Assembly: GCA_021847015.1 (NCBI GenBank)
Contig: JAJZVW010000018.1
Coordinates: 2,860-66,859, forward strand
From: Pseudomonadota bacterium
GTDB taxonomy: Bacteria; Pseudomonadota; Alphaproteobacteria; Rhodospirillales; Magnetospirillaceae
Reading direction: 5' to 3'
Length of the DNA: 64,000 bases
In this document: piece by piece, positions 1-64,000 of the stretch
How the letters are laid out: each line of letters starts with the position of its first letter
Numbering within the stretch: the first letter of the stretch is position 1
Position numbers and translations under genes: made by a program
Notes under the pieces: model-generated
Database searches by the model: none
The model's input: only the letters and a program-made list of their open reading frames with translations
What the model was told of the DNA's origin: nothing

Positions 1-486
1 TTTCAGAGGCCAGCGGGCGCGGCAAAGAATCCGCTCCATCCGGGCGTCCGTCACGGTCACGATATCGCTGAGCCGCCGCATCAAGCCGAATTCGATCATA
101 CCGGCGAAGAGTTCATAGGTCGCTCGTGCGATGCTCCCCGCCGTCTTCGCCTCTCTAGTGCACAGATCGACGCCGAAGCGGCTGCTTTCCCAGATGGCGT
201 CGGATGCCGGCGCAGCCTGTCCGTCCAAGAGCGCCGGGAACGTGTCGCGAAGCATTGTGGGGCCGGTCGTCGGCAACAGACGCACGCACCCTTGAATGCG
301 GTCCTGGTCATCCGTCTGCAGCAGGTACGCAGGCCGGCAGGCATCGAATTCGTCGATCTCCATGTCGCCGCTGACCTCGACGTCCCAGCCCAGACGTTCC
401 TTGAAGACGCGGTAGCGGAGCCGATGCATTTCGGCGAGGTCGTCAATGAACTCGCCATAGCGATCGGGGGTGATGAGTTGGAGCAT
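1..486 (-). CDS. LuxI-family acyl-homoserine-lactone synthase, N-terminal 162 codons (gene runs off the left edge; not in supplied ORF track)
   Basis: Own translation of the minus strand from ATG at 486 (GGAGG 5 nt upstream): MLQLITPDRYGEFIDDLAEMHRLRYRVFKERLGWDVEVSGDMEIDEFDACRPAYLLQTDDQDRIQGCVRLLPTTGPTMLRDTFPALLDG...IWESSRFGVD. The frame is open to position 1. It contains the conserved LuxI blocks (RYRVF..LGW, DEFD, RLLPTTGPTML, WESSRF). Confidence 0.85.
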   Translation of the reverse strand, partial: MLQLITPDRYGEFIDDLAEMHRLRYRVFKERLGWDVEVSGDMEIDEFDACRPAYLLQTDDQDRIQGCVRLLPTTGPTMLRDTFPALLDGQAAPASDAIWESSRFGVDLCTREAKTAGSIARATYELFAGMIEFGLMRRLSDIVTVTDARMERILCRARWPLK

Positions 487-547
487 ATTCGCCTCCTGGC
501 AGGTTTGGACCTGCGCGATAGAAGGCGATAACCAGGAGGTTTCTCAT

Positions 548-565
548 CCTGTGCAGTTGCACAGG
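548..565. promoter_or_regulatory. lux-box-like palindrome CCTGTGCA-GT-TGCACAGG upstream of the luxI-type gene
   Basis: Perfect 8-bp inverted arms with a 2-bp spacer, about 60 nt upstream of the luxI-type ATG, in the 95-nt gap between the luxR-type stop and the luxI-type start. Size and CTG...CAG arm structure match lux/tra-box operators. Confidence 0.6.
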
Positions 566-581
566 GGTCGAAGGCGGGAAC

Positions 582-1307
582 CTATTCGCTTGTCGATTTA
601 GCGGCCGCCAATTTGGCGACGGCCTGGCAGATGGTGCGGACACCGAATTTGGTCTTGGCGTTGTCGAGGTGAAACGCCGCCGTTCGGCGCGAGATGTTCA
701 GAAGCCGTCCGATCTCCCACGCCGACTTTCCCTGCGCCGCCCATTCGAGGCATTCGAGCTCGCGCGGCGACAGGGGCACACCATCAATGACACGCTCCGG
801 GGCAAGCTTCCTCCGCGCATGCGCATGAAAATACAGCGCCATGAGCTGGAGCACATGCCTATTGCGCTCGATACAGCGTTGGAAGGCGGGACGGCGCTCA
901 TCCGCGGCGAAAGTTATCGCTGCGATCGGGCCGCGGGGATCGTGCACCGGAACAGTGAAGCCGCAACGGATTCCGAATTGAGCTGCCTCGGCGAAAAGGT
1001 CGTACTGCGCCTTAGAGAGAGGCGTCGGCGAGAGCCCGATCCCCCATTCGAACGGCTCGGCATTCTTTAGCGATTCGACGATAACCGGATCCACCTTCTC
1101 ATAACGATTCCGCAGATAGTGGTCCGTCCATTTCGTCGGATAGGTCGAGATAAGGTGCGGTATGTCCCCTCGCCGATAGGGAAGTGCAAGATAAGCAAAG
1201 CAATTCAGATCGAGCGCGGCTCCTGCCCGGGCCAGCGTATTTTGCAGGTCCTCCACGTCGGTGCTGTTCGCGATGCCATCGATGAATGATTGGAAAATGC
1301 GATGCAT
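582..1307 (-). CDS. LuxR-family AHL-responsive transcriptional regulator
   Basis: Track ORF 582..1322. N-terminal autoinducer-binding-type region (YPTKWTDHYLRNRYEKVDPV) and C-terminal LuxR HTH (LSPRELECLEWAAQGKSAWEIGRLLNISRRTAAFHLDNAKTKFGV). The start is probably MHRIFQS at 1307 (alternative 1322). Confidence 0.9.
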   Translation of the reverse strand: MHRIFQSFIDGIANSTDVEDLQNTLARAGAALDLNCFAYLALPYRRGDIPHLISTYPTKWTDHYLRNRYEKVDPVIVESLKNAEPFEWGIGLSPTPLSKAQYDLFAEAAQFGIRCGFTVPVHDPRGPIAAITFAADERRPAFQRCIERNRHVLQLMALYFHAHARRKLAPERVIDGVPLSPRELECLEWAAQGKSAWEIGRLLNISRRTAAFHLDNAKTKFGVRTICQAVAKLAAAKSTSE

Positions 1308-1544
1308 GCAGTGTCTCCACATTTCTCAGAGGGTATCAAACGTGACTTGTCCCCCTTTACTGTGGTCGACGGCCTCTTCACCCCATCCAGGCTCGCCTTA
1401 TACTTTTCGTCGATGCTTCCGAACACCATTTCGTCTGAAATACCTTGCATCAACGCTGCCGTTGTATAATGGCAATGGTTCCGATTCCCATCGGGACAGC
1501 TGCTACCTGGGCCATGGTCACACGCAGCGCCGCAGCGCGTCGAT

Positions 1545-2282
1545 TCAACATAAAGCACCCGATGTGATCCGCCCGTCCCTGACGTAGATCACTCGCTCGG
1601 CATGGCGCGCTACTTCGTCACTGTGTGTGACTACGACGATGGTACGCCCTTCGTCACGATGAAGCCCGTTGAGCAGCCCTAACATCTCGGCCTCCGCGGT
1701 GGAGTCGAGGTTCCCCGTCGGCTCGTCCATCAGCAGGAGCGCAGGATCGTTTGCCAAAGCGCGCGCGATTGCGACCCGCTGCTGCTGTCCGCCGGAGAGC
1801 ATGCTCGGCAAGTGGTGAGCCTTGTCGGCAAGTCCGACCCTATCGAGAAGTGCCACTGCGGATGCAGCGGAGGCGCCGCCATTGCGGCCGCCAAACCACA
1901 GCGCAAGCCCCACGTTCTCAACAGCCGTCAGGTGCGGCAGCAGGTTGAAGAACTGAAAGACGAAGCCAAGCTTGCGCGCCCGGACCTTCGCGAGTTCGAC
2001 CGGGCGAAGCGCAGTGATTTCAATGCCGTCCAGAACTACGGTTCCCGCCGAGGGTCTATCGAGGCCGCCCATGAGCTGGAGCAATGTGGACTTCCCGTGT
2101 CCCGACGCACCCATTACTGCTGTCCAGCTCCCGCGCAAAATGCCGCACGAAACCTCGTCGACGGCGATCGTCGCGGCCTCGCCCTCACCGTAGATCTTGG
2201 TTACGCGGTCGAGGCGAATAGCGTCGGCCGTGAAGGTGACGCCGGTAAGCGTCGCGTCTCGTTGCGCCGCCAAACTAGACAT
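1545..2282 (-). CDS. ABC transporter ATP-binding protein (MacB/LolD-like)
   Basis: Walker [10 protein letters not shown], signature [15 protein letters not shown], Walker B LLLMDEPT. The start is taken at MSSLAAQ (2282), giving an 8-nt overlap with the upstream permease. The longer track ORF start (2393) would lie inside the permease gene. Confidence 0.9.
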
Positions 2283-3444
2283 GCCGCATGGCCTCCACTG
2301 GTGACAACTGCGCCGCTCGGGCCGCCGGGTAGAGGCCGGCGACGATGGCAACGATCGTGGAGGACAGAAGGATCGCGAAGATCGTCGATACATCTGGCAG
2401 CACGGCTGTGGGTGCCGCTTGCAATGCTACCATGACACCGTTATTCGCGGCGAAATACGGCCCCAGCAGCCGTGCTGCAACTCCGCCGAGCGCGACCCCT
2501 CCTGCGCCGCCCAGGAGCCCATACAGCATCGACTCGAGGATGAACGCCGCAAAGAGAATGCGGCGCGTGCCACCAATCGCTTGCAGGATGCCGATCTCGC
2601 GCCGACGTTCGTAGACTGCAGTCAGAAGCGTGTTGAGGATGCCGAAAGCGGCCGCAAGCACCCCGACTGCCGCCACCGCCTGCATCGCCGAGCCGACGGC
2701 GCCCACGATCGAGAGGATCGATGAGACGAGCTGCCGGTCTGACACTACGGAGACGTTCGCCGCCTCCTCGATCGCGAGCTTGGCCTGTTCGATCTGGCTA
2801 AGGTCTGCGACGCGCACGGTGAGAAACGAAACCTTACCCTCAACGCCGTAAAGCTGCTGCGCGAGCGCCAGCGGCACGAACGTGGCAATATCATCCTTCG
2901 TACCGGTCTCACGCAGAACACCAAGCACCGGCACTGGCCGACCCCGGACCGTAAAGGCGTCGCCAGGCTTGAGAGCGAATTGCTGCGCGATCGCAGAACC
3001 GAGGACCACGCCCGCTTCGTCTGCAGAAGCGAAATAGCGGCCCTCCGACACCGTCCAGCCACGCAGCGCGCGCATCTCAGCGGGCACGACGCCGATCACT
3101 GGCACCGGCCGGTTCCGGAAGGCTGTCTGTTCATTAAGGTGCGGCACGACGGCCTTCAAACCAGGGACCGCGACGATTTTGGCGACGTCAGCTTCCGGGA
3201 TCGCCTCCGGAAGCTGCTCCCCGGTCAGGACGGAAATCTGCTCGTAAGCGCACCACCCCTTCGGCGTCACCACAAGATCGGCGCCAAGGCCTTGCGCCTG
3301 CCGGTGCACATCACGGGTCAGCCCCTGGCCTATCGTGAGGAGCGCCACAAAAGCCGCCACTCCAATCGCCGTACCGGCAAGGGTGAAGGCGAAGCGCCCG
3401 CGACGCCGGACGAGGTTGCGCCAGACCAGGGTCGGAAGGTTCAC
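2275..3444 (-). CDS. ABC transporter permease, FtsX/MacB-type with periplasmic core domain
   Basis: 389 aa. N-terminal TM helix, large periplasmic segment and C-terminal FtsX-like 3-TM bundle (REIGILQAIGGTRRILFAAFILES). Adjacent to and overlapping its ATPase. Confidence 0.85.
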   Translation of the reverse strand: MNLPTLVWRNLVRRRGRFAFTLAGTAIGVAAFVALLTIGQGLTRDVHRQAQGLGADLVVTPKGWCAYEQISVLTGEQLPEAIPEADVAKIVAVPGLKAVVPHLNEQTAFRNRPVPVIGVVPAEMRALRGWTVSEGRYFASADEAGVVLGSAIAQQFALKPGDAFTVRGRPVPVLGVLRETGTKDDIATFVPLALAQQLYGVEGKVSFLTVRVADLSQIEQAKLAIEEAANVSVVSDRQLVSSILSIVGAVGSAMQAVAAVGVLAAAFGILNTLLTAVYERRREIGILQAIGGTRRILFAAFILESMLYGLLGGAGGVALGGVAARLLGPYFAANNGVMVALQAAPTAVLPDVSTIFAILLSSTIVAIVAGLYPAARAAQLSPVEAMRHV

Positions 3445-3468
3445 GGCTGTGGGCTCCCTCAGTTCTGG

Positions 3469-3957
3469 TCAGCTAATCGTGCCGAGCTTGTCGAGACTCT
3501 CGACCTGGAAGAATGGATACTTGTCGCCCATCATGACGGAGCCACGCAGGTGCAGCTCGTCCCATTGCTTCGGCAGCTCGCCCGTCCACTTCACGGGCAG
3601 ATAGAAGGCGGCGCAACCAGTTGACTTGCAGAGCCGCGCCTCGCGGCTGTCGACCAGCACGAATCCGGTTCCGCCAGCGATTGACATGCCGGCGCGGGCG
3701 ACAACGCCACGCAGGTCGATCGTGCCCTTGTAGTCGAGCATATCCGCGGCGAGTTGTTGAACCTGGAGCGTGCCCTCCGGCACCGCCACCGAATTGTCGC
3801 CCGAATTCGTCGACGCGTGTGTCCACCACGAAAGTGCTCCGGCCCCAATGACCACGGCGGCGACCAAACCCAAGACCGTCCGAAGCGAGAGCGAGGTCTG
3901 CTGCTTTGATTGCCGCGTTGTGATTGCCGCCTTGCGCTGTCGGGTTGCTCTGCTCAT
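3469..3957 (-). CDS. Hypothetical membrane-anchored protein in the ArsR-headed operon
   Basis: Basic N-terminus, one TM helix (LGLVAAVVIGAGALSWW) and a ~110-aa extracytoplasmic domain with a CKSTGC motif. No family recognised. The start at 3957 (GGAG upstream) avoids overlap with the tlpA-like gene. Confidence 0.6.
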   Translation of the reverse strand: MSRATRQRKAAITTRQSKQQTSLSLRTVLGLVAAVVIGAGALSWWTHASTNSGDNSVAVPEGTLQVQQLAADMLDYKGTIDLRGVVARAGMSIAGGTGFVLVDSREARLCKSTGCAAFYLPVKWTGELPKQWDELHLRGSVMMGDKYPFFQVESLDKLGTIS

Positions 3958-4054
3958 GACCATCTCCGTTGGCTGACCTTCCCTAAACTTCAAAAAAATA
4001 CCTCCTGCCGACTCCACCACGCTGCGCGCGCACCTCCGCCACTTGGCCGGCGGA

Positions 4055-4723
4055 TCATTTCGCGCGAGCAGCATCGGCGTCACCGAGCTTGCGGACCAGC
4101 GGCAGGATCTCTGTCTCCATTGCCTCCCGAGTTATCAAGCCAAGGTGCCGATAACGGATGTGGCCATGCTGATCGACGACGAAGGTCGCTGGCAAACCAA
4201 GAACGCCCCAGCCGACCCCAGCTCGGCCATCGCGATCGACGCCAATGCGCTCGTATGGGTCACCCACCTCCGTGACCCATCGCGCGGCCGCGCCCGGTTC
4301 GTCCCGGAAATCGACGCCTAGTACGGGTACCTGATGCGATCGGGCCAGTTCCATAAGGACCGGCGCCTCCACACGACAGGGCACGCACCAGGACGCGAAG
4401 AAGTTGACGATCGTCACGCGCCCAGCCCGCAGGTCGGCGTCCGCCAACGTCGGTTTGCCCGCTGTCAGCGCCGATAAGCCGGATAGAGAAGGCGCTGGTT
4501 CGTCCATCGTCTGCGAGGAGTTCGCAGCCGTCGTGCTGTCTCCAGGTACCGGCGCTTGGCCAGGCATCAGCATTCCGATGATGACGTAGACGGCCACGCC
4601 CAGACCGAACAGCAGCGGGACCACGACGGTAGGACGGCACCATGCCTTCCATCCCGCGGTGGCGTTCCCCGCGCGCTGGGCGGCATTTGACATCGCAACC
4701 GCCGTCTTCGCCCGATCGCTCAT
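4055..4723 (-). CDS. TlpA/ResA/DsbE-like membrane-anchored thioredoxin-fold thiol:disulfide oxidoreductase
   Basis: TM anchor followed by a thioredoxin fold with the redox motif FFASWCVPCRVEAP. ATGA overlap with the upstream ccdA. Confidence 0.9.
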   Translation of the reverse strand: MSDRAKTAVAMSNAAQRAGNATAGWKAWCRPTVVVPLLFGLGVAVYVIIGMLMPGQAPVPGDSTTAANSSQTMDEPAPSLSGLSALTAGKPTLADADLRAGRVTIVNFFASWCVPCRVEAPVLMELARSHQVPVLGVDFRDEPGAAARWVTEVGDPYERIGVDRDGRAGVGWGVLGLPATFVVDQHGHIRYRHLGLITREAMETEILPLVRKLGDADAARAK

Positions 4724-5463
4724 CCGATCCTCCCGAGCGACGGGAATAGCTGGAGCATCCAGATAGAAAAGTCGTTCAGTCGGCCCGCGATCATGGCTAT
4801 GCCCATCAAGATCATCACCGCACCGGCGCCAATGTGCAGAGCGCGCCCGAACGGGCGCAGCCGACGCGAATGGCTGATGAACTGCTCGGTAAACAAGGCG
4901 GCGATCAAAAACGGCACGCCAAGGCCAAGCGAGTATATCGCAAGCAGCGCCATGCCATCCCTACTTGCGGTCGCCGTCGTCAGAGCCAGGATCGAGCCGA
5001 GTACCGGCCCGATGCACGGGGTCCAACCGAATGCGAATGCGAGTCCGAGAAAGTAAGCGGGAACTGGCCCGCCGCCGCTGGTGAGGCCGTGATACCTCAG
5101 CTCCCGTTCGAGTGCTGGCACCCGTACCAGGCCTGTCGTAAACAGCCCAAACAGCAGCACGATCGCGCCACCGGCCAACCCGGCCTCGTAGCGGTATGAC
5201 AGGAATAGCCGGCCCAAGGCCGTGGCACTCGCCCCAAGCAGAGTGAAGACTGTCGAGAATCCAAGCACGAAGCAAACGCCAAGCCCGAGCGTCTGCAGGG
5301 CCGCCCGCCTGTCAGTCGTCTCTTCCACGAAGTCGAGTGATCGCCCCGCGACGAACGACACATAACCAGGCACGAGCGGCAGCACGCATGGCGAAAGGAA
5401 GCTGATCGCCCCAGCGAGAAACGCCGTAACCACACCCGCTCGCGAAAGCTCTAGCACTGGCAC
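4720..5463 (-). CDS. ccdA: CcdA/DsbD-beta-type cytochrome c biogenesis transmembrane electron transporter
   Basis: 247 aa, polytopic. The two conserved Cys-containing helices are present (FLSPCVLPLVPGY and GWTPCIGPVLG). Confidence 0.9.
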   Translation of the reverse strand: MPVLELSRAGVVTAFLAGAISFLSPCVLPLVPGYVSFVAGRSLDFVEETTDRRAALQTLGLGVCFVLGFSTVFTLLGASATALGRLFLSYRYEAGLAGGAIVLLFGLFTTGLVRVPALERELRYHGLTSGGGPVPAYFLGLAFAFGWTPCIGPVLGSILALTTATASRDGMALLAIYSLGLGVPFLIAALFTEQFISHSRRLRPFGRALHIGAGAVMILMGIAMIAGRLNDFSIWMLQLFPSLGRIG

Positions 5464-5472
5464 GGCCTCGCG

Positions 5473-6132
5473 TCATTGACGAGCATTCTGCGCATTGCCC
5501 ACCCATGCTTTGACAAAGCGGTCGATTCGGCCTTGATCGTAGGCGTCGAAGGCGTCGAGCCGTGTCCAGGCCGCGAGCGCGATCTTGTGCGTCATGTTCG
5601 GATACGGAGCGACGAAAACGGCCTGCGCGGCTTCGAGCTGCTCGCCCACATCAGCCCCAGGGGACTGCGGAGTCTGAAGCATCCAAAAACGAAAGTCGTA
5701 CTGCATGGCATAGTCGCGCAGCTTTTTGATCAATTCCGGGCTGGCGTCCTTGTTGTAGAGGATCTCCACGTTGCCATGCTCGAGGATGTGCACCAGGATG
5801 CGCTTCGGCAGCGCGGCATCCGAGATGAAGGTGGTCGGAAAGCGCTCCTCATGCGGTCCCGACGTTGGCGGATCGCTGTTGTAAGGATAAAGGTCATAAT
5901 TGTCGCTGCGGGGAGGGCAGGACTCGCCCATATGGCAGTGACCCTGGCTCGGAAAGAACTGGCCCGGCCCTTCCTGAGCCCCGGCGGCTGGCACTAGGGC
6001 GTCCCACAGGCTCATTTTCGTGCCCGCGACTGCCGCGACGGCCACCACGATCCAGAGCGCCCAAGCCGCGCTCCAGCGCCACCTCAGCCCAACTGGGGGA
6101 AGCGACCGCTCCCGTTGCTCATTGAAATGCAC
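5473..6132 (-). CDS. DUF3105 domain protein (membrane-anchored)
   Basis: TM anchor plus the DUF3105 signature region YNSDPPTSGPH...HILEHGNVEILY. Also carries a GHCHMGESC motif. Confidence 0.8.
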   Translation of the reverse strand: MHFNEQRERSLPPVGLRWRWSAAWALWIVVAVAAVAGTKMSLWDALVPAAGAQEGPGQFFPSQGHCHMGESCPPRSDNYDLYPYNSDPPTSGPHEERFPTTFISDAALPKRILVHILEHGNVEILYNKDASPELIKKLRDYAMQYDFRFWMLQTPQSPGADVGEQLEAAQAVFVAPYPNMTHKIALAAWTRLDAFDAYDQGRIDRFVKAWVGNAQNARQ

Positions 6133-6180
6133 GCGTTTCGTCCTCTCTGACGCCCTCTTGGCGGCGTTCTTGCCTGTTAT

Positions 6181-8289
6181 CTAAGAGTTTGCTGGGCGCA
6201 GACCCGCTTCGGCTGACCTAAGCTCGCGTCCATCGCGGACATTCTCGCGGCGCTCGAGCCGTCCAGACCCAGACCCGTCGCCCGCACCGGACTGTCTGCG
6301 AGGCAAGAGCCGGGCCGAGTTGGCGAGGATGCCGAAGTCCGGGCCCGACTGCGCGGCTGCGGCGATCACCGGTGGCAGCACGCCGATCGCGGCAAGCGCC
6401 AGACCCGTCAGATTGTAAACCGCTGTGAAACCCAGGTTGAGTTTGACCACTCCCATCGTCCGCCGGGCAATGCGGATCACTTCGGGGACAAGCGACCAAT
6501 CTTCGCGCATAAGGGCGATGTGTGCCGCCTCGATCGCAACGCCGCTGCCCGCCGCGCCCATGGCGATCCCCACATCGGCCTGAGCTAGGGCGGGGGCGTC
6601 GTTTACGCCGTCGCCGACCATCACCACGGCTCGGCCTTGAAGCTGGTGCTCTTTAACGACCGCGATCTTGTCTTCTGGCAGAAGGTTCGCGCGATAGGCA
6701 ATGCCGAGTTGGCGCGCGAGCGCGCCAGCCGTGCGCTCGTTATCACCGGTCAGCAATTCGATTTGTTTGATGCCGAGACTGCGTAGCTCTGCCAGCGCCG
6801 CCGGGACTTCCTCACGCAGCGTATCCATGGCGGCGAGCACGCCGATCGCGTGGCTGTCACGCCCCACAAACAGCAACGTCTTTCCCTGCGCTTCGAGATC
6901 AGCAGCCATGCTCGGCAGCGCCGCATCAGCAAGCAGCCGCCGGCTGCCCACCGCGACAGTGCTGCCGTCGATGCGGACCCGCACACCCTGCCCGGGGATC
7001 GCCTCAAATCCTTCCGGCTCGCCGAGCCGCTGCCCATGCTCGGCCGCCGCCGCGCGCACGGCCTCGGCCAGTGGGTGCTCCGAATAACGCTCCGCCGTCG
7101 CGGCAAGCCGCAGGAGTTGGCCACCGTCATACCGGCTGTCCAATGGAACGACATCGGTGATCCGCGGCCGGCCGAGCGTAAGCGTCCCGGTCTTGTCGAG
7201 CAGGACGACGTCGGCCTTTGCCAATGCTTCGACATACTTGCTGCCCTTGATGAGCAGTCCACGGCGCGCCGCCGAGCCGATCGAGGCGATCATCGCGACT
7301 GGCGTGGCAATCGCAAAGGAACACGAACAAGCGACCATCAAGACTGCCGCGGTGGCGAGCGCGTTCCCGCTCACGACAAAGGTTGCCGTGGCGATCGCTG
7401 CCACGACCGGCAGGTACCAGGTCGCGAAGCGGTCGGCGATCCGCTGAACGGGCGCGCGATGCTTCTCAGCGTTCTCCACAAGCCGAATGACATGGCCAAA
7501 CGTCGTGTCAGACCCGACCTCGGTCGTGCGCACGCGCAAATGCCCGAGGTGAGTGAAACTTGCGGCAAAGACCCGTGCGCCCGGCCCCGCTTCGACCGGC
7601 ATTGACTCGCCGGTAATCGCGGCTTGGTTCACCGTTGCCTGGCCGCCAATGACCTCGCCATCAACCGGGATTTTCTCGCCCGGTCGGACAATGACAGTCT
7701 CGCCGACACGCACTTCGGCCACCGGCACCTCGACTTCGTGCCCGTCGCGCTCGACACGAGCCCTCTCCGGCGCCATCGCCGTCAAATCTTGCACAGCGCG
7801 GCGGGCCCGCACGGCCGTGAACTGCTCGATGTAGTCGGCAAGGCGCATAAAGAAGACGACGATGACGGCAGCGGGCCACTGGCCAACCGCAATTGCGGCG
7901 ATGAGCCCCACTGTCATCAAAGTGTGCGAAGTGACCTTGAGTCGAAGTGCCGCTCGCACGACGGTCCAAAAGATCGGATAGCCGCCGGCAAAAACACCAG
8001 CCAACCAGAATGGCCAGGGCACCAGATTGCTCAACCTCTCCAGGAGGCCGAGCCATTCCGCCAGCACCACGAGTAAGACGACGACACCGAGAGTCGCTCC
8101 GAAGGCCGCCAGCAATCGCCCTGAGAAGCCCGCAAGCGTTGCCGCGCTGGACGTTTTCGGCACCGCGCTCGCGCCGCTGCCCGGCTCGCTGCCGGGCTGG
8201 CAAGAGCATTCATCGGCGCACGACGAGACAGACTGGACACGGTCAAGGGAAGAAGTCGAGGAGGGCATGCTTTGTTGCCTAGTCCACAA
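6181..8289 (-). CDS. Heavy-metal translocating P1B-type ATPase with atypical C-S-C transmembrane motif
   Basis: 702 aa. TGES (ITGESMPVE), DKTGTLT, TGDN and GDGVNDAPAL motifs are present. The membrane metal-site helix reads VACSCSFAIATP. There is no GMxCxxC HMA domain; the N-terminus has a SSCADECSC cluster instead. Confidence 0.9.
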   Translation of the reverse strand: MWTRQQSMPSSTSSLDRVQSVSSCADECSCQPGSEPGSGASAVPKTSSAATLAGFSGRLLAAFGATLGVVVLLVVLAEWLGLLERLSNLVPWPFWLAGVFAGGYPIFWTVVRAALRLKVTSHTLMTVGLIAAIAVGQWPAAVIVVFFMRLADYIEQFTAVRARRAVQDLTAMAPERARVERDGHEVEVPVAEVRVGETVIVRPGEKIPVDGEVIGGQATVNQAAITGESMPVEAGPGARVFAASFTHLGHLRVRTTEVGSDTTFGHVIRLVENAEKHRAPVQRIADRFATWYLPVVAAIATATFVVSGNALATAAVLMVACSCSFAIATPVAMIASIGSAARRGLLIKGSKYVEALAKADVVLLDKTGTLTLGRPRITDVVPLDSRYDGGQLLRLAATAERYSEHPLAEAVRAAAAEHGQRLGEPEGFEAIPGQGVRVRIDGSTVAVGSRRLLADAALPSMAADLEAQGKTLLFVGRDSHAIGVLAAMDTLREEVPAALAELRSLGIKQIELLTGDNERTAGALARQLGIAYRANLLPEDKIAVVKEHQLQGRAVVMVGDGVNDAPALAQADVGIAMGAAGSGVAIEAAHIALMREDWSLVPEVIRIARRTMGVVKLNLGFTAVYNLTGLALAAIGVLPPVIAAAAQSGPDFGILANSARLLPRRQSGAGDGSGSGRLERRENVRDGRELRSAEAGLRPANS

Positions 8290-8313
8290 GAGAGAAACCT
8301 GGTACCGAGCGCC

Positions 8314-8805
8314 TCATTCGACGCTTCCGGTGCGACTACGGCGCTGGGTAGGAACTCCCGTCTCGCCATCCAATCGTGCAAAGCGGTCGCGGGTGTCCTC
8401 GACAAGACACAGGCACCGATCGATCAGGTCAGCAACGCAGGGGTCGACGACCCGATAGTGGATGCTCGTGCCGTCACGCACACTGCTGACAATGCCCTTG
8501 TCAGCCAGGCGCTGGAGCTGATTCGAAATCGCCTGCGGCTTCATGCCGATGGTCTCGGCCAGCTCGGTGACGGCCATCCCCGGCCGCCGCAGCAGCGCAT
8601 GCAGCATGCGAAGGCGCGTCTCGCTGGCCAGGACCTTAAACGTCCGCTCGATCGCGCCGGCGTCCGCCCCGGCCAATAGGGGCCGTTCGGTTAGCGCCGG
8701 GCGTGGCCGGCATCCGCCGCTCGAGCTTGTTCCCCGAACGGTGCAGGACCGGCCAGCCGCCGCCTCAGCGGTGGCATGAGACTTAGGTGAGGAACGTCCG
8801 GGCAT
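8314..8805 (-). CDS. ArsR/SmtB-family metalloregulator
   Basis: Winged HTH: LASETRLRMLHALLRRPGMAVTELAETIGMKPQAISNQLQRLADKGIVSS. C-terminal Cys pairs (DPCVADLIDRCLCLV). First gene of the minus-strand operon. The exact start is uncertain. Confidence 0.85.
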   Translation of the reverse strand: MPGRSSPKSHATAEAAAGRSCTVRGTSSSGGCRPRPALTERPLLAGADAGAIERTFKVLASETRLRMLHALLRRPGMAVTELAETIGMKPQAISNQLQRLADKGIVSSVRDGTSIHYRVVDPCVADLIDRCLCLVEDTRDRFARLDGETGVPTQRRSRTGSVE

Positions 8806-8894
8806 CTTTCACTCCTACACAAAACAATGTAATATGGAGAGCGTGGAGGTGCAAGCCGCTTCCCGCCATCGGATACGTCGGTCCGTAAAGGTGC

Positions 8895-9920
8895 ATGCCA
8901 GTGAAGCTCCTTGACAAAATTGCACGAGTGATCCGTGCGGGGCCCGGGTCCCGCAACCATCTCTTTATCATGGCCCTGGCGAGCCTCTGGCTACTGACGG
9001 GATCTCTTGCGCTAGCGGCCGACAAGCCAGTCGTGCGGGTCGGAGCCTTGAAGTCCGGCACCCTGAGCTGGGAACTCGAGGTGATCGTACGCCATCATCT
9101 GGACCAAACGAACGGCATCCAGATCAGCGAGATCGACACCCAGCGCGCCGAGGCGACCGAAACAGACCTGCGGGAAGGACGCGTCGATGTCATCCTCTCG
9201 AACTGGTTCTGGGTCTCGCAGCAACGCGCTGCCGGCGCCGATTGGACGTTCGTGCCGTTCTCGACGGCGGTCGGCGTCCTCGTGACCCCGCCGGGTACGA
9301 CGATCCGTTCGCTCCCCGATCTAAAGGGCCGCCGGCTCGGCGTCGTCGGAACGAGTCACGACGAGAACTGGCTCATCCTTCGCCTCGCGGCACAACAGCG
9401 GTATGGGTTCGACCTCAGCGAAGGTTCCACGGCGTCCTTCGGGCCACCGGCCGCCATCACCGAGCGGCTCAAGGCGGGCGAGATCGACGCGGCCTTAACG
9501 CTGTGGCAGATCGCGGCTCGGCTTGAAGGCGACGGAATGCGGCGCGCGCTCAGCGTGAATGACGTTGTCCACGAACTCGGCGTCAGCAGCGACGTTCCCT
9601 TGCTCGGCTACGTGTTTTCCGAGAAGTGGGCCCGGGCCAACCCTTCCCGCCTCGAGGGCTTCTTGCACGCCGCAAAGGACGCAAACGCAATATTGGCCAC
9701 TTCCGACACCGAATGGGACCGGATCGCACCCCTGATAGGGATGCATAGTCCTGCCGAACTCGCGAGCGTGCGTGACGCCTTCCGCGCCGGCATTCCCCGG
9801 CACTGGGGTCCGGCCGGGCGGGCCGACGCCGAGCGGCTGTATGCCCTGCTGGGCAAATCCGGCGCGGAACCTGGCACCCGCCTCGCTCCGGGCACTTTCT
9901 TCGACGTTGCACCCTACTAG
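8895..9920 (+). CDS. Periplasmic substrate-binding protein, NMT1/SsuA/TauA-like
   Basis: 341 aa with a signal-peptide-like segment (LASLWLLTGSLALAADKP) and a type-2 periplasmic binding fold pattern. No cognate permease or ATPase lies next to it. The start is uncertain (8895 or the downstream Met). Confidence 0.7.
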   Translation: MPVKLLDKIARVIRAGPGSRNHLFIMALASLWLLTGSLALAADKPVVRVGALKSGTLSWELEVIVRHHLDQTNGIQISEIDTQRAEATETDLREGRVDVILSNWFWVSQQRAAGADWTFVPFSTAVGVLVTPPGTTIRSLPDLKGRRLGVVGTSHDENWLILRLAAQQRYGFDLSEGSTASFGPPAAITERLKAGEIDAALTLWQIAARLEGDGMRRALSVNDVVHELGVSSDVPLLGYVFSEKWARANPSRLEGFLHAAKDANAILATSDTEWDRIAPLIGMHSPAELASVRDAFRAGIPRHWGPAGRADAERLYALLGKSGAEPGTRLAPGTFFDVAPY

Positions 9921-9931
9921 GGCAGTACAAG

Positions 9932-10528
9932 ATGGCCCACTTGCTGCAGCATGTCGTTCCCAGGAAGACGAAACGTTTCGCGCCTTGGGCGCTGCTGCTC
10001 GCTGTGCCAATCGGAACGATCGCAGTGCTGCTTCTTGCATGGGAGCAGCCACTCGGGAGCAGCCGACTTGGGGCCGCTGGGCAAGAATTAGCACCCCGTT
10101 TTCAGGGAACCGCTGACCACGTCCATATCCTCACCGTCGGCCGCCTTGATACGATCAAAGGTGACGAGATCGTCGTCACACTTAACATTGATCACGGGTA
10201 CCACATCAACGCCAATCCCGCTTCATTCGACTATTTGATTCCGACGCGTCTGAATTTCAGTGGTCTCGAACCGATCAGCATCGCATATCCACGTCCGACG
10301 CATTTTCAACCAAAGTTTGCCGACATGCCGCTCGATGTCTTCGAGGGAACAGTCGCGATCACCGCGCTCCTGCCGAAAGGCACTGCCAGGGGTTCCGCGC
10401 CAAGTCTTTCGCTCCGCGCTACACTTACAGCGCAGGCGTGCGACGCCGTAATATGCCTTCCTCCGGCCGACCTCACGATCGGCGCTCCGCCGGCTTCTCG
10501 CGACGAGACTACGCTTCAGCAGCGCTGA
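9932..10528 (+). CDS. DsbD N-terminal (alpha) domain-like protein
   Basis: TM/signal segment followed by an Ig-like domain pattern (HGYHINANPASFDYLIPT) and the C-proximal Cys pair LTAQACDAVICLPP, characteristic of DsbD-alpha-type domains. Confidence 0.7.
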   Translation: MAHLLQHVVPRKTKRFAPWALLLAVPIGTIAVLLLAWEQPLGSSRLGAAGQELAPRFQGTADHVHILTVGRLDTIKGDEIVVTLNIDHGYHINANPASFDYLIPTRLNFSGLEPISIAYPRPTHFQPKFADMPLDVFEGTVAITALLPKGTARGSAPSLSLRATLTAQACDAVICLPPADLTIGAPPASRDETTLQQR

Positions 10529-10575
10529 TCGCGATCAATCCAGGAGCGAGCCAGCCTCATACCAAGGTGAAGAAC

Positions 10576-10962
10576 ATGAGCTACTACTACGCAAAGACCC
10601 TGTCGGTTCCCTTCGAAGACGCCGTATTGCGCGCAACCGAAGCTCTCAACAAGGAAGGCTTCGGCATCATTACCCAAATCGATGTCAAAGAGACCTTGAA
10701 GAAAAAGATCGGTGCCGATTTCCGGAATTACCGGATCTTGGGCGCATGCAACCCCAGCGCAGCCTACGAGGCGCTCAAGATCGAAGACAAGGTCGGGACC
10801 ATGCTGCCCTGCAACGTGATCGTCCAAGAAATCAGCAAAGGTGAGGTCGAGGTTGCGGCGATCGATCCTGTCGCGTCTATGCAGGCGATCGATAACCCCG
10901 CGCTCAAGCGAGCGGCGCAAACCATTCGGGCCAAGCTCCGGAAAGTCATCGAGAGCCTATAA
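10576..10962 (+). CDS. DUF302 domain protein
   Basis: MSYYYAKTLSVPFEDAVLRATEALNKEGFGIITQIDVKETLKKKIG...YRILGACNP matches the DUF302 pattern. The ATG at 10576 is in frame with track ORF 10438..10962. Confidence 0.85.
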   Translation: MSYYYAKTLSVPFEDAVLRATEALNKEGFGIITQIDVKETLKKKIGADFRNYRILGACNPSAAYEALKIEDKVGTMLPCNVIVQEISKGEVEVAAIDPVASMQAIDNPALKRAAQTIRAKLRKVIESL

Positions 10963-11010
10963 CCGGCGTTGCGCTCACACATACCGCTCACGCAATGGAG
11001 GGTCACAGCA

Positions 11011-11748
11011 ATGAACGAAGCCGACGTTAACACAACCTGTTCACCGACTGACGGTATCCGAACGCTTTACACCGAGCTCGCGATTCACCCCGAAATGGAC
11101 TTCGGCTGGGGCAAGGGCAAGGAGAACGCCCGCCGGCTCGGATACGATAAGCGATGGCTGGAAAGCCTTCCCGACATAGCGTGGGAGTCGGCAGCCGCTG
11201 TCGGAAATCCTTTCGCGCTCGGGCCACTGAGATCCAGTGAGGCCGTCGTCGATCTCGGCTGCGGCGCCGGCGCAGACCTGTGCATTGCAGCCCTGCTCGT
11301 CGGCAATGCTGGCCGAGCGGTGGGGATCGACGTCACGCCGGCGATGATCGCGAAGGCGCGCAACGTCGCCCATGCGGTTGGCCTGGACAATGCTGAGCTG
11401 CACGTCGCCGATATGGAAACGCTGCCGTTGGCTGACGCCTCGGTCGAGGTCGTTATCTCCAACGGCGCTATCAATCTCTCCGCCCACAAGCCCTGCGTGT
11501 TCAAGGAAATCTTCCGGGTGCTGAAGCCCGGAGGCCGACTGCAGTTCGCCGACATGGTGCGCGACGGTGCAGACGAAGCGTCGAGCTGCGGCTCGTGGGC
11601 AGACTGCGTTTCGGGAACGGTCGAGCCTCAACGCTATCTCGAAATGCTCAGCGCCGCAGGTTTCATGGGGTCGGAGCTGGTGGCGCTCACCGGCTACAGG
11701 ACAGCCGCGAACACGATCGGCGCCCTCTTCCGGGCCCGGAAGCCGTAA
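11011..11748 (+). CDS. SAM-dependent methyltransferase, ArsM (arsenite methyltransferase)-like
   Basis: SAM motif I VVDLGCGAGAD, then GRAVGIDVTPAMI, VISNGAINL and LKPGGRLQF, with a C-terminal Cys-containing segment (SSCGSWADC). GGAGGG lies upstream of the ATG at 11011. Confidence 0.8.
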   Translation: MNEADVNTTCSPTDGIRTLYTELAIHPEMDFGWGKGKENARRLGYDKRWLESLPDIAWESAAAVGNPFALGPLRSSEAVVDLGCGAGADLCIAALLVGNAGRAVGIDVTPAMIAKARNVAHAVGLDNAELHVADMETLPLADASVEVVISNGAINLSAHKPCVFKEIFRVLKPGGRLQFADMVRDGADEASSCGSWADCVSGTVEPQRYLEMLSAAGFMGSELVALTGYRTAANTIGALFRARKP

Positions 11749-11817
11749 CGCGGCGGGCGGCTATAGCTTCGCCTGGCCCGTATCGCGCTTGATCTGAGTC
11801 AATGAAGCGGAGTTCGA

Positions 11818-12453
11818 ATGGCGAGAGTATCCAGCGTGCACACAGGTGGAAAGACGATTGAAGGCTTCTTCCCGGCGACTGCGATGCCAGATAGCGACTG
11901 GTGGGGCGCTCTGTGGCCCGAGCCGTCGCAGGTCGTCGCCAAGCTGGGGATCGAGCCTGGGTTGGACGTCGTAGACTTGGGTTGCGGCGACGGGCTATTC
12001 ACCGTGGCGCTCGCGCACGTGGCGCGGCGGGTGCTCGCCATCGACATCGATCCGCGGATGTTGGACCTGGCGCGCGCCAGGGTCAGTGCGGCGGGCGTGA
12101 CCAATTGCGCGTTCGTCGAAGGCGACGCTTACGAGATTGCCACGCTCGTACCGTGGCGGGCGGATTTGGTTCTCATCGCGAACACCTTTCACGGCGTGCC
12201 CGACAAGGAACGCCTCGCCCGCGGGGTGGCGGCAATCCTGAAGCCGAACGGCTGGTTCGTCGTGGTCAACTGGCACCGGCGCCCGCGAGAGGAGACCCCG
12301 GTTCTCGGCCAGCCACGCGGACCGAAGACCGACATGCGGATGGAACCGGAGGACGTGGCGGCAGCGGTCGAGCAATCGGGGCTCAGGCTCGCGCGCGTCG
12401 TCGAGCTACCGCCCTATCACTACGGCGCGATCCTCGCGAATTCTGGCACATAA
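11818..12453 (+). CDS. Class I SAM-dependent methyltransferase
   Basis: Motif I VVDLGCGDGLF and a post-I acidic residue (AIDID); 211 aa. Confidence 0.8.
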   Translation: MARVSSVHTGGKTIEGFFPATAMPDSDWWGALWPEPSQVVAKLGIEPGLDVVDLGCGDGLFTVALAHVARRVLAIDIDPRMLDLARARVSAAGVTNCAFVEGDAYEIATLVPWRADLVLIANTFHGVPDKERLARGVAAILKPNGWFVVVNWHRRPREETPVLGQPRGPKTDMRMEPEDVAAAVEQSGLRLARVVELPPYHYGAILANSGT

Positions 12454-12478
12454 TTCACAAAGAGCACTGGAGAGCATC

Positions 12479-13030
12479 ATGGACAAGCAGAACGAGCAGG
12501 CTTCCGGAACGAAGGGCGGCTGTGGCTGCCATCCTCAAAGTGCGAAAGAAGAGCCACAGGCTTCACAAGCCAAGAGCGCCGACGCCGAAAGCGGCGGCCC
12601 GATGGCCATGGGCATGGGCATGGCAAAGAAGATGATGGCCCAAATGGGCCAGGGCGGCGGTCCCATGGAGATGATGCAGAAGATGATGGCTCAGATGAGC
12701 CACGGCGAGGGCAAGCCGCCCATGGAAAAAATGATGGGCATGTGCATGGGCATGTGCGCCGAGATGCTCACTGGCCTTCGGCAGACCAATGCACTTGCCG
12801 TCTTCGCCACCCCGGAGCTGCAGCACGCCTTCGGCGAATGGCTGAAAGACCTTGAGAGCAAAGCGGAAGCCGCAGTCGCTCAGGGAGAAAAAGACGCGGC
12901 CGCACTCGCGTCGGCGCTCAACATCACAGAGGATAGCGCCCGCTATGTCCTCGCGCGGCTCGCGGCGAGTGGCAAGGTGATGCTCGTCGCGCGGTCACCG
13001 ACGCAGGGGGCAAGCGATGCCGCCGGGTGA
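12479..13030 (+). CDS. Methionine-rich putative metal-binding protein
   Basis: 183 aa. GGCGCH near the N-terminus. A 56-residue stretch (PMAMGMGMAKKMMAQMGQGGGPMEMMQKMMAQMSHGEGKPPMEKMMGMCMGMCAEM) contains 20 Met. The C-terminal half has normal composition. Confidence 0.7.
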   Translation: MDKQNEQASGTKGGCGCHPQSAKEEPQASQAKSADAESGGPMAMGMGMAKKMMAQMGQGGGPMEMMQKMMAQMSHGEGKPPMEKMMGMCMGMCAEMLTGLRQTNALAVFATPELQHAFGEWLKDLESKAEAAVAQGEKDAAALASALNITEDSARYVLARLAASGKVMLVARSPTQGASDAAG

Positions 13031-13280
13031 ATGGTGGCCCATGCCGTGGTTCGGTATGATGATGGCCCCGCTGATGATGGTGATATTCATCGTGGTCGCC
13101 TTCGTCGTCGTGATCCCCTTGATGCGCTCGTTCGGCATGGGGCCGCCTTGGTGGCACGGACACAATATGCCTCCGTCGTCGCAACGGACGCCCCTCGACA
13201 TCCTCAACGAGCGCTTCGCCCGCGGCGATATCGACAAAGCTGAATATGAAGAGAAGCGCCGGTTTATTTCGCAAGGGTGA
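13017..13280 (+). CDS. SHOCT-domain small membrane protein
   Basis: N-terminal Met/Trp-rich TM segment. C-terminal SHOCT motif LDILNERFARGDIDKAEYEEKRRFI. Overlaps the upstream gene by 14 nt. Confidence 0.8.
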   Translation: MPPGEWWPMPWFGMMMAPLMMVIFIVVAFVVVIPLMRSFGMGPPWWHGHNMPPSSQRTPLDILNERFARGDIDKAEYEEKRRFISQG

Positions 13281-13375
13281 CGCGCGGCGAGCCGCAAGGG
13301 CCGCTCACGCGTGCTCTGGGGCTTGAGAGCGAGAGATGACGTTGGCTACGACAGCGATGAAGGAGCACCCAGAGG

Positions 13376-13744
13376 ATGAGGCTTTCGACCCCGATCGGTG
13401 GCGTGGCGAGCGTAGCCGTCGCGCTTACGCCTGGCTGGGTGTGGGCACAGACACAACAACCCGCACCCTACGCGTATGATTGCGGACCGCATATGATGTG
13501 GTGGGGCGGAGGTTGGTACGGCATGATCTTTGGTCCGTTGGTCATGATCCTGGTGCTTGCCGCGGTGATCGCGGCCGTTGTCCTTCTCGTCCGCTGGATC
13601 GGAGGGCCATGGCAGGGAGCGGTGCCGCCACACCAGGCGCCGCACGCGCGCACAGCACTCGACATCCTAGATGAGCGTTACGCCCGCGGTGAGATCCAGA
13701 AAGACGAATTCGAAGAGAAACGCCGGCTGATTTCTCGAGGATAA
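13376..13744 (+). CDS. SHOCT-domain small membrane protein (paralog)
   Basis: Signal/TM segments, and C-terminal SHOCT motif LDILDERYARGEIQKDEFEEKRRLI. Confidence 0.8.
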   Translation: MRLSTPIGGVASVAVALTPGWVWAQTQQPAPYAYDCGPHMMWWGGGWYGMIFGPLVMILVLAAVIAAVVLLVRWIGGPWQGAVPPHQAPHARTALDILDERYARGEIQKDEFEEKRRLISRG

Positions 13745-14323
13745 CGCGCCTAGGGCAGCGCACTGCTGCCAGCGCGTATTCGCGAGGCCCAAAGTCAGCG
13801 GAAAGCCAGCCTGGCTTCTGATCATTTTTCCAAAAACGAGCGGCAGTTCGGAAGCACACTCGAATTGAACTTGCCCACTGCTCGGGGCTCTTTAAGCATG
13901 CGCCCTGCTAGGCCTTGGGACTCACCACGCGTATTCCGGGCCTGAGCCCCGGCGCGCCTCGCAAGCGCCATCGCATTAGGTCCGATAGGCTTACAACATA
14001 CTGTAATTATTATCATTCTCCGCACGCTGGTTGCGTGATGGCCTGGCGGGATGCCCTGGCGGTCTTGTACTCTTACACAGTTCTATGTATTAGAAAAAGT
14101 TAGCCACCTTGCTTCCGGTAAACCGCTCCATGACCCCCTCCCACCCCTCATGCACGCCCATGCGCGCCGCTCGTCGAGCGCGCTCCAGCGGCTGGATCCG
14201 GTGCGGACACTCTCGAGCTGGCGTTCAGAGCCCGGCAAGCGGCACGGGCCACATGCTTGCTTCACGCACTCCGGTGGCCGCCAAGCATGTCAGTTGCCGA
14301 GCCGGGGGCAGGCCGTGGAAATC

Positions 14324-15892
14324 ATGAAACGTCAGGCCAATTGTAAACACTTCCAGCACTTCGGCGAGGAGGACATCGGCGGCGGTGGGGGATCAGAAGC
14401 CGTGTCAGCGGTTTCTTCCTGTACGCGCGGCAGCGGCCACGGGCAGGCCCCTAGTCTCAAACTCATCCTCAGCCTGACTGCGATCGCGGCCATCACTCTG
14501 TTGACAGGCTGCGCCACCTATCATCCCAAACCGCTCGATCCAGTTCTCACTGAAGCTTCGTTTCGCGATCGCTCGTTGTCGGATCCAGGTCTTCGCGACT
14601 ACCTCGCAAGCCAAGCCGCAATCGTTGCAACAACCAAAGAGCCCATCCTCAATCTTTCAACTCTGACGCTGATAGCCTTTTACTATAATCCCGATCTAGA
14701 GGCGGCGCGGGCAAGCTTGGATTTGGCATCAGCGGGCGTTGTGACCGCCGCCGCAATGCCGAACCCGTCGGTCAATTTTCCCCCGACTTATGAAACCCCT
14801 CTGCCACCCGGTGTGACGCCGTGGGCTTTCTTTGGTCCCTCCTTCGACATTCCTATCGAGACCGCCGGCAAACGCACGTACAGGATCGCAGAGGTTCGAC
14901 ATCTTTCGCGAGCAGCCGCGTTTGGATTCATGTCGACAGCTTGGCAGGTGCGAAGCCACGTTCGTGCTGCCGCCGTTGCCTATATTTTGGCGGAGCGGAT
15001 GCTGGAGCTCCGGCGCGCCGAGGAAAGTGCGCGCTCCGAACTTGTCACCATCTTCGAGAAGAGCTTCGCAGCTGGCGAGGTTTCGCAGCCAGAACTGATT
15101 ACAGCGCGCAGCAACCTCCTCGATGCTCATCTAGCAGTCCAGGCCGCCGAAAGCACAGTCGTCGATGCGCGAAGCGCGCTCGCTACCGCGCTCGGCGTGC
15201 CCTTATCCGCCGTTGAAGGTGCCCACATTGTCTGGCCCGAACTCGCACACCCGCCAACGGACGCATCCATCGCACCGGCAGCGGTTCAAGCCGCCGGGTT
15301 GCTGAACCGACTCGACGTGCGCGGAGCGCTTGCCGACTACTCAGCGTCAGAGAGCGCACTCCAGTTAGAGATTGCAAAACAATATCCCGACATTCATCTC
15401 GGCCCTGGCTACCAGTTCGAACAGAACACAAACAAGTGGACGCTCGGCATCTCACTAACGCTGCCAGTCTTCAATCAGAACCAGGGACCAATTGCGGAAG
15501 CCGAGGCGAAGCGCGAGCAGGCCGAGATACGATTCGCTGGGCTTCAGGCACGAGTCATCGGTGACACGGCCCGAGCGCGCGCGCTCTATAAGACGGCTAA
15601 GGCAAGCCTAGCGGACGCTGACACCGCGCTCTCATTGGCGCGCCAGCAGGAGACGGCAGCAGGACGCCTCCTGCAAACAGGTGAAGGCGACCGGCTTTCG
15701 CTTGTTGCCGCCCAGATCCAACGCATTTTGGCAGAGCGTGGTCGCCTCGACGCTTTGCGACGCGCACAGGATGCGCTGGGAGCCTTGGAGGACGCAGTGC
15801 AACGGCCACTCGGCGGCGAGCCGAGCCTGCCACCGGTCCCCTTGCCACAATCGTCGCTCCAATATCTTGAAGTCGAGGAAAGCAGGTCGTGA
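14324..15892 (+). CDS. Outer-membrane efflux lipoprotein, TolC/CusC/CzcC family
   Basis: Lipobox LLTGCATY followed by two OEP-type helical repeats. GTGA overlap with the downstream adaptor gene. The true start is uncertain: the track ORF begins at 14051, the first in-frame ATG near the signal peptide is 14324, and a later GTG is possible. Confidence 0.8.
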   Translation: MKRQANCKHFQHFGEEDIGGGGGSEAVSAVSSCTRGSGHGQAPSLKLILSLTAIAAITLLTGCATYHPKPLDPVLTEASFRDRSLSDPGLRDYLASQAAIVATTKEPILNLSTLTLIAFYYNPDLEAARASLDLASAGVVTAAAMPNPSVNFPPTYETPLPPGVTPWAFFGPSFDIPIETAGKRTYRIAEVRHLSRAAAFGFMSTAWQVRSHVRAAAVAYILAERMLELRRAEESARSELVTIFEKSFAAGEVSQPELITARSNLLDAHLAVQAAESTVVDARSALATALGVPLSAVEGAHIVWPELAHPPTDASIAPAAVQAAGLLNRLDVRGALADYSASESALQLEIAKQYPDIHLGPGYQFEQNTNKWTLGISLTLPVFNQNQGPIAEAEAKREQAEIRFAGLQARVIGDTARARALYKTAKASLADADTALSLARQQETAAGRLLQTGEGDRLSLVAAQIQRILAERGRLDALRRAQDALGALEDAVQRPLGGEPSLPPVPLPQSSLQYLEVEESRS

Positions 15893-17079
15893 CGAAGCAG
15901 CCACAGTACCGGCGCTATGTCGTACGGGCACTCATCGCGTTCATTGGTATTGTTGCCGTGCTCACGATAGTGCGTATCGCTCTCTTCAAGGGCGCTCAGT
16001 CTGCCAACGGATCAGGCCACACTGAAGCAGCGACAGGTGAAGAGGCGGAGCAGAAAGGCGTTTTCCGAACTGCAGATGGCGAGATCGCAATTCACCTCGA
16101 AGGTTCTACTCAACGAGTTATAGGGCTGCAGTTTGAGGCATTGTCCGCAGCGACGCTGCATCCCGAAGTCACAGCCTACGGCGTGCTGCAGGAGGACCCG
16201 TCGCATACCTTCACCATACGAGCGCCCATAGCCGGGATCGTCCACCCTGGAAAAGACGGCCGCTGGCCAGATCTCGGTGTCGTGCTTCCGGATGGCGCTG
16301 TCGTCGGAACGATCACTCCGCGCGTCGCTCCCACGGTGCTCGCCGCCGCCAAGGCCGCGCGTGATCGCGCAAAGACGCTCAATACCGACGACAAGATTGT
16401 CTCCGACAAGGTGCTCCAGGAGGCGGAGGCCAGACTCGCATCTCTGACCCAGCCAATGCCACTGGTTGCAGATCGCGGCGGGACGGTCATCGACGTACTG
16501 GCGCAACCAGATGAAGCGATCGAGAACGGTCAGCCGGTTCTCCGCGTAGCACGCTTCGATACCATTCTCGCGAAGGTCGTCGTGCCATCGGCTGATCCCG
16601 TATCTGACAACGCGTCAGCTCGAGTGATCGTCATCGGCCACGAAGATCACCCGCTCTCAGGGGAGAGCATTGCCCTCATCGCAGTCGATCCAAGGACACA
16701 AGGCCAGACCGTCCTCATCCGATTGCGAGCCGACGGATTTGCCCTGCGACCGGGTCAGGCAGTTACCGCCTATCTAACGGCGCCGGGCGCGCCGATCAGC
16801 GGCGTTGTAATCCCCCGCACTGCCATCGTCCGATACGCAGGAAAAGCGTGGGTCTACGTGCGGACTACCCGCGAAACATTTGTCCAGCGCGAAGTGCCCA
16901 CCGACCATCCCGTCGATGGCGGCTGGTTCGCCGCCACCGGCTTCAAGCCCGGCGACCGGATCGTCACTGTCGCAGCAGAGACCGTCCTGTCAGAAGAACT
17001 GAAGGCACAAATCCCATCCGCCGAGGAAGGCGAGTCTGCTGAACAGCAAGAACAAGAACGACGCGAGCATCGGCAATGA
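15889..17079 (+). CDS. RND efflux periplasmic adaptor (membrane fusion protein, CusB/CzcB-like)
   Basis: 396 aa with an N-terminal TM anchor. Its position between the OMF and RND pump genes fits an adaptor. GTG start overlapping the OMF stop. Confidence 0.8.
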
Positions 17080-17093
17080 GGAGATCCTGACCA

Positions 17094-20000
17094 ATGCTCC
17101 GGCGACTCGTTGCCTTTTCCATCCACTTCCGCGCTGTCATCCTTATTCTGGCCTGCGTCCTTATCGGGTACGGCGTTTTCGTAGCGGCGCACGCAAAGCT
17201 CGACGTCTTTCCCGAGTTCGCGCCGCCGCGAGTGGTGATCCAGACCGAGGCGCCTGGCCTCTCGCCGGAAGAGGTCGAGATCTTGGTCACCCGCCCGATC
17301 GAGACCGTGCTCAATGGCTCCAATGGTCTTGACTCTCTGCGGTCACAATCGATCCAAGGCATCTCGGTTGTTACTGCTGTGTTCCGCAACGGCACCGACA
17401 TATATCGCGCTCGCCAGCTCGTCGGCGAGCGCCTGGCTCAGACAGCCGGTAAGCTGCCGCTAGGAGTAGCGCCACCGACGATGGCGCCACTGACTTCGAC
17501 GACGAGCATCTTCCTGACGATCGGATTGACGTCCGACAAGTTATCGCCAATGGCGTTGCGCACCTTCGCCGACTGGACGCTGAAGCCCCGCCTGCTAGCA
17601 ACGCCGGGCGTCGCGAAAGCAGCCATCTTTGGCGGCGAGGTGCGCCAGCTACAGATCCAAGTGAATCCAGATCGCCTTGTGCAATACGACTTGGCGATCG
17701 GTGATGTGATCGCTGCGGCACGCAGCACGACGGGCGTGCGCGGCGCCGGCTTCATCGACACTCCAGCCCAGCGAATCGTCCTCCAGACCGAAGGCCAATC
17801 CCTAACACCCGACCAAATAGGAGACATCGTCCTGACGCAGCAGAACGGTGTCACCGTCCGCCTCAAGGACGTCGCTCGTGTTGTTGAAGCCGCGCAACCA
17901 AAGCCCGGCGATGCCGCAATCCTTGGGCGACCCGGCGTCGTGCTCCAAATTTCAAGTCAATATGGTGCAAATCCGATCGAGGTTACTCAGGCGGTTGAGC
18001 GCACCCTTGACGAATTGCGGCCGGTTTTCGAACGCGAGGGAATCAAGGTTTATCCAGCGCTGTTCCGCGCCGCCAACTTTATCGAGCGGGCCATCCATAA
18101 CGTCGACATTTCGCTCGTCACCGGCGGAGCACTCGTCGCCGTCATCTTGTTCCTTTTCCTCCTCAATCTCCGAACGGCGTTCATCTCATTTACGGCGATA
18201 CCTCTATCGCTGCTTGCCGCGCTCATCGTCCTCGACTGGTTTGGCATCTCCGTGAACACGCTTACGCTCGGAGGCTTCGCGATAGCGATCGGACTGGTGG
18301 TCGACGACGCCATCATCGACGTCGAAAATGTGTGGCGGCGCCTACGAGAAAACCGCCATGCCGATCATCCACAGCCGGCCTTCCGTATCGTGCTCGATGC
18401 AACTCTCGAGGTACGAAGCCCGGTCGTCTACGCCACGTTCATCGTCATCCTGATCTTTCTGCCTGTACTTACATTGAGCGGCCTCCAAGGAAGTTTTTTT
18501 GCGCCGTTGGCGATCGCTTCGGTCCTCGCGGTCCTCGCGTCCCTTGGTGTAGCCCTCACCGTCACACCGGCGCTCTGCTTCGTCCTGCTGCCCAAGGCAA
18601 GATACATGGGGGAGCCGCCCTATATCCAACGGTTGAAGGCGCTCCATCGCCAACTGCTCGTCGCCCTCAGCGGCCGATCACGCCTTCTTCTAGGCGCCGT
18701 GTCGGCACTTTGTTTGGCCGCCCTAGCCGTGCTTCCATTCTTCGGCGGCTCCTTGCTTCCTGAATTCAAAGAGGGCCACTTCATCGTCCAGATGCTCGCG
18801 ATCCCCGGCACCTCGCTGGACGAATCGTTGCGTGTGGGCGACATCGTCACCGCAGACTTGCTGAAGAATCCGCATATCCGATCCGTCTCGCAACAGGTCG
18901 GCCGCGCCGAGAGCAGCGAAGATACGGAGGGACCACACCGGAGCGAGTTCAACGTCGATCTTGCGCCATCAGCTGCCGGGGAATCGGATCAGGTTCAAGC
19001 AGAGATCCGCCAGACGCTGTCCCGGTTTCCGGGGTTCACTTTCTCAGTCAAGAGCTTTCTCACCGATCGTATCCAGGACACGATCTCCGGCACCGCCGCA
19101 CAGGTAGTGGTCAAGGTGTTCGGGCAAGATCTCGACCTCATTGATCAGAAGGCGCAGGAAGTCGCGCGCATCCTTGGATCGGTCCGCGGGGCAACCGATG
19201 TCCAGGTGCAATCGACACCAACCCTCCCTCAGATGGTTGTCCGGCTACGGCGCAATCGCCTCCAGCAATTCGGCTTCGAACCCATCGAGGTTCTAGACGC
19301 CGTGCAGACCGCCTTTCAGGGCTCCGTCGTCGCTCAGACCTATGATGGAGATCGCGTGTTCGACGTGACCGTCATTCTCGATCCGAACGCGCGGCGGGAT
19401 CCCGAACGTGTGGGACAGCTCATGCTTCGCCGTGCTGATGGGACGCGCATCCCGCTTCAAGACATCGCCGGCGTCTATTCCGCAACGGGGCGGTATGTCG
19501 TGCAGCACGATGGCGGCAACCGTCTGCAGATCGTGACCAGCAATGTCGCAGGCCGAGATGTGTCCTCCTTTGTCGCCGAGGCGAAGCAGAAGATCGCTGC
19601 GGAGGTAAAATTTCCAGCGGGAACATATGCCGTGTTTGCTGGCGAAGCCGAAGCGCGTGCCACTGCTCAGCAGCAGCTTCTGGTCCACTCGTCGATAGCC
19701 GCCATCGGAATCCTCCTGCTCCTCGCCACCGTCATCGGCAACGCTCGCAACTTGCTCCTGGTCATGGCGAACGTGCCCTTTGCGCTGGTGGGGGGCGTCG
19801 TGGCGGTTGCGCTCGGCGGGGGGTCGCTGTCGATCGGATCTTTGGTAGGCTTTGTCACTCTATTCGGCCTCACGATCCGCAATTCGATCCTTCTCGTGTC
19901 GCACTATGAGCACCTCGTGCAGTTTGAAGGGATGAACTGGGGCATCGAGGCTGCGCTACGTGGCGCCGCCGAACGCTTGCTCCCGATCTTGATGACCGCT

Positions 20001-20237
20001 CTCGTCACGGCATTGGGCCTGCTGCCAATCGCCATTTCCAGCGGCACCGCCGGGCATGAAATCGAAGGGCCGATGGCACTTGTAATCCTTGGCGGTCTTT
20101 TCACCTCGACCGCACTCAACCTTCTCGTGCTCCCGATTCTCGCGCTCCGTTACGGGAATTTCGTACCAGCTACGGCCGATATAGATACGCTCGCTGGTCC
20201 GGCGACGGCAGAGCCCGGACCGATTACCACCTCGTAG
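17094..20237 (+). CDS. Heavy-metal efflux RND transporter, CusA/CzcA family
   Basis: 1047 aa. The N-terminus [18 protein letters not shown]...[27 protein letters not shown] is typical of HME-RND pumps, with a 12-TM architecture. Confidence 0.95.
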
Positions 20238-20283
20238 CAGGAACTAAAGATTAAGCTCGCAGCATCACGACAATGGAGGTTCT

Positions 20284-20673
20284 ATGGCACCCGCAAAGAA
20301 GCTTAGCAACATGATCGTGGTCGCAGCTCTGTTTCTGACGGTGGGGCAGTTGCCCCCTTGGGCCAGCAAGGCTGTTGCTGCGTCCTCTCAAACGAAGCAA
20401 GAATTCAACAACATTATTCTGTCTCTTCAGGCTGCTGATAGCGCCTACGCAGCGGGCAACAATGCCGAAGCCCAGGCAAAATACAATCAGGCGAAATCTC
20501 GCTGGAACCAAGTCTCAGCGGCTATTTCGAAGAGCGAAGCGCATGAGGTTCAGACTCTTTTCGATGCGCTCGGCGACCAGATGAAGAAGAAAGCTCCTGC
20601 TACTGAGATCAAATCCACCATCAGTGATATGGTTGATGAGTTGCACGAAGACATCGAGTCGATTCGAAAATAG
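20284..20673 (+). CDS. Small exported helical protein, unknown function
   Basis: Signal-peptide-like N-terminus (MIVVAALFLTVGQLPPWASKAVAASS) and an Ala/Gln/Lys-rich helical body. Lower GC than its neighbours. Lies immediately after the RND pump. Confidence 0.6.
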   Translation: MAPAKKLSNMIVVAALFLTVGQLPPWASKAVAASSQTKQEFNNIILSLQAADSAYAAGNNAEAQAKYNQAKSRWNQVSAAISKSEAHEVQTLFDALGDQMKKKAPATEIKSTISDMVDELHEDIESIRK

Positions 20674-21132
20674 ACGCTCGTGCTGCTCAAGCGCATCTCG
20701 AACATCAGATCGCCGTGTCGGGCACGACTTATCTACTGCCCATATGTTTCGTGGTGCGCCCCGCTCGATCGTTGGGACCCAACACAGGCAAACGCGGTAG
20801 GGACGCGCTTGGCTCGCATAGTGCCGTTCCGCCAACGCCCAGCCTTGGCAAGGTCGTGTCCAGACGATCGCCCCAATTGCGCCGGCCTCATTGAGCGTCG
20901 GACTAGGGCGTCCGATTTCTAACCGACAGTGACCCGCACACCGCCCGCCAATCAGATTGGCTTTTCACCTGTCGCCGGGCACGGCATCTATTCGCCATGC
21001 GCCATCGTGACCGCGCGTTGCCAGTCGTCCTCGAACGTGATCGCAGCGTTCAACGAGCTTCGCATCGCAGTCTGCGAGCGCTCCTTCGCCGCCCGTCGCA
21101 AAGACGGACGCGATCGGCTGATGGAGGGTCGT

Positions 21133-21363
21133 ATGGCCGAAAGTAAGTTTCTAACGACCGAGGAAGTTTGCGAACGCTATCGCGGTGAAATCTCCGCGGG
21201 AACACTCCGGAATTGGCGCGCGCAGCGAGTGGGACCGCCGTTTATAAAAATCGGCAAGTCGGTTCTGTATCCCGTGCAAGGCCTCGATGAATGGGATAAA
21301 AAGAATCTCGTGATCTGCCGTGCTTCGCGCAAACTCAGCGTGGCTGATAATGAGGGAGGGTGA
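21133..21363 (+). CDS. Excisionase/AlpA/MerR-like helix-turn-helix DNA-binding protein
   Basis: MAESKFLTTEEVCERYRGEISAGTLRNWRAQRVGPPFIKIGKSVLYPVQGLDEWDKKN matches the small HTH_17/excisionase-type pattern. GGAGGG lies upstream of the ATG at 21133. Last gene before the island border. Confidence 0.75.
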   Translation: MAESKFLTTEEVCERYRGEISAGTLRNWRAQRVGPPFIKIGKSVLYPVQGLDEWDKKNLVICRASRKLSVADNEGG

Positions 21364-21633
21364 AGATCACGCTGGATCACGGATTACCGATCCCAGACTC
21401 ATACCCCAACGATTTCTCCAGATGTCGAAAACGCTATTCAATTCAATGCACTGCTTTCTGGACGGAGACTGGTCCACAACCACCCCTCGGGCGACCCGGC
21501 GCCCTCGAAAGCCGACATCGAGATGACCCGGGCCGTGCGCGACGCCCTGGAGGCCGTCGGCATCCGCCTGCACGACCATCTGGTGATCGGCCGCAAGGGC
21601 CATGTCAGCTTCAAGGCGATGGCGCTGCTCTAA
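21364..21633 (+). pseudogene. radC: radC (JAB/MPN domain) 3' fragment without a start codon
   Basis: Own frame-1 translation: ...[73 protein letters not shown]. The [12 protein letters not shown] motif and the C-terminal block are typical of RadC. The frame is closed by TGA at 21361 and has no N-terminal two-thirds. Confidence 0.75.
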
Positions 21634-21651
21634 GCAGATGCCGGGCGCCCG

Positions 21652-23361
21652 TCAGGCGGCCCGCATGGCGTCCAGGAAACCCGCCACCTGATCGCGCAGG
21701 GTCTCGGCCTCCTCGACCAGTTCGTCGGCGGCCTTGAACATGTCCGAGGCCATGCCGCCGGTGGCGGACGCCGCCTGCGACACCTGGGCGATGCTGCGGG
21801 TGATCTCGGCGTTTCCGTTGGCGGCCTGCTGCACGGACTGGACGATATCCTCGGTAGCGCCGTTTTGCCGCTCCACGGCCAGGGTGATCCCCGATACCAC
21901 TTCGTCCACCTGGCCGATGGTGGCCCCGACCTTGCGGATCGTCTCGACCGCGTCCTGGCTGATGGCCTGGATGCCGGCGATCTGCGCGGCGATCTCGTCG
22001 GTCGCCTTGGCGGTCTGGTTGGCCAGGTGCTTGACTTCGCCCGCCACCACGGCGAAGCCTTTGCCCGCCTCGCCCGCGCGCGCCGCCTCGATGGTGGCGT
22101 TCAGCGCCAACAGATTGGTTTGCGCGGCGATGTCGTTGATGATGGTGACGATTTCGCCGATCCTTTTGGCCGCCTCGGCAAGGCCGGTCATGGTGGCATT
22201 GGCGGTCTGGATGCCGTCCACCGCCGCCGAGGTGATCGCCGTCGATTGGCCGAGGCGGCGGCTGATGTCATCGGCGGAATCGGAGAGCATCCGCACCGAA
22301 GTGGCGACGCTGTCCACGTTGGAGGCGGCCTGGTTGGCGGCGGCGGCGACGGCCGCGCCCTGCTCGCTGGTGCAGGCCGCGTTGGCCGACAGCCTGTCGG
22401 ACGCGGAATGGACGTGACGGACGGTCTCCATCACCGCGTCCAGCATCCGCGCCATGGACACGTTGAAATCCTCCGTCAGGCGGTCCCGTGCGACCATCAC
22501 CGCAGCCTGGCGGTCGCGCTCGGCCGCCTCGCGTTCCTCGAACTCGCGGTTGCGCTGCATATTCTCGCGGAAAACCGCCACCGCCCGGGCCATGGCGCCA
22601 ATCTCGTCGCGGTTCGTCAGGGACGGCACCTCGCTCGCCAAATCGCCATCGGCCAGCCGGCGCATGACGGTGGTGATCTCCGCCACCGGACGGGAAATCA
22701 GCCGCGCCATCACCACCATCACCAAGGCTCCGCCCACCAGACACCCGGCGAGCAGGCCGTAGAACCGCAGTTTGGCAGTTCCGGCCACGTCGAGGGCCTC
22801 GTCATAGGTCATCTGCGTGCGCTGGGTCGAATAGTCGTTGAGGCCCTGAAGATTGATCGTCAGGTTGCCGTAGAGGTCCTCCGACCGTGCCATCAGCTTC
22901 GCCGCCGAAGACGGATCGGATGCGGTGGCCGACAGAACGTCGCCGACCAGCTTCTGGTAATCCTGCATCCCGGTCCGGATGTCGCCAACCAGGCCCTTCT
23001 CGTCGTCGTTCCACGCGATCGAAGTCTCCAGGCTCTGGTAATCCTCGCGCAGCGTCTCGGCGTCGTCGCGGATCTGCTTGCCCAGTTCGGCGGCTTTCGC
23101 CGGGTCGGCCCCGTTCATATCCCGATTGAGGAGGCGATAGAGGTCGGCCTGAAGAGAGGCGACCTCGGTTTCCATTCGTCCCGACAGCCGGCTTTTTTTG
23201 AAGGAGACTTTGTACAGATCGTCGAGGGCGGCGTGCTGGCGAGCCATGCCCGACCAGAAAATAACGCCCAGAAGGCACATCGACGCGATCAGCAGAAGGG
23301 GAGAAACGAACACTTTGACGGCGATCCCGATATCAGCGAGCCGTTGACGCAGAACCGCCAT
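21652..23361 (-). CDS. Methyl-accepting chemotaxis protein
   Basis: Two TM segments flanking a periplasmic sensor region, then HAMP and the highly conserved MA signalling hairpin ([44 protein letters not shown]). The start is probably MAVLRQRL at 23361 (track start 23430). Confidence 0.95.
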
Positions 23362-23650
23362 CTGTCTCTTCCTTTCACCGCCGGCCATGCCGGCCCCCAT
23401 CCGTGATTGGGGAACCTGTGGCGCGTCCACCCTCAGGTGAACACCCTAGGGCGTCATAATTCTGACACTGTGCGCAACCGTCAAGGGTCGTTTTCGCCAT
23501 GACTGTTCAAGAGTTCATGAAATGCCGTTGTCACTGGCGTTTCGGCCGAAAGACCGGAACCTTCCGGAACGTTGACGAAACGCGCCGTTCGGGATCTCGG
23601 CTGGCCTTTCCGCCGGGGGGACGCGCTGCTATCCTTGTCCTCCGGGGAAG

Positions 23651-24709
23651 ATGATGTCGAACGAAAGCATCCGGCCGCCGGCGGTGGTGGCGGTCTTCAA
23701 CCACAAGGGCGGAGTGGCCAAGACCACCACCGCCACCAACATCGCGGTCTGTCTCGCCGCCCGCGGTTGGCGCGTGGTGCTGATCGACCTCGACCCGCAG
23801 GGCAACGCCACGGCGGGATTCGGCCACACGCGGCTGCCCCCGGTCGGGGCGCTGGACGTGGTCGCCGGACGCTGCGGGTTCGCGGAATGCCTTCTGCCCA
23901 CACCTTTCGCCGACCTTCGGCTTCTGCCCGCGACCGAGGCCCTGCGCATGGCCGAACTGGAGCTGGCCGGCGACGAAACCGCCGTCCAATTGCTGCGCGA
24001 CCACCTGCGCGAGGGAGAGGCCATCGGTCTGGCCGACATGGTGGTGATCGATTGCCCGCCGTCCTTCGGCATGGTGACCCTGAACGCCCTGTACGCCGCG
24101 ACGGCGGTACTGCTCCCCACCCGGCCCGACCCTTATGCCCACGACGGATTGCTGAACAGCTGGTACGAAATCAAACGGCTCCGGCAGGAGGCCGAGGCCG
24201 ACGTGCATGTGGCCGGCATCCTTCTGACCATGACCGAGGAGCGGGGCCCCCTGGCCGACGGAGCCCAAGCCATCCGAGCCGAATTCGGCCAGCAGGTTTA
24301 CCCCACCCACATTCCCGGCGATGTCGCCGTGGCGGAAGCGGCGCAGCTTTCCCTGCCCGTCGTCGTCCTGGACCCCGATGGCGGCGCGGGACGCGCCTAC
24401 GTGGCCGTTACCGCCGAACTGCTGGCGCGCTTGCATGGAGACGATGGGCACGCGGACGATTCCGCCACGGATGCCACGCTCAACACGTTGCGGGAGTGGC
24501 GCGCGGAGTGGATTTCCCAGGAGCGCATCCCCAAACAGCGACTCGGCTGGATCGACGCCGAGCCGTCCGCCTCGCCGTCGGCGCCGTCGGCGGCAGCGGC
24601 GCCCGGGCGGTCCCGGTCCGCCAGCCGCCTGATGCTGGGATTGGCGTTTTCGATCGGCGCCATTCTCGGCGTCATCGTCGGCGCGGCCGTGCGTGGGGAA
24701 TTGATGTGA
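23651..24709 (+). CDS. ParA/MinD-family ATPase with C-terminal extension and predicted TM helix
   Basis: Deviant Walker A NHKGGVAKTT, then LIDLDPQGNAT and VVIDCPPS. A ~100-aa C-terminal tail ends in LMLGLAFSIGAILGVIVGAAV. Confidence 0.85.
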   Translation: MMSNESIRPPAVVAVFNHKGGVAKTTTATNIAVCLAARGWRVVLIDLDPQGNATAGFGHTRLPPVGALDVVAGRCGFAECLLPTPFADLRLLPATEALRMAELELAGDETAVQLLRDHLREGEAIGLADMVVIDCPPSFGMVTLNALYAATAVLLPTRPDPYAHDGLLNSWYEIKRLRQEAEADVHVAGILLTMTEERGPLADGAQAIRAEFGQQVYPTHIPGDVAVAEAAQLSLPVVVLDPDGGAGRAYVAVTAELLARLHGDDGHADDSATDATLNTLREWRAEWISQERIPKQRLGWIDAEPSASPSAPSAAAAPGRSRSASRLMLGLAFSIGAILGVIVGAAVRGELM

Positions 24710-24737
24710 CCGGAAACGGACATGGCACACGGGCATG

Positions 24738-24862
24738 GCTGTTCAGTGCTCGGCTCAGGACGTGTCCCTCCTTGTCATTCCGAGCCGAAGCGAGGAATCT
24801 TTCAGGCACCTTTTGTGAAAGATCGCCCCGCTCTCTCGGAATGACGGCATCAGAACTGAACG
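24738..24862. repeat. Palindromic REP/MITE-like element, copy A
   Basis: GCTGTTCAGTGCTCGG...TGTCATTCCGAGCCGAAGCGAGGAATCTTTCAGGCACC...CTCGGAATGAC...GAACTGAACGG. Inverted arms. ACGGACATGGCAC occurs on both flanks (24716 and 24860). Confidence 0.85.
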
Positions 24863-24885
24863 GACATGGCACGGGGGGAAACATC

Positions 24886-25059
24886 ATGGAAAACGACGCC
24901 CGAAATATCGTGTGGCGGTTCCGGCACGACCGGCAAGGCGCCGTCGCCATCGAATACGCGCTGATCGCCGTGCTGATAGCGGTCGCCATCATCGGCGCCG
25001 TCACTGCTTTGGGCGGCAACGTTTCGAATCTGTTCAACTTGGTCGTTTCCCAAATTTGA
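24886..25059 (+). CDS. flp: Flp/Fap-family pilin (copy 1)
   Basis: 57 aa: MENDARNIVWRFRHDRQGAVAIEYALIAVLIAVAIIGAVTALGGNVSNLFNLVVSQI. Contains the Flp motif G/AxAIEYxLI and a hydrophobic helix. Confidence 0.9.
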   Translation: MENDARNIVWRFRHDRQGAVAIEYALIAVLIAVAIIGAVTALGGNVSNLFNLVVSQI

Positions 25060-25115
25060 CTTTTGCCCCAGAATCCCCGTTGTCGTTGAACTGACGAGCC
25101 CATATAATCCTGGCC

Positions 25116-25574
25116 GTGAGCAAGTCATACTTCGACATCGTCAGACTGATCGAGCGCCTGCACCGGCACTTCCTCGACGTCCTCCGGGCCGAGCTTCGAC
25201 ACCGCGGGACCGAGGAGGTCAACGCCGTCCAGGCCCTTCTTCTTTACAATATCGGCGAAAACGAAGTCGTGATCCGCGATTTGAAGGACCGCGGCTATTA
25301 CCAGGGATCGAATGTTTCCTACAACATCAAGTCCCTCACCGAGTCGGGCTACCTCATGCAGGAACGTTCCCCCCACGACCGCCGGTCGGTGCGCCTCAAG
25401 CTCACCGATAAGGGAATGGACCTGTGCAACGCCATCCGCGCCCTTCAGGACGAACTGGCGGCCACCATCGGCGCCGAGATGAACGGTCAGTTGGAAAGCA
25501 CGGTCGCCACCATGCAGCGGCTGGAACGCACCTGGACCGACTTCATTCACTACGGACGGCCCCGGGCCCCGTGA
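25116..25574 (+). CDS. MarR-type winged-helix transcriptional regulator
   Basis: NAVQALLLYNIGENEVVIRDLKDRGYYQGSNVSYNIKSLTESGYLMQERSPHDRRSVRLKLTDKG is the MarR wHTH pattern. GTG start. Confidence 0.8.
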   Translation: MSKSYFDIVRLIERLHRHFLDVLRAELRHRGTEEVNAVQALLLYNIGENEVVIRDLKDRGYYQGSNVSYNIKSLTESGYLMQERSPHDRRSVRLKLTDKGMDLCNAIRALQDELAATIGAEMNGQLESTVATMQRLERTWTDFIHYGRPRAP

Positions 25575-26520
25575 TCGGCGTGTTGTCGGGACAGGCGTTG
25601 CGGTAACCGATCCCGACCGTTTCGCTTGGCGCGAAATCGCCCCCCGGCGGATCGCCGACGGTGATGCTTCCACGATAGGGCAGGTGCGGCCAGCTTATGC
25701 CGTTTCCCCGCCGAACCGCGCCGATGCGCAGCAGCGACGCCTTGGGCCAGACGGTGTATTCCTGCGCCGCCTGGCCCGGTCGCTCGGTGGCGTAGACGTG
25801 ATCGAGGGCGATCGGGAACGGCTTCTCCAAAATCGAATCCAGGAACCAGTACTGGTAGGTATAGCGGTCCACGGGCTGGCCGTCGGTGTAGCGGATGTTG
25901 ACGTTTTCGAGATCGGCCGACCGGGTGGCGTGCTGCGGTGGAATGAAGAGCCCCTCGTAACCTGTGGTGCCGCTGACGTTGTAGAAGCGCAGGCGCCCGA
26001 CATCCCCCTGGGTCTGCACCATGTCGCCGTGAACGCCCATCCTGTGGCCCGAGATGTTGACGATCCGCGTATTCTGCACGGTAAGGTCGGCGTGGCGGCC
26101 CGGGGCGCTGTAAATGTCGATTCCGTCCCGCTCGCCGGCATCCGCGTTGTCGATCAGCGCTCCTTCGACGTGGACCGCGCCGGAAACGCCGGCGAAATAC
26201 AGTGTCCCTGTGGCCGGTCCCTGCGGCCGGTATTCCCCCCCCAGCACGACGATGTTACGCCCGCCCTCGGTTTGCAGCCGCCGCAGTGTTCGCGGCGTGG
26301 AGGCCCCCAGGAACACCACGTCCTGATCGGGCTCGAAGTGCCACCAGTCGCGGTCCCCGGTCTTGTCGAGGTCGATAATCGTCGGGTTTTTCAACTTCGG
26401 AAACGGCCATTTCATCTGGCAGGCGGGTGGCGGACGGTCTCCCGCCTCGGGCGGCGCCCCAGCGGCGGCGGCGGTCAGCGTCAGCATGCATGCGGCGGGG
26501 ATGGCGAAGCGTGCGGTCAT
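25543..26520 (-). CDS. Exported single-module protein of an unassigned (beta-helix-like) domain family; paralog of the modules in 61663..>64000
   Basis: Sec-type signal MTARFAIPAACMLTLTAAAAGAPP. The body aligns block by block with the modules of the giant gene: NPTIIDLDKTG, QDVVFLGAS, GGRNIVVLGGEY, VEGALIDNADAGERDGIDI, VQNTRIVNISG, HGDMVQTQGDVG, TTGYEGLFIPPQ, VWPK, ISWPHLPYRGSITVGD. Lies directly downstream of the TadE-like genes on the same strand. Confidence 0.85.
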   Translation of the reverse strand: MTARFAIPAACMLTLTAAAAGAPPEAGDRPPPACQMKWPFPKLKNPTIIDLDKTGDRDWWHFEPDQDVVFLGASTPRTLRRLQTEGGRNIVVLGGEYRPQGPATGTLYFAGVSGAVHVEGALIDNADAGERDGIDIYSAPGRHADLTVQNTRIVNISGHRMGVHGDMVQTQGDVGRLRFYNVSGTTGYEGLFIPPQHATRSADLENVNIRYTDGQPVDRYTYQYWFLDSILEKPFPIALDHVYATERPGQAAQEYTVWPKASLLRIGAVRRGNGISWPHLPYRGSITVGDPPGGDFAPSETVGIGYRNACPDNTPITGPGAVRSE

Positions 26521-26592
26521 CGGCGGCCCTCCGCCGGCCATATGGCCCGAGAGGCCCCTGGCGGCGAGAGGACGTGCGGATGAGGCGGCCGG

Positions 26593-26979
26593 TTACCGGG
26601 GAAATTCCGAAAGGGCCGAAAGGGTGATGGGACCGAAAGGAAGCAGCGACGGCACCAGGAAGTCGAAGGTATAGGTCGCCGACACCGACACCTGGGAGGC
26701 GGTGGAAGCGACGGTGAATGCGACGTTGGCCGGAGGAATCCCGATCAGTTCGGCTTGGGCTTGCGCGATGACGACGCTGTTGCTTGCCGTGGAATGGGCG
26801 AGCGCATAACGCGTCGCTTCCTCGCAGGCGAATTGCAGCATGGACCTGTCCCACATCGCGCGCCCGAACTCGACGGTACCGAGGATGAACAGAAGGAACA
26901 CCGGCAACAGCAGCGCGAACTCGACCGCGACGTTTCCACGGTCGCACCGGCTGAGGTTTCGGCCTTCGCTCACCCCCAC
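26593..26979 (-). CDS. TadE/TadF-like pseudopilin
   Basis: N-terminal TadE motif RGNVAVEFALLLPVFLLFILGTVEFGRAMW. Confidence 0.85.
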   Translation of the reverse strand: MGVSEGRNLSRCDRGNVAVEFALLLPVFLLFILGTVEFGRAMWDRSMLQFACEEATRYALAHSTASNSVVIAQAQAELIGIPPANVAFTVASTASQVSVSATYTFDFLVPSLLPFGPITLSALSEFPR

Positions 26980-26988
26980 CCTGCCCTC

Positions 26989-27468
26989 CTATTGCGTCCG
27001 CAGGCTGGCGCTGGCGCTGAGCGCCACGGAATTGCCGATACCCGGATATGTCACGAGCAAGGCGTAGTTTTCGGCGACGGTCACGGTGACATAGGTCCAC
27101 GGCGCGGATGTCGGGCAGGTGCCACCGCAGGTGATGGTCGATCCGTCGTTGCAGCCGCAACTCAGCGTCACGGAGACGGTCCCGGAATTCAGCCCGTTGG
27201 CCGCGGCAAGGGTGGCTTGGCGCGTGCCCGCGGAATCGGTCGGGTTCCCCATGGCGTATTGGGCGCCGGCCCGTGCCGCGCTGGTCAGGCGCATACGCTC
27301 GTTGGTCGCCATGCCGAAATCGGCGAGGCCCAGGACAAGCACCAAAAGAATCGGTGCCGCCAGCGCGAATTCCACCGCCGCCACGCCGCGCCGGCAGGCC
27401 GCCAACCGGACAAGAGGGGCTCGACTCACGATTGCACCCTCTTCGATCCCTGGCTGCTCCGTGCCCAC
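26989..27468 (-). CDS. tadE: TadE-like pseudopilin
   Basis: RRGVAAVEFALAAPILLVLVLGLADFG. The first ~13 codons of the track ORF overlap REP copy B, so a GTG start at 27429 is plausible. Confidence 0.85.
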   Translation of the reverse strand: MGTEQPGIEEGAIVSRAPLVRLAACRRGVAAVEFALAAPILLVLVLGLADFGMATNERMRLTSAARAGAQYAMGNPTDSAGTRQATLAAANGLNSGTVSVTLSCGCNDGSTITCGGTCPTSAPWTYVTVTVAENYALLVTYPGIGNSVALSASASLRTQ

Positions 27469-27586
27469 CTCATGACACGCCCCTGATTGTCATTCCGAGC
27501 CGAAGGTGAGGAATCTTTCAGGCACCTTCGTGTGAAAGACTCCTCTATCGCTCCGCTCTCTCGGGATGACTCCATCGGAACTGCAC
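27453..27586. repeat. Palindromic REP/MITE-like element, copy B (between the tadG-like and tadE-like genes)
   Basis: TGTCATTCCGAGCCGAAGGTGAGGAATCTTTCAGGCACC...CTCGGGATGAC. Fills the gap between the tadG-like stop (27590) and the tadE-like start. Confidence 0.85.
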
Positions 27587-27589
27587 CTC

Positions 27590-28840
27590 CTATTCCACCA
27601 GGGCCAGGCTCATGTTCGTGATCGGTCTTGTCCCGCTCCCGCTGCAATTGTTCGGCAAATTGGCGTTGTTGTTGAAGATCACACGACGGCCAATCACCTG
27701 GACGCAGCCGTTGGCGTTGCTTGTACCATTATTGTCCATTTCCACGGCTTGGTTTGGGAAATAGACCGCGCCGGTGATATTCAGAACGGCGTTGTTGGAA
27801 AAGACCTGGGTCACCGACGAATCGCCGTTTCTATCGCCGCAGAACGCAAGACCTTGATAATTTCCCGATGTCGGCGCCGTGATGTTCATAACGGCGTTGT
27901 TGCCGACATCGATGGCGTAATTCCCGACGACGACGATCGTCACCCCACTGGTGGCGTTCAGCACGGCATTGTTCTGAAACGAAAACTGGTTCTGAACGTA
28001 ATAGGTTCCCGGCGCCATGTTGACGGTGGCGTTATTCGAGAAATTAAGACCGCTACAGAAATTCCCCGGGGTAAGGTTGATCGTCACGTTGTTCTTGCCC
28101 GACGACGTTTGGCCCGTGCAGGAGGGAAGGGTCGGGGTGGTCACCGCCGCATACGGGTCGTCAAAAACGGCGTGCGTCGTGACGGGACTATCGATCTCGC
28201 CGTTGTTGCCCATGTAATAACTGGATCCTCCCACGCCCACCGCCCCCGAAATGTGGGCGTTGTTGTCGACGACCAGGCCGTTGGGGTCCGTTGAACGCGA
28301 GGCGGCGCCGCAATTGGCGTTGGGCAGGGTGGCATTGTTGTTGAGATAGACCGTGTCGGGCGCCGACGTGTCCAGGCCCAACACGCAATACTGGCCGTTC
28401 CCCTGCGCCTGCGTCGCCACCGCCCGCGCATGCACCGTCAGAGACCCGAGGAAGAGACGGGAGAACAAGAGACCCTGAGGCTGCGAGATATCGACCTCGA
28501 CGGCGTTGGAGTCCCCCGTATAGGCCCCCGATATCGGCGGATTGTAGACGGTCACCGTGGCGCCGCTGGCCGTCGAATAACCGTTGCGCTGGGCGTCGTA
28601 GACCGCCGCCGCCTTGTAATCCGTCAACCCGTCCATGATCTCCCTGGCGCCCGAAAGGGCCCCGGCATCGGCGGCGGTCTGCATGGCCCGCCGGGCCGCG
28701 AACCACAATCCGGTTTCGACGCCGAGCGACACCATGCCGATCACTATCGGCAGGGTGAGGGCGAGAATGACCGCCACCACCCCCCGACGGTCGTCCCGAA
28801 GCCGTGCCAGAAACCGAATCACGCCGGCGCGACGTCCCAT
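27590..28840 (-). CDS. tadG: TadG-like pilus assembly protein / large pseudopilin
   Basis: N-terminal TadE/G motif RRGVVAVILALTLPIVIGMVSLGVETG. The remainder is rich in NNA-type repeats (NNATLPN, NNAHISG, NNATVNM, NNAVLNA, NNAVMNI, NNAVLNI, NNANLPN). Confidence 0.85.
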   Translation of the reverse strand: MGRRAGVIRFLARLRDDRRGVVAVILALTLPIVIGMVSLGVETGLWFAARRAMQTAADAGALSGAREIMDGLTDYKAAAVYDAQRNGYSTASGATVTVYNPPISGAYTGDSNAVEVDISQPQGLLFSRLFLGSLTVHARAVATQAQGNGQYCVLGLDTSAPDTVYLNNNATLPNANCGAASRSTDPNGLVVDNNAHISGAVGVGGSSYYMGNNGEIDSPVTTHAVFDDPYAAVTTPTLPSCTGQTSSGKNNVTINLTPGNFCSGLNFSNNATVNMAPGTYYVQNQFSFQNNAVLNATSGVTIVVVGNYAIDVGNNAVMNITAPTSGNYQGLAFCGDRNGDSSVTQVFSNNAVLNITGAVYFPNQAVEMDNNGTSNANGCVQVIGRRVIFNNNANLPNNCSGSGTRPITNMSLALVE

Positions 28841-28849
28841 GATCGTCCC

Positions 28850-29335
28850 CTATTTTCCGTTGCCGCCGCCCTTGTCGGCGACCGCGTCGGCCACTTTTTC
28901 GCACGTGACCGCGCCGCACAGGTAGGTCTGGCTGACGCCGCCGTTCTTGGCCTGCTTGCCCCCGGCGAAGGTCACCGACACCGCGCGGTCCCCGCTGACC
29001 CCGACCACTACGGGCACATCCACGAGGAAATTGCCGTCGCCGTCCATGACCGACAGCGATGTTCCGCCCGTTTGCTTGCCGAAGACGATGAGAACCCTTG
29101 GGCTCTCAACCGAGACGTCGGCCACCGAGGGATCGCCGACGATCACGCGCTTGGCCGGGTGGCTCAGCCGGATCACCGTCGCCCCACCCACCCTGACGTC
29201 GATGGCCCCGCTCGCCGCTTCGGCCGAAACACCGGCGGATACGGCCAAGACCAGCGCCGCCAGCAGGAGGACCCCGGCTGCGGGCCGATCAAGAAACCGG
29301 AGACGAACGAAGTGAAGTGCCGCATTCAACGCCAT
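28850..29335 (-). CDS. Pilus-formation protein with secretin-N-like (T2SS/T3SS pilN-type) domain
   Basis: Signal peptide, then RLSHPAKRVIVGDPSVADVSVESPRVLIVFGKQTGGTSLSVMDGDG, the pattern of pilus assembly N-terminal domains found in cpa loci. Confidence 0.7.
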   Translation of the reverse strand: MALNAALHFVRLRFLDRPAAGVLLLAALVLAVSAGVSAEAASGAIDVRVGGATVIRLSHPAKRVIVGDPSVADVSVESPRVLIVFGKQTGGTSLSVMDGDGNFLVDVPVVVGVSGDRAVSVTFAGGKQAKNGGVSQTYLCGAVTCEKVADAVADKGGGNGK

Positions 29336-29481
29336 GCCTACCCCCGGGGAATAACGGGCAATTCATGATTTGGACGATACTATGAAAGAGCGTATAAAAG
29401 CAACCTGATCCCAGACACCGCTTGCGTAAGTATCGGCAGGGAATTACAAATGTTTTTAAGCGGTTTTTATGGAGTCCGTAA

Positions 29482-30261
29482 ATGAAGTTCCCGCGCTCCG
29501 CTTTCGCCGCCACGATCCTGGCGGCATCCTTGTGCGGCTGCGCCGCTGCGAACGACGCCGACGTGGCCAAGGCGGTGGAGCCGTCCTTGCGGATGGCGGC
29601 GTTGACCGCCGAGGCATCCAACGACTACAAGGGCGCCGCCCAACATTGGCAGACTCTTTACCAGCACCATCCCGAGGACAAAGGCATCGCCCTGTCCCTG
29701 GCGCGGGCGTTGCGGTACGGGGGGTCGCCCGCGCAGGGCGCCGACGTCATGCAGGCAAGCCTGGTGCGGTTCGGCCGCGACGCCGACGTCCTCACCGAAC
29801 TGGGCAAGGACTACCTTGCCGACCAGCGCATCCCGCTGGCGCTCAAATACCTGGACGAAGCGCGCACCTTGGCGCCCACGCGCTGGGACATTCCCTCGGC
29901 CATCGGCGTAAGCCTGGACAGCCAGCGCCGGTTCGCCGACGCGGCCGCCGCCTACGCGCAGGCACTGACGCTGTCGCCCGACAACCCCGAAATCCTCAAC
30001 AATCTCGGTCTTTCCCAGGCGCTGTCGGGCAAGCTCGACGACGGCATCGCCACGCTGCGCCATGCCAACGACCAACCGGCGGCCGACGCCCAGGTCCGGC
30101 AGAACCTGGCCATGCTGTTGGCCTTGAAGGGCGATGCCGAGGATGCCGAAGCTCTGGCGCGCCACGACCTGCCGCCCGACCTGGCGCGCGCCAACAGCCA
30201 AATCTTCCACGACCTGGCCAAGGCGGTCGGCCATCCCGCCCCCCCGGCCGACGGGGGATGA
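29482..30261 (+). CDS. tadD: TPR-repeat lipoprotein, TadD-like
   Basis: Lipobox AASLCGCAA and several TPR-like repeats (AAAYAQALTLSPDNPEILNNLGLSQALSG). Confidence 0.8.
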   Translation: MKFPRSAFAATILAASLCGCAAANDADVAKAVEPSLRMAALTAEASNDYKGAAQHWQTLYQHHPEDKGIALSLARALRYGGSPAQGADVMQASLVRFGRDADVLTELGKDYLADQRIPLALKYLDEARTLAPTRWDIPSAIGVSLDSQRRFADAAAAYAQALTLSPDNPEILNNLGLSQALSGKLDDGIATLRHANDQPAADAQVRQNLAMLLALKGDAEDAEALARHDLPPDLARANSQIFHDLAKAVGHPAPPADGG

Positions 30262-30267
30262 CCCAGA

Positions 30268-30397
30268 GCTGTTCAATGCTCGGCTCGCGTCGCATCCCTC
30301 GTTGTCATTCCGGGCCGAGGGCGAAGAATCGTTCAGACGCCTTCGCCGGAAAGATCCCTCGACTTCGCTCGGGATGACAGCGCCGGAACTGAACAGC
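30268..30397. repeat. Palindromic REP/MITE-like element, copy C
   Basis: GCTGTTCAATGCTCGGCTC...TGTCATTCCGGGCCGAGGGCGAAGAATCGTTCAGACGCC...GCTCGGGATGACAGCGCCGGAACTGAACAGC. Lies between the convergent tadD and tadC stops. Confidence 0.85.
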
Positions 30398-30463
30398 CCT
30401 GGGGGATGAACGGCGTGACCGGCTGAAGAAGAAAACAGGCGGGACATTGTCCCTCCAGCGTTT

Positions 30464-31423
30464 TCACTTCATATGGGAGATTTGCAGCGCTGCCGGCGTG
30501 ATGATGACGATGAACAGCACCGGCAGGAAAAAAATGATCATCGGCACGGTCAACTTGGCGGGAAGCGCCGCCGCCTTCTTTTCCGCCGCCGCCATCCGGC
30601 TTTCGCGATTTTCGGTGGCCAGCACGCGCAGCGCCTGACTGACCGGGGTGCCGTATTTTTCCGCCTGGACCAGTGCCGTGGCCAGGGACTTGACCTGGGG
30701 CAGGCCGGTGCGATCGGCGAAATTGTCCCAGGCCAGCCGGCGCTCGCTCAAGAAGGCGAGTTCGGCGGCGGTCAATCCGATCTCCTCGGCCATCTCCGGA
30801 GAACTCTCGCCGATTTCCTCGGTCACGCGGACCAGCGCCGCCTCGACCGAAAGTCCCGCTTCCACGCAGATGACCATCAGGTCGAGCGTATCGGGAAAGG
30901 CGCGTGCCAGGGCCTTCTGGCGCTTCTGGACCGCGTTGGTCAACAAAATCTGGGGAAGATAGGTCCCCAGCACCAACCCAATCACCACCAGCAGGACCTT
31001 CGTGGTGAAAGACAACGTCTCCAGCACCGACGAGGCATACACCAGCGCCAGCGCCAACAGCACCACCGGGGAGGCCACGCGGGCGAAGGTGTAGGTCACG
31101 GCCGCGCTCTGGTGGCGCCATCCGGCCTGCGCCAGCTTCACCTTCAGTTCCTTGGCCTCCAGCAGGGCCTGGAGGTTCAACCGGTTTAGGGCCGCGCGCA
31201 TCAGACCGACATGCCGCTGCGGCTGGCTGCGGCGCGCGGGCTTCAGGTTTTCCCGCTGGCGCGCCGACAATTCCTCGCGACGCGCGGACACGGCTTTCAT
31301 GCGGCTGGCCAGGTGATTGCGCTGCATCAACGGCAGGCCAAGCGCCAACACCGACGCGAACGCGGCGACTGCGGCAATGACGACAATCAGCGAGGAGAGA
31401 TTCACGGCCGCCCCTTCCCTCAC
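30464..31423 (-). CDS. tadC: Type II secretion system F-family inner-membrane platform protein TadC
   Basis: 319 aa with a T2SSF-type domain. ATGA-type overlap with the tadB stop. Confidence 0.9.
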   Translation of the reverse strand: MREGAAVNLSSLIVVIAAVAAFASVLALGLPLMQRNHLASRMKAVSARREELSARQRENLKPARRSQPQRHVGLMRAALNRLNLQALLEAKELKVKLAQAGWRHQSAAVTYTFARVASPVVLLALALVYASSVLETLSFTTKVLLVVIGLVLGTYLPQILLTNAVQKRQKALARAFPDTLDLMVICVEAGLSVEAALVRVTEEIGESSPEMAEEIGLTAAELAFLSERRLAWDNFADRTGLPQVKSLATALVQAEKYGTPVSQALRVLATENRESRMAAAEKKAAALPAKLTVPMIIFFLPVLFIVIITPAALQISHMK

Positions 31424-32418
31424 ATATCGAAGTTGATCATCTGGCGCATGACCAGGATTCCGGCCCCCATCACCGAAATTCCGATGCCCACCATCAAATG
31501 GCCGGTGCTGGTGGTGAAGAGGAGGCCGATGTAATCGGGTGCGACCACGGACAGCAACAGGGCGACGGCGATCGGCAGGGACCCGATGATGCCCGCGGAT
31601 GCCTTGGCCTCGCTGGAATAGGCTTTGACCTTGTCGCGCATGCGCTTGCGCGCGCGCAGGACCTCGGAGAGCTTGGCCAAGGTCTCGGCGAGATTGCCGC
31701 CCGTCTGCTGCTGGATGGTGAGCACGATGGCGAAGAATCTCAGTTCGGCCGTGGGCATGCGTTCGACCGCGCGCTCCAAGGCATCCTGGAGGGTAAGCCC
31801 CAGCTTCTGCCCTTCGGCGATGAGACGGAATTCGGCCCCCAGCGGGTCGTCCATCTCACGGCCGATGATGTTGATGCATTCGCCCAGCGGCAAACCCGAA
31901 CGGATGCCGCGCACCACCACGTCCAGCGCGTCCGCGAACAGGCCGGTGAACTTCGCCAGCCGCCGTTTGGCCAGGATCGACACCACCAGTTTCGGCAGCC
32001 CGATCCCGATCAGGACCGCCGCCAGCGGAATGCCGACGGGGGGAAGCGGGCTCAAGGCGTAGAGCAGACCCGCCAGCAGCGTGCCCACGGCGTTGCCGGC
32101 CAGGTAATGGGGCACCTCGATGCGCAGGCCCGCCTGCATCAATTCGTCGCGCAGCCGCGACCGGCCTTTCTTGGCCCGGCTTTCGTCCACCTGCTTGAGG
32201 CGGTTCTGGATGGCGCGGCGCTTCAGCATGGCGCCCGCCCGCACCGGCTTGGACCTGTCCGGTCCGGCGCCGGCGACACTCGCCAGCCGCCGCTTCAATC
32301 GGGCGCGCGGACCGTGAAGAAGGGCGTAAAGCGTCCATCCGAACAGGCCGAGGGCGGCGAACAGCACCAGCACGAACGCCACGACCCCGGCCGGCAGACG
32401 GGAGAGTGCGTCAAGCAT
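31420..32418 (-). CDS. tadB: Type II secretion system F-family inner-membrane platform protein TadB
   Basis: 332 aa with a T2SSF domain. Overlaps the cpaF stop. Confidence 0.9.
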   Translation of the reverse strand: MLDALSRLPAGVVAFVLVLFAALGLFGWTLYALLHGPRARLKRRLASVAGAGPDRSKPVRAGAMLKRRAIQNRLKQVDESRAKKGRSRLRDELMQAGLRIEVPHYLAGNAVGTLLAGLLYALSPLPPVGIPLAAVLIGIGLPKLVVSILAKRRLAKFTGLFADALDVVVRGIRSGLPLGECINIIGREMDDPLGAEFRLIAEGQKLGLTLQDALERAVERMPTAELRFFAIVLTIQQQTGGNLAETLAKLSEVLRARKRMRDKVKAYSSEAKASAGIIGSLPIAVALLLSVVAPDYIGLLFTTSTGHLMVGIGISVMGAGILVMRQMINFDM

Positions 32419-33823
32419 GGCTTTCCGCCAAGGCCTCGGCCAGTTCGCGTTCGAGGCCGAAATAGCGCGCCCTGTCCCAGAAGCCGGGGCGCAAGCCCGT
32501 GGAGCGATGGCGGCCGATGATGCGGCCCGCGGGATCCTCTCCCTGAAATTCGAAGACGAACAGGTCCTGCAGGGTGATGACGTCCCCTTCCATCCCCACC
32601 ACCTCGGTGATGTGGGTGATCTTGCGGCTGCCGTCGCGCAGGCGCGATGCCTGGACGATCACATTCACCGCCGACGCGATCTGCTCGCGCACGGCCTTGG
32701 CCGGAAGGTTATATCCGCCCATCGCCACCATGTTCTCGACACGCGATAGGGCGTCGCGCGGAGTGTTGGCGTGGATGGTGCCCATGGAACCGTCGTGGCC
32801 GGTGTTCATGGCTTGCAGAAGGTCGAACGCCTCCGGGCCGCGCACCTCGCCGACGATGATCCGCTCGGGACGCATGCGCAGGCAGTTGCGGACGAGGTCG
32901 CGCATGGTCACCGACCCAGCGCCTTCCAGATTGGGCGGGCGGGTTTCGAGGCGCACAACATGGGGCTGCTGCAATTGCAGTTCGGCGGCATCCTCGCAGG
33001 TGATGATGCGTTCGCCGGAATCGATGTAGCGGGTGAGGCAGTTGAGAAGCGTCGTCTTGCCCGAACCGGTGCCGCCCGAGATGAGGACGTTGATCCGGCA
33101 GGCGCCGATCACCTCCAGCACCTTCGCGCCCGCCGGCGTGATCGAGCCGAACTCCACCAGCTTCCCCAAGGTCAGCTTTTCCCGCTTGAACTTGCGGATG
33201 GTAAGGGTCGGGCCGTCCAGTGCCAGCGGCGGAGCGATGACGTTGACGCGCGATCCGTCGCCGAGGCGCGCGTCGCAGATGGGGCTCGCCTCGTCCACCC
33301 GCCGGCCGACCGCCGAAACGATGCGCTGGCAGATGTTCATCAGTTGCGCATTGTCCCGGAACTTGATGTCCGTGAGGAGGATCTTGCCGTCGGTCTCGAT
33401 GTAGACCTTCTCGGCGCCGTTGACCATGATGTCGGCGATGTCGTCGCGGGCGACCAGGGGCTCCAGCGGTCCCAGGCCCAGAACATCGTTGCAGATGTCG
33501 GCGATGACCACCTGCTGCTCGGCCGCCGACAGCACGATGTTCCGCATGCTGATGATCTCGGCGACGATGTCCGAGATTTCCTCGCGCACCTGGGCGGCGT
33601 CGAGTTTGCCCAATTCGGTGGGATCGACCGAATCGATCAGGTCGTTGAAGATTGAGACCTTGATGTCCGACAGGCGGTCATCGGCAGCGTTCACCCCGCT
33701 CTCGGCGGATGGCGCCGGTGCTGCCGCGGGCATTTCCGGCGTCCCGCCTTGCCCGCCCGCGGACGGGCGCATCGGCGGTTTGGGGGCGGCGGGCGGCGGG
33801 GGAGCGCTTCGACGGCCGAACAT
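32411..33823 (-). CDS. cpaF: CpaF/TadA pilus assembly ATPase (VirB11/T2SS-E family)
   Basis: Walker A GGTGSGKTTLLN, Asp box, Walker B IIVGEVRG and His box TGHDGSMGTIHAN. Confidence 0.95.
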   Translation of the reverse strand: MFGRRSAPPPPAAPKPPMRPSAGGQGGTPEMPAAAPAPSAESGVNAADDRLSDIKVSIFNDLIDSVDPTELGKLDAAQVREEISDIVAEIISMRNIVLSAAEQQVVIADICNDVLGLGPLEPLVARDDIADIMVNGAEKVYIETDGKILLTDIKFRDNAQLMNICQRIVSAVGRRVDEASPICDARLGDGSRVNVIAPPLALDGPTLTIRKFKREKLTLGKLVEFGSITPAGAKVLEVIGACRINVLISGGTGSGKTTLLNCLTRYIDSGERIITCEDAAELQLQQPHVVRLETRPPNLEGAGSVTMRDLVRNCLRMRPERIIVGEVRGPEAFDLLQAMNTGHDGSMGTIHANTPRDALSRVENMVAMGGYNLPAKAVREQIASAVNVIVQASRLRDGSRKITHITEVVGMEGDVITLQDLFVFEFQGEDPAGRIIGRHRSTGLRPGFWDRARYFGLERELAEALAESHA

Positions 33824-33845
33824 TCCGGGTTCGCCTCCGCCGGCC

Positions 33846-35057
33846 TTATTTCTTCAACCACGCCAACAGGCTCTGGGCGTTGATCGACGCCCCAAAGCCC
33901 GACTTGGCGGCCGGCTTCTTCGCCGCCGGAGCGCGTCCCAGGAGTTGGACGGCGAACTCGCCCAGCAACTCGACGACCTTATGGGTCTTGGCCGTCTCGC
34001 CCAGCATCTGCCCATTGTTGGCCGCCAATCCGAACAGCGCCGGATCGAACGGAAGCTTCAGGGCGGGCGGAAGACCGAGGTGCTCCGCGAAATCCCGGGG
34101 CGACAATTCGGTCTTCCGGGACGCGTCGCACCGGTTGAGCACCAGCCGGATGGCGTCGCCGCGCTTTCCGGCCAACGCCTCGACCAGAGCCTTGGTGTCG
34201 CGCAGGCAGACGAGGTCGGGAACGGCAACCGCCAGCACTTCGTCGGCCGCCGCCAGCAGATGTCCTGTCCAGACGTCCCACAGATGCGGCAGATCGACGA
34301 CCACCGCCGGAGCCATGCGCAACGCCAGTTCCAGGAGCTTGTCCAGCGCCTCGACGCCGATGGGCTGGGCCGCGCGCGGGTTTCCGGGCGAACTCAGCAC
34401 CTGCAAATGGTCGTCGTAGGCCACCAGGAACCGCTCCAGCAGCACCTGATCGAGCCGCTCGGGATTGCCCAGGGCATCGGCGACGGTCTGCTTGGTGTCG
34501 ATGTTGAAGGCCAGCCCCGATGTCCCGAAGGCGATGTCGAGATCGATATAGATGACGTCTTCCCGCGTCGCCCGCGCCGTTTCCCAGGCGATGTTCTGAG
34601 CCAGCGTGGATGCCCCCACCCCGCCGCGCACCCCCCACACGGCCACCAGCCTGCCCTTCCTGGGAGCCGAGGGATCGTCGAAGATCGCGCCCAGCACCGA
34701 CGCCACCTGGCGCGGCGTCACCGGGGACAGCAGGTAATCGCTCACGCCCCGCGCCAGGAGAGTCCGATAAAGGCCGATGTCGTTGAGCTTGCCGACCACC
34801 ACCACCCGGGTTCCCGGTTCGCAGACCTCGGCCAGATGGTCGATCCGCGCGAGCAGGGTGGCGTCGTCATCCTCTTCCTCGACGAGGATGACCTGGGGGG
34901 TAGGCTTGTCCGCGTAATGCCCGACGGCGGCGGCCAAACCGCCGGGAAAGACATTGACGCGCGATTTGGCAAAGACCCGGTCGTCGCGGATAGCCTTGAA
35001 GACGTCCGCCACATCCGGCGTCAATGCGAAGGCATCGATGGAGACACCGTAGATCAC
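33846..35057 (-). CDS. cpaE: CpaE/TadZ pilus assembly protein (receiver-like N-domain plus MinD/ParA-like ATPase domain)
   Basis: Atypical Walker A VWGVRGGVGASTLAQNIAW, in the conserved position between cpaD and cpaF. Confidence 0.9.
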   Translation of the reverse strand: MIYGVSIDAFALTPDVADVFKAIRDDRVFAKSRVNVFPGGLAAAVGHYADKPTPQVILVEEEDDDATLLARIDHLAEVCEPGTRVVVVGKLNDIGLYRTLLARGVSDYLLSPVTPRQVASVLGAIFDDPSAPRKGRLVAVWGVRGGVGASTLAQNIAWETARATREDVIYIDLDIAFGTSGLAFNIDTKQTVADALGNPERLDQVLLERFLVAYDDHLQVLSSPGNPRAAQPIGVEALDKLLELALRMAPAVVVDLPHLWDVWTGHLLAAADEVLAVAVPDLVCLRDTKALVEALAGKRGDAIRLVLNRCDASRKTELSPRDFAEHLGLPPALKLPFDPALFGLAANNGQMLGETAKTHKVVELLGEFAVQLLGRAPAAKKPAAKSGFGASINAQSLLAWLKK

Positions 35058-35069
35058 CAGCCTTCTCCG

Positions 35070-35861
35070 TCACTGTCCGCTGCCGCTGCCGACGTTCGAA
35101 ATGTTCGATGAGCCGCCCGCCTCTTTCGCCGAGCCGGTCGCGACGCCCCTGCCGTACTTGTCCAGCACGTCCGCGGATCGGCTGCCCTCGCGCCCGGAGG
35201 ATTCCCGCATGCGCACCAGATCCGCGGGGTCCTGAACCATCAGGCCGATATTGCGCTGGGTCGCGCAGCCGAAATTGGGGCTGCTGCCGTTCTGCCAATC
35301 CGGGGTGGGCTGGGTGTCGAAATTGCCGCATTCCGGGATTTCCGCCACCCAGACCGGGGCCTCGACCAGGGCGGTGTCCGGCCGTTGCGCGGTGCCCGCC
35401 GCCACCACGACCTTCACGTCGGCCGGCGGCACGCGGATGGCGGCGGCCACCCGTTCCCCGAACGCCTGCGCGGCCGCCTTGGCATCGGCACCGCCCGACG
35501 ACGGCGCCACCGTGACGGTAACCGGGCCCGACCCCCGCCGCAGATGGTCCTTGCCGATCTGCTCAAGCGCCATGGCGTCCTGGGCCGAGAACGGCCTGCC
35601 CGCTTCGGGCTGCGTGACCACGGCGACGGCCGTGTGATTGGCGACACCCACCGGATAATGTTGCCGGTAGTCCTGCTCGGCGAGATCGGCGCTGGAACAG
35701 GCCGCGACTCCCACCAGAAGCGCGGCGACCGCCAGCGCCCCTGCCGCCATCCGGGCCCGGCGCGAACACGCAGACCGATCGTCCACACACCGTGCCTCAA
35801 CCACCCCCTGCTTGCGCTTGGGATGCCGGCGGAAGAGCGTAGGAACGCGGCGTCTCGACAT
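35070..35861 (-). CDS. cpaD: CpaD-like pilus biogenesis lipoprotein
   Basis: Lipobox LLVGVAACSS and a C-terminal conserved Cys pair (IPECGNF...NFGCATQRNIG) typical of CpaD. The start is uncertain (35861 or 35750). The track start 35972 would overlap cpaC. Confidence 0.8.
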   Translation of the reverse strand: MSRRRVPTLFRRHPKRKQGVVEARCVDDRSACSRRARMAAGALAVAALLVGVAACSSADLAEQDYRQHYPVGVANHTAVAVVTQPEAGRPFSAQDAMALEQIGKDHLRRGSGPVTVTVAPSSGGADAKAAAQAFGERVAAAIRVPPADVKVVVAAGTAQRPDTALVEAPVWVAEIPECGNFDTQPTPDWQNGSSPNFGCATQRNIGLMVQDPADLVRMRESSGREGSRSADVLDKYGRGVATGSAKEAGGSSNISNVGSGSGQ

Positions 35862-35874
35862 GGCGGCGATCCCT

Positions 35875-37389
35875 CTAATGAACGATGTAGCCGATGGGGC
35901 CCTGGAGTTGGGCGGGTGTCGCCGGCAGCTCGCGGGAATGGATATAGGTCGCCTGGAGCCGGCCGAGCACATAGCGGTCGAAATCCGACGACGGAGCGAA
36001 GCCGTCGGTCGGAAGCGACATCTGCGGCGCGTTGACGGGCTGCACGACGTAGCTCGACACGATCACCACCAGCTCGCTCTCGTTATGCTGGAAGGAACTG
36101 GAGCGGAACAGCGTGCCGAGCACCGGCACGTCCATCAGGCCCGGCAGGCCGGCCAGCGCCTGGGTAATGTCGTTCTGGAGCAAGCCGGCGATCATGACGG
36201 CGCCGCCCGAGGGCATCTCGACCACGCTGCTGGCGCGGCGCACGGTGAGACCCGGCACGGTCACGCCTTGCCCCACGGGGATGCTGATGGTCTTGTCGAT
36301 GGCGCTCACCTCGGTCTGCAATTTCAGGCTGATCCGTCCGCTGTCGACGACGACCGGCGTGAAGTTGAGGCCGATGCCGAATTGCTTGAATTCGATCGAC
36401 AGGGAGCCGTTCACGGCCGAGACCGGGATCGGGAATTCGCCGCCGGCCAGCATGCTGGCCGTCTCGCCCGAGACCGCGGTGAGGTTCGGTTCCACCAGGG
36501 TTTTCACCAGCCCCTGCTGTTCCAGCATGGTGAACGTGCTCGCCAGCGGGCCGATGCCCGTTATGTTGAGGGCGCCATAGGGATTTATCGACGTCAGCGC
36601 CAGCGCGGACGTCGTGGTGCTCGGCATGGTGCCGATGGCACCGCCCAGGACGTTATTGCCGGTGGCGAAGCTGTTGGGACCGACGTTCAGATTGCCGCCG
36701 AGAGGCGCCGGCACGCCGTGCGGGGTCATCATGGAATCGCTGAACCCAAGCTCCTTCAACGCCGTCTTCTTCATTTCGGCGACCTTCACGTGCAGCAGGA
36801 CCTGCTGCTCGTTGGCGACGCGGAGAAGGTTGACGATGTTGGCGTCGTCCTTGACGAACCGGCGGGCGACCGCGCGGGCGGTGGCCACGGCGTTGTCGGA
36901 GCGCGCGGTGCCGGTGAGGAAGATGCTGTCGCCGATGGCCGACACCTTCACGGCGGTCTCGTCCGGCATCAGTTGCCGCAAGGTGTCCGCCAGGGCTTCG
37001 GAATCCACATGCACGTCCACTTCCGCCCGGCCGATGGTGCGGCCGGCATCGTCGCGGAAAATGATGTTGGTCTGTCCCGGCGCGCGGCCGACCACGTAGA
37101 GTTCGGTCGGCGAGCGGATCACCACGTCGGCGATGTCCGGGTTGCCGACGATGACGTCGCGGGCGGCGGCCGGAAGGTGCAGTTCCGTGGATTTGTTGAC
37201 GGCGACGCCGAGCGGTTCGCCCACCGGCACGTCCGCCGTCCGCAGATTGAGCTCTCGCGGCGGCGCGGCCGCCTTCCCGCCGGCCGTCGGAACCGTGAGG
37301 CTGGTCGGCGGGTTTTGCGCCATTGCCGTCGCGATCGACGCGAGTGCCGCAACCATTGCGATGATGAGTCGTCTTGCCGGCGTGCCCAT
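35875..37389 (-). CDS. cpaC: CpaC/RcpA outer-membrane secretin
   Basis: Signal peptide, BON-like N-domains and a C-terminal secretin domain (GGAVMIAGLLQNDITQALAGLPGLMDVPVLGTLFRS). Confidence 0.95.
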   Translation of the reverse strand: MGTPARRLIIAMVAALASIATAMAQNPPTSLTVPTAGGKAAAPPRELNLRTADVPVGEPLGVAVNKSTELHLPAAARDVIVGNPDIADVVIRSPTELYVVGRAPGQTNIIFRDDAGRTIGRAEVDVHVDSEALADTLRQLMPDETAVKVSAIGDSIFLTGTARSDNAVATARAVARRFVKDDANIVNLLRVANEQQVLLHVKVAEMKKTALKELGFSDSMMTPHGVPAPLGGNLNVGPNSFATGNNVLGGAIGTMPSTTTSALALTSINPYGALNITGIGPLASTFTMLEQQGLVKTLVEPNLTAVSGETASMLAGGEFPIPVSAVNGSLSIEFKQFGIGLNFTPVVVDSGRISLKLQTEVSAIDKTISIPVGQGVTVPGLTVRRASSVVEMPSGGAVMIAGLLQNDITQALAGLPGLMDVPVLGTLFRSSSFQHNESELVVIVSSYVVQPVNAPQMSLPTDGFAPSSDFDRYVLGRLQATYIHSRELPATPAQLQGPIGYIVH

Positions 37390-37390
37390 G

Positions 37391-38275
37391 TCAGAAGCTC
37401 TTGCTCGATATTGCGCCGGCACGGTTGATCTGGACGGACGCCCCGCCCCTCGCGCCCGAGGACGAATTGAGTCCCTTGCCGCGGATCGACTTCAGCGCCC
37501 GGCTCGCCTCGGTATCGGCGGTGAACGGTTCCTTGGCGGCGACGTCCGAAGCGCCGCCTTCGGGGTGCGCGGCACTGCGCAGCACCAGCGACAACTGGCC
37601 GAGCATGTTGGCGGTGGCCAGGATTTCGGCCTGCTTGGGGGTGACCTCGACGGTGGCGGTCTTGCCCTGGATGGCCGCGCCGTCCCGGCTGCGGGCCACC
37701 TGCTGGTCGATGGCCAGCACGCGCACGTCCTCCAAAACCGTCTCCGCCGCGTAGCGCACGATCGGCCCGGCCGAACCCGCCGAGCCGGCGTTGTCCGCCT
37801 TGTTCACATCCTCCGCCAACAGGACGTCCACATGGTCGCCGGGCGCCACCAAGCCGGAAACGCCGCTCACGGGGTTGACCGCGATGCTGACCGCCCGCAT
37901 GCCCGGAGCGAGCATTGCCGACACCACGCCGCCGGAATCCTGCTTGAACACCCCGTCCTGAGTCATGGGCTCACCGTCGGCGAAGGCGAAGCGCGCCACG
38001 GTGCCGATGAAGTTGGTCTTGGGATCGCTGGCGGGCGTCTTGACGGCGAGGCGCGGGGACAGCACGGCCTGCGGCCACCTGTCGTAGCGAAGGTCGCCGT
38101 CCTTCAGAACCGTGCCGGGCGCGATCTCATGGGCCGCCACCAGCACGTCGATCGTCGCTACCGGTTCGCCCTGCTTCGCGGTGGAAGCGGTGTCCACCCA
38201 GCGTTTGGCGAGAAACGCGGCAAGACCGGCGGCGAGTGCCGCGACCACCACCAGGATGACCGCAATAGGCCGCAT
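37391..38275 (-). CDS. cpaB: CpaB/RcpC Flp pilus assembly protein
   Basis: N-terminal TM anchor, then SAF-like and RcpC-type regions, in the conserved position upstream of cpaC. Confidence 0.9.
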   Translation of the reverse strand: MRPIAVILVVVAALAAGLAAFLAKRWVDTASTAKQGEPVATIDVLVAAHEIAPGTVLKDGDLRYDRWPQAVLSPRLAVKTPASDPKTNFIGTVARFAFADGEPMTQDGVFKQDSGGVVSAMLAPGMRAVSIAVNPVSGVSGLVAPGDHVDVLLAEDVNKADNAGSAGSAGPIVRYAAETVLEDVRVLAIDQQVARSRDGAAIQGKTATVEVTPKQAEILATANMLGQLSLVLRSAAHPEGGASDVAAKEPFTADTEASRALKSIRGKGLNSSSGARGGASVQINRAGAISSKSF

Positions 38276-38328
38276 GGAACTGTTCCCCCCTGGCCCCGAT
38301 TAGAGCGACAAACCAATAAAGCGATCCG

Positions 38329-38880
38329 TCACAACCCAACGCCGCGCAAACCCGCTTTCAGCCACCAGTCCAGGCCGCCGGCCGCGATCGCCACCCCATA
38401 GGGCACATGTCCGCTGGCGGTGACACGCCGCTGCCACAGGGTAAGCCATCCCTCGTTAGCGGCCGGTAAACGGCGCAGAAGAAGAACCGATACGGCCAGC
38501 AGCCCGCCCGCCACGGACATCACCGCCAGCAGCCTCGGCAACCCGGCGAACCCGGTCCACAAGGACGCGGCGGCCAAGAGCTTGACGTCGCCCCCGCCCC
38601 AGATTCCGAGGGCGAACAGGGCTGCGCCCGCGATGAACACCAGAACGCATGCGGCACCGTGGCGGAGCGCCACATCCATTCCCACCCCCGACGCAAGGGC
38701 GAAGACCACGAAAGCCGCCAGCAGCGTCACGGACGCGCGATTGGGGATGCGGAACGAGCGAACGTCCGAGACCGCGGCATCCGACAGAGCCAACAGAAAG
38801 ACCGCGCTCGACGCGAAACCCACCATCCGCCGCCCCATCAAAATGAAGGCGCCCCCAGATATCGCCCGGGGACGCCCCAC
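38329..38880 (-). CDS. cpaA: Prepilin peptidase CpaA/TadV (A24 family)
   Basis: Polytopic membrane protein with VSDVRSFRIPN and GGGDVKLLAA (the two catalytic Asp motifs). The exact start is uncertain. Confidence 0.9.
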   Translation of the reverse strand: MGRPRAISGGAFILMGRRMVGFASSAVFLLALSDAAVSDVRSFRIPNRASVTLLAAFVVFALASGVGMDVALRHGAACVLVFIAGAALFALGIWGGGDVKLLAAASLWTGFAGLPRLLAVMSVAGGLLAVSVLLLRRLPAANEGWLTLWQRRVTASGHVPYGVAIAAGGLDWWLKAGLRGVGL

Positions 38881-38906
38881 CGTGCTCTATCCGGCGTCGG
38901 CCGAAT

Positions 38907-39071
38907 TCACAGAGCGCCGCTGATCGAGGTAAACGTGGCCGTAAGGTTGGTGCCCACCAACTTGATGGCGGCGATGATTACAACGGCGATCAGGGCGGCG
39001 ATAAGACCGTATTCGATGGCGGTGGCCCCCTTCTCGTCGCGACGGATCATGCTGAGAATGGACGTCAACAT
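38907..39071 (-). CDS. flp: Flp/Fap-family pilin (copy 2, first gene of the cpa operon)
   Basis: 54 aa: MLTSILSMIRRDEKGATAIEYGLIAALIAVVIIAAIKLVGTNLTATFTSISGAL. GGAG lies upstream of the ATG at 39071. The track ORF start 39227 is an upstream extension. Confidence 0.9.
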   Translation of the reverse strand: MLTSILSMIRRDEKGATAIEYGLIAALIAVVIIAAIKLVGTNLTATFTSISGAL

Positions 39072-39365
39072 GGTCTTGAACTCCTGTCCATGCCCCCTCC
39101 CGACGGGGGGTGTTGTGCCAAACACAGGGAAACAGGAGCGGCGAATGGGCCAAGCGCCTTCTCGCACCGATTCCCAATGATGCGACTCATACCACCAATG
39201 CCACGGGGTATGCAAGACAAACATCAATGCCGAAAAACCTCAGCACTGCCACCCGGAATATTTCGAGGGATTGATATGCCCTTCCTCGCTGTGGAATTTG
39301 CCAAGAAAAAAATAAAATTCGATGGGGTTTGAAGCAGCGATGATCTTCATGACCGCTACAGGCAA

Positions 39366-40055
39366 TCAGGGCGAGGCTTCCTTGGCCATTAATTGCAGCC
39401 GCGGCCAATCGCAGATGACCAGGCCCATGGTCTTGCGGCGCACCACCCCGTCGCGGGCAAGCTCGCCGATGGCCTGCGCCACCACCTCGCGCGAGGTTCC
39501 CGCCCACGAGGCGATTTCCTTGTGATTGGGAAGATCGGGTATGTGCCATGCGTCGGGACGCGCGGCATCGGGCTGGGCCAGCCGCACCAGTTCGCCGTAT
39601 ATGCGCTGGGCTTCGTTCTGGGTCGAAAGCTGGGTGACCCGCTGATCCAGATTGCGGATGATGCGGGCAAGCCGCTCCAGCACCCGCAAGGCGATCTCGG
39701 GGTAGCGGCGCATCGTGTCGAGGAAGGCCGGCCGGTCGAGCGAGGCGAGGACGGTATCGTGGGTGGCGACCACCCGCGCCGACCGCTTGCGTCCGTCGAT
39801 GGCGGCAAGCTCGCCGAAATAGTTTCCGGCGAGCACATCCGCCAGGGCGACCTCGCGGTCTTCGGCCTGGGTAAGGATTCGCACCGCCCCCTCGACCACG
39901 AAATAGACTTCGAGGGTATCGCTTTCGCTGTCAAAGACCTGATCGCCCGAATGGAAGCTGCACCACCGACATCCGCGTTCGATATCGCGGACGGCTTCTT
40001 CCGGCAGGCCGGCGAACAGTTCGAAGCGGGCCAGTCCCCCTTCGACGACGTCCAT
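39366..40055 (-). CDS. Crp/Fnr-family transcriptional regulator
   Basis: cNMP-binding-type beta-barrel (FHSGDQVFDSESDTLEVYFVVEGAVRI...YFGELAAIDG) and a C-terminal HTH (HKEIASWAGTSREVVAQAIGELARDG). Confidence 0.9.
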   Translation of the reverse strand: MDVVEGGLARFELFAGLPEEAVRDIERGCRWCSFHSGDQVFDSESDTLEVYFVVEGAVRILTQAEDREVALADVLAGNYFGELAAIDGRKRSARVVATHDTVLASLDRPAFLDTMRRYPEIALRVLERLARIIRNLDQRVTQLSTQNEAQRIYGELVRLAQPDAARPDAWHIPDLPNHKEIASWAGTSREVVAQAIGELARDGVVRRKTMGLVICDWPRLQLMAKEASP

Positions 40056-40186
40056 GTTGTCAAGACCTCGTACAAGCCCACCCGCGTGCGATTATCCGCA
40101 AGGTGGCGGCACTTTGCAATACAGGGTTGCTCGATCGCGGCTCCGAACTCAGATAACCAAATCCTTAAGGTACCCCTGGAGGATGG

Positions 40187-40281
40187 TGTCATCCCGAGCG
40201 GAGCGAGGGAACTTTCAGGCACAGCCGGCGGCCGCCGGTGGCTGAAAGATTCCTCGTCGCTGTCGCTCCATCGGAATGACA
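40187..40281. repeat. Palindromic REP/MITE-like element, copy D
   Basis: TGTCATCCCGAGCGGAGCGAGGGAACTTTCAGGCAC...GCTGAAAGATTCCTCG...TCGGAATGACA. Confidence 0.85.
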
Positions 40282-40347
40282 GGGGGTAACAATAAGATTA
40301 ACCGGTTCGAAACCTGAATTCGTCGCCCTGTTCTCGATCGGCCATCT

Positions 40348-40914
40348 TCAGTGAAAGCCGCCGTTGGGTCCGCTCTTCAGCATTTCGGTGTTGTCGCCGA
40401 ACAATTGCCGGGTCATTTGCGCCAGAAGGAAACGCAAACGCGGATCCCGCGGACCATCGGCCGGGGTTTGTCCCTGTACCGAGGACATCTCCACACCGCG
40501 GTCGCAGAAGGCCGCCAGCACCTGGACCCACCCCGCCTGGGAACCGGCCGCCATGGGCCGCTTGCCTTGGCAAAGCTCGGCACCCGAGGCCGTGATGCCG
40601 GGATCGAAGGCCACCACCACCCGGATATTGGGTTCGGGCGCGCGGGCACGGTCGGCGGTGAGCGGGAACGGGTAGGTCGGCACCTGATCGGTCATCGCGG
40701 CGGCGGTAATGCCGGCCAGCGCGCCTTCTCCGATGCCGAACGGGTCGCCGATCACCTCCACCAGCATTGGCCCCCGGCTGGCGGCATAGGTCATCACGCT
40801 CCATGTGGCCGCCCGGCGGTACGGGACGCCCACCGATGTCGGCCCGGCGCAGCCGGACAGGATAGACCCGGCCAGCACGGCCAACCCCAGCGAGATGGCG
40901 AAACCGATGCGCAT
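40348..40914 (-). CDS. Lipoprotein of unknown function
   Basis: MRIGFAISLGLAVLAGSILSGCAG lipobox. 188 aa from the ATG at 40914. The longer track ORF (start 41112) overlaps the pyk 3' end. Confidence 0.7.
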   Translation of the reverse strand: MRIGFAISLGLAVLAGSILSGCAGPTSVGVPYRRAATWSVMTYAASRGPMLVEVIGDPFGIGEGALAGITAAAMTDQVPTYPFPLTADRARAPEPNIRVVVAFDPGITASGAELCQGKRPMAAGSQAGWVQVLAAFCDRGVEMSSVQGQTPADGPRDPRLRFLLAQMTRQLFGDNTEMLKSGPNGGFH

Positions 40915-41002
40915 GGCGTTCACCTTTCCGCAGGTGGGCAATGTTCCACCCACGTCAAGCGGACGGATAGGCGCCCGGCGGGTATCGCCCCGCCGACGCC
41001 GC

Positions 41003-42451
41003 CTAGCCGTGGTTGTCCCCATCCTCTTCGATTTCGGCCACCCGCAGGATGTTGGTGGTCCCCGAACAGCCGAACGGCACGCCGGCGGTGATGACGATCC
41101 GGTCGCCGACATTGGCGAACCCTTCGCGCTGGGCCATCAGCGCGGCCTTGCTGACCATCTCGGGGAAGCTGCGGACGTCCTTGGTCTGGACCGAATGGGC
41201 CCCCCATACCAGGGCGAGCTGGCGGGCCACCTCGATGTCCGAGGTCAGGCTGATGATCGGCTGCTCGGGCCGCTCGCGAGCCGCCCGCAGGGTGGTCGAG
41301 CCCGACGAGGTATAGGTGACGATGGCAGCCGCCCCCAAGGTGTGCGCCACCTGGCGGGCCGCCGCCGAAATGGCGTCCTGCGAGGTGTTTTCCGGCTGCG
41401 ACCGCGAGGCGTCGGCGATGACGCGGTACTGCTCGTCCTGCTCCACGCGGGTGACGATGCGGTCCATCATGGTGACCGCGTCGATGGGATAATCGCCGGT
41501 GGCGGTTTCGGCGGACAGCATCACCGCGTCGGCGCCGTCGTAGACCGCGGTGGCGACGTCCGAGGCTTCGGCGCGGGTCGGCGACGGGGCGTGCACCATG
41601 GAATCCAGCATCTGGGTGGCGACCACCACCGGTTTGCCCGCCGCGCGGCAGGCCCGCACGATGCGCTTTTGCAGGATCGGCACCGTCTCCGGCGGACATT
41701 CGACGCCGAGATCGCCGCGCGCCACCATGACGGCGTCGGACAACTCGATGATGTCCTGGAGATGCTCGATGGCCGAAGGCTTCTCCAGCTTCGACAGCAG
41801 GCGCACACGGCTGCCGACCTTGGAGGTTATGCGCTTGCGGGCTTCGAGAACGTCCGAGGCGCGCTGCACGAAGCTGAGCGCGATCCAGTCCGCGCCCATG
41901 TCGACCGCGAACTCCAGATCGCCGAGGTCCTTCTCGGTCAGCGGCGAGATGGGCAGCACCACGTTGGGCACGTTGACGCCCTTGTGGTTGGACAGCTCGC
42001 CGCCGGTCCGCACGCGGGTGTCGGCGTAATCGGGCCCGCAGCGCTCGACCGCCAGGCGGATGCGGCCGTCGTCGAGCAGCAATTCGGTGCCTATTTCGAG
42101 CGCCGCGAACACTTCGGGATGCAGCAAAGGCGCCCGCCGGAGAGAGCCCGGCTCGGGCGAGAGATCGAGCCGGAAGGACGCCCCGGTTTCCAGCCGAACC
42201 TTGCCGCCGTCGAAATTGCCGACCCGCAGCTTCGGCCCCTGAAGGTCCGCCAGCACGCCGATGGGGCGATGCACCTTCTTTTCCAGCTCGCGGATGGCGT
42301 CGTAGCGCGCCTTGTGCTCGGCGTGGGAGCCGTGGCTGAAGTTGAGGCGGAACACGTCGGCGCCCGCAACGAAAAGGGCCTCGATCGCCTGCGGGGTCGA
42401 CGTGGCCGGCCCGAGCGTGGCGATGATCTTGGCTTTTCTTGTTCTTCTCAT
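41003..42451 (-). CDS. pyk: Pyruvate kinase
   Basis: MRRTRKAKIIATLGPAT...ADVFRLNFSHG...VLADLQGPKLRVG...MVARGDLGVE...ATQMLDSM. Start ATG at 42451. Confidence 0.95.
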   Translation of the reverse strand: MRRTRKAKIIATLGPATSTPQAIEALFVAGADVFRLNFSHGSHAEHKARYDAIRELEKKVHRPIGVLADLQGPKLRVGNFDGGKVRLETGASFRLDLSPEPGSLRRAPLLHPEVFAALEIGTELLLDDGRIRLAVERCGPDYADTRVRTGGELSNHKGVNVPNVVLPISPLTEKDLGDLEFAVDMGADWIALSFVQRASDVLEARKRITSKVGSRVRLLSKLEKPSAIEHLQDIIELSDAVMVARGDLGVECPPETVPILQKRIVRACRAAGKPVVVATQMLDSMVHAPSPTRAEASDVATAVYDGADAVMLSAETATGDYPIDAVTMMDRIVTRVEQDEQYRVIADASRSQPENTSQDAISAAARQVAHTLGAAAIVTYTSSGSTTLRAARERPEQPIISLTSDIEVARQLALVWGAHSVQTKDVRSFPEMVSKAALMAQREGFANVGDRIVITAGVPFGCSGTTNILRVAEIEEDGDNHG

Positions 42452-42687
42452 CGCGTTTCCTTCCATCGCAGATGGCGCACCATAGCAGAGTGGGGCCGTC
42501 GCCACACCGCTCCGGGATGATGGGAACTTCACCTAGCCCAATGGATGGGCCGGAACCTCCCGATGGTGTCGGCACCATGCACCCGAACAGGTATGGATGG
42601 CCGAATCGACGCCCGTTCTCCACAAATCCTTGCCCCTTTCGGCGAGTCGCTATATTCTGCCGGATATAAGCACGGGCGGGAGGGACC

Positions 42688-43656
42688 GTGCTGGACGAAC
42701 CGACATCAAGGGGGTCACCGATGGTCTTGCCTGTCAAAACGAACGATCTCTTCCCATGGGCCGCGCCACGGCCCCGCGTCGCGCGCCTGCCCGGCGCGGC
42801 GGCGCTGTTCGCCGCAATCCTGTTCGGGGCGTCGCCGCCGGCCGAGGCGGCCGACGACGGCACCGACGGCGATTATCTCAGCCAATGGTTCGACCGGGTG
42901 GACAAGACCCAGGCCGAACAGCCGCACTGGATGACGCCGATGGTCACCGTCACGCCCCGCCTTGAGGAAGAGGTGCGTTATGACCAGAACTGGCAGCGGC
43001 TGCCGCACAACGGCGCCACGCTCACCAATTTCGACGGCGGCAAGGGCCTTGAGCTGATTCCGGCCGAGAGGGTCGAGGTGCTGATCAACGCGCCGCCCTA
43101 CCAGGATCGGAGCTGGAACGGAAAGACCAGCCCGCAGGTCAACGGCTTCGGCGATTGGCCATTCCTTACCGTCAAGTACCGCATCGCGGCGGAAAACGAG
43201 CAGAACGGCAATTACATCGTCACCGCCTTCCTGGGGGCCAGCGCGCCCACCGGCAACGATGCCTTCACCAACCACCAGTACGTCGTCACCCCGACCATCG
43301 CCGCCGGCAAGGGATGGGGGAATTTCGACGTCCAATCGACGCTGTCCTACAACGTCCTGACCGGCCGCGGCGCCTCCGTGGCCCCGGTGGCGCCGGCCGT
43401 CGCCTCGAACACCGCCTTCCAGTACCATCTCGGCCAATACTTCTGGCCGGAGTTCGAGGTCAACTACAGCTACTGGTACGAGGGCGAGCGAGTCGGCCTC
43501 CACCAGGTACTTTTGACCCCCGGCGTGATCGTCGGCCGCTTCCCCATCTACGGCCGCCTGAAGCTGGTCGCCGGGCTCGGCTACCAGATCGCGGTGACGC
43601 CCACGATGCCCACCTACCGCAACAACCTGATCGCCACGGTGCGGGTGCCGTTCTGA
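42688..43656 (+). CDS. Outer-membrane beta-barrel protein (transporter/MetA-pathway-like family, tentative)
   Basis: Signal peptide ending PPAEAADD, alternating amphipathic strands and a C-terminal TVRVPF. The start is uncertain (42688 or MVLPV at 42721). Confidence 0.65.
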
Positions 43657-43721
43657 TTTCGCTTGATCTGAGGCGGTGCAGTGGTGCGATAACTCACCGC
43701 CCAATTCTTCGGAAGCCGACC

Positions 43722-44696
43722 ATGCTCGCCGCCGACGTCATCCGCGCCGCCATCCCCGGCGTTCTTACCGAGGCCCACTTCCCCGGACTGCCCAATTACT
43801 ACCGCGGCAAGGTGCGGGACAATTACGACCTCGCCGACGGACGGCGCATCCTGATCTCCACCGACCGCCAGAGCGCCTTCGATCAGGTCCTGGCCGCCGT
43901 GCCCTTCAAGGGCCAGGTGCTGACCCAGACGGCCCGCTACTGGTTCGAGGCCACCGCCGACATCTGCCCCAACCACGTTCTGGCCTATCCCGACCCCAAC
44001 GTGGTGGTCGGCCGCCGGCTGGACATGCTGCCGGTGGAGATGGTGGTCCGCGATTACCTGACCGGTTCGACCGAAACCTCCATCTGGCCCATGTACCGGG
44101 ACGGGCGGCGGAGCATGTACGGGATCACGCTGCCCGACGGCCTCGCCAAGAACGACCGCCTGCCCGAAACCATCCTCACCCCCACCACCAAAGCCGCCGT
44201 GGGCGGGCACGACGCGCCCATCGCCCCGGCCGAGATCGTCGCCCAGGGTCTGCTGACCCAGGCGCAATGGGACGAGCTGGCCCGCCTGTCGCTGGCGCTG
44301 TTCGCCCGCGGGCGGGAGTTGGCGGCCAGGAACGGCCTGATGCTGGTCGATACCAAATTCGAGTTCGGACTCGACCCCGAGGGCCGCATCACGCTGGCCG
44401 ACGAGATCCTCACCCCCGACAGCAGCCGCTACTGGAAGGCGGCCACCTACGCCGAGCGCCACGCCCACGGCCAGGAGCCCGAAAGCCTGGACAAGGAGTT
44501 CCTGCGCCTGTGGATCGCCAGCCGCTGCGATCCCTACAGGGAGCCCGTGCCGCCCATCCCCGACGACACGCTGGTCGCGTTCAGCCAGAAATACATCGCG
44601 CTCTACGAAACCGTGACAGGCCAGCCTTTCCAGGCGCCACCCGCGGGCGAGGCGGTGAAAGACCGGATACGGCGGAACCTGGCGCCCTATTTCTGA
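43722..44696 (+). CDS. Phosphoribosylaminoimidazole-succinocarboxamide (SAICAR) synthase, long-form paralog
   Basis: 324 aa: [23 protein letters not shown]...[12 protein letters not shown]...LTPTTKA...LVDTKFEFG...[10 protein letters not shown]. These are SAICAR synthetase family blocks. Confidence 0.85.
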
Positions 44697-44856
44697 TTGC
44701 CGCCCACCGGCGTTACCGACCCGCGGTGGGTGAACCGTGGGCGGCGCTGGCGCGTTGAGCGCCCGCGAAGCGCCGGCGGAGCGTGAGCCAAGCCCGCCGG
44801 AGGCGGGCGCCCGGCGCTTGAGGGGCTTTTCCTTGTCAAGGCGGCCCGCCGGGCCG

Positions 44857-45687
44857 TCACGCCACCCGCACGCTTTGCCGCCCCAGCCCCTCGACCGCGA
44901 CTTCCACGAGCGCGCCACGGCTCAGAAACTGGCCGCGCCCGAGGCCGACGCCGGCCGGCGTGCCGGTAAGGATGACGTCGCCCGGCCCGAGGGCCATGAA
45001 GCGCGACAGGTAGCCGACCAGGAAGGCGACGCCGAACACCATGTCCGCGGTGGTGCCGTCCTGCGTCCGCCGGCCATCGACCTCGCACCACAGCCTGAGC
45101 GCCTGGGGATCGGCGACCTCGTTGGCGGTGACCAGCCACGGGCCCAGCGGACAGAAACCGGGAGCCGACTTGCCCTTCACCCATTGACCGCCGCGCTCCA
45201 TCTGCCAGTCCCGCGCCGACACGTCGTTGGCGGTCATGTAGCCGGCGACATGGGCCAGGGCGTCGGCCTCCGCGACCTGCCAGGCGGGACGGCCGATCAC
45301 CACGGCCAGTTCGACCTCCCAGTCGAGCTTCGCCGTCCCGTCCGGGAACGGCAGCGGATCGGCGGGGCCGGCGAGCGCCCCGGTATGCTTGGAAAACACG
45401 ACGGGTTCGGACGGCAGCGCCAAGCCGGTCTCGGCGGCATGATCGCGGTAATTGAGGCCGATGCCGATCAGGTTGGCGATGTTGGCCACCGGCACGCCGA
45501 GACGGCAGCCGGACGGAGCCATGGGAAGGGCCGCGGGATCGAGACGGGCCAGCCGCGCCAGCCGCTGGGGCGAAAGCATCTCGGGCGTGAGATCGCCGCA
45601 ATGGGACGACAGGTCGCGGACGTGTCCCGCCCCGTCGAGCATGCCGGGCCGCTCGGCGCCCTTCTCGCCCCAGCGCACCAGCTTCAT
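44857..45687 (-). CDS. Fumarylacetoacetate hydrolase (FAH) family protein
   Basis: GIGLNYRDHAAE...EVELAVVIG...ANDVSARDWQ...KGKS..GFCPLGPW...GDVILTGTPAGVG. ATGA overlap with the upstream signalling gene. Confidence 0.9.
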   Translation of the reverse strand: MKLVRWGEKGAERPGMLDGAGHVRDLSSHCGDLTPEMLSPQRLARLARLDPAALPMAPSGCRLGVPVANIANLIGIGLNYRDHAAETGLALPSEPVVFSKHTGALAGPADPLPFPDGTAKLDWEVELAVVIGRPAWQVAEADALAHVAGYMTANDVSARDWQMERGGQWVKGKSAPGFCPLGPWLVTANEVADPQALRLWCEVDGRRTQDGTTADMVFGVAFLVGYLSRFMALGPGDVILTGTPAGVGLGRGQFLSRGALVEVAVEGLGRQSVRVA

Positions 45688-48170
45688 GCCGGAGCCCTCC
45701 CGGCCAGCGCTTCCGGGACTTGGCCGCCGGCCAGAAATTCGGTCAGGCGGTCGGCCGGCATGGGGTAAGCGAACAGGAAGCCCTGCACCCAGGCGGCGCC
45801 ATGGGCGGTCAGGGCGGCGAATTGTTCCTCGGTTTCGATTCCGGTGCCCACCACCGCCATGTGAAGCCCGCGCGCCACGGCGACGATAGCACTGACGATC
45901 TCGGCGTCGTCGGTATTGGCGGCGAGGTTGTGCACGAACGTCTGGCTGATCTTGAGTGCGTTGGCGGGCAGCCGGCGCAGGAAGGTGAAGGACGAATACC
46001 CCGAGCCGAACTCGTCGATGGTGAGGTTGATCCCCAACGCGGCAAGCCGGGCGAACGCCCCGCCGGATTCGCCCGCCATGTCCACGACGCTGCTTTCGGG
46101 AATCTCGATGATGAGATTTTCCGGCGGCAGCCCGCTCGCCTCAAGGGCGGCGGCCACCCATTCCACCACCTCGGGCTCGTGCAGCTGGCGGGCGGAAAGA
46201 TTAACGGCAAGCTTGAGGCCGGCGTTCCCCCCCGCCCGCCAAGCGTTCGCCTGGCGGCAGCCCTCTTCCAGAACCCAGCGGCCGATGGGGACGATCAGCC
46301 CCGTTTCCTCGGCGAGCGGCAGGAACTGGCTCGGCACCACCATGCCCACGGCGGGGTGCCGCCACCGCAGCAGCGCCTCGACCGCCACCGTCGCGCCGGA
46401 GCGGGCATCGAAGACCGGCTGGTAGTACAATTCGAACTCGCGCCGTTCCAGCGCGCCGCGCAGGGCGCTTTCGAGGGCCATGCGCTCGAAGGCCTGGGCG
46501 CTGACGATTTCGGAATGGAACTGGCAGTTGTTGCGGCCGATTCGCTTGGCCTTGTACATGGCCTCGTCCGCCAGCTTGACCAGGCTCTGGGCATCGCCCG
46601 CGTCGGCGGGATAGAGCGCGACGCCGATCGAGGAGCTGATGGTGGCCGAGCGCCCGTCGAGATCGAACGGCTCGGCCAGCAGGCGCAGTATCTTCTGCGC
46701 CACCATCGCCGAATCCCGCGGATCGGCGAGATCTTCGAGAATGACCACGAACTCGTCCCCGGACAGGCGGGCCACGGTATCCCCCTGGCGGATGGCGCGG
46801 TTGACCCGTTCCGCCACCTGTTGCAGCAGCATGTCGCCGGCCAGGTGCCCGAAGGTGTCGTTGACCAGCTTGAAACGGTCGAGATCGATGAACAGCAGGG
46901 CGACGATGTTGCGGCTGCGGCCGGCCCGCGCCAGCGCGCGGCTGAGACGCTCCTGGAACAGCGTCCGGTTCGGCAGGCGCGTCAGGGGGTCGTGATTGGC
47001 GGCGTAGGACAGCCGCTCCTCGACCTCCTTGCGCGAGGTGATGTCGCTGATGACGGCAACGTAATTGACCACTCCCCCTCCGCCGCCGCGGACGGCGGCG
47101 ATGTTCTGCCAGCCGGCGAACATCTCGCCCGACTTGCGGCGGTCCCAGATTTCGCCCTGCCATTTGCCCTTGGCGTCCAAGGCCTGCCACATGCGGGCAT
47201 AGAAGTCGGGACCGTGCCGCCCCGACGCCAGGATGCTGGGATTCCGTCCCAGAACGTCTTCGGGCTGATAGCCGGTGATTTCGGTGAAGGCGCGGTTGAC
47301 ATGGATGATGCGCCGTTCCGCGTCGGTGATGAACAGCCCCTCGCCCGTGTTCTCGAAGACCGTGGCCGACAGGCGCAGGTGATCCTCGAGCCGCTTGCGG
47401 TCGGTGACGTCCTCCATCACGCCCACGAGGAAGCGGATGTCCTGGGTTTCCTCGTCGCGAACCGCGGTGACGGTGATCCGTCCCCAGACGATGCGCCCGT
47501 CCCTGGTCCGATAGCGTTGCTGCAACGTGTAGCTGTCGCGTTTCCCATCCGCCATTTCCGCCGCGGCTTCGTCCTCGCGGGCCACGTCTTCGGGATGGAC
47601 CAGATCGCGGATCGTCATGGCCTTGAGTTCCGCCTCGCCGTAGCCGAGGGTGGCGGAAAACGCCCGGTTGACCTCGACGAAATGGCCGTCGGGCTGGATC
47701 AGCACCACGCCCACCCCGGCGTTGGCGAAGACGGCGCGGAACCGCGCCTCGCTGCGGCGCAGTTCCTGATCCACGCGCGAACGCTCGATCGCATAGTGGA
47801 CGGAGCGGCACACCAGGTCGCTGTCCCCCACGCCCTTGACCAGGTAATCCTGCGCCCCCCTGCGCAGAGCCTCCAGCGCCAAACCCTCGTCGTTGGTTCC
47901 GGTCAGCACGACCACCGGCACCAGCGGATGGGCCGAGCGCAAGCGCTCCAGGGTTTCGATGCCGAAGGAATCCGGCAGCGAGAGGTCGAGGAGGACGGCG
48001 TCGATGTGCTCCGCGGCCAAAATCCCCAAGGCCGCGGCGAGGGTGTCGGCTATCCGCGCCTGGACGGGCCGGGCGCCTTCGCGCAGATAATGCTGGACCA
48101 GCCGGGAATCACCCGGATTGTCCTCCACGATGAGGACGGTCTTCGCGCCTGGGGCGCTACCGCGGACCAT
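45684..48170 (-). CDS. Response-regulator receiver / PAS / PAS / GGDEF / EAL multidomain c-di-GMP signalling protein
   Basis: REC (VLIVEDNPGD...AVLLDLSLPD), two PAS regions, a GGDEF domain with the variant motif SGDEF (RLSGDEFVVIL) and an EAL domain (VAVEALLRWRHP...DEFGSGYSS). Confidence 0.95.
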   Translation of the reverse strand: MVRGSAPGAKTVLIVEDNPGDSRLVQHYLREGARPVQARIADTLAAALGILAAEHIDAVLLDLSLPDSFGIETLERLRSAHPLVPVVVLTGTNDEGLALEALRRGAQDYLVKGVGDSDLVCRSVHYAIERSRVDQELRRSEARFRAVFANAGVGVVLIQPDGHFVEVNRAFSATLGYGEAELKAMTIRDLVHPEDVAREDEAAAEMADGKRDSYTLQQRYRTRDGRIVWGRITVTAVRDEETQDIRFLVGVMEDVTDRKRLEDHLRLSATVFENTGEGLFITDAERRIIHVNRAFTEITGYQPEDVLGRNPSILASGRHGPDFYARMWQALDAKGKWQGEIWDRRKSGEMFAGWQNIAAVRGGGGGVVNYVAVISDITSRKEVEERLSYAANHDPLTRLPNRTLFQERLSRALARAGRSRNIVALLFIDLDRFKLVNDTFGHLAGDMLLQQVAERVNRAIRQGDTVARLSGDEFVVILEDLADPRDSAMVAQKILRLLAEPFDLDGRSATISSSIGVALYPADAGDAQSLVKLADEAMYKAKRIGRNNCQFHSEIVSAQAFERMALESALRGALERREFELYYQPVFDARSGATVAVEALLRWRHPAVGMVVPSQFLPLAEETGLIVPIGRWVLEEGCRQANAWRAGGNAGLKLAVNLSARQLHEPEVVEWVAAALEASGLPPENLIIEIPESSVVDMAGESGGAFARLAALGINLTIDEFGSGYSSFTFLRRLPANALKISQTFVHNLAANTDDAEIVSAIVAVARGLHMAVVGTGIETEEQFAALTAHGAAWVQGFLFAYPMPADRLTEFLAGGQVPEALAGRAPA

Positions 48171-48173
48171 GGC

Positions 48174-48617
48174 TTACCGCGGCGGCAGCGTGACGATCGA
48201 ACACCAATATTCCTCGATGGACTGAACCACGTCGATGAAACGGTCGAGATCGACCGGCTTGGTGATATAGCAATTGGCATGGAGTTCGTAGCTGTGCACG
48301 ACGTCCTGCTCGGCCTGCGACGTCGTCAGCACCACGACCGGGATACGGCACAGACCGGGGTCCGACTTCATTTCCTTCAGGACCTGGCGCCCGTCCTTGC
48401 GTGGAAGGTTAAGGTCGAGCAGGACCAGATGCGGGCGGCGCGCGGACGCGTACTCACCCTCCTGCCGCAGAAAGCTCATCGCCTCGACGCCGTCCACCAC
48501 CACGTCGAGTCTGGTAGGAAAACGACCCTCTTTCAGGGCCTCCTGCGCCAGCCGGGCATCGCCGGGATTGTCCTCGACCAGAAGAATGTCAAAGGCGTCG
48601 GGAATGGTGCGGTTCAA
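48174..48617 (-). CDS. Single-domain CheY-like response regulator
   Basis: [14 protein letters not shown]...[13 protein letters not shown]...PVVVLTTS...ANCYITKP. Its stop lies 3 nt upstream of the next gene. Confidence 0.95.
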
Positions 48618-48784
48618 TGACGCTGCTCCATCAGAGCCGGACGGACTTCACTATAATTCGGCTAACCCCCTATGCAAAGCCAGTACGGAACGGGCGCCGC
48701 AAGGGGGGTTGACCATCGTCAATCAAAATCAATATCAGAAGTCCATAATAGGACTCATTAAAAATGAGCCGATGGAGGAGGATT

Positions 48785-49090
48785 ATGGTCCGCACCGACA
48801 CCGAAGGCTATCTCATCGATCCGGCCGAATGGAGCGAGGACGTCGCGCGCGAGTTGGCGGGACGCGAGGGGATCACCCTGACGGACGAGCACTGGGAAGC
48901 GTTGAAGTTCATGCGCGCCTATCTCGACGAGCATCAGATCGCGCCCGACGTCCGCCACGTCATGAAGCACTTGGCCGATTTCCGCGGCACCGGCCGCAAC
49001 CGCATATTCGAATTGTTTCCTTACGGCTACGTCCAGCAGGCCTGCAAGATCGCCGGCATGAAGCGCCCGCGGGCCTGGAGCACGGGCTGA
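48785..49090 (+). CDS. DsrC/TusE-family protein lacking the C-terminal catalytic cysteine
   Basis: MVRTDTEGYLIDPAEWSEDVARELAGREGITLTDEHWEALKFMRAYLDEH...ELFPYGYVQQACKIAGMKRPRAWSTG. GGAGGAGG lies upstream of the ATG at 48785. The tail is PRAWSTG where DsrC/TusE have ..P.GC(V/I). Confidence 0.85.
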   Translation: MVRTDTEGYLIDPAEWSEDVARELAGREGITLTDEHWEALKFMRAYLDEHQIAPDVRHVMKHLADFRGTGRNRIFELFPYGYVQQACKIAGMKRPRAWSTG

Positions 49091-49098
49091 GGACGGCG

Positions 49099-49485
49099 AT
49101 GACCGAGGAATTGGCCTGGACCCGGCCCGTTCACCCCAGCCATGTACGCTCCATCGCGGTGAACGGCCGGTCCGTCCTAACCGACAGCGAGGGCTATCTT
49201 GTCGACCGCGCCGAATGGTCCGAGGACTTCGCCCGGGCGCTGGCCGCGCATGAGGGCATCGCGCTCACCGACGAGCATTGGCAGGTGATCGCCTTCATCC
49301 GCGACCACCTCAAGCGCAAAGGCCGCCACCCTTCCGTTCGGCAGATGATCAAGCATTTCCGCCTCGCGTGGGGCCCGGAGAAGGGGGAAGGCGCCTACCT
49401 TTTCGCCCTTTTCGAGAGAGGCGGCGGTCCCCAGAAGCTGGGCAACCGCCTGGCCGGCGCACCGCGCATGCCGTCGGAGGGGTAG
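49099..49485 (+). CDS. DsrC/TusE-family protein, second divergent tandem copy lacking both conserved cysteines
   Basis: ...IAVNGRSVLTDSEGYLVDRAEWSEDFARALAAHEGIALTDEHWQVIAFIRDHLKRKG...YLFALFERGGGPQKLGNRLAGAPRMPSEG. The ATG at 49099 is in frame with track ORF 48397..49485. Confidence 0.8.
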   Translation: MTEELAWTRPVHPSHVRSIAVNGRSVLTDSEGYLVDRAEWSEDFARALAAHEGIALTDEHWQVIAFIRDHLKRKGRHPSVRQMIKHFRLAWGPEKGEGAYLFALFERGGGPQKLGNRLAGAPRMPSEG

Positions 49486-49648
49486 CGCCGCGTCCGAAGG
49501 TGGGCAAGCCCCACGAATGGGAACGGATGCCCCGTCGCCGGCCGGAACCTTCCCCCGACCAGGGCGTTTGGCCTTTCGACGAGCGGCGAGTCGGGTAGCA
49601 CTTCCGCACCCGCCGTTCCCCCCGAAAGCGTCGACAGGAGGAGCAGAC

Positions 49649-49849
49649 ATGCCTCTCGCCAGCCATTCGACCGCGACCATCGCCCAGGTTTTGTCGGGCA
49701 TCGACTTCCCCGCCAACAAGCAGAAACTGGTCGATTACGCCCGGAAGAACAACGCCGACCCGGAAGTGCTGGAGACCATCCGGCATATGCCGGAAGCCGA
49801 GTACACCAGCATGGCGGATGTCTTCAAAGGAGTCGGCCAGAGCCACTGA
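49649..49849 (+). CDS. DUF2795 domain protein
   Basis: 66 aa: IAQVLSGIDFPANKQKLVDYARKNNADPEVLETIRHMPEAEYTSMADVFKGV. AGGAGGAG lies upstream of the ATG at 49649. Confidence 0.8.
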   Translation: MPLASHSTATIAQVLSGIDFPANKQKLVDYARKNNADPEVLETIRHMPEAEYTSMADVFKGVGQSH

Positions 49850-49903
49850 ACGCGGCGACAGAGTCCCCGCCGCCCGGCGACCGTGGGCGGTGGGGCCTCT
49901 GCG

Positions 49904-51523
49904 TCACGCCTCCCGCATCTCGGGCGGGGCGCGGAAGGAAAAGGCTGCGGGAGCGGCCATGACCGAGGCGCGGGCCCGCGCGAAGCGGGCGCGGAGGCCG
50001 TCCGGAAGGTGGGAGGTCCCGCCCGCCGCGCGCGCGATCTCCAGCAGGGACGGCATCCCCTTCTCGCCCCCGTCGACCTCGGCCCCGCCCCGCTCGGCCG
50101 CTTGCAGCAGCGCCCGGACCAGCGCCTGCTTGGCCGCCACCACCTCCTTGCGGGCCGCATCCAGGGCCTCGTCCTTCCCGGCGTCCGCGAACAGCGTCAC
50201 CCGGTGGTGCGGGTCGATGCCGTGGGGCGACAGGTGGCCGTAAGCGGAAATCTCGACGTCGACGGAGCCCGCGAACCGGCTGGCCAGCGCGCCGATGGTC
50301 TCGCGATACTCGGCATAGGCGCCCAGGATGTCGGCGATGGTTCCCGTCTCGGCCGGCGCCCGCACGTTCACGTCGGTCGAGGCCGTCCAGGGTTTGAGCC
50401 GCCCCTCGGGCTGAACGCGGGCGCGGGTGCGCGCCAAATCCGGCGCGGCTTCGCGGATCGCCCGGAAGGTGTCCATTTCGGCACCCGACGAAAACCCGAC
50501 GCCGAATTCGATGGTCACGCCGCCAATGGTCTCCGTTTCGGGGTCCATCAGGCTGAACAGCACGTCGTCCACCGACAGTCCGGACCAGCCGGTCAGGCAG
50601 GCGAGCATGTCCGCCCCGGCGTATTCGCAGGACTGCAACAGGCCCTGGGCCTTGGTGCGGGCCGGCTCCTGCGCCTGGGCGATGAACGCCTCAAGGGAAT
50701 CCCGGCTGACCAGCTCGATGCCGTTCACCACGGTCTCGCCGTCCAGGCCGGCGCCCGCGGCCGGAAGCGCGATCCTGGTCCACGGCTCGATATAGGCCAG
50801 CAGGCCGGCCATGGTGTCCACGTCGCTGCCCTGGATCGGCAGCACCAGCCCGAACTCGTTGGCGGGCACGCGGAAGAAGCGCAGCACCGCCGCCGCCACC
50901 ATGCCGGTCCAGCCCTGCATTCCCTCGACGGTGTCGATGGCATCGCCGCCAACCAGACGGGGCTCGCCGCCGTCCGCCACCACGACCGCCTCCAGCGTCG
51001 CCGACGGCCGCAGGCGCAACGGTCCCATGCCGCCGGTGGCCACCACGCCGCCAACGTAGGCCGACCCCACGCTGGTGAGGTCCACCATGACGCGGGCGCC
51101 CGGCCCCAGGACCTCCGCCAGCGCGGCATCGACCTGGGCGAAAGTGAGGCCGGCGCCCGCGGCCACCAGCCCGCGTTCGGCGTCGATGGCCACCTGGTGG
51201 CTGGCCAGGAGGTGCGGGGGAGTGGCCGGATCGATTATTTCGGCGGCCAGCGCGCCCTTGGGACGGACGGCAACCACGTCGCGGAAGCCGGCCACGCGGT
51301 CGGGCGCATAGTCGAACGACCCGATGGCGCTGGTCAGCCCGCCGGCCGGCATCACCGCGTAGCCCTGGCGTACGGCATCCGCCACCGCCGAGGCGATGTC
51401 GGCGGTCACCAGCAGCAGGGCATCGAGCCGGCGCCCCCCGTCATCGACCAGTTCGGCACGGTGAAGGCTAGCGAAATCAATGGCTTGCGTGGATACCGAG
51501 GTCATGGGGCCGGCTTGGTCCAA
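49904..51523 (-). CDS. FAD-binding (PCMH-type) oxidoreductase, GlcD/D-lactate dehydrogenase-like
   Basis: 539 aa. N-terminal FAD_binding_4-like blocks ([39 protein letters not shown]). The assignment is tentative. Confidence 0.65.
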   Translation of the reverse strand: MDQAGPMTSVSTQAIDFASLHRAELVDDGGRRLDALLLVTADIASAVADAVRQGYAVMPAGGLTSAIGSFDYAPDRVAGFRDVVAVRPKGALAAEIIDPATPPHLLASHQVAIDAERGLVAAGAGLTFAQVDAALAEVLGPGARVMVDLTSVGSAYVGGVVATGGMGPLRLRPSATLEAVVVADGGEPRLVGGDAIDTVEGMQGWTGMVAAAVLRFFRVPANEFGLVLPIQGSDVDTMAGLLAYIEPWTRIALPAAGAGLDGETVVNGIELVSRDSLEAFIAQAQEPARTKAQGLLQSCEYAGADMLACLTGWSGLSVDDVLFSLMDPETETIGGVTIEFGVGFSSGAEMDTFRAIREAAPDLARTRARVQPEGRLKPWTASTDVNVRAPAETGTIADILGAYAEYRETIGALASRFAGSVDVEISAYGHLSPHGIDPHHRVTLFADAGKDEALDAARKEVVAAKQALVRALLQAAERGGAEVDGGEKGMPSLLEIARAAGGTSHLPDGLRARFARARASVMAAPAAFSFRAPPEMREA

Positions 51524-51674
51524 CGGGAAGGCGCCGACAATAGCACCAACGATGGGCCGGGAAAAACCCTCGATGCGCCCTCGCTCACGCTCTCATTCCG
51601 ACCGAGCGCGAGCGGGAGGAGGGATCGTTCACGCAGGGTGCCGGAACGGTCCTTCGGCGGCGCCGGAGCCAACC

Positions 51675-52973
51675 TCAGCGCAAGAGGCCGTCGAGGGCGT
51701 AGATGATCACCCCCACCACCCCGCCCACCAGCGTGCCGTTGATGCGGATGTACTGGAGGTCCTTGCCGACCTGCACTTCCAGCTTCGACACCAGGGTCCG
51801 GGAATCCCAGCGGGCGACCACGCCGGCGATGAAGGCGCCGATCTCGCCGCGGTTGGGGATGATGTAGCGATCCACCCCGCGCCGCACCCATCGGTTGAGA
51901 ATGGACTGCATCCGCGCATCCTCCCTGAGCCGGCCGCCCAGCGCCAGCAGCGCCTCCTCCAGCCCGCGGCGCAGCACGCCGCCGTCGTCGTTGATGTCCC
52001 GTACCAGCCGCGCCTTTATCTCGGCCCACAGGGAATCGAGGTAGTCCTCCAACAGGGGATTGGCGAGGACCTCCGCCTTGATGGCCTCGCCGCGGGCGCG
52101 AAGCGCCTCGTCGGTGGCGAGCCGGCGGATGAACTCCTCGACGGCCGACTGGAACTCGCCCCGCCAAGCGTGATCGGGGGCGCGGAGTTCATGGACCGTC
52201 TCCAGCAGACCGTTCATCACCTTGTCGGCCAGCTTCTCATCGACCCACTTGGGAAGCCATTTCCAGCTCCGGGTGGACACCTTGGCCCGAATCACCCCCT
52301 CGTTGCGGATCAGGAAGTCCTCGGCGGCGGCGATGCCTTGGTCGAACAGGGCCTGATGGTGGCCATGGGCGACCAGCACCGACAGCACGCGCGCCGCCAG
52401 CGGCGACACCGCCACCGATTCGACCCCGCGGCGCATGACCCCGCGCACGAAATAGCGGACGTCGTCCTCTTCGAGCGCCGCCAGCATCGGAGGAAGAACA
52501 CCGGCCAGGCGCTTGGCGAGGAACGCCGCGTTGGCGCGGTCGCACAGCCAGTCGGCGACCTTGGTGGCCGCTTCCATGCTGTCGATCCGGTGCGCCACCA
52601 CCTCGGGCGCCAGGAAGTTGTTGCAGATGAACGAGCCCAGCGAATCGCCGATGCGCTCCTTGTTCTTGGGAATGATGGCGGTGTGCGGGATCGGCACCCC
52701 GAACGGATGGCGGAACAGCGCGACCACCGCGAACCAGTCGGCGCACGCGCCCACCATCCCCGCCTCGGCGAAGGCGCGCACGAAAGCCAGGCCGGGCCAG
52801 CGCGCCATCAGCATCGTGGTCGCCACGAACACCGCCAGCATGGCCACCAGCAGGCCCGTGGCCAGGGCGCGCATGCGCCCCAGTTCCATGAGCCGCTGGC
52901 GCGTCCGCTCGTTGACCGCGGCTGCATCGAGCAGCCGCGCCACCTCCTTGGATTTGCCCAATGGCGCCGCCAT
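51675..52973 (-). CDS. DUF445 family membrane protein
   Basis: CADWFAVVALFRHPFGVPIPHTAIIPKNKERIG is the DUF445 signature. The C-terminal NGTLVGGVVGVIIY is a TM segment. Confidence 0.85.
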   Translation of the reverse strand: MAAPLGKSKEVARLLDAAAVNERTRQRLMELGRMRALATGLLVAMLAVFVATTMLMARWPGLAFVRAFAEAGMVGACADWFAVVALFRHPFGVPIPHTAIIPKNKERIGDSLGSFICNNFLAPEVVAHRIDSMEAATKVADWLCDRANAAFLAKRLAGVLPPMLAALEEDDVRYFVRGVMRRGVESVAVSPLAARVLSVLVAHGHHQALFDQGIAAAEDFLIRNEGVIRAKVSTRSWKWLPKWVDEKLADKVMNGLLETVHELRAPDHAWRGEFQSAVEEFIRRLATDEALRARGEAIKAEVLANPLLEDYLDSLWAEIKARLVRDINDDGGVLRRGLEEALLALGGRLREDARMQSILNRWVRRGVDRYIIPNRGEIGAFIAGVVARWDSRTLVSKLEVQVGKDLQYIRINGTLVGGVVGVIIYALDGLLR

Positions 52974-53016
52974 ATCATCCTCTGGGAAAGATCGTCAACG
53001 CCGGTTCCGGACCATC

Positions 53017-54201
53017 ATGCGCGACGGCAACGGCCGCAGGAGCATCGCGGTGCTCAACCGCATCGCCGACATCGCGTCGGCGGAGTGGGACGCCTGCGCG
53101 GGAACCGACACCCCATTCGTCACGCACGCCTTTCTCGAGGCGCTCGAAAGCTCCGGCTCGGCGGCCGCAAAGACCGGCTGGCTTCCTCGGCATTTGGTGG
53201 TGCGCGACTCCGGCGGCAAGGTGGTGGGCTGCGCGCCATTGTATCTCAAGAGCCATTCCCTGGGTGAATACGTGTTCGATTGGGGCTGGGCCGATGCCTA
53301 TGAGCGCGCGGGGGGTAGCTATTATCCCAAGCTGCAATGCGCCGTCCCCTTCACCCCCGTCACCGGCCCGCGGCTGATGGTGCGGGCCGGCGAAGCGCCG
53401 GAGCCGGTCGTGCAGGCCCTGACCGGCGGCCTGCTCGCGCTGGCGCGGGACATGGCGGTGTCGTCCCTGCACGTCACCTTCCCCACCGGCGCCGAGGCCC
53501 TGCGGCTGGAGAGGGCCGGTTTCCTGCTGCGCCTCGGCTACCAGTACCACTGGGAGAACCGGGGCTACGGAAGCTTCGACGATTTCCTCGCCGCCCTGTC
53601 GTCGCGCAAGCGCAAGCAGGTGCGCCGCGAGCGCGACGCGGTAGCGGCCGGCGGGTTGCGCCTGACCACCCTGGCCGGCGGCGAGGTGACGGCGCGGCAC
53701 TGGGACGCCTTCCACCGCCTTTATCGCGCCACAACCGGCCGCAAATGGGGCGAGGCCTATCTGACACGCCCGTTCTTCGAACGGCTGTCGGCATCGGCCC
53801 TGGGAGACAGGGTGGTGCTGATGATGGCCTATGACGGCGGCACGCCGATCGCCGCCGCCTTCAGCATGCTGGGCGGCGACACCCTGTTCGGCCGCAACTG
53901 GGGCGCGGCCGGCGAGGTGCCGTTCCTGCATTTCGAGCTGTGCTACTACCGGGCGCTGGATTTCGCCATCGCCCACGGCCTCAAGCGCGTCGAGGCCGGC
54001 GCCCAGGGCGAACACAAGGTCAGCCGCGGCTACCGGCCCGCCGCCACCTGGTCCGCCCACTGGATCGCCGACCCGGCGTTCCGGACGCGAATCGCCCACT
54101 TTCTCGCCGACGAGCGGCCGCTGGTGGCGGAGGACATGGCCGAACAGGCGGCCGCCGGCCCCTACCGCCGCGACACTCCCTATTCCAGTTCGATGGAGTA
54201 A
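53017..54201 (+). CDS. GNAT-fold N-acetyltransferase-like protein (DUF482/FemAB-like)
   Basis: SAEWDACAG..PFVTHAFLEALESSGS...GWLPRHL...SLGEYVFDWGWADAYERAG..YYPKLQCAVPFTPVTGPR is the conserved alphaproteobacterial DUF482 pattern. The ATG at 53017 is in frame with the track ORF. Confidence 0.8.
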   Translation: MRDGNGRRSIAVLNRIADIASAEWDACAGTDTPFVTHAFLEALESSGSAAAKTGWLPRHLVVRDSGGKVVGCAPLYLKSHSLGEYVFDWGWADAYERAGGSYYPKLQCAVPFTPVTGPRLMVRAGEAPEPVVQALTGGLLALARDMAVSSLHVTFPTGAEALRLERAGFLLRLGYQYHWENRGYGSFDDFLAALSSRKRKQVRRERDAVAAGGLRLTTLAGGEVTARHWDAFHRLYRATTGRKWGEAYLTRPFFERLSASALGDRVVLMMAYDGGTPIAAAFSMLGGDTLFGRNWGAAGEVPFLHFELCYYRALDFAIAHGLKRVEAGAQGEHKVSRGYRPAATWSAHWIADPAFRTRIAHFLADERPLVAEDMAEQAAAGPYRRDTPYSSSME

Positions 54202-54419
54202 TTCTCGATCACGGTGTTGGCGAGCAGCGACTTGCACATCTGCTCGACCGACGCGCGCGCCTTGTCGCGGTCGGTCTCGTCCAGCGTCATCTCGATGTAC
54301 TTGCCTTGCCGAACGTCGCCGACGCCGGAGAACCCCAGCGAAGCCAGAGCGTGCCCGACCGCCTTGCCCTGGGGATCAAGCACGCCGTTCTTCAAAGTGA
54401 TGTGGACCTTGGCCTTCAC
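54180..54419 (-). CDS. purS: Phosphoribosylformylglycinamidine synthase subunit PurS
   Basis: 79 aa: (V->M)KAKVHITLKNGVLDPQGKAVGHALASLGFSGVGDVRQGKYIEMTLDE. GTG start at 54419 with AGGAG upstream. Embedded in the spurious long track ORF 54180..55370. Confidence 0.9.
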   Translation of the reverse strand: MKAKVHITLKNGVLDPQGKAVGHALASLGFSGVGDVRQGKYIEMTLDETDRDKARASVEQMCKSLLANTVIENYSIELE

Positions 54420-54436
54420 GTCGTCGCTCCTCATCC

Positions 54437-55201
54437 TCACTGCATGGTCTGGGGACCTTTGAGGTCCCTGGGGCCGCCCTCGGGCAGGATGCCGAGGCGG
54501 CGGGCAACTTCCTGGTAGGCTTCCTCGACGTTGCCGAGGTCGCGGCGGAAGCGGTCCTTGTCCATCCGCTCGCCGGTCTTGATGTCCCACAGGCGGCAAT
54601 TGTCGGGGCTGATCTCGTCGGCCAGGATGATCTGCATGTCGTCGCCCGTGTAAAGGCGCCCGAACTCGACACGGAAATCGACCAGCCGCAATCCGGTGCC
54701 CAGGAACAGGCCCGACAGGAAATCGTTGATGCGCAAGGCAAGCGACATGATCTCGTCGAGATCCTGGGTGGTCGCCCAGCCGAAGGCGGTGATGTGCTCT
54801 TCGCTGACCATGGGGTCGTCCAGCGCGTCGGACTTGAAATAGTACTCGACGATGGAGCGCGGCAGCGGCGTGCCTTCCGACAGGCCGAACCGCTGGGCCA
54901 GGGACCCCGCGGCGACGTTGCGCACCATCACCTCCAGCGGGATGATCTCCACCTCGCGAACCAATTGCTCGCGCATGTTGAGGCGGCGCACGAGATGGGT
55001 GGGAATGCCCATCTCGCCCAGCTTCAGCATGAGATATTCGCTGATCCGGTTGTTCAGCACGCCCTTGCCGGTGATGGTGCCCTTCTTCTTGTTGCTGAAG
55101 GCCGAGGCATCGTCCTTGAAGTACTGGACCAGGGTGCCGGGCTCGGGGCCTTCGAACAGGACCTTGGCCTTGCCTTCGTATATCTGCCTGCGTCTGGCCA
55201 T
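54437..55201 (-). CDS. purC: SAICAR synthase (canonical short form)
   Basis: [35 protein letters not shown]...[14 protein letters not shown]...LVDFRVEFG...[18 protein letters not shown] at 55201. Confidence 0.95.
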
Positions 55202-55344
55202 GGGGTGCACCGGATGAGAAAGCGCGCATGGCGCGCGGGGGGAGTGGGCGGGATGCGCGGAAGGCGCGGAAACAGTCCGCACGAGCACGCCCCGCCGGAT
55301 CGAACAGATTTGATATAGCAGGGAAGACCGGGGGTGACAACGTG

Positions 55345-55627
55345 CGCACGGATCGTGCAGCGGTTCTCATTATGCGGCATCAGGGCATGTTGTCATCCCG
55401 AGGGAGCGGAGCGACTGCGGGATCCTTCACGCGAAAGTGCCTGAAAGATCCCTCGCCGTCGGCTCGGGATGACAGCGAAAAATGCATAATGAGAACCGCT
55501 GCGGATCGTGCCGGCCGTTCTCATTATGCGGCATCGGGGAACATTGTCATCCCGAGGAGCGTAAGCGACGGAGGGATCTTTCGGGCGGGGTGCCTGAAGG
55601 ATCCCTCGCCTGCGGCTCGGGACGGCA
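55345..55627. repeat. Composite repeat cluster: two REP/MITE-like copies (E 55391..55474, F 55545..55627) nested with a second inverted/direct repeat (CGGTTCTCATTATGC)
   Basis: E: TGTCATCCCGAGG...GTGCCTGAAAGATCCCTC...GGCTCGGGATGACA. F: TGTCATCCCGAGG...GGAGGGATCTTTCGGGC..GTGCCTGAAGGATCCCTC...GGCTCGGGACGGCA. GCAGCGGTTCTCATTATGCGGCAT at 55358 recurs inverted at ~55484 and direct at ~55515. Confidence 0.8.
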
Positions 55628-55657
55628 CCAAGACACCTCAAGATGAATTGCCGCAGG

Positions 55658-56419
55658 TCACCCCGGCAATCCGGTTGCGACCGGGAGGTAGGGAACCGCT
55701 CCCGGCCGGCCGGCGGCGAACAGCCAGACCGGCTCCGCCCCCTCCGCCTCGGGCGCCGGCAGCCCGATGAGGGCCGAAGACACCGTGCCGAAGCCGTCCG
55801 GGCGGACAAAGGTCATGGCCGCCACCTCCTCGCCATCGGCGGACGTGCCGGCATCGGCCATCAGGTCTTGCCACGCCGTCCACTGGCCCGCGCCGGGATC
55901 GGGGATGGCGGCGGCGCGGAAGCGGGGCAGATAGGCGCTCACACGCGGGCTGGCGGTGTCGTCGATGTCGAGGGCGGTGAGCATGTGCAGGCCCGCCCCG
56001 ATCGGCCGCACCTCCACCCTCGCCCCGCCCGCGCCCCTGATCCAGTACGCGTCCCTGTTGTCGGCGACCACCAGATTGAACGGCCGCCACGCCCGCCCGT
56101 CGAGATGCGCCAGCGCGTCGGCCGCCACCGCGGCATCGGCGTGATCGAGGGCTTCCAGCACCAATTCCCCGCGCGAGCGCTTGCCGGCCGCCGGACCGAG
56201 ACTGCCCATCCGATTGAGGATCGCGGCGACGACCCCGTAATCGTTCATCCCCAACCAGCTACCCCCGGCCAGGTCATCCCGGCCGGCGACCACCTCGGGC
56301 CGGTCCGGCCAATGGCGCGCGGGGGACGACCACGGGCGGGCGGCCATTTCGTCGCGGTTGGCGGCGATCAGGACAGGCCAACGTTCCGTCGGACGCCGCA
56401 GAAGGACAAGCGTGCACAT
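55658..56419 (-). CDS. NRDE-family protein (DUF833 / TANGO2-like)
   Basis: MCTLVLLRRP...PVLIAANRDE...GGSWLG is the NRDE family N-terminal signature. Confidence 0.85.
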   Translation of the reverse strand: MCTLVLLRRPTERWPVLIAANRDEMAARPWSSPARHWPDRPEVVAGRDDLAGGSWLGMNDYGVVAAILNRMGSLGPAAGKRSRGELVLEALDHADAAVAADALAHLDGRAWRPFNLVVADNRDAYWIRGAGGARVEVRPIGAGLHMLTALDIDDTASPRVSAYLPRFRAAAIPDPGAGQWTAWQDLMADAGTSADGEEVAAMTFVRPDGFGTVSSALIGLPAPEAEGAEPVWLFAAGRPGAVPYLPVATGLPG

Positions 56420-56536
56420 CGGCCAAAATCCCTTTCCTCGGAGCCGGGAAAGACAGTTATAACACCTCGGCGAGAGTTGGGGCCTGCGCCGGGGACTACC
56501 ACCTTATATGCCGAAAGCACGGGGATGTGGGACGCC

Positions 56537-56866
56537 ATGACTTTGTTCGATGAGCGTGAAAAGGCGTTCGAGGCGAAATACCGGTTGGATCAGGAAACCG
56601 CCTTCAAGGTCACCGTCCGCCGCGACAAATTGCTGGGCCTGTGGGCCGCCGAGAAGATGGGTCTGACGGCCGACGAGGCCACGGCCTACGCCAAATCCCT
56701 GATCGAGACCGAAATGAGTGCGGGCGCCCACGACGTCGGCCACAAGGTCCTCGAAGATCTTCGGGCCCGCGATGTCGCCATTGAAGAGGATGACCTGAGG
56801 ACGCGGATTTCCACCATCCACGAAATCGCCCAGCAGCAAGTCGTCGCGGAGACCGCCGGCCGCTAG
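56537..56866 (+). CDS. DUF1476 protein (alphaproteobacterial F1-ATPase inhibitor zeta-subunit family)
   Basis: MTLFDEREKAFEAKYRLDQETAFKVTVRRDKLLGLWAAEKMGL..DEATAYAKSLIE is the typical DUF1476 pattern. An alternative ATG lies at 56525. Confidence 0.8.
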   Translation: MTLFDEREKAFEAKYRLDQETAFKVTVRRDKLLGLWAAEKMGLTADEATAYAKSLIETEMSAGAHDVGHKVLEDLRARDVAIEEDDLRTRISTIHEIAQQQVVAETAGR

Positions 56867-57043
56867 CAGGCTGTTGAAAAAGTCGGTCTTTTCAACCGTC
56901 ACCCCCGCGAAAGCGGGGGGCCATGCCTCCGCGAATACAAAATATAGCGGATAAGCCTGCTCTTTCGGCCCAACATTGACCCCCGCTTTCGCGGGGGTGA
57001 CGAAAAAGCGGGGGTGAAAAATGCTTTTTCAACAGCCTGCTAG
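56863..57043. repeat. 181-bp MITE-like element with perfect 20-bp terminal inverted repeats
   Basis: Left end CTAGCAGGCTGTTGAAAAAG (56863-56882) is the exact reverse complement of the right end CTTTTTCAACAGCCTGCTAG (57024-57043). An internal inverted pair GTCACCCCCGCGAAAGCGGGGG / CCCCCGCTTTCGCGGGGGTGAC is present. The left TIR contains the TAG stop of the preceding gene. Confidence 0.8.
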
Positions 57044-57199
57044 TGCACCGACCTTCCGAATGTGTCGGCACACAATTCATTGATTTTGTGGGCCGGCGCA
57101 AACCCGAAATTTCCTTTCGTCATGGCCGGACTTGATCCACGGCTGTCCGGCACGGGCATGACGGCAATGGCGGATGCCGTACCTGTTGAAAGAGCCATC

Positions 57200-58045
57200 C
57201 TACCATCCCCCCTCCAGGAAGCGTTCCACCACGTCGAGCTGGGACGGCACGTTCAGGGCCGGCGCGTGGCCGCAGCCGGGCACCGTCACCAGACCGGCCC
57301 GGGGCCCGCGCCGGGTCATGGCCCCGGCGACCTCGGGCGTCAGCATGTCCGATTCGGCCCCCCGCAGCACCAGCACCGGGCAGGCCAGGCCGTCGTACGC
57401 CTCCCACAGGTCGGGGGTCTGGCCGGCTTGGGCGAAGACCTGGACGATCCTGGGATCGTAATGGACGGTGATGCGCCCGTCGTCGCGCCGCCGCGCCGAG
57501 GTCTCGGCCATCCGCCGCCATTCGGCGTCGGTCAAGGCTCCGAAGGGGGCGTAGACGCGGCGCAGGAACGCCTCGTAGGCGACGACGCCGTCGAAATCGG
57601 GAATGTGGCCGCCATAGGTCCGGATGCGTTCGACCGCCGCCGGATCGATCACCGGCCCGATGTCGTTGAGCACCAGCCGCGCGATGCGCCCACGCAATGG
57701 CCCGGCGGCGGCGGCCATGCCGATCAGGCCGCCCATCGACGTCCCCACCCAGGCGCAGATCGCCACCCCCAGCGCGTCGAGCAGGGAAGCCGCCAGGTGC
57801 ACGTAGCCGGACAGGGTGTAGTCGCGCTCGGGCGCGGCCGACCAGCTGGACAGGCCGCGGCCGATGGTGTCGGGGCACAGCACGCGGAAGCGCTCCGCCA
57901 GCCGGGCGGCCGCGGTATCGAAGTCGCGCCCCTGGCGCACCAGGCCGTGCGCCATCACCAGCGCCGGGGATGCCGGATCGCCCCATTCGGTCACATGGAT
58001 CTCGTGGCCGGCGAGGGAGAAATAGAGCGAGCGGAAACCGATCAT
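57200..58045 (-). CDS. Alpha/beta-fold hydrolase
   Basis: 281 aa from the ATG at 58045: HVTEWGDPASPALVMAHGL, nucleophile elbow WVGTSMGG, C-terminal PGCGHAP. The upstream 396 codons of track ORF 57200..59233 are antisense to gabD. Confidence 0.9.
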   Translation of the reverse strand: MIGFRSLYFSLAGHEIHVTEWGDPASPALVMAHGLVRQGRDFDTAAARLAERFRVLCPDTIGRGLSSWSAAPERDYTLSGYVHLAASLLDALGVAICAWVGTSMGGLIGMAAAAGPLRGRIARLVLNDIGPVIDPAAVERIRTYGGHIPDFDGVVAYEAFLRRVYAPFGALTDAEWRRMAETSARRRDDGRITVHYDPRIVQVFAQAGQTPDLWEAYDGLACPVLVLRGAESDMLTPEVAGAMTRRGPRAGLVTVPGCGHAPALNVPSQLDVVERFLEGGW

Positions 58046-58144
58046 GAGCGCAGCCTTTCCGGGAGGAGCCACCGGGAGTATATCTGCGCCACGCTTCCCC
58101 GTGTCATCCCGCGGAGGATGACGCCCCAACCCCGGACGGATGCC

Positions 58145-59602
58145 ATGCCCGACCTCAGCGATCCCAAGCTCTTGCGCTCGCAGGCCTATATCGGCGGAGA
58201 ATGGGTGGCGGCCGAGAGCGGCCGCACCTTCGCCGTGACCAACCCGGCCGACGGCGCCGTTCTGGGGCGGGTGCCGGCCATGGGCGCCGCCGAAACCCGC
58301 CGCGCCATCGAGGCGGCGGAACGGGCTTGGCCGGCCTGGCGCTCCAAGACCGCCAAGGAGCGGGCCGCCATCCTCAGACGCTGGTACGAGCTGATCATGG
58401 CCGCGCAGAAGGACTTGGCGGTGCTGATGACCGCCGAGCAGGGCAAGCCCTTGGCCGAGGCCATGGGCGAAGTGGCCTATGGCGCGGCCTTCATCGAATG
58501 GTTCGCCGAGGAGGCCAAGCGCACCTACGGCGATGTCATCCCCGAAAACGCCCCCGGCCGGCGCATCGTGGTGACCAAGGAACCGGTGGGCGTGGTGGCG
58601 GCGATCACGCCCTGGAACTTCCCCAACGCCATGATCACCCGCAAATGCGCCCCGGCGCTCGCGGTCGGTTGCACGGTGGTGATCAAACCGGCCGAGGACA
58701 CGCCGCTGTCGGCGCTGGCCTTGGCGGATTTGGCCGGGCGGGCGGGCATGCCGGCCGGTGTCCTCAATGTGGTGACCACCGACGACCCGGCCACCGTGGG
58801 CGCCGAACTGACGGGCAACCCGGCGGTGCGCAAGCTGTCCTTCACCGGCTCGACCGAGATCGGCAAGCTCTTGATGAGGCAATGCGCCGACACGGTGAAG
58901 AAGGTCAGCCTGGAACTGGGCGGCAACGCGCCCTTCATCGTCTTCGACGATGCCGACCTGGACGCGGCGGTGACCGGGGCCATCGCCTCGAAATACCGCA
59001 ACACCGGCCAGACCTGCGTGTGCGCCAACCGGCTTCTGGTGCAGGCCGGCGTCTACGACGCCTTCGCCGAAAAGCTGGCGGCGGCGGTGGCCAAGCTGAC
59101 GGTGGGCCCCGGCCTGTCGGGAGAGACCCAGCAGGGGCCGCTGATCAACGCCCAGGCGGTGGAAAAGGTGGAGGCCCACATCGCCGACGCCCTGGCCAAG
59201 GGCGCGCGGGTCATCACCGGCGGCAAGCGCCACGCGCTGGGCGGCACCTTCTTCGAGCCGACCATCCTGGCCGACGTCACGCCGGCCATGCTGTGCGCCC
59301 GCGAGGAGACCTTCGGCCCGGTCGCCCCCCTGTTCCGCTTCGGCACCGAGGACGAGGCGATCCGCACGGCCAACGACACCCCCTACGGCCTCGCCGCCTA
59401 TTTCTACAGCCGCGACGTCGGCCGGGTGTGGCGGGTGTCCCGCGCCCTGGAATACGGCATCGTCGGCATCAACGAGGGCATCATCTCCACCGAAATCGCC
59501 CCTTTCGGCGGCATGAAGGAATCCGGCATCGGCCGCGAGGGCTCGAAATACGGGGTGGAGGCGTTCCTGGAGATCAAGTACCTGTGCATGGGCGGGGTGT
59601 GA
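58145..59602 (+). CDS. gabD: NAD(P)+-dependent succinate-semialdehyde dehydrogenase
   Basis: 485 aa: YIGGEWV...FAVTNPADG...ITPWNFP...KVSLELGGNAP...NTGQTCVCANR...EETFGP. Aldehyde dehydrogenase catalytic Glu/Cys motifs with GabD-like overall sequence. Confidence 0.95.
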   Translation: MPDLSDPKLLRSQAYIGGEWVAAESGRTFAVTNPADGAVLGRVPAMGAAETRRAIEAAERAWPAWRSKTAKERAAILRRWYELIMAAQKDLAVLMTAEQGKPLAEAMGEVAYGAAFIEWFAEEAKRTYGDVIPENAPGRRIVVTKEPVGVVAAITPWNFPNAMITRKCAPALAVGCTVVIKPAEDTPLSALALADLAGRAGMPAGVLNVVTTDDPATVGAELTGNPAVRKLSFTGSTEIGKLLMRQCADTVKKVSLELGGNAPFIVFDDADLDAAVTGAIASKYRNTGQTCVCANRLLVQAGVYDAFAEKLAAAVAKLTVGPGLSGETQQGPLINAQAVEKVEAHIADALAKGARVITGGKRHALGGTFFEPTILADVTPAMLCAREETFGPVAPLFRFGTEDEAIRTANDTPYGLAAYFYSRDVGRVWRVSRALEYGIVGINEGIISTEIAPFGGMKESGIGREGSKYGVEAFLEIKYLCMGGV

Positions 59603-59651
59603 GAAGCGGCGCCGCCCTCGCCTCCGGCCGGGATTTTCCGGTTTCCGCGAA

Positions 59652-59790
59652 TGTCATTCCCAATCTCTCAGGCACCCTGCCCGAAAGGCCCCTCGGCTGC
59701 GCTCGGGGCGACAAATCCCTTTTGTCATCCCGACCAAGCGCAGCGCGCGGAGGGATCTTTCACGCACCGTGCTCCTCGGGCCGCAAGTGA
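59652..59790. repeat. Two degenerate REP/MITE-like copies (G1 59652..59713, G2 ~59723..59790)
   Basis: TGTCATTCCCAATCTCTCAGGCACC...GCTCGGGGCGACA and TGTCATCCCGACC...GGAGGGATCTTTCACGCACC. Confidence 0.7.
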
Positions 59791-59804
59791 AGGGGGCTAT
59801 CGCC

Positions 59805-59999
59805 ATGTCGTTTGACGTTCTCGCCACCATCATGGGCGATATCGCCGATCAGGCGGAGGCCGAACGGCTGGCTCGCGACATCGCGGGCGTGGTCGCCCGC
59901 GCGCGGGCGCGGGGATGCATCGTCGATATCCGGGACCTGCGCCTGGGCCGGGAATTGCGGCGGACCATCGTGCCGCCCGGCGGTCCACGGTCCGAATAG
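59805..59999 (+). CDS. Small hypothetical protein (weak call)
   Basis: 64 aa: MSFDVLATIMGDIADQAEAERLARDIAGVVARARARGCIVDIRDLRLG... A purine-rich stretch lies upstream. No family recognised. Only positional and coding-like support. Confidence 0.35.
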   Translation: MSFDVLATIMGDIADQAEAERLARDIAGVVARARARGCIVDIRDLRLGRELRRTIVPPGGPRSE

Positions 60000-60006
60000 C
60001 GGACGA

Positions 60007-61320
60007 TCATCCCCGGCCGAACACGCGCTTGAAAATGGTGTCCACGTTCTTGGTGTGGTAGCCGAGGTCGAACAGCTCCTCCAACTGGGCGGAGGGCAGG
60101 TGCCGGGACACATCGGCATCGGCCTTCAGCAGGTCGAGGAAGCTCGCCCCCTTGCCCCACACCTCCATGGCGTTGCGCTGGACCGCCCTGTAGGCGTCCT
60201 CGCGGCTCATGCCCGCCTGGGTCAGCGCCAGCAGCACCCGCTGGGAAAAGACGAGGCCGCCCAACTGGTTGAGGTTGCGCTCGCACGCCTCGGGATAGAC
60301 CACCAGCTTATCGACCACACCGGCGAGGCGGGCCAGGGCGAAATCCAGGGTCACGGTGGAATCGGGGCCGATCATGCGCTCGACCGAGGAATGGGAGATG
60401 TCGCGCTCGTGCCACAGGGCGACGTTTTCCAGGGCCGGCATCACCATGCCGCGCACCAGCCGGGCGAGGCCGGTGAGATTTTCGGTCAGGATCGGGTTGC
60501 GCTTGTGGGGCATGGCCGAGCTGCCTTTCTGGCCGGGCGAGAAATATTCCTCGGCCTCGCGCACCTCGGTGCGCTGCAAATGGCGGAACTCGGTGGCGAC
60601 CCGCTCGATGGAGCTGGCGATCACCCCCAGGGTGGCGAAGAACTGGGCGTGGCGGTCGCGGGGGATGACCTGGGTGGACACCGGCTCGGGCCTCAACCCC
60701 AGCTTGCCCGCCACCCATTCCTCGACGAAGGGGTCGATGTTGGCGAAGGTGCCGACCGCACCCGAAATGGCGCAGGTGGCGATGTCGGCCCGCGCCGCCC
60801 TAAGGCGCTCGCGGTTGCGCTGGAATTCGGCGTGGAACGAGGCGAATTTCAGGCCCATGGTCACCGGCTCGGCATGGATGCCGTGGCTGCGCCCCATGCA
60901 CACCAGATCCTTGGTCTCGAACGCGCGCCGCTCCAGATTGGCCAGCAGACGGTCGATGTCGGCGAGAAGGATGTCCGACGCCTGCGCCAGTTGCACCGCG
61001 AGGCAGGTGTCGAGCACGTCCGACGATGTCATGCCCTGATGGATGAACCGCGCCTCGGCGCCGACCTGTTCGGCCAGTTCGGTAAGGAAGGCGATGACGT
61101 CGTGCCTGGTCTCCCGCTCGATGTCGTCGATGCGGGCGATACGTTCGGCCGTGTAGGGCTTGTTCCCGTTGCGCCAGACCGCCTCTGCCGCCGCCTTGGG
61201 AATCACTCCCCGCTCGGCCAGGGCGTCGCAGGCATGGGCCTCGATCTCGAACCAGATGCGGAACTTGTTGGCGGGCTCCCAAATGGCGGCCATCTGGGGG
61301 CGGCTGTAGCGGGGGATCAT
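60007..61320 (-). CDS. purB: Adenylosuccinate lyase
   Basis: MIPRYSRPQMAAIWEP..KF..WFEIEAHA...GMTSSDVLDT...GRSHGIHAEP...GQKGSSAMPHKRNP (fumarate-lyase signature). ATG at 61320. Confidence 0.95.
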   Translation of the reverse strand: MIPRYSRPQMAAIWEPANKFRIWFEIEAHACDALAERGVIPKAAAEAVWRNGNKPYTAERIARIDDIERETRHDVIAFLTELAEQVGAEARFIHQGMTSSDVLDTCLAVQLAQASDILLADIDRLLANLERRAFETKDLVCMGRSHGIHAEPVTMGLKFASFHAEFQRNRERLRAARADIATCAISGAVGTFANIDPFVEEWVAGKLGLRPEPVSTQVIPRDRHAQFFATLGVIASSIERVATEFRHLQRTEVREAEEYFSPGQKGSSAMPHKRNPILTENLTGLARLVRGMVMPALENVALWHERDISHSSVERMIGPDSTVTLDFALARLAGVVDKLVVYPEACERNLNQLGGLVFSQRVLLALTQAGMSREDAYRAVQRNAMEVWGKGASFLDLLKADADVSRHLPSAQLEELFDLGYHTKNVDTIFKRVFGRG

Positions 61321-61662
61321 GGACACCTCTGGCGAACTGCGGATGGACCGGGCCGGTTGGCGGACGCGCAACTGGGCGGCGCATTCTTCGCCGACGCGGC
61401 CGGGCTGTCAACGGCGGTTGGCCCTTGGCGCAAAGCTGAGGATCGAAACAATCGTTCGATAATACCGCTATCAAAAACGATGCTGACGACTACCACAAAT
61501 GGCCACACGCCACGTTGCGTTCATGTTTTCGCCACATTTCATTATGCCATCATAAACTAACACTAAAGATGTTTTACTGCGCTTTACCTTCGGTTAATCG
61601 TTCCTGCGCAATTCTTTCCTCGCCTCCAGCCCCCCCAAACAGCAACAGATAAGAGAGTTTCT

Positions 61663-64000
61663 ATGGCGACGAGCAGCACTTCAACCACCGTTACGACGCA
61701 AGCGCCGCTAATGTATGCGCCGCCGACGATGAACAGCCCGACGATCGTCGACCTGGCGAAAACGGGCGGCCAGACGACGTGGAATTTTTCCTCCACCCAG
61801 GATGTCGTCTTCATCGATTCGGCCCATACGGCGCTGAATCTGCCGAGCATCAAGATCCAGGGCGGCCACAACATCGAAGTCCTCGGCATCGACATGAAGA
61901 CGGCTCCCGGCAAGACGGGCGCCCTGATGTTCTATGGCGTGACCGGCACGGCTTATGTTGATGGCGTGCACATCGACAACAGCAAGGCCTCGGGCACCGA
62001 CGGAATCGACATCGCCGGCGGTGCGAAAACCAGCCTGGTGATCCAGAACTCCAGCATCGAGAACGTCAACGGCGCCAAGACGGGCGGACAGGCCGCGGGC
62101 GGCAACGGTCACGCCGACGCGCTTCAGACGCACGGCCCCGTCGGCGGGGAGATCAATCTCTACAACGTGCATATGAGCACGAACTACCAGGGCATCTTCC
62201 TCGCGCCGCAATACGGCAGCACCCCTGGCACCAACGAGCCGTCCGCTCTCAACCTGACGAACGTCGATCTGCACTATACGGGTCCGACCGACAACAACGG
62301 CAATTCGCACAGCTACCTGCTCTGGACCGTCGATGGGCCGAGCGAAAACGCCTATCCCGTGACGTTCAACAACGTCTATGTCGCACCGCGTGCGGGACAG
62401 GACGCCGGAACCCTCGCGGTCTGGCCGACGACGAACGCGGGCCAGACCAACAGCAAGATGGCGGCCCACGAAAGCGGCAACTCCATCACGTGGCCGGGCC
62501 TTCCCTACACGGGCTCGGTGACGGTCGGCGATCACGCGTCCTTCACGGATTCGTCGAAGATCGGCACGAACTTCGCCGACACCCAGGCCATCCTCGACGC
62601 CTCCACCAAGGGGACGCCGGTTGCGACCAACGGCGGTGCCAGCGCGTCGTCCCCGGCCACTCCGCCGCCAAGCGCCACGTCCGCATCCGCGCCCGCGACC
62701 TCGACCGACACCACCCACACCGGCACGTCGGCCACGGATCCCGCCGCCAGCACCGGCTCGTCGTCCGCCACTCACGCGCCGAGCCCCACGGCTCCGTCCG
62801 CGCCCGCATCCACCGCCTCGGCCGACACCACCCACACCGGCACGTCGGCCACGGCCCCCGCCGCCGGCACCGGATCGTCGTCCGCCACTCATTCGGCCGG
62901 CGCCACGGCTCCGTCCACAGCCGCGTCCCCGGCCTCAGCCGATACCACCCACACGGGCACGGCGGCCGCAACGACGTCTGCCTCCCACACCGCCGAGATG
63001 CCGCTCAAGTGGGCGCCGCCGACGATGAACAATCCGACGATCGTCGATCTGGCCAAGACCGGCAGCCAGACCTACTGGAACTTCGCCAACAATCAGGACG
63101 TCATCGTCATCGACTCGGCGCACACGACCGTGAACCTGCCCAAAATCCAGTTCCAGGGCGGGCATAACATCGAGGTTCTCGGCATCGACATGCAGACGGC
63201 TCCCGGCCAGACGGGCGCCATCCAGTTCGACGGCATCACCGGTACGGCCTTCGTCGACGGCGTGCATATCGACAACAGCAAGGCGTCGGGAACGGACGGC
63301 ATCGACATCGCCGGCGGCAACAACGGCAAAGGCGTCAGTCTGATCGTCCAGAACACCAGCATCGAGAACGTCAACGGCGCGTACTCGGGAGGCCAGGCCT
63401 CCAACAGCAACGGACATGCGGACGGGATTCAAATGCAGGGCCCGGTCGGCGGCGCCCTCAACCTGTCCAACGTCCACATCACCACGAACTACGAGGGCCT
63501 CTTCCTCGCGCCGCAATACAGCACCGCGCCGTCCTCGGCGACGTTCAGCAACGTCGATCTGCACTACACCAGCGCGGCGGCGAACGACGGGTCGCACACC
63601 ACCTACCTGCTCTGGACGCTCGACGGCGGGAACGAGAAGCCTTACCCGATCACGTTCGACAACGTCTACGTGCAGCCACGCGCCGGCCAGCAGGCCATCG
63701 AATCGGCCGTGTGGCCCAAGGCGGAAGGCGGCGCCGTCCAGAACGGCGACCAGATCAGCTGGCCCAACCTGCCCTATAAGGGCAGCGTCACGGTCGGCGA
63801 TCACGCCTCGTTCGCCGACACTTCGAAGATCGGGGTGCACTTCGCCGACACCCAGGCCATCATCGACGCTTCCTCCAGCGGGACGTCGGTCGCAACCTCG
63901 GGCGGTTCGAGCGGCCCGGCCGGCAGCGCCTCCGCAACCACCGCCACCGACCCCGGCACGACGACCGGCTCGGCGGCCTCGACCCCGGCCACGGCCGCGC
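61663..64000 (+). CDS. Large modular repeat protein, N-terminal 779 codons (continues beyond right edge; absent from supplied ORF track)
   Basis: Own translation: the ATG at 61663 opens a frame with no stop to 64000. Two ~300-aa modules (nt 61705-62610 and 63001-63880) repeat with a 1296-nt period, and a Thr/Ser/Ala/Pro-rich linker follows each of the two modules. Third-position GC and the in-frame duplication support coding on the plus strand. Minus-strand track ORFs 61708..62892 and 62935..63840 are shadows. Confidence 0.85.
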   Translation, partial: MATSSTSTTVTTQAPLMYAPPTMNSPTIVDLAKTGGQTTWNFSSTQDVVFIDSAHTALNLPSIKIQGGHNIEVLGIDMKTAPGKTGALMFYGVTGTAYVDGVHIDNSKASGTDGIDIAGGAKTSLVIQNSSIENVNGAKTGGQAAGGNGHADALQTHGPVGGEINLYNVHMSTNYQGIFLAPQYGSTPGTNEPSALNLTNVDLHYTGPTDNNGNSHSYLLWTVDGPSENAYPVTFNNVYVAPRAGQDAGTLAVWPTTNAGQTNSKMAAHESGNSITWPGLPYTGSVTVGDHASFTDSSKIGTNFADTQAILDASTKGTPVATNGGASASSPATPPPSATSASAPATSTDTTHTGTSATDPAASTGSSSATHAPSPTAPSAPASTASADTTHTGTSATAPAAGTGSSSATHSAGATAPSTAASPASADTTHTGTAAATTSASHTAEMPLKWAPPTMNNPTIVDLAKTGSQTYWNFANNQDVIVIDSAHTTVNLPKIQFQGGHNIEVLGIDMQTAPGQTGAIQFDGITGTAFVDGVHIDNSKASGTDGIDIAGGNNGKGVSLIVQNTSIENVNGAYSGGQASNSNGHADGIQMQGPVGGALNLSNVHITTNYEGLFLAPQYSTAPSSATFSNVDLHYTSAAANDGSHTTYLLWTLDGGNEKPYPITFDNVYVQPRAGQQAIESAVWPKAEGGAVQNGDQISWPNLPYKGSVTVGDHASFADTSKIGVHFADTQAIIDASSSGTSVATSGGSSGPAGSASATTATDPGTTTGSAASTPATAA
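62707..62975 (+). repeat. 117-bp (39-codon) tandem repeat, ~2.3 copies, inside the linker of the modular protein
   Basis: GACACCACCCACACCGGCACGTCGGCCACGG starts at 62707 and again at 62824. A related GATACCACCCACACGGGCACGGCGGCC starts at 62941. It encodes repeats of ADTTHTGTSAT...GSSSATH...APS. Confidence 0.85.

Follow-up and report, generated by a model that had tools for sequence, protein, structure and literature searches.

The window, the whole stretch of 64,000 nt that was analysed, carries within positions 1545-8805 eight intact minus-strand genes, as read from the listing of open reading frames (Table 1). The gene coordinates and order given in the initial annotation agree with this listing, and all its domain calls were obtained again by profile searches against Pfam and NCBIfam. 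Its junction spacings hold when the starts in Table 1 are used: counted from the arsR-like gene, the first three junctions are gaps of 24, 48 and 9 nt, at the fourth the genes overlap by 4 nt, the next two leave 97 and 24 nt, and at the last the genes overlap by 8 nt. The eight genes are presumably cotranscribed. An AGGAG Shine-Dalgarno sequence (8816-8812) precedes the ATG of the arsR-like gene at 8805, and a weak promoter candidate could be read by hand upstream of it (TTGCAC, 8854-8849, and TACATT, 8831-8826, separated by 17 nt); a consensus promoter scan of 8806-8894 returned no promoter, and the same interval contains no inverted repeat.

Table 1. Genes and intergenic features of the operon and of the divergently transcribed region.
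Feature	Position	Strand	Basis
ArsR/SmtB-family metalloregulator	8314..8805	-	NF033788, PF01022
P1B-7-type heavy-metal P-type ATPase	6181..8289	-	TIGR01525
DUF3105 protein	5473..6132	-	PF11303
CcdA (DsbD beta-type transmembrane thiol-electron conduit)	4720..5463	-	PF02683
DsbE/CcmG/TlpA-type thioredoxin-fold reductase, WCVPC	4055..4723	-	TIGR00385; Redoxin and AhpC-TSA matches
Single-pass periplasmic OB-fold protein (predicted)	3469..3957 (ORF open to 4083)	-	AF2 and Foldseek
MacB-type (type VII ABC) permease	2275..3444	-	PF12704, PF02687
ABC ATPase (LolD/MacB-NBD-like)	1545..2282 (ORF open to 2393)	-	PF00005, TIGR02211
Divergent intergenic region, presumably promoter and operator	8806..8894	.	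sequence read
NMT1/SsuA-like periplasmic binding protein	8895..9920	+	PF09084, PF12974
Stand-alone DsbD-alpha-like periplasmic protein	9932..10528	+	PF11412, Cys pair
Companion genes: ArsM-like methyltransferase, second SAM methyltransferase, Met-rich protein	10969..13030	+	homology, recurrence

The second gene encodes a heavy-metal P1B ATPase, which matches TIGR01525 at 561 bits (cutoff 346) as well as PF00122 and PF00702, and in whose translation the catalytic motifs DKTGT, TGES, SEHPL and GDGVNDAP are readable. Its TM4 reads ACSCS, with Cys-Ser-Cys replacing Cys-Pro-Cys (VACSCSFAIATP), a motif shared by 111 of the 120 best ATPase homologues. In two papers that quote the classification of Smith, Smith and Rosenzweig (2014), the CSC motif, which takes the place of CPC, SPC or PCP, defines the P1B-7 subfamily (PMC13460109; PMC7558416), and the pump is assigned to P1B-7 because its TM4 carries it. 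The initial annotation had thus identified a metal pump correctly but had overlooked its subclass, the substrate of which is listed as unknown in Table 4 of PMC7558416. Residues invariant in the homologue alignment include C314/S315/C316, Y618/N619 and Q640/P643/D644; the cytosolic N-terminus holds a three-Cys cluster (SCADECSC), and a search of the ATPase for an HMA domain (PF00403) gave no match. Judging from the homologues, translation likely starts at ATG 8268 (695 aa) and not at TTG 8289, and the gap to the arsR-like gene would therefore be about 45 nt. The window pump shares with P1B-7 the P-type core motifs (DKTGT, TGES, GDGVNDAP, HP), the TM4 Cys-Ser-Cys and the lack of a characterized substrate; whereas the literature within reach treats the subfamily as a sequence class only, this pump lies in a conserved accessory gene context of which no description was found there.

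The regulator has the winged-helix HTH_5 core of the ArsR family (NF033788, 78.3 bits against a cutoff of 55; PF01022, 36.7 against 22). Its long N-terminal extension contains two Cys, and its C-terminus has a C-x8-CLC motif (DPCVADLIDRCLC); a CLCL(V/R)ED motif is common to it and the Ralstonia pseudosolanacearum regulator in the alignment. Homologues with 74-83% identity head the operon in the related loci L081 and L106. Alignment of the window regulator revealed no CxC or Cys in alpha-3, and it is therefore not of the CadC (alpha-3N) type, in contrast to the regulators of sister cassettes (L082, L084, L087, L093 and L117), which are CadC-like, with an N-terminal CEITC (C-x3-C) and ELCVCD (CVC) in alpha-3. 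The arrangement resembles the CadC-CadA/ZntA (P1B-2) systems, in which an ArsR-family repressor is likewise followed by a P1B pump with two TM4 Cys and a TM6 Asp, and the Cys4 regulators of the sister cassettes add to this likeness. It departs from them in having CSC and not CPC in TM4, YN rather than Lys in TM5, no CVC in alpha-3 of its regulator, and additional periplasmic modules.

The DUF3105 protein (PF11303, 73.8 bits against a gathering cutoff of 25) consists of an N-terminal membrane helix followed by a periplasmic domain. NSDPPTSGPH and VHxLEHG are invariant in its alignment, and GHCHxGxSCP is an extra motif of the subgroup linked to P1B-7. Its AF2 model (mean pLDDT 87) gave no significant match to PDB folds, just weak thioredoxin-like ones, and its start may lie later than 6132, homologues being 190-204 aa long. 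The gene immediately follows that of P1B-7 in L081, L102/103 and L105. Given its own His/Cys motifs and its translational coupling in sister loci, the protein would most likely serve the pump in the periplasm as an acceptor or a chaperone. DUF3105, and likewise CcdA, is an optional insert in the system.

The next two genes encode components of a thiol-redox relay. CcdA matches PF02683 at 45.8 bits (cutoff 27.1) and has both PC motifs of the DsbD beta module (SPCVLP and TPCIGP); its homologues in L081, L102/103 and L106 are 76-96% identical, and contig C62 of the host encodes a further, housekeeping CcdA (44% identity). The TlpA-like reductase, whose gene forms the 4-nt overlap with ccdA, is gamma-like, with an N-terminal anchor, WCVPC and a TIGR00385 score of 133.9 bits (cutoff 123.15), and a separate, housekeeping CcmG-like paralogue is present on C53 of the host. 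The divergent DsbD-alpha-like protein matches PF11412 marginally (27.0 bits against a cutoff of 25) and contains the Cys pair ACDAVICLPP (CDAVIC-LPP); in L106, a homologue with 54% identity and the ArsR gene are likewise divergently oriented, and DsbD_N genes form the end of the canonical cassette in L084/85, L105, L107-109 and L093. The electron-supplier slot is filled by a full-length DsbD in L115, as the last operon gene, and in L093; by CcdA plus DsbD_N in the window, L102/103 and L106; and by a Redoxin-DsbD_N pair only in R. pickettii, L107-109 and L105. This interchangeability lends support to the earlier reading of these genes as a split DsbD, which stands for the beta and gamma modules and is marginal for the alpha match. 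The resemblance to Scs systems, also proposed earlier, is a reasonable analogy because an ScsC-like gene lies upstream in L115, but the window operon holds no ScsC_N, DsbA or ScsA-type gene.

CcdA, the thioredoxin-fold protein and the DsbD-alpha-like protein would together cover the three modules found in DsbD, ScsABCD and CcdA-TlpA pathways. In contrast to these pathways, the modules are separate genes inside a metal-pump operon, ScsA and ScsB are lacking, and the clients are probably the cysteines of the OB-fold or MacB protein, not DsbC/DsbG, cytochrome c or Sco. Electrons would flow from cytoplasmic thioredoxin through CcdA to the TlpA/DsbE-like reductase, the stand-alone DsbD-alpha or both, and such a dedicated relay could keep periplasmic metal-binding cysteines reduced against oxidation by DsbA. 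The same logic operates where TlpA prepares Sco and CoxB, and where CcmG prepares apocytochrome c.

The remaining three genes form a trio that is found in 11/11 metagenome loci. Its first product, described in the initial annotation as an unknown single-pass CKSTGC protein, is indeed single-pass and has no match of any kind in Pfam or NCBIfam, but its fold and signature had been overlooked: AF2 predicts residues 60-162 with pLDDT > 90, and the Foldseek matches are OB folds (RPA, the N-domains of aaRS, YgiW). The modelled protein is thus a predicted membrane-tethered periplasmic OB-fold of an unnamed family, which comprises 396 representative clusters at E<=0.001 and bears a Cys2-Asp-Glu signature (D103-x2-E106-x3-C110-x4-C115) in which both Cys are conserved in 155/155 homologues, E106 in 153/155 and D103 in 146/155. 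The protein probably binds metal. The permease combines a MacB periplasmic core (PF12704, 107.9 bits) with an FtsX C-terminal TM domain (PF02687, 60.9 bits) and is 66-92% identical across all related loci; its single Cys, C65 (GWCAYEQ), is located in the periplasmic domain and is invariant in 15/15 distinct homologues. The ABC ATPase (PF00005, 113 bits) has intact Walker A, signature and Walker B motifs, and in the related loci its gene always lies 3' of the permease gene. The permease and the ATPase thus bear out the MacB-type exporter called earlier, although its constant association with the OB-fold protein had been missed. LolCDE equivalog models scored far below their cutoffs (TIGR02212, 99 bits against 362; TIGR02211, 214 against 308), the operon encodes no membrane-fusion or outer-membrane partner of the MacB protein, and no HlyD/MFP (MacA-type) adaptor was found in the operon or the sister cassettes.

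Several characterized machines share parts of this layout. In MacAB-TolC, LolCDE, FtsEX-EnvC and HrtBA, too, the permease has four TM helices and a MacB periplasmic core, the NBD is separate, and the gene of the periplasmic partner lies immediately upstream. The operon differs from them in being under metalloregulator control and in lacking a MacA-type adaptor and a TolC gene; in addition, its partner protein is small and has an OB fold with the Cys2-Asp-Glu signature, and one periplasmic Cys of its permease is invariant. In cytochrome c maturation System I (CcmAB-CcmE-CcmG-DsbD), an ABC ATPase is likewise found together with a DsbE/CcmG-type reductase, an OB-fold carrier with a single membrane pass and an electron supply through DsbD/CcdA, but the window permease is MacB-type and not CcmB/C, and CcmC, CcmF and CcmH are absent; the analogy is one of logic only. 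Similarly, the OB protein has the fold and single-pass anchor of CcmE (AF2, Foldseek) without belonging to its sequence family or possessing its C-terminal heme-binding His, and conserves D, E, C and C instead. In CusF/CusCBA and PacL-CtpC, too, the gene next to that of a metal pump encodes a small metal-binding protein, either extracytoplasmic or tethered to the membrane, and CusF is itself a small beta-barrel; no sequence relationship to them was detected, the ligand sets differ, and the window system has an ABC motor attached.

On the opposite strand, the orphan binding protein and the DsbD-alpha-like protein reported earlier are both present, the former as an NMT1/SsuA-like protein and the latter as the marginal DsbD_N match. 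The binding protein probably lies outside the system, as a tblastn comparison with the related loci other than L115/L116 gave no hit to it. Further along are genes for an ArsM-like methyltransferase (10969-11748), which scores below the cutoff of NF008823 (178 bits), for another SAM methyltransferase (11818-12453) and for a Met-rich protein (12479-13030). Homologues of these divergent-strand companions, 66-94% identical, adjoin the operon in L102/103, L106 and L091, and an HME-RND pump (CusA/CzcA-family RND) is encoded on the same island at 14051-20237.

At least nine independent loci carry homologous sets of genes, several of these loci being metagenomic and transposon-borne (R. pickettii, L091, L102/103, L105, L106, L107/108, L109, L115 and L081). 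The recurring set consists of ArsR, P1B-7, the OB protein, the MacB permease, the ABC ATPase, a thioredoxin-like reductase and DsbD-alpha, in shuffled order. Thus, the arrangement is more than chance, and the genes behave as a recurrent unit. Three observations mark the operon as horizontally acquired: 40 relatives lack the ATPase, 400 sampled genomes of the phylum lack the OB protein, and Tn3, Tn7 or ICE genes adjoin homologous loci. In line with the initial annotation, which knew of no such described system, no named operon emerged from a full-text literature search, and the homologous genes on a Vibrio campbellii plasmid, where the cassette pairs with a non-P1B-7 ATPase, bear generic RefSeq labels.

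The modules are nevertheless separable. P1B-7 can stand by itself or next to RND pumps or DsbB/Sco genes, and in loci of Chloroflexota, Armatimonadota, Rhodothermus and Actinomycetota a regulator is its sole companion; conversely, the cassette exists without P1B-7, in which case other ATPases or an MtrA-like protein go with it. The eight genes therefore represent a composite and not one obligate machine, and a functional hand-off from pump to cassette is not required by the data.

Taken together, this evidence points, with a probability of roughly two in three, to an ArsR-controlled, horizontally acquired operon that detoxifies a thiophilic metal and is built from three recurrent modules. In the first, the regulator would govern a P1B-7 ATPase (TM4 CSC, invariant TM6 Asp) pumping the metal from the cytoplasm to the periplasm. 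In the second, the OB-fold protein, the MacB-type permease and the ABC ATPase would handle the metal through periplasmic cysteines, capturing it in the periplasm and, by ATP-driven mechanotransmission, passing it on or freeing it. The third would be the dedicated reducing relay. The signals for the metal itself conflict, pointing to Cu (Sco, PCuAC and CopZ-like neighbours, YN), Hg (MerT/MerC) or a divalent metal (CadC-type regulators, carboxylates), and the window regulator itself is not CadC-like; the evidence leans towards a divalent Cd/Pb/Zn-type metal, and we put the odds at about even for the wider Cd/Pb/Zn/Hg type and at around one in three for Cu(I)/Ag(I), with the remainder for others.

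P1B-7 has been a recognized class since 2014, without an assigned substrate or partners, and in Proteobacteria it is carried by transposons together with a constant set of cysteine-containing periplasmic proteins. Since transposons of unrelated bacteria bear this gene set as well, the function of the pump becomes testable. The operon further offers a candidate function for the unnamed OB-fold family (~400 representative clusters) and for DUF3105, suggests a role of MacB-type ABC machines in metal handling that had not been described before, and ties extracytoplasmic thiol-redox control to metal efflux beyond the copper/Scs paradigm, all in a mobile resistance cassette that carries merely generic labels in current annotation pipelines. 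A bolder and decidedly speculative extension is that the OB Cys2-Asp-Glu protein and the invariant-Cys MacB constitute the first type VII ABC machine to carry an inorganic thiophilic metal ion, acting as a periplasmic second stage of P1B-7 that depends on its private relay. If true, this would reveal the substrate class of P1B-7 and a new three-tier export architecture, i.e., a P-type pump, a thiol-dependent periplasmic ABC stage and reductase support.

The three-module reading has to be weighed first against a copper system. In such a system, P1B-7 would pump Cu(I), and the task of the relay, the OB protein and DUF3105 would be to protect or metallate Cys proteins of the periplasm under copper stress, as Scs and TlpA-Sco-PCuAC do. 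Genes for Sco, PCuAC, TlpA, a CopZ-like HMA protein and multicopper oxidase adjoin P1B-7 (Shinella, Diaphorobacter plasmids, L102/103, L105), and the ScsC-like gene of L115 and the Met-rich protein and RND pump of the island are in line with such a role. Within the ATPase, TM5 Y618-N619 is invariant among P1B-7 homologues, and YN is also found in Cu(I) pumps such as CopA, which is the best solved relative (374 bits, against 307 for ZntA). However, the NCBIfam Cd-family model outscores the Cu model (469 against 418 bits), TM6 has the invariant Asp without the Met/Ser-Ser of Cu(I) pumps, the Asp and Glu of the OB site are unusual for Cu(I), and regulators with a Cd/Pb/Zn-type Cys4 site head the canonical cassettes. 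A copper system is an unlikely account.

It is still less probable that the locus is a passive mosaic, in which independent resistance and redox modules were stacked by transposition on a mobile island; pump, DUF3105, relay and trio would then have a strand and perhaps a promoter in common but no mechanistic cooperation. Every module does occur without the others, gene order varies among loci, transposases and resolvases flank many copies, and the 97-nt gap falls exactly at the seam between relay and trio. Yet this gap has no significant hairpin or terminator, and the same set has been re-assembled in the independent loci regardless of order; in nearly every case, a thioredoxin-fold reductase and a DsbD-type component are found with the trio. 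Additionally, start and stop codons overlap between the pump and OB protein genes in R. pickettii and between the pump and DUF3105 genes in L102 and L105, and conserved cysteines are present on every periplasmic component.

The least probable alternative is the processing of Hg(II) or of methylated or thiol-bound metal(loid) species by P1B-7 and the thiol proteins, in a function linked with that of MerT/MerC, DUF302 and the ArsM-like methyltransferases encoded nearby and, in other loci, of an MtrA-like corrinoid protein. In L081, a locus with 87% identity, MerC and DUF302 genes are divergent neighbours of the ArsR gene; an MtrA-like protein and MerT follow P1B-7 in Leptospirillum, an MtrA-like protein with a similar Cys cluster at its end replaces P1B-7 in variants of the cassette, the operon is repeatedly adjoined by genes for the ArsM-like and the second methyltransferase, and three-Cys clusters would suit trigonal S3 coordination, but the operon lacks MerA, MerP, MerB and the corrinoid protein, resistance genes cluster on islands in any case, and the cassette of L109 adjoins a complete mer operon, next to which it would be redundant for Hg.

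For the three-module detoxification operon, the HME-RND pump of the island could serve as a downstream outlet for the metal. In A. ferrivorans, ArsR-P1B-7 is joined directly to an OEP-MFP-RND pump, an arrangement that fits a two-step export route.

The eight minus-strand genes at 1545-8805 are intact and lie exactly where the initial annotation had placed them, and with its choice of starts an ORF listing yields the same junctions (from arsR onwards, spacers of 24, 48 and 9 nt, then an overlap of 4 nt, two further spacers of 97 and 24 nt and a last overlap of 8 nt). Judged by homologues, later starts are likely for the ATPase (ATG at 8268) and DUF3105, which leaves the overall picture unchanged. 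Every domain call was reproduced by Pfam and NCBIfam scans: ArsR/SmtB, heavy-metal P1B ATPase, DUF3105, DsbD_TM/CcdA, a DsbE/TlpA-type thioredoxin (WCVPC), a protein of no family, MacB_PCD plus FtsX, and an ABC ATPase. The same holds for the divergent side, with an NMT1/SsuA-like binding protein and a DsbD_N protein carrying a Cys pair, the DsbD_N match being marginal (27.0 bits vs. 25). The ATG of the regulator is preceded by a strong AGGAG, and within 8806-8894 an inverted-repeat search found no operator repeat and a promoter scan no consensus promoter. No internal terminator was found by a terminator scan of the operon; such a site in the 97 nt that separate the relay from the OB gene was dropped as a candidate, as RNA structure there is not significant (z = 0.88) and no terminator matched.

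Gene neighbourhoods were drawn from look-ups of contigs encoding homologues and from a metagenome scan seeded with the CKSTGC protein (hereafter OB protein), whereas a scan of genome contigs, run with the unspecific pattern M[VI]GDGVND, gave 80 loci of which no more than ~10 were genuine P1B-7. An operon-conservation search of the kind proposed in the initial annotation recovered the window's order, or related gene sets, in other loci (see table). In the OB-seeded scan, the OB gene was followed by a MacB permease 66-74% identical to that of the window in 11 of 11 loci, and the ABC ATPase came next in all ten metagenome loci long enough to show its slot. The stop codon of the ATPase is overlapped by the DUF3105 start in L102 and L105 and by the OB start in Ralstonia pickettii. 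In L102/103 and L106 the operon is again accompanied by the divergent DsbD_N gene, the ArsM-like and second methyltransferase genes and the gene for the Met-rich protein, and copies of the methyltransferase and Met-rich genes, 66-94% identical, adjoin it in L102/103, L106 and L091; thus, the divergent arm is a conserved companion and not random island cargo. The binding protein has no counterpart next to the operon in either L102/103 or L106 and, lacking conservation among the loci compared, was rejected as a member of the system.

Features of the window and of comparison loci (L-numbers)
Feature or locus	Position	Genes or best match	Remark
LuxR/LuxI pair	window 1-1322		directly downstream of the ABC ATPase gene
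ABC ATPase	window 1545-2282		
MacB permease	window 2275-3444		
OB protein	window 3469-3957		
Binding protein	window 8895-9920	NMT1/SsuA-like	
DsbD_N protein	window 9932-10528 (+)		
Methyltransferase and Met-rich genes	window 10969-13030	ArsM-like methyltransferase, second SAM methyltransferase (weakly CpaM-like), Met-rich protein	
OMF-MFP-RND operon	window 14051-20237	CusA/CzcA family	RND 694 bits, just below the 701 cutoff
MtrA-like / PterinBD-DUF4346 protein	L093:8608-9972; L087:12096-13259; L014:1832-2959	NF002128, 580 bits	
L081		same gene order as window, exactly	83-96% identity
R. pickettii (L084/85)		ArsR, P1B-7, OB, MacB, ABC, Redoxin, DsbD_N	gene-neighbourhood look-up
L107/108		ArsR, P1B-7, OB, MacB, ABC, Redoxin, DsbD_N	Tn3-family context
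L109		ArsR, P1B-7, OB, MacB, ABC, Redoxin, DsbD_N	Tn3-family context; adjoins complete mer operon
L105		ArsR, P1B-7, DUF3105, OB, MacB, ABC, Redoxin, Sco, DsbD_N	
L102/103		ArsR, P1B-7, DUF3105, Redoxin, OB, MacB, ABC, DsbA-like, CcdA	
L115		ArsR, P1B-7, Redoxin, OB, MacB, ABC, full-length DsbD	ScsC-like and DsbA-like genes upstream
L106		rearranged gene set, SMR pair included	
SMR gene pair	L106:3830-4549; L117:7099-7872		metagenome; Vibrio campbellii plasmid
Cassette with merR-TPCA-D-E	L109:5000-16900		within Tn3-family element
MerR, P1B ATPase, PAP2/signal-peptidase fusion	L084:15956-19954		after cassette
LuxR/LuxI pair	L081:17007-18496		same position as in window

The pump and the cassette, i.e., the recurrent set of regulator, OB, MacB, ABC, reductase and DsbD genes, each occur without the other. 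ATPases of the Cys-Ser-Cys (CSC) type are found without the cassette in Chloroflexota, Armatimonadota and Rhodothermus, with at most an ArsR gene nearby, and on Streptomyces and Mycobacterium abscessus plasmids, with a MerR-family regulator. Also without the cassette are Acidithiobacillus ferrivorans (ArsR, P1B-7, OEP, MFP and RND within a Tn7-like element), Leptospirillum (ArsR, P1B-7, an MtrA-like protein and MerT), and Diaphorobacter and Shinella plasmids (P1B-7 with CopZ-like, DsbB, thioredoxin, Sco, PCuAC and TlpA genes). Conversely, several other metagenome loci carry the cassette without P1B-7, with an MtrA-like corrinoid-type protein between a CadC-like regulator and the OB gene (L093 being the locus read directly). 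Vibrio campbellii pIFL1_1, the only PLSDB plasmid carrying the cassette, pairs it with a non-CSC ATPase, and all its cassette genes are generic in the RefSeq annotation. Therefore, the eight-gene operon is a composite of recurrent, separable modules. Among relatives, none of 40 genomes from the host's family or order has the ATPase, and none of 400 sampled from its phylum has the OB protein. For the MtrA-like protein, which occupies the P1B-7 slot in cassette variants and whose C-terminal CSGDSCTC is similar to the Cys cluster at the N-terminus of P1B-7 (SCGDECSC), a connection of corrinoid or methyl-transfer chemistry with metal handling is possible. An SMR (small multidrug resistance) gene pair is inserted in the cassette at two independent loci.

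The ATPase was correctly called a heavy-metal P1B pump in the initial annotation, which missed its subtype: TM4 reads VACSCSFAIATP, with Cys-Ser-Cys in place of Cys-Pro-Cys. ACSCS occurs in 111 of the 120 top-scoring homologues in the database, and C314-S315-C316, Y618-N619 and Q640/P643/D644, among others, are invariant across 18 diverse members; in the proteobacterial branch an N-terminal C-x(2-5)-C-x-C cluster stands in for the HMA domain. According to the reviews from which the class definition is taken, TM4 Cys-Ser-Cys marks subtype P1B-7, "still poorly understood" and with substrate "Unknown" (PMC13460109, PMC7558416).

Similarly, the CKSTGC protein, listed there as unknown, matched no Pfam or NCBIfam family; what was overlooked is an OB fold with a conserved Cys2-Asp-Glu signature. 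Its AlphaFold model, whose pLDDT is >90 from residue 60 onwards, matches structures with OB folds, namely RPA subunits, aaRS N-domains and periplasmic YgiW. A profile search over 1.8 billion representatives delineated a family of 396 clusters of 120-170-residue proteins, each with an N-terminal anchor or lipobox, and no Pfam match was found among the members tested. Across 155 representatives the signature D-x2-E-x3-C-x4-C retains both Cys in 155, E106 in 153 and D103 in 146. D103, E106 and C110 are spaced by 3 and 4 residues inside a predicted helix (H104-110) and therefore would share one face, an arrangement suggestive of a metal site. The MacB permease has a sole Cys, C65 (GWCAYEQ, periplasmic domain), invariant in 15 distinct homologues.

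P1B-7-linked DUF3105 proteins carry, besides NSDPPTSGPH and VHxLEHG, which are invariant family-wide, an extra GHCH-x-G-x-SCP (a Cys pair and two His) absent from distant family members. A confident AF2 model gave no significant PDB match; the best was thioredoxin-like with an E-value of 0.15, and no fold is claimed. Conserved Cys are found in five proteins (DUF3105, TlpA-like, OB, MacB domain and DsbD_N), all predicted to be periplasmic in orientation on the basis of charge and N-terminal anchors. CcdA and CcmG-like genes are also present elsewhere in the host genome, so the operon's copies are dedicated extras.

These features suggest a scheme in which the P1B-7 pump would deliver a thiophilic metal to the periplasm, where the OB and MacB thiols could bind it and the ABC motor would drive hand-off or release via mechanotransmission. 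The relay (CcdA, the TlpA-like protein and DsbD_N) would hold the ligand thiols reduced against the oxidising periplasm, by analogy with TlpA, which reduces Sco and CoxB, and CcmG, which reduces apocytochrome c. Such a thiol-reducing role is supported by the apparent interchangeability of electron suppliers across loci. It is plausible that the RND pump of the same island offers periplasmic metal an outer-membrane exit.

As for the metal, a divalent soft metal is a candidate in view of the CadC-like regulators heading sister cassettes, the invariant TM6 Asp of P1B-7, the Asp and Glu within the OB site, and a Cd-family model that outscores the Cu model on the ATPase. Copper is a further candidate, given Sco, PCuAC, CopZ-like and ScsC-like neighbours and the TM5 YN motif; CopA is the nearest solved relative. 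CoaT and ZntA lie at much the same distance as CopA, and the PDB sequence search, which returned no solved P1B-7 structure, does not discriminate between metals. Mercury or methylated species are candidates through MerC, MerT, DUF302, methyltransferases and the MtrA-like protein in the loci. The window regulator is of an ArsR subtype other than CadC-like, sharing a C-terminal CLCL(V/R)ED with a P1B-7-linked regulator of Ralstonia pseudosolanacearum; with these conflicting signals, therefore, no single metal class was chosen.

The component kinds (P1B-7 class, type VII ABC, DsbD/CcdA/TlpA, ArsR) are already known, and a full-text literature search found no account of how the genes are arranged here, of what DUF3105 does or of the OB family. 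The resemblance to Scs-type systems proposed earlier does not extend to membership, which fails on the features tested; MacAB-TolC, LolCDE and CcmE were rejected likewise.

In L109 the canonical cassette lies directly beside a complete mer operon, which shows its co-mobilisation with classical mercury resistance. Additionally, the cassette of R. pickettii is followed by what we take to be a pbrR-pbrA-pbrBC lead-resistance unit. The LuxR/LuxI pair is found at the corresponding place in L081 (87% related), where LysR and DUF2274 (ICE-type) genes then follow.

Follow-up and report, generated by a model that had tools for sequence, protein, structure and literature searches.

Gene arrangement behind the tad pseudopilin genes

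The window, which denotes the entire 64,000-nucleotide stretch of DNA analyzed here, contains a string of four minus-strand genes related to Tad pili. The string begins with a stand-alone pilN-domain protein (28850..29335; PF13629, E 9e-20), continues with a TadG-like large pseudopilin (27590..28840; PF13400 and PF09977; NCBI name "pilus assembly protein"), and ends with two TadE-like pseudopilins, TadE1 (26989..27468; PF07811, E 2.9e-13) and TadE2 (26593..26979; PF07811, E 5.7e-16). The gene under study, hereafter the target, follows on the same strand (25543..26520) and encodes a protein of 325 amino acids that comprises a Sec leader, a proline-rich linker, and one β-helix module. The four upstream genes match Pfam families as expected, unlike the target. 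A gene for a MarR-family regulator (25116..25574, plus strand; PF13463 and PF12802) converges with the target, and the 3' ends of the two genes overlap by 32 nt. Upstream of marR lies the gene for a Flp pilin of 57 amino acids (24886..25059, plus strand), in which PF04964 was assigned on the identical gene of a second contig, L001. A preliminary description had placed the target as the last co-directional gene behind the tad pseudopilin genes, approximately 50–70 nt downstream of the pilN/tadG/tadE/tadE string. The order and strands of the open reading frames agree with this placement; all five genes are on the minus strand, and the gap measures 72 nt from the ATG at 26520 or 51 nt from the ATG at 26541.

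The list of open reading frames gives 25543..26541 (minus strand) as a real reading frame that encodes 332 amino acids from the upstream ATG at 26541. The ATG at 26520 is the likelier start because a Shine-Dalgarno-like GGAGGG (26527..26532, minus strand), read off the sequence, lies 6 nt ahead of it. The resulting product of 325 amino acids has the same length as the deposited "hypothetical protein" MDA8233112.1 from a metagenome-assembled genome of Magnetospirillum sp. The gene call on L001, a near-identical metagenome contig from a second sample, is likewise 325 amino acids long; the gene arrangement on that contig is identical and the target protein is 99.7% identical. The GC3 of the target (0.82) is similar to that of neighboring genes, and no flanking repeats or traces of mobile elements were found around it.

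A consensus scan of the 72-nt spacer between tadE2 and the target (26521..26592, minus strand) revealed neither a promoter-like site on the target strand nor a terminator-like site. The spacer can form a GC-rich hairpin (−48 kcal/mol), which we rejected as a terminator because it lacks a U tract and is no better than shuffled sequences (z = −1.47). As neither a separate promoter nor a terminator was detected, co-transcription of the target with the pseudopilin genes, as judged from their spacing, is still plausible.

The target protein begins with a predicted Sec signal peptide (26461..26520, minus strand; amino acids 1–20). In line with the Sec signal claimed in the preliminary description, inspection of this segment, MTARFAIPAACMLTLTAAAA followed by G, shows that the n-region is basic, that the hydrophobic core comprises 16 residues, and that an AxA site follows, with cleavage after AAA. 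Residues 1–26 have AlphaFold pLDDT values below 50. A lipoprotein was considered and rejected by inspection: Cys11, which comes after P-A-A, is too near the N-terminus, Cys33 follows P-P-A, and neither forms a lipobox. In diderm bacteria, a Sec-exported protein ends in the periplasm unless a second system carries it out, and no system that would take the target beyond the periplasm was identified. Sec export and the final location of the protein are both inferred.

Predicted structure and an unnamed protein family

The β-helix domain of the target spans amino acids 30–313 (25582..26433, minus strand; hmmsearch envelope) and is modeled by AlphaFold with pLDDT values of 95–98. The overall model (pLDDT 88.5, pTM 0.87) is all-β with short repeating strands; a deeper alignment had raised its pLDDT from 81.8 to 88.5 and left the structural matches unimproved. 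The predicted fold is a right-handed β-helix, and its likeness to lyases of PL6, PL1, and PL9 and to phage tailspikes is only weak. Nearly all Foldseek matches are right-handed β-helices, chiefly carbohydrate-active enzymes (PL6, PL1, PL3, PL9, CE8, GH28, and GH110) and phage tailspikes, and the matches are weak, with best E values of 0.04–0.08, none at or below 1e-3, and TM scores of 0.35–0.44 against the PDB. TM scores against viral models reach at most 0.53, and fold matches in BFVD are as weak as those in the PDB. The best structural match is PL6 (E 0.04–0.08, approximately 10% identity, TM 0.35–0.42). PL6 enzymes are recognized by a Ca2+ site with a Lys/Arg catalytic pair. The catalytic constellation of no known enzyme, PL6 included, could be mapped onto the target model; the structural similarity to PL6 is not significant and a PDB-sequence match to it is absent. 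Structures of AlgE are absent among the top 50 Foldseek matches. Several observations stand against an enzymatic reading: no family member has a demonstrated activity and the structural matches are weak, and β-helix proteins can be non-enzymatic binders or adhesins, of which PfbA and Fap2 are among the weak matches.

When the protein alone served as query, a word-index search for homologues returned only the query itself and one weak match. An exhaustive HMMER profile search was then used and defined a family of 935 representatives at E ≤ 1e-3, 560 of them at E ≤ 1e-10. The target domain has no match in Pfam, NCBIfam, PHROG, or PDB sequences. No Pfam family covers the domain in the target or in the 166 family members scanned, and PHROGs matched neither the target nor the phage-like members. 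The target fits the A1 family profile over its full length (E 2.4e-143; A1 includes the target itself) and contains the family signature LxWxPP...GG(H/R)N...(E/D)G..ID...DGI...H.D..Q...YQG...WP. The conserved polar residues are D67, E119, D132, N150, H164, D166, Q169, Y188, and Q189, and conserved columns are common to the target and members that are 25–55% identical to it. The strong conservation of D67, D132, H164, D166, and Q169 among members only ~25% identical suggests, at the level of sequence, that these residues form an active site.

Members of the family are repeatedly fused to carbohydrate-binding modules. The 166 members scanned contain CBM60 (n = 7), CBM6 (n = 5), CBM35 types (~5), CBM4_9 (n = 4), CBM96 (n = 2), malectin (n = 2), dockerin (n = 3), F5/8-C, and laminin-G domains, and 14 of them carry RTX repeats. 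Such modular fusion to CBMs and dockerins is a habit of β-helix lyases and hydrolases as well. These enzymes (PL6, PL1/PL3/PL9, GH28, and tailspike depolymerases) share the predicted fold with the target; they differ in that the structural matches fall far short of significance and neither Pfam nor PDB sequences provide a link. We conclude that the family is large, real, and without a name, and that its members are predicted to be polysaccharide-active (glycanases, lyases, or, less likely, epimerases). For the target itself, enzymatic activity and substrate are presumed.

Relation to the two-module gene and to RTX proteins

A second gene that encodes the domain (61663..64000, plus strand) runs off the window. 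Its two modules lie at 61690-62598 and 62983-63867, and the protein ends with a C-terminal ...DHWH tail. The full-length product, P0003 (MDA8233149.1), is 1035 amino acids long and lacks a signal peptide. It contains exactly two modules (amino acids 10–312 and 441–735) besides low-complexity Thr/Ser/Ala/Pro linkers and is large rather than "giant" as it had been called. In BLASTP comparisons, the target aligns end to end with module 2 (43% identity over 287 amino acids, E 1e-66) and module 1 (37% identity over 292 amino acids, E 1e-55). These alignments bear out the earlier claim of whole-length similarity to each module and contain every motif pair that had been quoted for it.

The target had also been described as a single-module paralog of the 61663 domain. 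It is indeed a single-module, exported relative, but not a close paralogue: in a neighbor-joining tree it groups with RTX proteins that form a clade and come from other Rhodospirillaceae, and not with the 61663 modules. We rejected a recent duplication of these modules, to which the target is 38–44% identical versus 50–57% for RTX proteins of other genera. These nearest relatives are RTX "calcium-binding proteins" that carry PF00353 and/or PF08548 and have no signal peptides. RTX repeats are absent from the target (no PF00353), which stops 12 amino acids past the domain. It is the sole member of its clade in which a Sec leader stands in place of T1SS-type export.

Relatives encoded in exopolysaccharide and type I secretion clusters

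The locus scan was seeded with the subfamily alignments A3 and A5, because alignment A2, with its 77 sequences, proved too diverse for this purpose. About half of the genome loci of the nearest relatives lie in a conserved cluster that combines type I secretion (T1SS) genes with exopolysaccharide (EPS) genes for Wzc, glycosyltransferases, Wzx, and Wzy. At 11 of the 24 genome loci, the family gene adjoins ABC and/or HlyD genes or is followed by Wzc-GT4-GT2-Wzx-Wzy genes. The EPS/T1SS cluster is mostly or wholly present at 7 genome loci, and 2 more contain partial EPS genes. Members of a distant subfamily (loci L063, L077, L095, and L100) have Wzc-like genes within ~1 kb. The Telmatospirillum homologue is located between recQ and rsmB. 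In tblastn searches with the T1SS/EPS cluster proteins of locus L014, no match was found in the window, and ABC exporter or HlyD genes adjacent to the target are likewise absent. That the window has no EPS cluster homologous to those of the relatives, and that the Sec route ends in the periplasm, are observations that run against an enzymatic reading.

Rhizobia trim their own EPS with the PrsDE-secreted glycanases PlyA and PlyB and with ExsH (PMC1403797). The target's relatives resemble these systems in having no signal peptide, RTX repeats, and adjoining ABC/HlyD/EPS genes. The likeness is one of export logic and gene context. ExsH belongs to GH16, and the target itself differs from the rhizobial glycanases by its Sec leader, its lack of RTX repeats and of an adjacent T1SS, and its position in a tad operon. 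The AlgE-type mannuronan C5-epimerases of Azotobacter, which consist of a β-helix A-module and RTX R-modules and act on secreted polysaccharide, offer a similar architecture: in the relatives, a β-helix module that lacks a signal peptide occupies the N-terminal part and RTX repeats occupy the C-terminal part. The AlgE motif, presumably YG(F/I)DPH(D/E), is unlike the conserved H-x-D-x-x-Q of the target.

Conservation of the pilus linkage

The preliminary description had proposed a dedicated, pilus-associated role for the target and a survey for recurrence of the domain near tadE/F/G genes. Of the 24 genome loci and 79 metagenome loci of the family, none has adjacent tad genes. Conversely, the gene is absent from all 8 orthologous tad loci (TadG 49–67% identical), which agrees with the earlier remark that it lies outside the canonical cpa/tad gene set. 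At three of these (L031, L034, and L116), marR abuts the pseudopilin genes directly and the β-helix gene is missing; the order pilN-tadG-tadE-tadE in L034 is that of the window. The 3' ends of the orthologous pseudopilin operons vary and are followed by DUF6765, crp, an EPS cluster, or a two-component system. Two loci contain tad-like genes farther off: the Skermanella homologue (L008) has flp and cpaA at a distance of 9 kb, and a family member in L040 has a CpaF-like gene at 7 kb. We discounted both as chance-level because the genes are not adjacent and, in L008, other genes intervene.

The target contains no prepilin-like segment; PF07811 and PF13400 are absent, and by inspection the N-terminus is a plain Sec leader whose cleavage site is of the AxA type. 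Together with the 0 of 103 family loci and 8 of 8 tad loci, this argues against the dedicated role. Chance adjacency was to be indicated by an independent promoter or terminator in the spacer, combined with tad loci of related genomes that show no synteny; the former was not found and synteny is absent elsewhere. As judged from these comparisons of gene order, the place of the target beside pilus genes is an insertion in one lineage and not that of a conserved pilus component.

A distant subfamily, present on four related contigs, joins the domain to the N-terminus of a TadE/G-like pseudopilin (PF13400, 27–28 bits versus a cut-off of 22.3). These fusion proteins are ~33% identical to the target and are encoded outside tad loci. 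The calls of pseudopilin N-termini rest on Pfam PF13400; an HMM that we built from TadG N-termini recovered none of the family members, not even P0062. Variable functional domains are known from Tad tips (PMC12075869), and the fusions fit the idea of such functionalized tips, with large minor pilins of the TadG/CpaL/KilN type whose C-terminal domains vary (PMC12075869; PMC13533445). The target differs from these pilins in having no pilin-like N-terminus, and the fusions differ in lying outside tad loci.

Interpretation

Among the roles first suggested for the target (adhesin, tip protein, or matrix-active enzyme), a matrix-active enzyme fits best with the predicted fold, the CBM fusions, and the EPS clusters of the relatives; a role dedicated to the pilus does not fit. 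An exported, EPS-active enzyme is the best reading because of the CBM fusions and because RTX relatives occur in T1SS/EPS clusters. We therefore consider it probable, by a modest measure, that the target is a Sec-exported, polysaccharide-active β-helix enzyme of an unnamed family, whose gene entered the tad operon at its 3' end and is probably read through. According to this model, the RTX relatives would be exported by the neighboring T1SS and would most likely trim or modify their own polysaccharide, as do PlyA/PlyB-PrsDE and ExsH. In this Magnetospirillum lineage, one copy may have dropped its RTX tail and acquired a Sec leader. The copy would then have come to lie at the 3' end of the pseudopilin operon, with tadE2 on one side and the convergent pair marR-flp on the other, and transcription from the pseudopilin promoter probably continues into it. 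An activity that cuts matrix or capsule would thereby be made together with the Flp pilus. Such an activity might, for instance, remove polysaccharide from the surroundings of an emerging pilus or from the site of attachment.

The gene could instead be an unrelated passenger that landed by chance between convergent units, is silent or driven by a weak promoter of its own, and has nothing to do with the pilus. The restriction of the insertion to this lineage, the variable 3' ends of orthologous pseudopilin operons, and the recQ-rsmB location of the Telmatospirillum homologue are consistent with a passenger. We nevertheless regard it as unlikely. The gene is intact, its codon usage is native, a good Shine-Dalgarno sequence precedes it, its product is preserved almost unchanged in the second sample, and read-through from tadE2 is hard to avoid because the gap is 72 nt and no terminator is present.

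A further model assigns the pilus a direct part: the enzyme would bind to the TadE/TadE/TadG tip through its proline-rich N-terminus, leave by the CpaC secretin, and be displayed or released. Having swapped T1SS-type export for a Sec leader, alone in its clade, the target needs another route across the outer membrane, and it lies directly behind minor-pilin genes with which it is probably co-transcribed. The domains found on Tad tips and the pseudopilin fusions point the same way, and secretion of operon-encoded, Sec-dependent proteins bound to a minor pilin is established for type IVb pili. TcpF of the Vibrio cholerae TCP and CofJ of ETEC CFA/III are secreted by such pili and dock on a minor pilin via a flexible N-terminus (PMC9565799, PMC6048534, PMC10120004). 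Like them, the target is encoded in a pilus operon and has a Sec leader, the latter by inspection. It differs in belonging to a Tad (type IVc) rather than a type IVb locus, in sharing neither sequence nor fold with TcpF or CofJ (with zero PDB-sequence matches), and in that the pilus linkage is conserved for TcpF and CofJ, not for the target. The absence of tad genes at all 103 family loci and of the gene at all 8 orthologous tad loci weighs against the model, as does the location of the fusions, distant relatives themselves, outside tad loci. We know of no soluble cargo secreted by a Tad system, which also counts against delivery by the pilus, and we judge it quite improbable. If true, it would extend the functions of Tad pili beyond adhesion and sensing to enzyme delivery and would provide the first enzyme cargo or "enzymatic tip" described for a Tad pilus, with TcpF and CofJ as its type IVb parallels. 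In other lineages, a direct fusion between the domain and a TadE/G-like pseudopilin would then serve the same purpose. The pilus linkage is limited to one lineage, and we do not generalize from it.

Least probable of all is a non-catalytic β-helix binder or adhesin for a glycan or surface, located in the periplasm or at the cell surface: the adhesins PfbA and Fap2 among the weak Foldseek matches, the lack of a recognizable catalytic motif of a known CAZy family in the target, and its place within an adhesion-related operon are outweighed in our view by CBM and dockerin fusions typical of catalytic and not of binding modules, by the strong conservation of D67, D132, H164, D166, and Q169, and by the absence of a cell-surface anchoring motif from the target.

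The unannotated family, with approximately 1000 clusters at 50% identity, has an architecture like that of carbohydrate-active catalytic modules and recurs in EPS clusters. One characterized member would name a new enzyme family relevant to turnover of the biofilm matrix. The Sec-exported copy described here is small, soluble, and easily expressed and is therefore a convenient first target.

Identification of the target gene and its tad locus

The minus-strand open reading frame at 25543–26541 is a real gene. It lies on a 68.6-kb contig from a MAG that bears the label Magnetospirillum sp., and its product is deposited as a "hypothetical protein" (MDA8233112.1). ATG 26520 is the start used both in the deposited record and in an independent metagenome gene call; GGAGGG (26527–26532) is located 6 nt ahead of it, and the resulting product has 325 amino acids. 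Codon usage is native. By inspection, the N-terminus MTARFAIPAACMLTLTAAAA|GAPPEAGDRPPPAC... comprises a Sec leader and then a Pro-rich linker. We find that this product, hereafter the target, is best explained as an exported, probably exopolysaccharide (EPS)-active beta-helix enzyme of an unnamed family, which one lineage may have recruited to the tail of a pseudopilin operon. The preliminary description of the gene was correct, and its suggestion of a matrix-active enzyme is favored over the others it offered; the target is neither a conserved part of the pilus nor a tip protein or an adhesin.

The cpa/tad set of the window is complete. Genes for cpaA, cpaB, the secretin cpaC, cpaD, cpaE, cpaF, tadB and tadC occupy 30464–38880 (minus strand), and a TPR/TadD-like gene lies at 29482–30261 (plus strand). 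Upstream of the target on the minus strand, Pfam identifies a stand-alone pilN-domain protein (28850–29335), a TadG-like protein (27590–28840) and two TadE-like proteins (26989–27468 and 26593–26979, the latter designated tadE2). Downstream lies a convergent marR gene (25116–25574, plus strand). Between marR and a ParA/MinD-like ATPase gene (23651–24709) lies the flp pilin gene (24886–25059, plus strand), which is separate from the main cpa operon and oriented opposite to it.

The 72-nt spacer between tadE2 and the target contains no sigma-70-like promoter and no intrinsic terminator; a GC-rich hairpin within it does not outscore shuffled sequence and has no U tract. No repeats flank the target, and the arrangement is kept in a second sample with 99.7% protein identity. 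Co-transcription of the target with the pseudopilin genes, as proposed earlier, is plausible from these sequence features for this lineage only. The target and marR share 32 nt at their 3′ ends (25543–25574), so neither strand can accommodate a terminator there, and the two genes might affect each other through transcriptional interference or antisense effects.

The target belongs to a widespread family with a predicted beta-helix fold

BLASTP aligned the target with each module of the plus-strand reading frame that begins at 61663 (43% identity over 287 amino acids, E 1e-66; 37% over 292 amino acids, E 1e-55), and every motif pair originally quoted for this homology was found. To call the second protein "giant" was an overstatement: the full product (P0003; MDA8233149.1) has 1035 amino acids and exactly two modules, with long Thr/Ser/Ala/Pro linkers and without a signal peptide. 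The shared domain has no coverage in Pfam, NCBIfam or PHROGs, and sequence searches found no relative of it among solved structures. When a profile built from its three copies in the window was run against 1.84 billion representatives, it matched 935 proteins at E ≤ 1e-3 (560 of them at E ≤ 1e-10 and 84 at E ≤ 1e-30), revealing a widespread, unnamed family.

AlphaFold (46-sequence alignment) predicted a repetitive all-beta architecture with a pLDDT of 88.5 (95–98 across the domain) and a pTM of 0.87; residues 1–26 are unstructured in the model. Foldseek matches were nearly all right-handed parallel beta-helix proteins, including PL6 alginate lyases, PL1, PL3 and PL9 pectate lyases, CE8, GH28 and GH110 enzymes, and phage tailspikes. 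All fell below significance (best E-values 0.04–0.08; best PDB TM-scores 0.35–0.44) and did not clearly place the target in any known family; the predicted fold class is the clearer result. Polar residues D67, E119, D132, N150, H164, D166, Q169, Y188 and Q189 are kept down to ~25% identity.

In the 166 members scanned, fusion partners of the domain are CBM60, CBM6, CBM35, CBM4_9, CBM96, malectin, F5/8-C, laminin-G, dockerin or Ig/fn3 modules and, in 14 members, RTX repeats. Most other members carry Sec or Tat leaders. This architecture is that of a predicted secreted, carbohydrate-active catalytic module. Members without a signal peptide (P0003, whose C-terminus lies beyond the window, and family proteins P0004, P0005, P0006, P0009, P0010, P0159 and P0185) repeatedly have a short C-terminal tail, ...DHW(H/N/A/VSM) or ...HHWS. 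Some of them lack RTX repeats, and the short tail could be a C-terminal export tag.

Close relatives often reside in type I secretion/EPS clusters

The closest relatives of the target (50–57% identity) are RTX "calcium-binding proteins" of roughly 630–800 amino acids from Magnetospirillum, Skermanella, Telmatospirillum and other Rhodospirillaceae MAGs, in which the domain begins at about residue 8 without a leader. A neighbor-joining tree places the target at the base of this RTX clade, apart from the 61663 modules. In 11 of 24 genome loci, the beta-helix gene lies within part or all of a conserved cluster ordered T1SS ABC exporter, HlyD, beta-helix-RTX protein, a 315-amino acid protein without a Pfam family, Wzc, GT4, GT2, Wzx and Wzy; two more loci contain partial EPS genes. 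Rhodospirillaceae MAG loci with the cluster are L005, L006, L010, L012, L014 (6519–20265), L016 and L017. Some cluster-bearing MAG records have implausible taxon labels (Bacteroidota, Solirubrobacterales); the clusters are 58–88% identical at the protein level. On metagenome contigs L063, L077, L095 and L100, Wzc-like genes lie within about 1 kb of distant-subfamily members.

Functional precedent for the T1SS/EPS-linked members comes from the rhizobial EPS glycanases PlyA/PlyB and ExsH, which are secreted by PrsDE (PMC1403797). Because of this precedent and the EPS-cluster context, we infer that the family consists of EPS-processing enzymes, with both activity and substrate being predictions. 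The novelty lies in the family rather than in the pilus association: it adds T1SS/EPS-cluster, CBM-fused and pseudopilin-fused forms to the beta-helix carbohydrate enzymes.

The link to the pilus is lineage-specific

The dedicated tad association suggested initially was not supported when synteny was examined from both directions. With all 17 tad-region proteins of the window as tblastn queries, none of the 24 genome loci (flanks up to 10 kb) had adjacent tad genes; only Skermanella aerolata had flp and cpaA, 9 kb off and beyond eight opposite-strand genes. Across the 760 kb covered by 79 main-subfamily loci from metagenomes, the sole tad match was a CpaF-like gene at a distance of 7 kb (35% identity). 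The closest non-RTX homologue (Telmatospirillum, 55% identical) lies between recQ and rsmB. Conversely, the target gene is absent from all eight orthologous pseudopilin loci inspected (TadG 49–67% identical). Locus L034 has the pilN-tadG-tadE-tadE order of the window with marR 25 nt after the last pseudopilin gene, and marR is immediately convergent in L031 and L116 as well. These absences, with marR abutting the pseudopilin genes, argue that the target is a lineage-specific insertion between tadE2 and marR.

It is tempting to consider that the target is an enzyme presented on or by a Tad-type pilus. In a distant subfamily (~33% identity with the target), the beta-helix domain is preceded by a TadE/G-like N-terminus (PF13400, 27–28 bits; cut-off 22.3) and a short pilin-like region. 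In the manner of a Rosetta stone, this fusion hints that a Tad-type filament might be able to present the enzyme. Such fusions recur at 67–83% identity in four contigs (L030, 497–1855; L035, 6190–7551; L036, 205–1566; L037, 179–1543). They are consistent with the current view of Tad tips as carriers of variable domains (PMC12075869; PMC13533445) and with the minor-pilin-dependent secretion of operon-encoded proteins by type IVb pili (PMC9565799, PMC6048534, PMC10120004). Moreover, the target alone in its clade has a Sec leader in place of T1SS-type export, and extracellular action would need some route across the outer membrane. However, none of the four fusion genes lies in a tad locus; their neighbors encode an ABC exporter, a GH16-cadherin-RTX protein, Wzy_C and methyltransferases, and nothing ties the target's own subfamily to pili. 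We consider pilus presentation improbable and favor an exported EPS-active enzyme. The exporter and GH16-cadherin-RTX genes adjoin the L035 fusion; in L030 and L037, a second paralogue with a signal peptide lies about 1 kb downstream, beside the Wzy_C gene.

Close relatives differ in pseudopilin gene order: the window and L034 have pilN-tadG-tadE-tadE, and L031–L033 and L114 have pilN-tadE-tadE-tadG. Gene content at the operon's 3′ end is variable, with DUF6765, crp, an EPS cluster or a two-component system located there. Since convergent marR recurs beside pseudopilin genes (the window, L034, L116 and, together with flp, L031), MarR is a candidate regulator of the pilus. A Crp/FNR-type regulator gene (39366–40055) adjoins cpaA, and crp is likewise present behind tadG in L033 and behind the two tadE genes in L115. 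Together with an 828-amino acid EAL-domain protein encoded nearby (45684–48170), this regulator could feed cyclic-nucleotide signals into the tad locus.

Follow-up and report, generated by a model that had tools for sequence, protein, structure and literature searches.

A leaderless protein with two copies of an unnamed, predicted beta-helix domain as a candidate exported polysaccharide enzyme

Our analysis of a 64,000-nucleotide stretch of DNA (the window) revealed, running off its edge, a gene whose complete product of 1035 amino acids carries two diverged copies of a single domain for which we found no named family. We hold, with slightly better than even confidence, that this protein is a leaderless extracellular two-headed polysaccharide enzyme, probably exported via a type I-like C-terminal signal. 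A more specific version is tentative. In that version the module would be an unrecognised GH or PL family acting on bacterial EPS, type I export in one Rhodospirillales lineage would proceed via a new non-RTX D-H-W signal, the two-headed enzyme would remodel the matrix, and a Sec-exported paralogue in the same window would serve the Tad pilus. Because the domain most likely comes from a secreted polysaccharide-acting enzyme, we regard the module as representing an uncharacterised enzyme family and not a new kind of system.

The gene is real, and so is its internal duplication. From an ATG at 61663 on the plus strand, 779 codons were read without a stop to the window edge at 64000, which is the same frame that a first-pass annotation had pointed out from the sequence; the ORF list lacked it because the frame runs off the window. 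After the preceding stop at 61567, no alternative in-frame ATG, GTG or TTG occurs ahead of this start. The intergenic region upstream (61372..61662, plus strand) separates the gene from a divergent adenylosuccinate-lyase-like (purB-like) gene at 60007-61371 on the minus strand, and holds a purine-rich, Shine-Dalgarno-like AAGAGAG at 61651-61657, separated from the ATG by 5 nt. The complete protein (P0011, 1035 aa) was recovered from a longer public contig and was identical across all 779 window codons, so that 61663..64000 holds codons 1-779 of 1035. The remaining 256 codons and the stop lie past the window edge at 12339-13108 of L018, a contig identical to window positions 51663-64000, and a strong terminator follows the stop codon at L018 13139-13168. 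Furthermore, the gene was identical on four independently assembled contigs.

The full-length sequence changed the expected extent of the gene. It had been called giant and was thought to carry more modules beyond the window, whereas the complete protein has exactly two, followed by a linker, a tail, the stop and the terminator, and the extended contig brought no transporter genes into view. The protein begins with a Thr/Ser-rich N-terminus lacking a hydrophobic signal segment (aa 1-14, MATSSTSTTVTTQA; 61663..61704, plus strand, like all the following). Module 1 (aa 15-316; 61705..62610) is joined by linker 1 (aa 317-445; 62611..62997) to module 2 (aa 446-745; 62998..63897). Linker 1 is 82% Ala/Thr/Ser/Pro and contains three 39-aa repeats with a DTTHTGT motif in each, seen in the DNA as 2.7 copies of a 117-nt (39-aa) unit at about 62656-62967. 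A Pfam match to Mann_GBD_bact across linker 1 (aa 397-519) was rejected as spurious, since its 21.7 bits fell under the curated cutoff of 27 and the linker is of low complexity. The second linker (aa 746-925 in the full protein; 63898..64000 within the window) is also Ala/Thr/Ser/Pro-rich, with 111-nt repeats, and had been placed nearly correctly, at ~63,880, in the first-pass annotation. The last 110 residues (aa 926-1035, past the window) form an Ala/His/Leu-rich tail that ends in THDHWH and has no Pfam match. Both the tail and the linkers are unusually rich in His.

The two modules were 68-69% identical in amino acids, with 9 and 12 gap positions in the protein alignment, and 71-80% identical in blocks at the nucleotide level. 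Duplicates at residues ~15-316 and ~447-740 had been recognised before, and all of the matching motif blocks quoted then are present; our boundaries are 15-316 and 446-745, and in a homologue search the second matched stretch was 446-740. The exact period of 1,296 nt that had been claimed holds in the first 300 nt only, after which it becomes 1305, 1290 and 1269 because of indels. Differences between the modules at codon positions 1/2/3 numbered 66/43/115, which fits a purifying pattern of substitution, and every column invariant in the close family was retained in both modules despite their 31% divergence. A recent tandem duplication could be ruled out, because of this divergence and because the tree places the single-module homologue P0001 at least as near to modules 1 and 2 as these are to one another. 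The codon-position pattern, together with a GC3 of 0.86 in the plus frame and hundreds of homologues of its product, is also the reason that we consider the two antisense ORFs (61708-62892 and 62935-63840, minus strand) to be shadows and not genes, as had been supposed.

No model in Pfam, NCBIfam or PHROGs covered the module at E values up to 1, and neither phmmer nor a profile of 41 sequences found anything beyond chance among all PDB sequences. The beta-helix models of Pfam (Beta_helix, Pectate_lyase_3, Pec_lyase_C, Glyco_hydro_28 and NosD) gave no significant profile match. Likewise, no named model lay over the module in 102 relatives, nor in the precomputed Pfam annotation of 118 further relatives. 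An exhaustive profile search yielded 843 relatives (clusters at 50% identity), all unnamed; in the databases examined, family members were labelled 'hypothetical' or named after a partner domain only, and our literature searches found no paper describing the family. To our knowledge, the motifs of the close family (GGHNI, xDGIDI, QN, GHADxxQ, NYQG and PRxGQ) match no established family. Judged against Pfam, NCBIfam, PHROGs and the PDB, the module defines a sequence family that is undescribed but familiar in kind. This agrees with the first-pass annotation, which could not place the domain and held that a confident profile match to a well-characterised family would overturn that view; these same four collections contained none.

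The AlphaFold2 model of residues 15-316 (pLDDT 93, pTM 0.92) was all-beta; its short strands repeat at intervals of 22-25 residues. When it was searched with Foldseek against the PDB and BFVD, nearly all of the top-50 matches listed were right-handed beta-helix proteins, and those listed included PL6, PL1, PL3, CE8, GH87, GH28, WceF and AlgE4, which are carbohydrate enzymes or tailspikes. None of the matches was significant (best E 0.037, which became 0.15 when the better model was used; TM at most 0.47). By this model the module is a right-handed parallel beta-helix, its handedness being taken from the Foldseek matches, and the guess of a beta-helix made earlier from the sequence periodicity is borne out. 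Pfam, NCBIfam and the PDB sequences gave nothing that connects the module by sequence with a GH, PL or CE family. For this reason, and because no Foldseek match was significant, we did not assign an activity or a mechanism.

The conserved residues of the module suggest what the fold may be used for. In module 1, D105, D113, Q128, N129, H150, D152, Q155, Y175 and Q176 (D91, D99, Q114, N115, H136, D138, Q141, Y161 and Q162 in module numbering) showed conservation of 93% or more among 41 sequences with identities of 27-68%. In module numbering, D91, Q114/N115, H136-Q141 and Y161/Q162 are spaced one coil apart, at 22-25 residues. Associations with carbohydrates were found in the wider family as well. 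Fusions of the module among the 102 relatives included CBM60, CBM6, CBM35, CBM4_9, CBM96, malectin and F5/8-C, and CBM60 was the commonest precomputed partner domain in the 118 further matches. Two relatives lie beside Wzy-type exopolysaccharide clusters; P0021 adjoins a Wzz/Wzy/GT2/flippase cluster, P0186 is ~4 kb from Wzy/GT2/BY-kinase-like genes, and P0094 is 2 kb from a GH16 gene. Near the target gene itself there was no EPS cluster in the window or L018, its neighbours being housekeeping genes (pur genes, aldehyde dehydrogenase). We therefore picture, conditionally, two diverged copies of one catalytic beta-helix domain joined by extended Ala/Thr/Ser/Pro-rich linkers. Along a groove lined by the conserved Asp/His/Gln/Asn/Tyr ladder on successive coils, each module would bind a polysaccharide chain and cut or alter it. 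The substrate would most likely be a bacterial exopolysaccharide or capsule.

As the first-pass annotation had stated, the N-terminus has no Sec/Tat signal: by a crude measure, hydropathy over 10-residue stretches of the first 40 aa peaked at 0.61, versus 2-3.6 in leader-bearing relatives. Hydrophobic Sec-type leaders were present in distant relatives and in the window paralogue. In the close subfamily, the module stands at the extreme N-terminus, a leader is absent and the tail ends in D-[HFY]-W. RTX repeats were found in 12 of the 102 relatives and a serralysin C-terminal domain in three, and the D-[HFY]-W tail occurs downstream of the RTX blocks in P0012, P0015, P0016, P0037 and P0047. (P0012 also lies near a GTA/phage-tail-like cluster.) In P0015 and P0016 the tail ends about 55-60 residues past the last RTX block. 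The accepted layout of a type I secretion signal is ~60 residues at the C-terminal end (PMC3034196), so the tail of the RTX relatives has the position and length given for such signals (PMC3034196). P0011 itself has no GGxGxD-type motif and no HemolysinCabind match. The earlier expectation that any export would be non-classical fits the relatives that combine RTX repeats with the same C-terminal tail, and export by a type I-like C-terminal signal is probable from these sequence comparisons; an uncleaved signal of the type I kind would most likely reside within the 110-aa tail ending in D-H-W-H. When the tail profile was searched for on other passengers in 5.8 billion proteins, an underpowered search, one fragment of a family member was returned. 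T1SS or T5SS genes, which had been suggested as neighbours to look for, do not flank the target: neither ABC/MFP/TolC genes nor T5SS genes were found in the window or L018. ABC/MFP/TolC genes were also absent next to P0012, P0016, P0021 and a Skermanella homologue, which is uninformative for the RTX-bearing relatives because type I substrates are often unlinked to their transporter. For example, the genes for several PrsDE substrates are found apart from prsDE (PMC2275737).

The window also carries a single-module paralogue at 25543..26541 on the minus strand. It has 332 aa, is 37% identical to module 1, bears a Sec-type signal peptide, has no Pfam match, and differs from P0014 by a single residue. 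A tadG-tadE-tadF-like pseudopilin operon ends with this gene. Immediately upstream on the same strand are two TadE/F-like pseudopilin genes (26593-26979 and 26989-27468), assigned from the TadE-like N-termini of their translations, and a TadG-like gene (27590-28840) with Pfam Tad, Tad_C and TadE matches. The target gene is about 23 kb from this tad cluster, which occupies roughly 25-38 kb of the window. Co-occurrence of the module with tad loci, proposed in the first-pass annotation, was seen for the paralogue and near the homologue P0005, 7 kb from a Tad cluster, while at the other searchable loci no Tad genes were found within about 10 kb of the module. We rejected it as a general rule and limit it to this genome's paralogue and P0005. 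In one relative the Pfam 'Tad' domain was fused to the module; it was not located by regular expression or by phmmer with the TadE/G N-termini of the window. A divergent ~270-aa gene without Pfam match lies upstream of P0001 and P0008 and was considered as a partner, and rejected for the target because tblastn shows none in the window; at P0005 the equivalent position is taken by a 240-aa gene that likewise has no Pfam match. An origin as a phage tailspike was also rejected: there was no PHROGs match, the BFVD matches were weak, and the context was one of housekeeping genes and not of a prophage.

It is conceivable, and in our estimate rather unlikely, that the modules are non-catalytic binding or adhesin domains. 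The protein would then be an adhesin of the surface or matrix, or a scaffold that binds polysaccharide, similar to the beta-helical passengers of autotransporters or the beta-helix adhesins of fungi, and might work with Tad pili. Adhesins, too, make use of the beta-helix fold, and the TibA passenger was among the weak Foldseek matches (rank 48). Proteins displayed at the surface typically have long Thr/Ser/Pro-rich spacers, the module matched no catalytic family in Pfam, the PDB profile search or Foldseek, and the positions of the paralogue and of P0005 relative to tad genes point the same way. However, a near-invariant Asp/His/Gln/Tyr ladder at 27% identity is typical of active sites and not of adhesin surfaces, and the family shows repeated fusions of the module to CBMs, which as a rule accompany catalytic domains. 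Moreover, Tad adjacency was missing at every other locus examined, and P0011 shows no autotransporter features, with no leader and no barrel or other anchoring domain in Pfam.

Even with a catalytic role, the route of export could differ. We consider it quite unlikely that the enzyme is exported non-classically in another way, through the type III apparatus of the flagellum or otherwise, with the Thr/Ser-rich N-terminus as signal and the DHW tail as a docking, anchoring or metal-binding element. Such a route is consistent with the short Thr/Ser-rich N-terminus with which all close homologues start, with the His richness of the tail and linkers, and with the finding that T1SS genes were near no family member examined. 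P0002 has FliD at a distance of 0.7 kb, and around P0008 there are FlhB-like, FliO and FliP genes 4-6 kb away. On the other hand, these flagellar neighbours are occasional, with unrelated genes intervening between them and the module gene, so that we rejected a flagellar linkage of the family and keep it as a minor rival only. The absence of nearby T1SS genes is matched by the several PrsDE substrates encoded away from prsDE (PMC2275737), and in five relatives the same tail follows RTX repeats, exactly where type I signals sit. It is very improbable that the protein is intracellular, or that the ORF is an unexpressed, decaying fusion of two paralogous genes, as might be thought from the missing signal peptide and from our failure to find a sigma-70-type promoter consensus upstream on the plus strand. 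Against decay stand the identical gene on four contigs, the purifying pattern between the modules with all family-invariant columns kept in both, and the Shine-Dalgarno-like site and strong terminator that frame the gene; the relatives are clearly extracytoplasmic.

If the module is catalytic, it would represent a sizeable unannotated family of polysaccharide-turnover enzymes, with 843 clusters at 50% identity. Its CBM fusions and occasional EPS-synthesis neighbours would make it a target for finding enzymes that remodel biofilm matrix or capsule, and the D-H-W tail, present whether or not RTX repeats are, makes the requirements of a type I signal amenable to testing. Current understanding would not be overturned by this; rather, the familiar theme of secreted beta-helix polysaccharide enzymes would be extended.

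The nearest parallel in secretion is found in PlyA and PlyB of Rhizobium leguminosarum. These proteins are described as having no N-terminal leader and no RTX repeats, as being secreted by the type I pathway through a C-terminal signal, and as cleaving the cell's own acidic EPS (PMC3034196, PMC2275737). The PrsDE-dependent secretome also includes a 'parallel beta-helix repeat protein', pRL90140 (PMC2275737). A plasmid tblastn search with the module returned only two Skermanella plasmids. By these descriptions, PlyA/PlyB and the target are alike in being alphaproteobacterial, leaderless and without RTX. However, plyA adjoins prsDE whereas the target gene has no transporter genes nearby, and two catalytic modules are not described for PlyA/PlyB, while the target has two modules predicted to be catalytic.

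The mannuronan C-5 epimerases of the AlgE1 type are likewise leaderless at the N-terminus and use the type I pathway for export. Of the six modules in AlgE1 of Azotobacter vinelandii, two are catalytic (PMC12269086). These epimerases and the target are both modular with beta-helix modules, which are catalytic in the AlgE A-modules and predicted to be so in the target. The spacers of AlgE1 are RTX-containing R-modules, whereas those of the target are low-complexity, Ala/Thr/Ser/Pro-rich and without RTX. The match of the AlgE4 A-module (2pyh) to our module was at chance level (Foldseek E 1.1, TM 0.21) and there was no common sequence family, so the layout with two catalytic modules is the only common feature. 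With PL6 (AlyGC, BcAlyPL6), PL1, PL3, GH87, GH28 and the EPS-modifying, tailspike-like WceF of Pantoea stewartii, the module has its fold class in common, at E values of at least 0.037, TM of at most 0.47 and 6-16% identity to the solved beta-helix CAZymes, none of which was a significant match. Beta-helix lyases and hydrolases have a polar catalytic groove along stacked coils, frequent CBM fusions and acidic or capsular substrates, and a groove of this kind is predicted for the module. As far as we know, an ending in D-H-W-H has not been described as a class of type I signal. The target differs from classical RTX substrates in having no GGxGxD repeats and no adjacent ABC/MFP genes, but it is leaderless as they are, and its C-terminus is common to relatives that do bear RTX repeats.

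The plus-strand ORF that opens with the ATG at 61663 contained 779 stop-free codons up to the window edge. Its frame is open from an upstream in-frame stop at 61567, no alternative in-frame start occurs between 61567 and 61663, and AAGAGAG is located 5 nt 5' of the ATG. Two long minus-strand ORFs lie opposite it (61708-62892 and 62935-63840). They were rejected as genes and regarded as antisense shadows because GC3 in the plus frame was 0.86, the two copies of the encoded ~300-aa module differed at codon positions 1/2/3 in a ratio of 66/43/115, and many homologues were found for the plus-frame product. Over 290 aligned codons, the two modules showed 70 synonymous and 92 non-synonymous differences.

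The true gene length is known because the best match in an exhaustive profile search, run against 1.84 billion representative proteins, was P0011, the full-length version of the target protein; a word-indexed homology search with module 1 had missed it despite 100% identity. P0011 has 1035 aa and two module-matching stretches, the second at 446-740 in the exhaustive search. The window ORF is identical throughout to its residues 1-779, and its contig (locus L018; ENA ERZ27237470 k141_319856, 68.6 kb) is identical to the window over 51663-64000. A Thr/Ser-rich N-terminus (aa 1-14) is followed by module 1 (aa 15-316), linker 1 (aa 317-445; 82% Ala/Thr/Ser/Pro), module 2 (aa 446-745), linker 2 (aa 746-925; 80% Ala/Thr/Ser/Pro, with 111-nt repeats) and a 110-aa Ala/His/Leu-rich tail (aa 926-1035) with THDHWH as its last residues. 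The stop codon is followed by a GC-rich hairpin (13 bp) with its T-run, and next by a convergent Crp/FNR-type gene. Because this layout is complete to the stop and hairpin, the gene called "giant" in the first-pass annotation is of ordinary size, and the expectation of more modules beyond the window was wrong, there being exactly two. The target is a real, complete gene whose product is probably a secreted two-headed polysaccharide-active enzyme.

Direct-repeat analysis showed that the duplicated blocks were 71-80% identical at the nucleotide level, and aa 15-316 and 446-745 shared 68-69% protein identity. The open frame and internal duplication noticed earlier are real, and that observation was confirmed while its interpretation was supported in part. 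The "exact 1,296-nt period" held for the first 300 nt; thereafter the spacing drifted to 1305, 1290 and 1269 nt. A neighbour-joining tree placed both modules in one clade with P0001, a single-module relative (89% bootstrap); inside this clade branching was unsettled, with module 2 and P0001 joined at only 59%. This tree and the nearly equal pairwise identities (69% for module 1-module 2, 70% for module 2-P0001) argue that the fusion is old and that both heads have been maintained. Both modules retain all columns invariant in the close family. Two modules per protein were found in only 3 of the 150 best representatives (P0011, P0032 and P0136). Module arrays also exist as separate genes, as indicated by three consecutive module genes at one locus (L023 5648-6445, 7070-7873 and 8487-9281), the third also carrying CBM60. 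Linker 1 contains 117-nt (39-aa) repeats with DTTHTGT in each. His-containing motifs recur in the target linkers (window 62611-62997; L018 12236-12775), with DTTHTGT present three times at 39-aa spacing and DHSGT/DGHTAS in linker 2; THTGS/DHGT motifs occur in the linkers of the relatives P0002, P0004, P0005 and P0007, and the C-terminal tail of the target is likewise His-rich.

The module belonged to no solved or named family in Pfam, NCBIfam, PHROGs or PDB: the first three gave no match even at E up to 1, and PDB sequences gave no relative by single-sequence search or 41-sequence profile. Word-indexed searching yielded just 10 close homologues (47-62% identity), all single-module, 297-512 aa long and unannotated, and the exhaustive profile search returned 843 proteins at E <= 1e-3, 464 of them at E <= 1e-10. 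The closest relatives came from Telmatospirillum and Rhodospirillales MAGs. No Pfam model covered the module in any of 102 relatives scanned, nor did any of 118 further hits have a precomputed Pfam match or source name for it; Skermanella homologues in RefSeq are called "calcium-binding protein" or "M10 C-terminal domain protein" from their RTX parts only. AlphaFold2 modelled the module with pLDDT 83 from 12 sequences and with pLDDT 93 and pTM 0.92 from 41, as an all-beta structure with short strands every 22-25 residues. Foldseek matches (PDB and BFVD) were nearly all proteins with a right-handed beta-helix, namely polysaccharide lyases, hydrolases and esterases or tailspike depolymerases, including PL6, PL1, PL3, CE8, GH87, GH28, WceF and AlgE4; none was significant (best E 0.037 and 0.15, TM <= 0.47, 6-16% identity). 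The all-beta model and these neighbours support a right-handed beta-helix as the predicted fold class. The putative catalytic domain belongs to a widespread beta-helix family that is undescribed in Pfam, NCBIfam, PHROGs and PDB.

Across 41 sequences, down to 27% identity, D33, D91, D99, Q114, N115, H136, D138, Q141, Y161 and Q162 (numbered by module; ORF positions are 14 higher) were 93-100% conserved. D91, Q114/N115, H136-Q141 and Y161/Q162 are spaced one coil apart, and we infer that these would line one helix face, as in the catalytic grooves of beta-helix carbohydrate enzymes. In relatives, the module is combined with CBM60, CBM6, CBM35, CBM4_9, CBM96, malectin, F5/8-C, fn3, SLH and Ig-like domains; the usual companions of carbohydrate-binding modules are catalytic domains. 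P0021, a relative composed of the module and 33 RTX motifs, is convergent to an adjoining, complete-looking Wzx/Wzy-type polysaccharide cluster (L026 3914-12314) with Wzz/BY-kinase, Wzy, GT2, flippase, MurB-like and EPSP-synthase-like genes. P0186, the third gene of the L023 run, is ~4 kb from Wzy/GT2/BY-kinase-like genes, and a GH16 gene is 2 kb from P0094, another relative. At the remaining loci, the target's own included, the context was unrelated housekeeping genes. Conservation, partner domains and gene context point towards an enzyme that acts on polysaccharides; our best guess for its substrate is bacterial EPS. As to the type of activity, the same evidence is compatible with a hydrolase, a lyase or another enzyme.

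Other genes were seen at these loci and in the window. A ~270-aa conserved gene without Pfam match, beside a Zn-dependent alcohol dehydrogenase gene, is divergent from P0001 and from the relative P0008 (L001 8878-9702 (-) and L004 1991-2797 (-)); tblastn did not find it in the window. A block resembling a phage tail or GTA is located ~1.5 kb from the relative P0012 (L021 6012-14516), with Phage-tail_3/Rcc01698_C, a Hydrolase_2 cell-wall hydrolase and a cadherin/Big_9 protein, the last with a weak module-like match. Window ORFs 42670-43656 (+) and 3469-4131 (-), both without Pfam family, and 49904-51592 (-), with a weak match to FAD_binding_4, have coding-like codon-position GC. The window also encodes an ATPase inhibitor zeta subunit, which is typical for Alphaproteobacteria. 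This subunit and the origin of the closest module relatives make the source organism a probable member of the Rhodospirillales.

A third module copy was located by tblastn of module 1 at 25603-26400 (-) (37% identity, E 5e-53). It belongs to a single-module paralogue (25543-26541 (-), 332 aa, no Pfam match) that differs by one residue from the relative P0014 and has a Sec-type leader, MTARFAIPAACMLTLTAAAAGAPP. The paralogue lies at the edge of a Tad pilus cluster (~25-38 kb of the window). As the final gene of a tadG-tadE-tadF-like operon, it follows one TadG-like and two TadE/F-like genes of the same strand (26593-28840 (-)) at a distance of ~50 bp. The suggested co-occurrence with tad loci held for this paralogue and for P0005, 7 kb from a Tad cluster; no Tad genes were found within ~10 kb of the module at the other searchable loci, those of the paralogue's closest relatives included. 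A Pfam "Tad" (TadE/G-like) domain was recorded in 1 of the 102 aligned family members (E 1.1e-5), and neither regular expression nor phmmer pinpointed its carrier. A 152-aa ORF (25116-25574 (+)) converges on the paralogue, overlapping its 3' end by ~30 nt, and by eye looks like a MarR-type winged-helix regulator. Genes for a LuxR-type autoinducer-binding regulator (582-1325 (-)), a methyl-accepting chemotaxis protein (21652-23445 (-)) and a REC-PAS-PAS-GGDEF-EAL protein of c-di-GMP turnover (45684-48173 (-)) flank the Tad cluster.

In the target and its closest relatives, the domain begins after 5-14 Thr/Ser-rich residues without a hydrophobic leader. Such leaders are present in most distant relatives and in the paralogue, which indicates that the domain works outside the cytoplasm. 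RTX repeats occurred in 12 of 102 relatives (up to 33 motifs) and a serralysin C-terminal domain in 3. The tail common to the close subfamily has an amphipathic segment and an Ala-rich stretch, with D-H-W invariant near its end; a D-[HFY]-W ending also lies C-terminal to the RTX blocks in P0012, P0015, P0016, P0037 and P0047, ~55-60 residues past the last block in P0015 and P0016. An uncleaved type I signal of ~60 residues occupies the same position (PMC3034196). PlyA and PlyB are non-RTX glycanases secreted by the type I system PrsDE, which also secretes a beta-helix repeat protein (PMC3034196, PMC2275737). Type I export is thus the best-supported route for the target protein. It is not firm because RTX repeats are absent from the target, ABC/MFP/TolC genes were found neither near it nor near any relative examined, and a search for the tail on other passenger domains was underpowered.

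The target's fold, the accessory domains and the probable route of export are each of a familiar kind. AlgE1, which showed no homology to the target in any test run, is the closest architectural analogue; of its six modules, two are catalytic A-modules with a beta-helix (PMC12269086).
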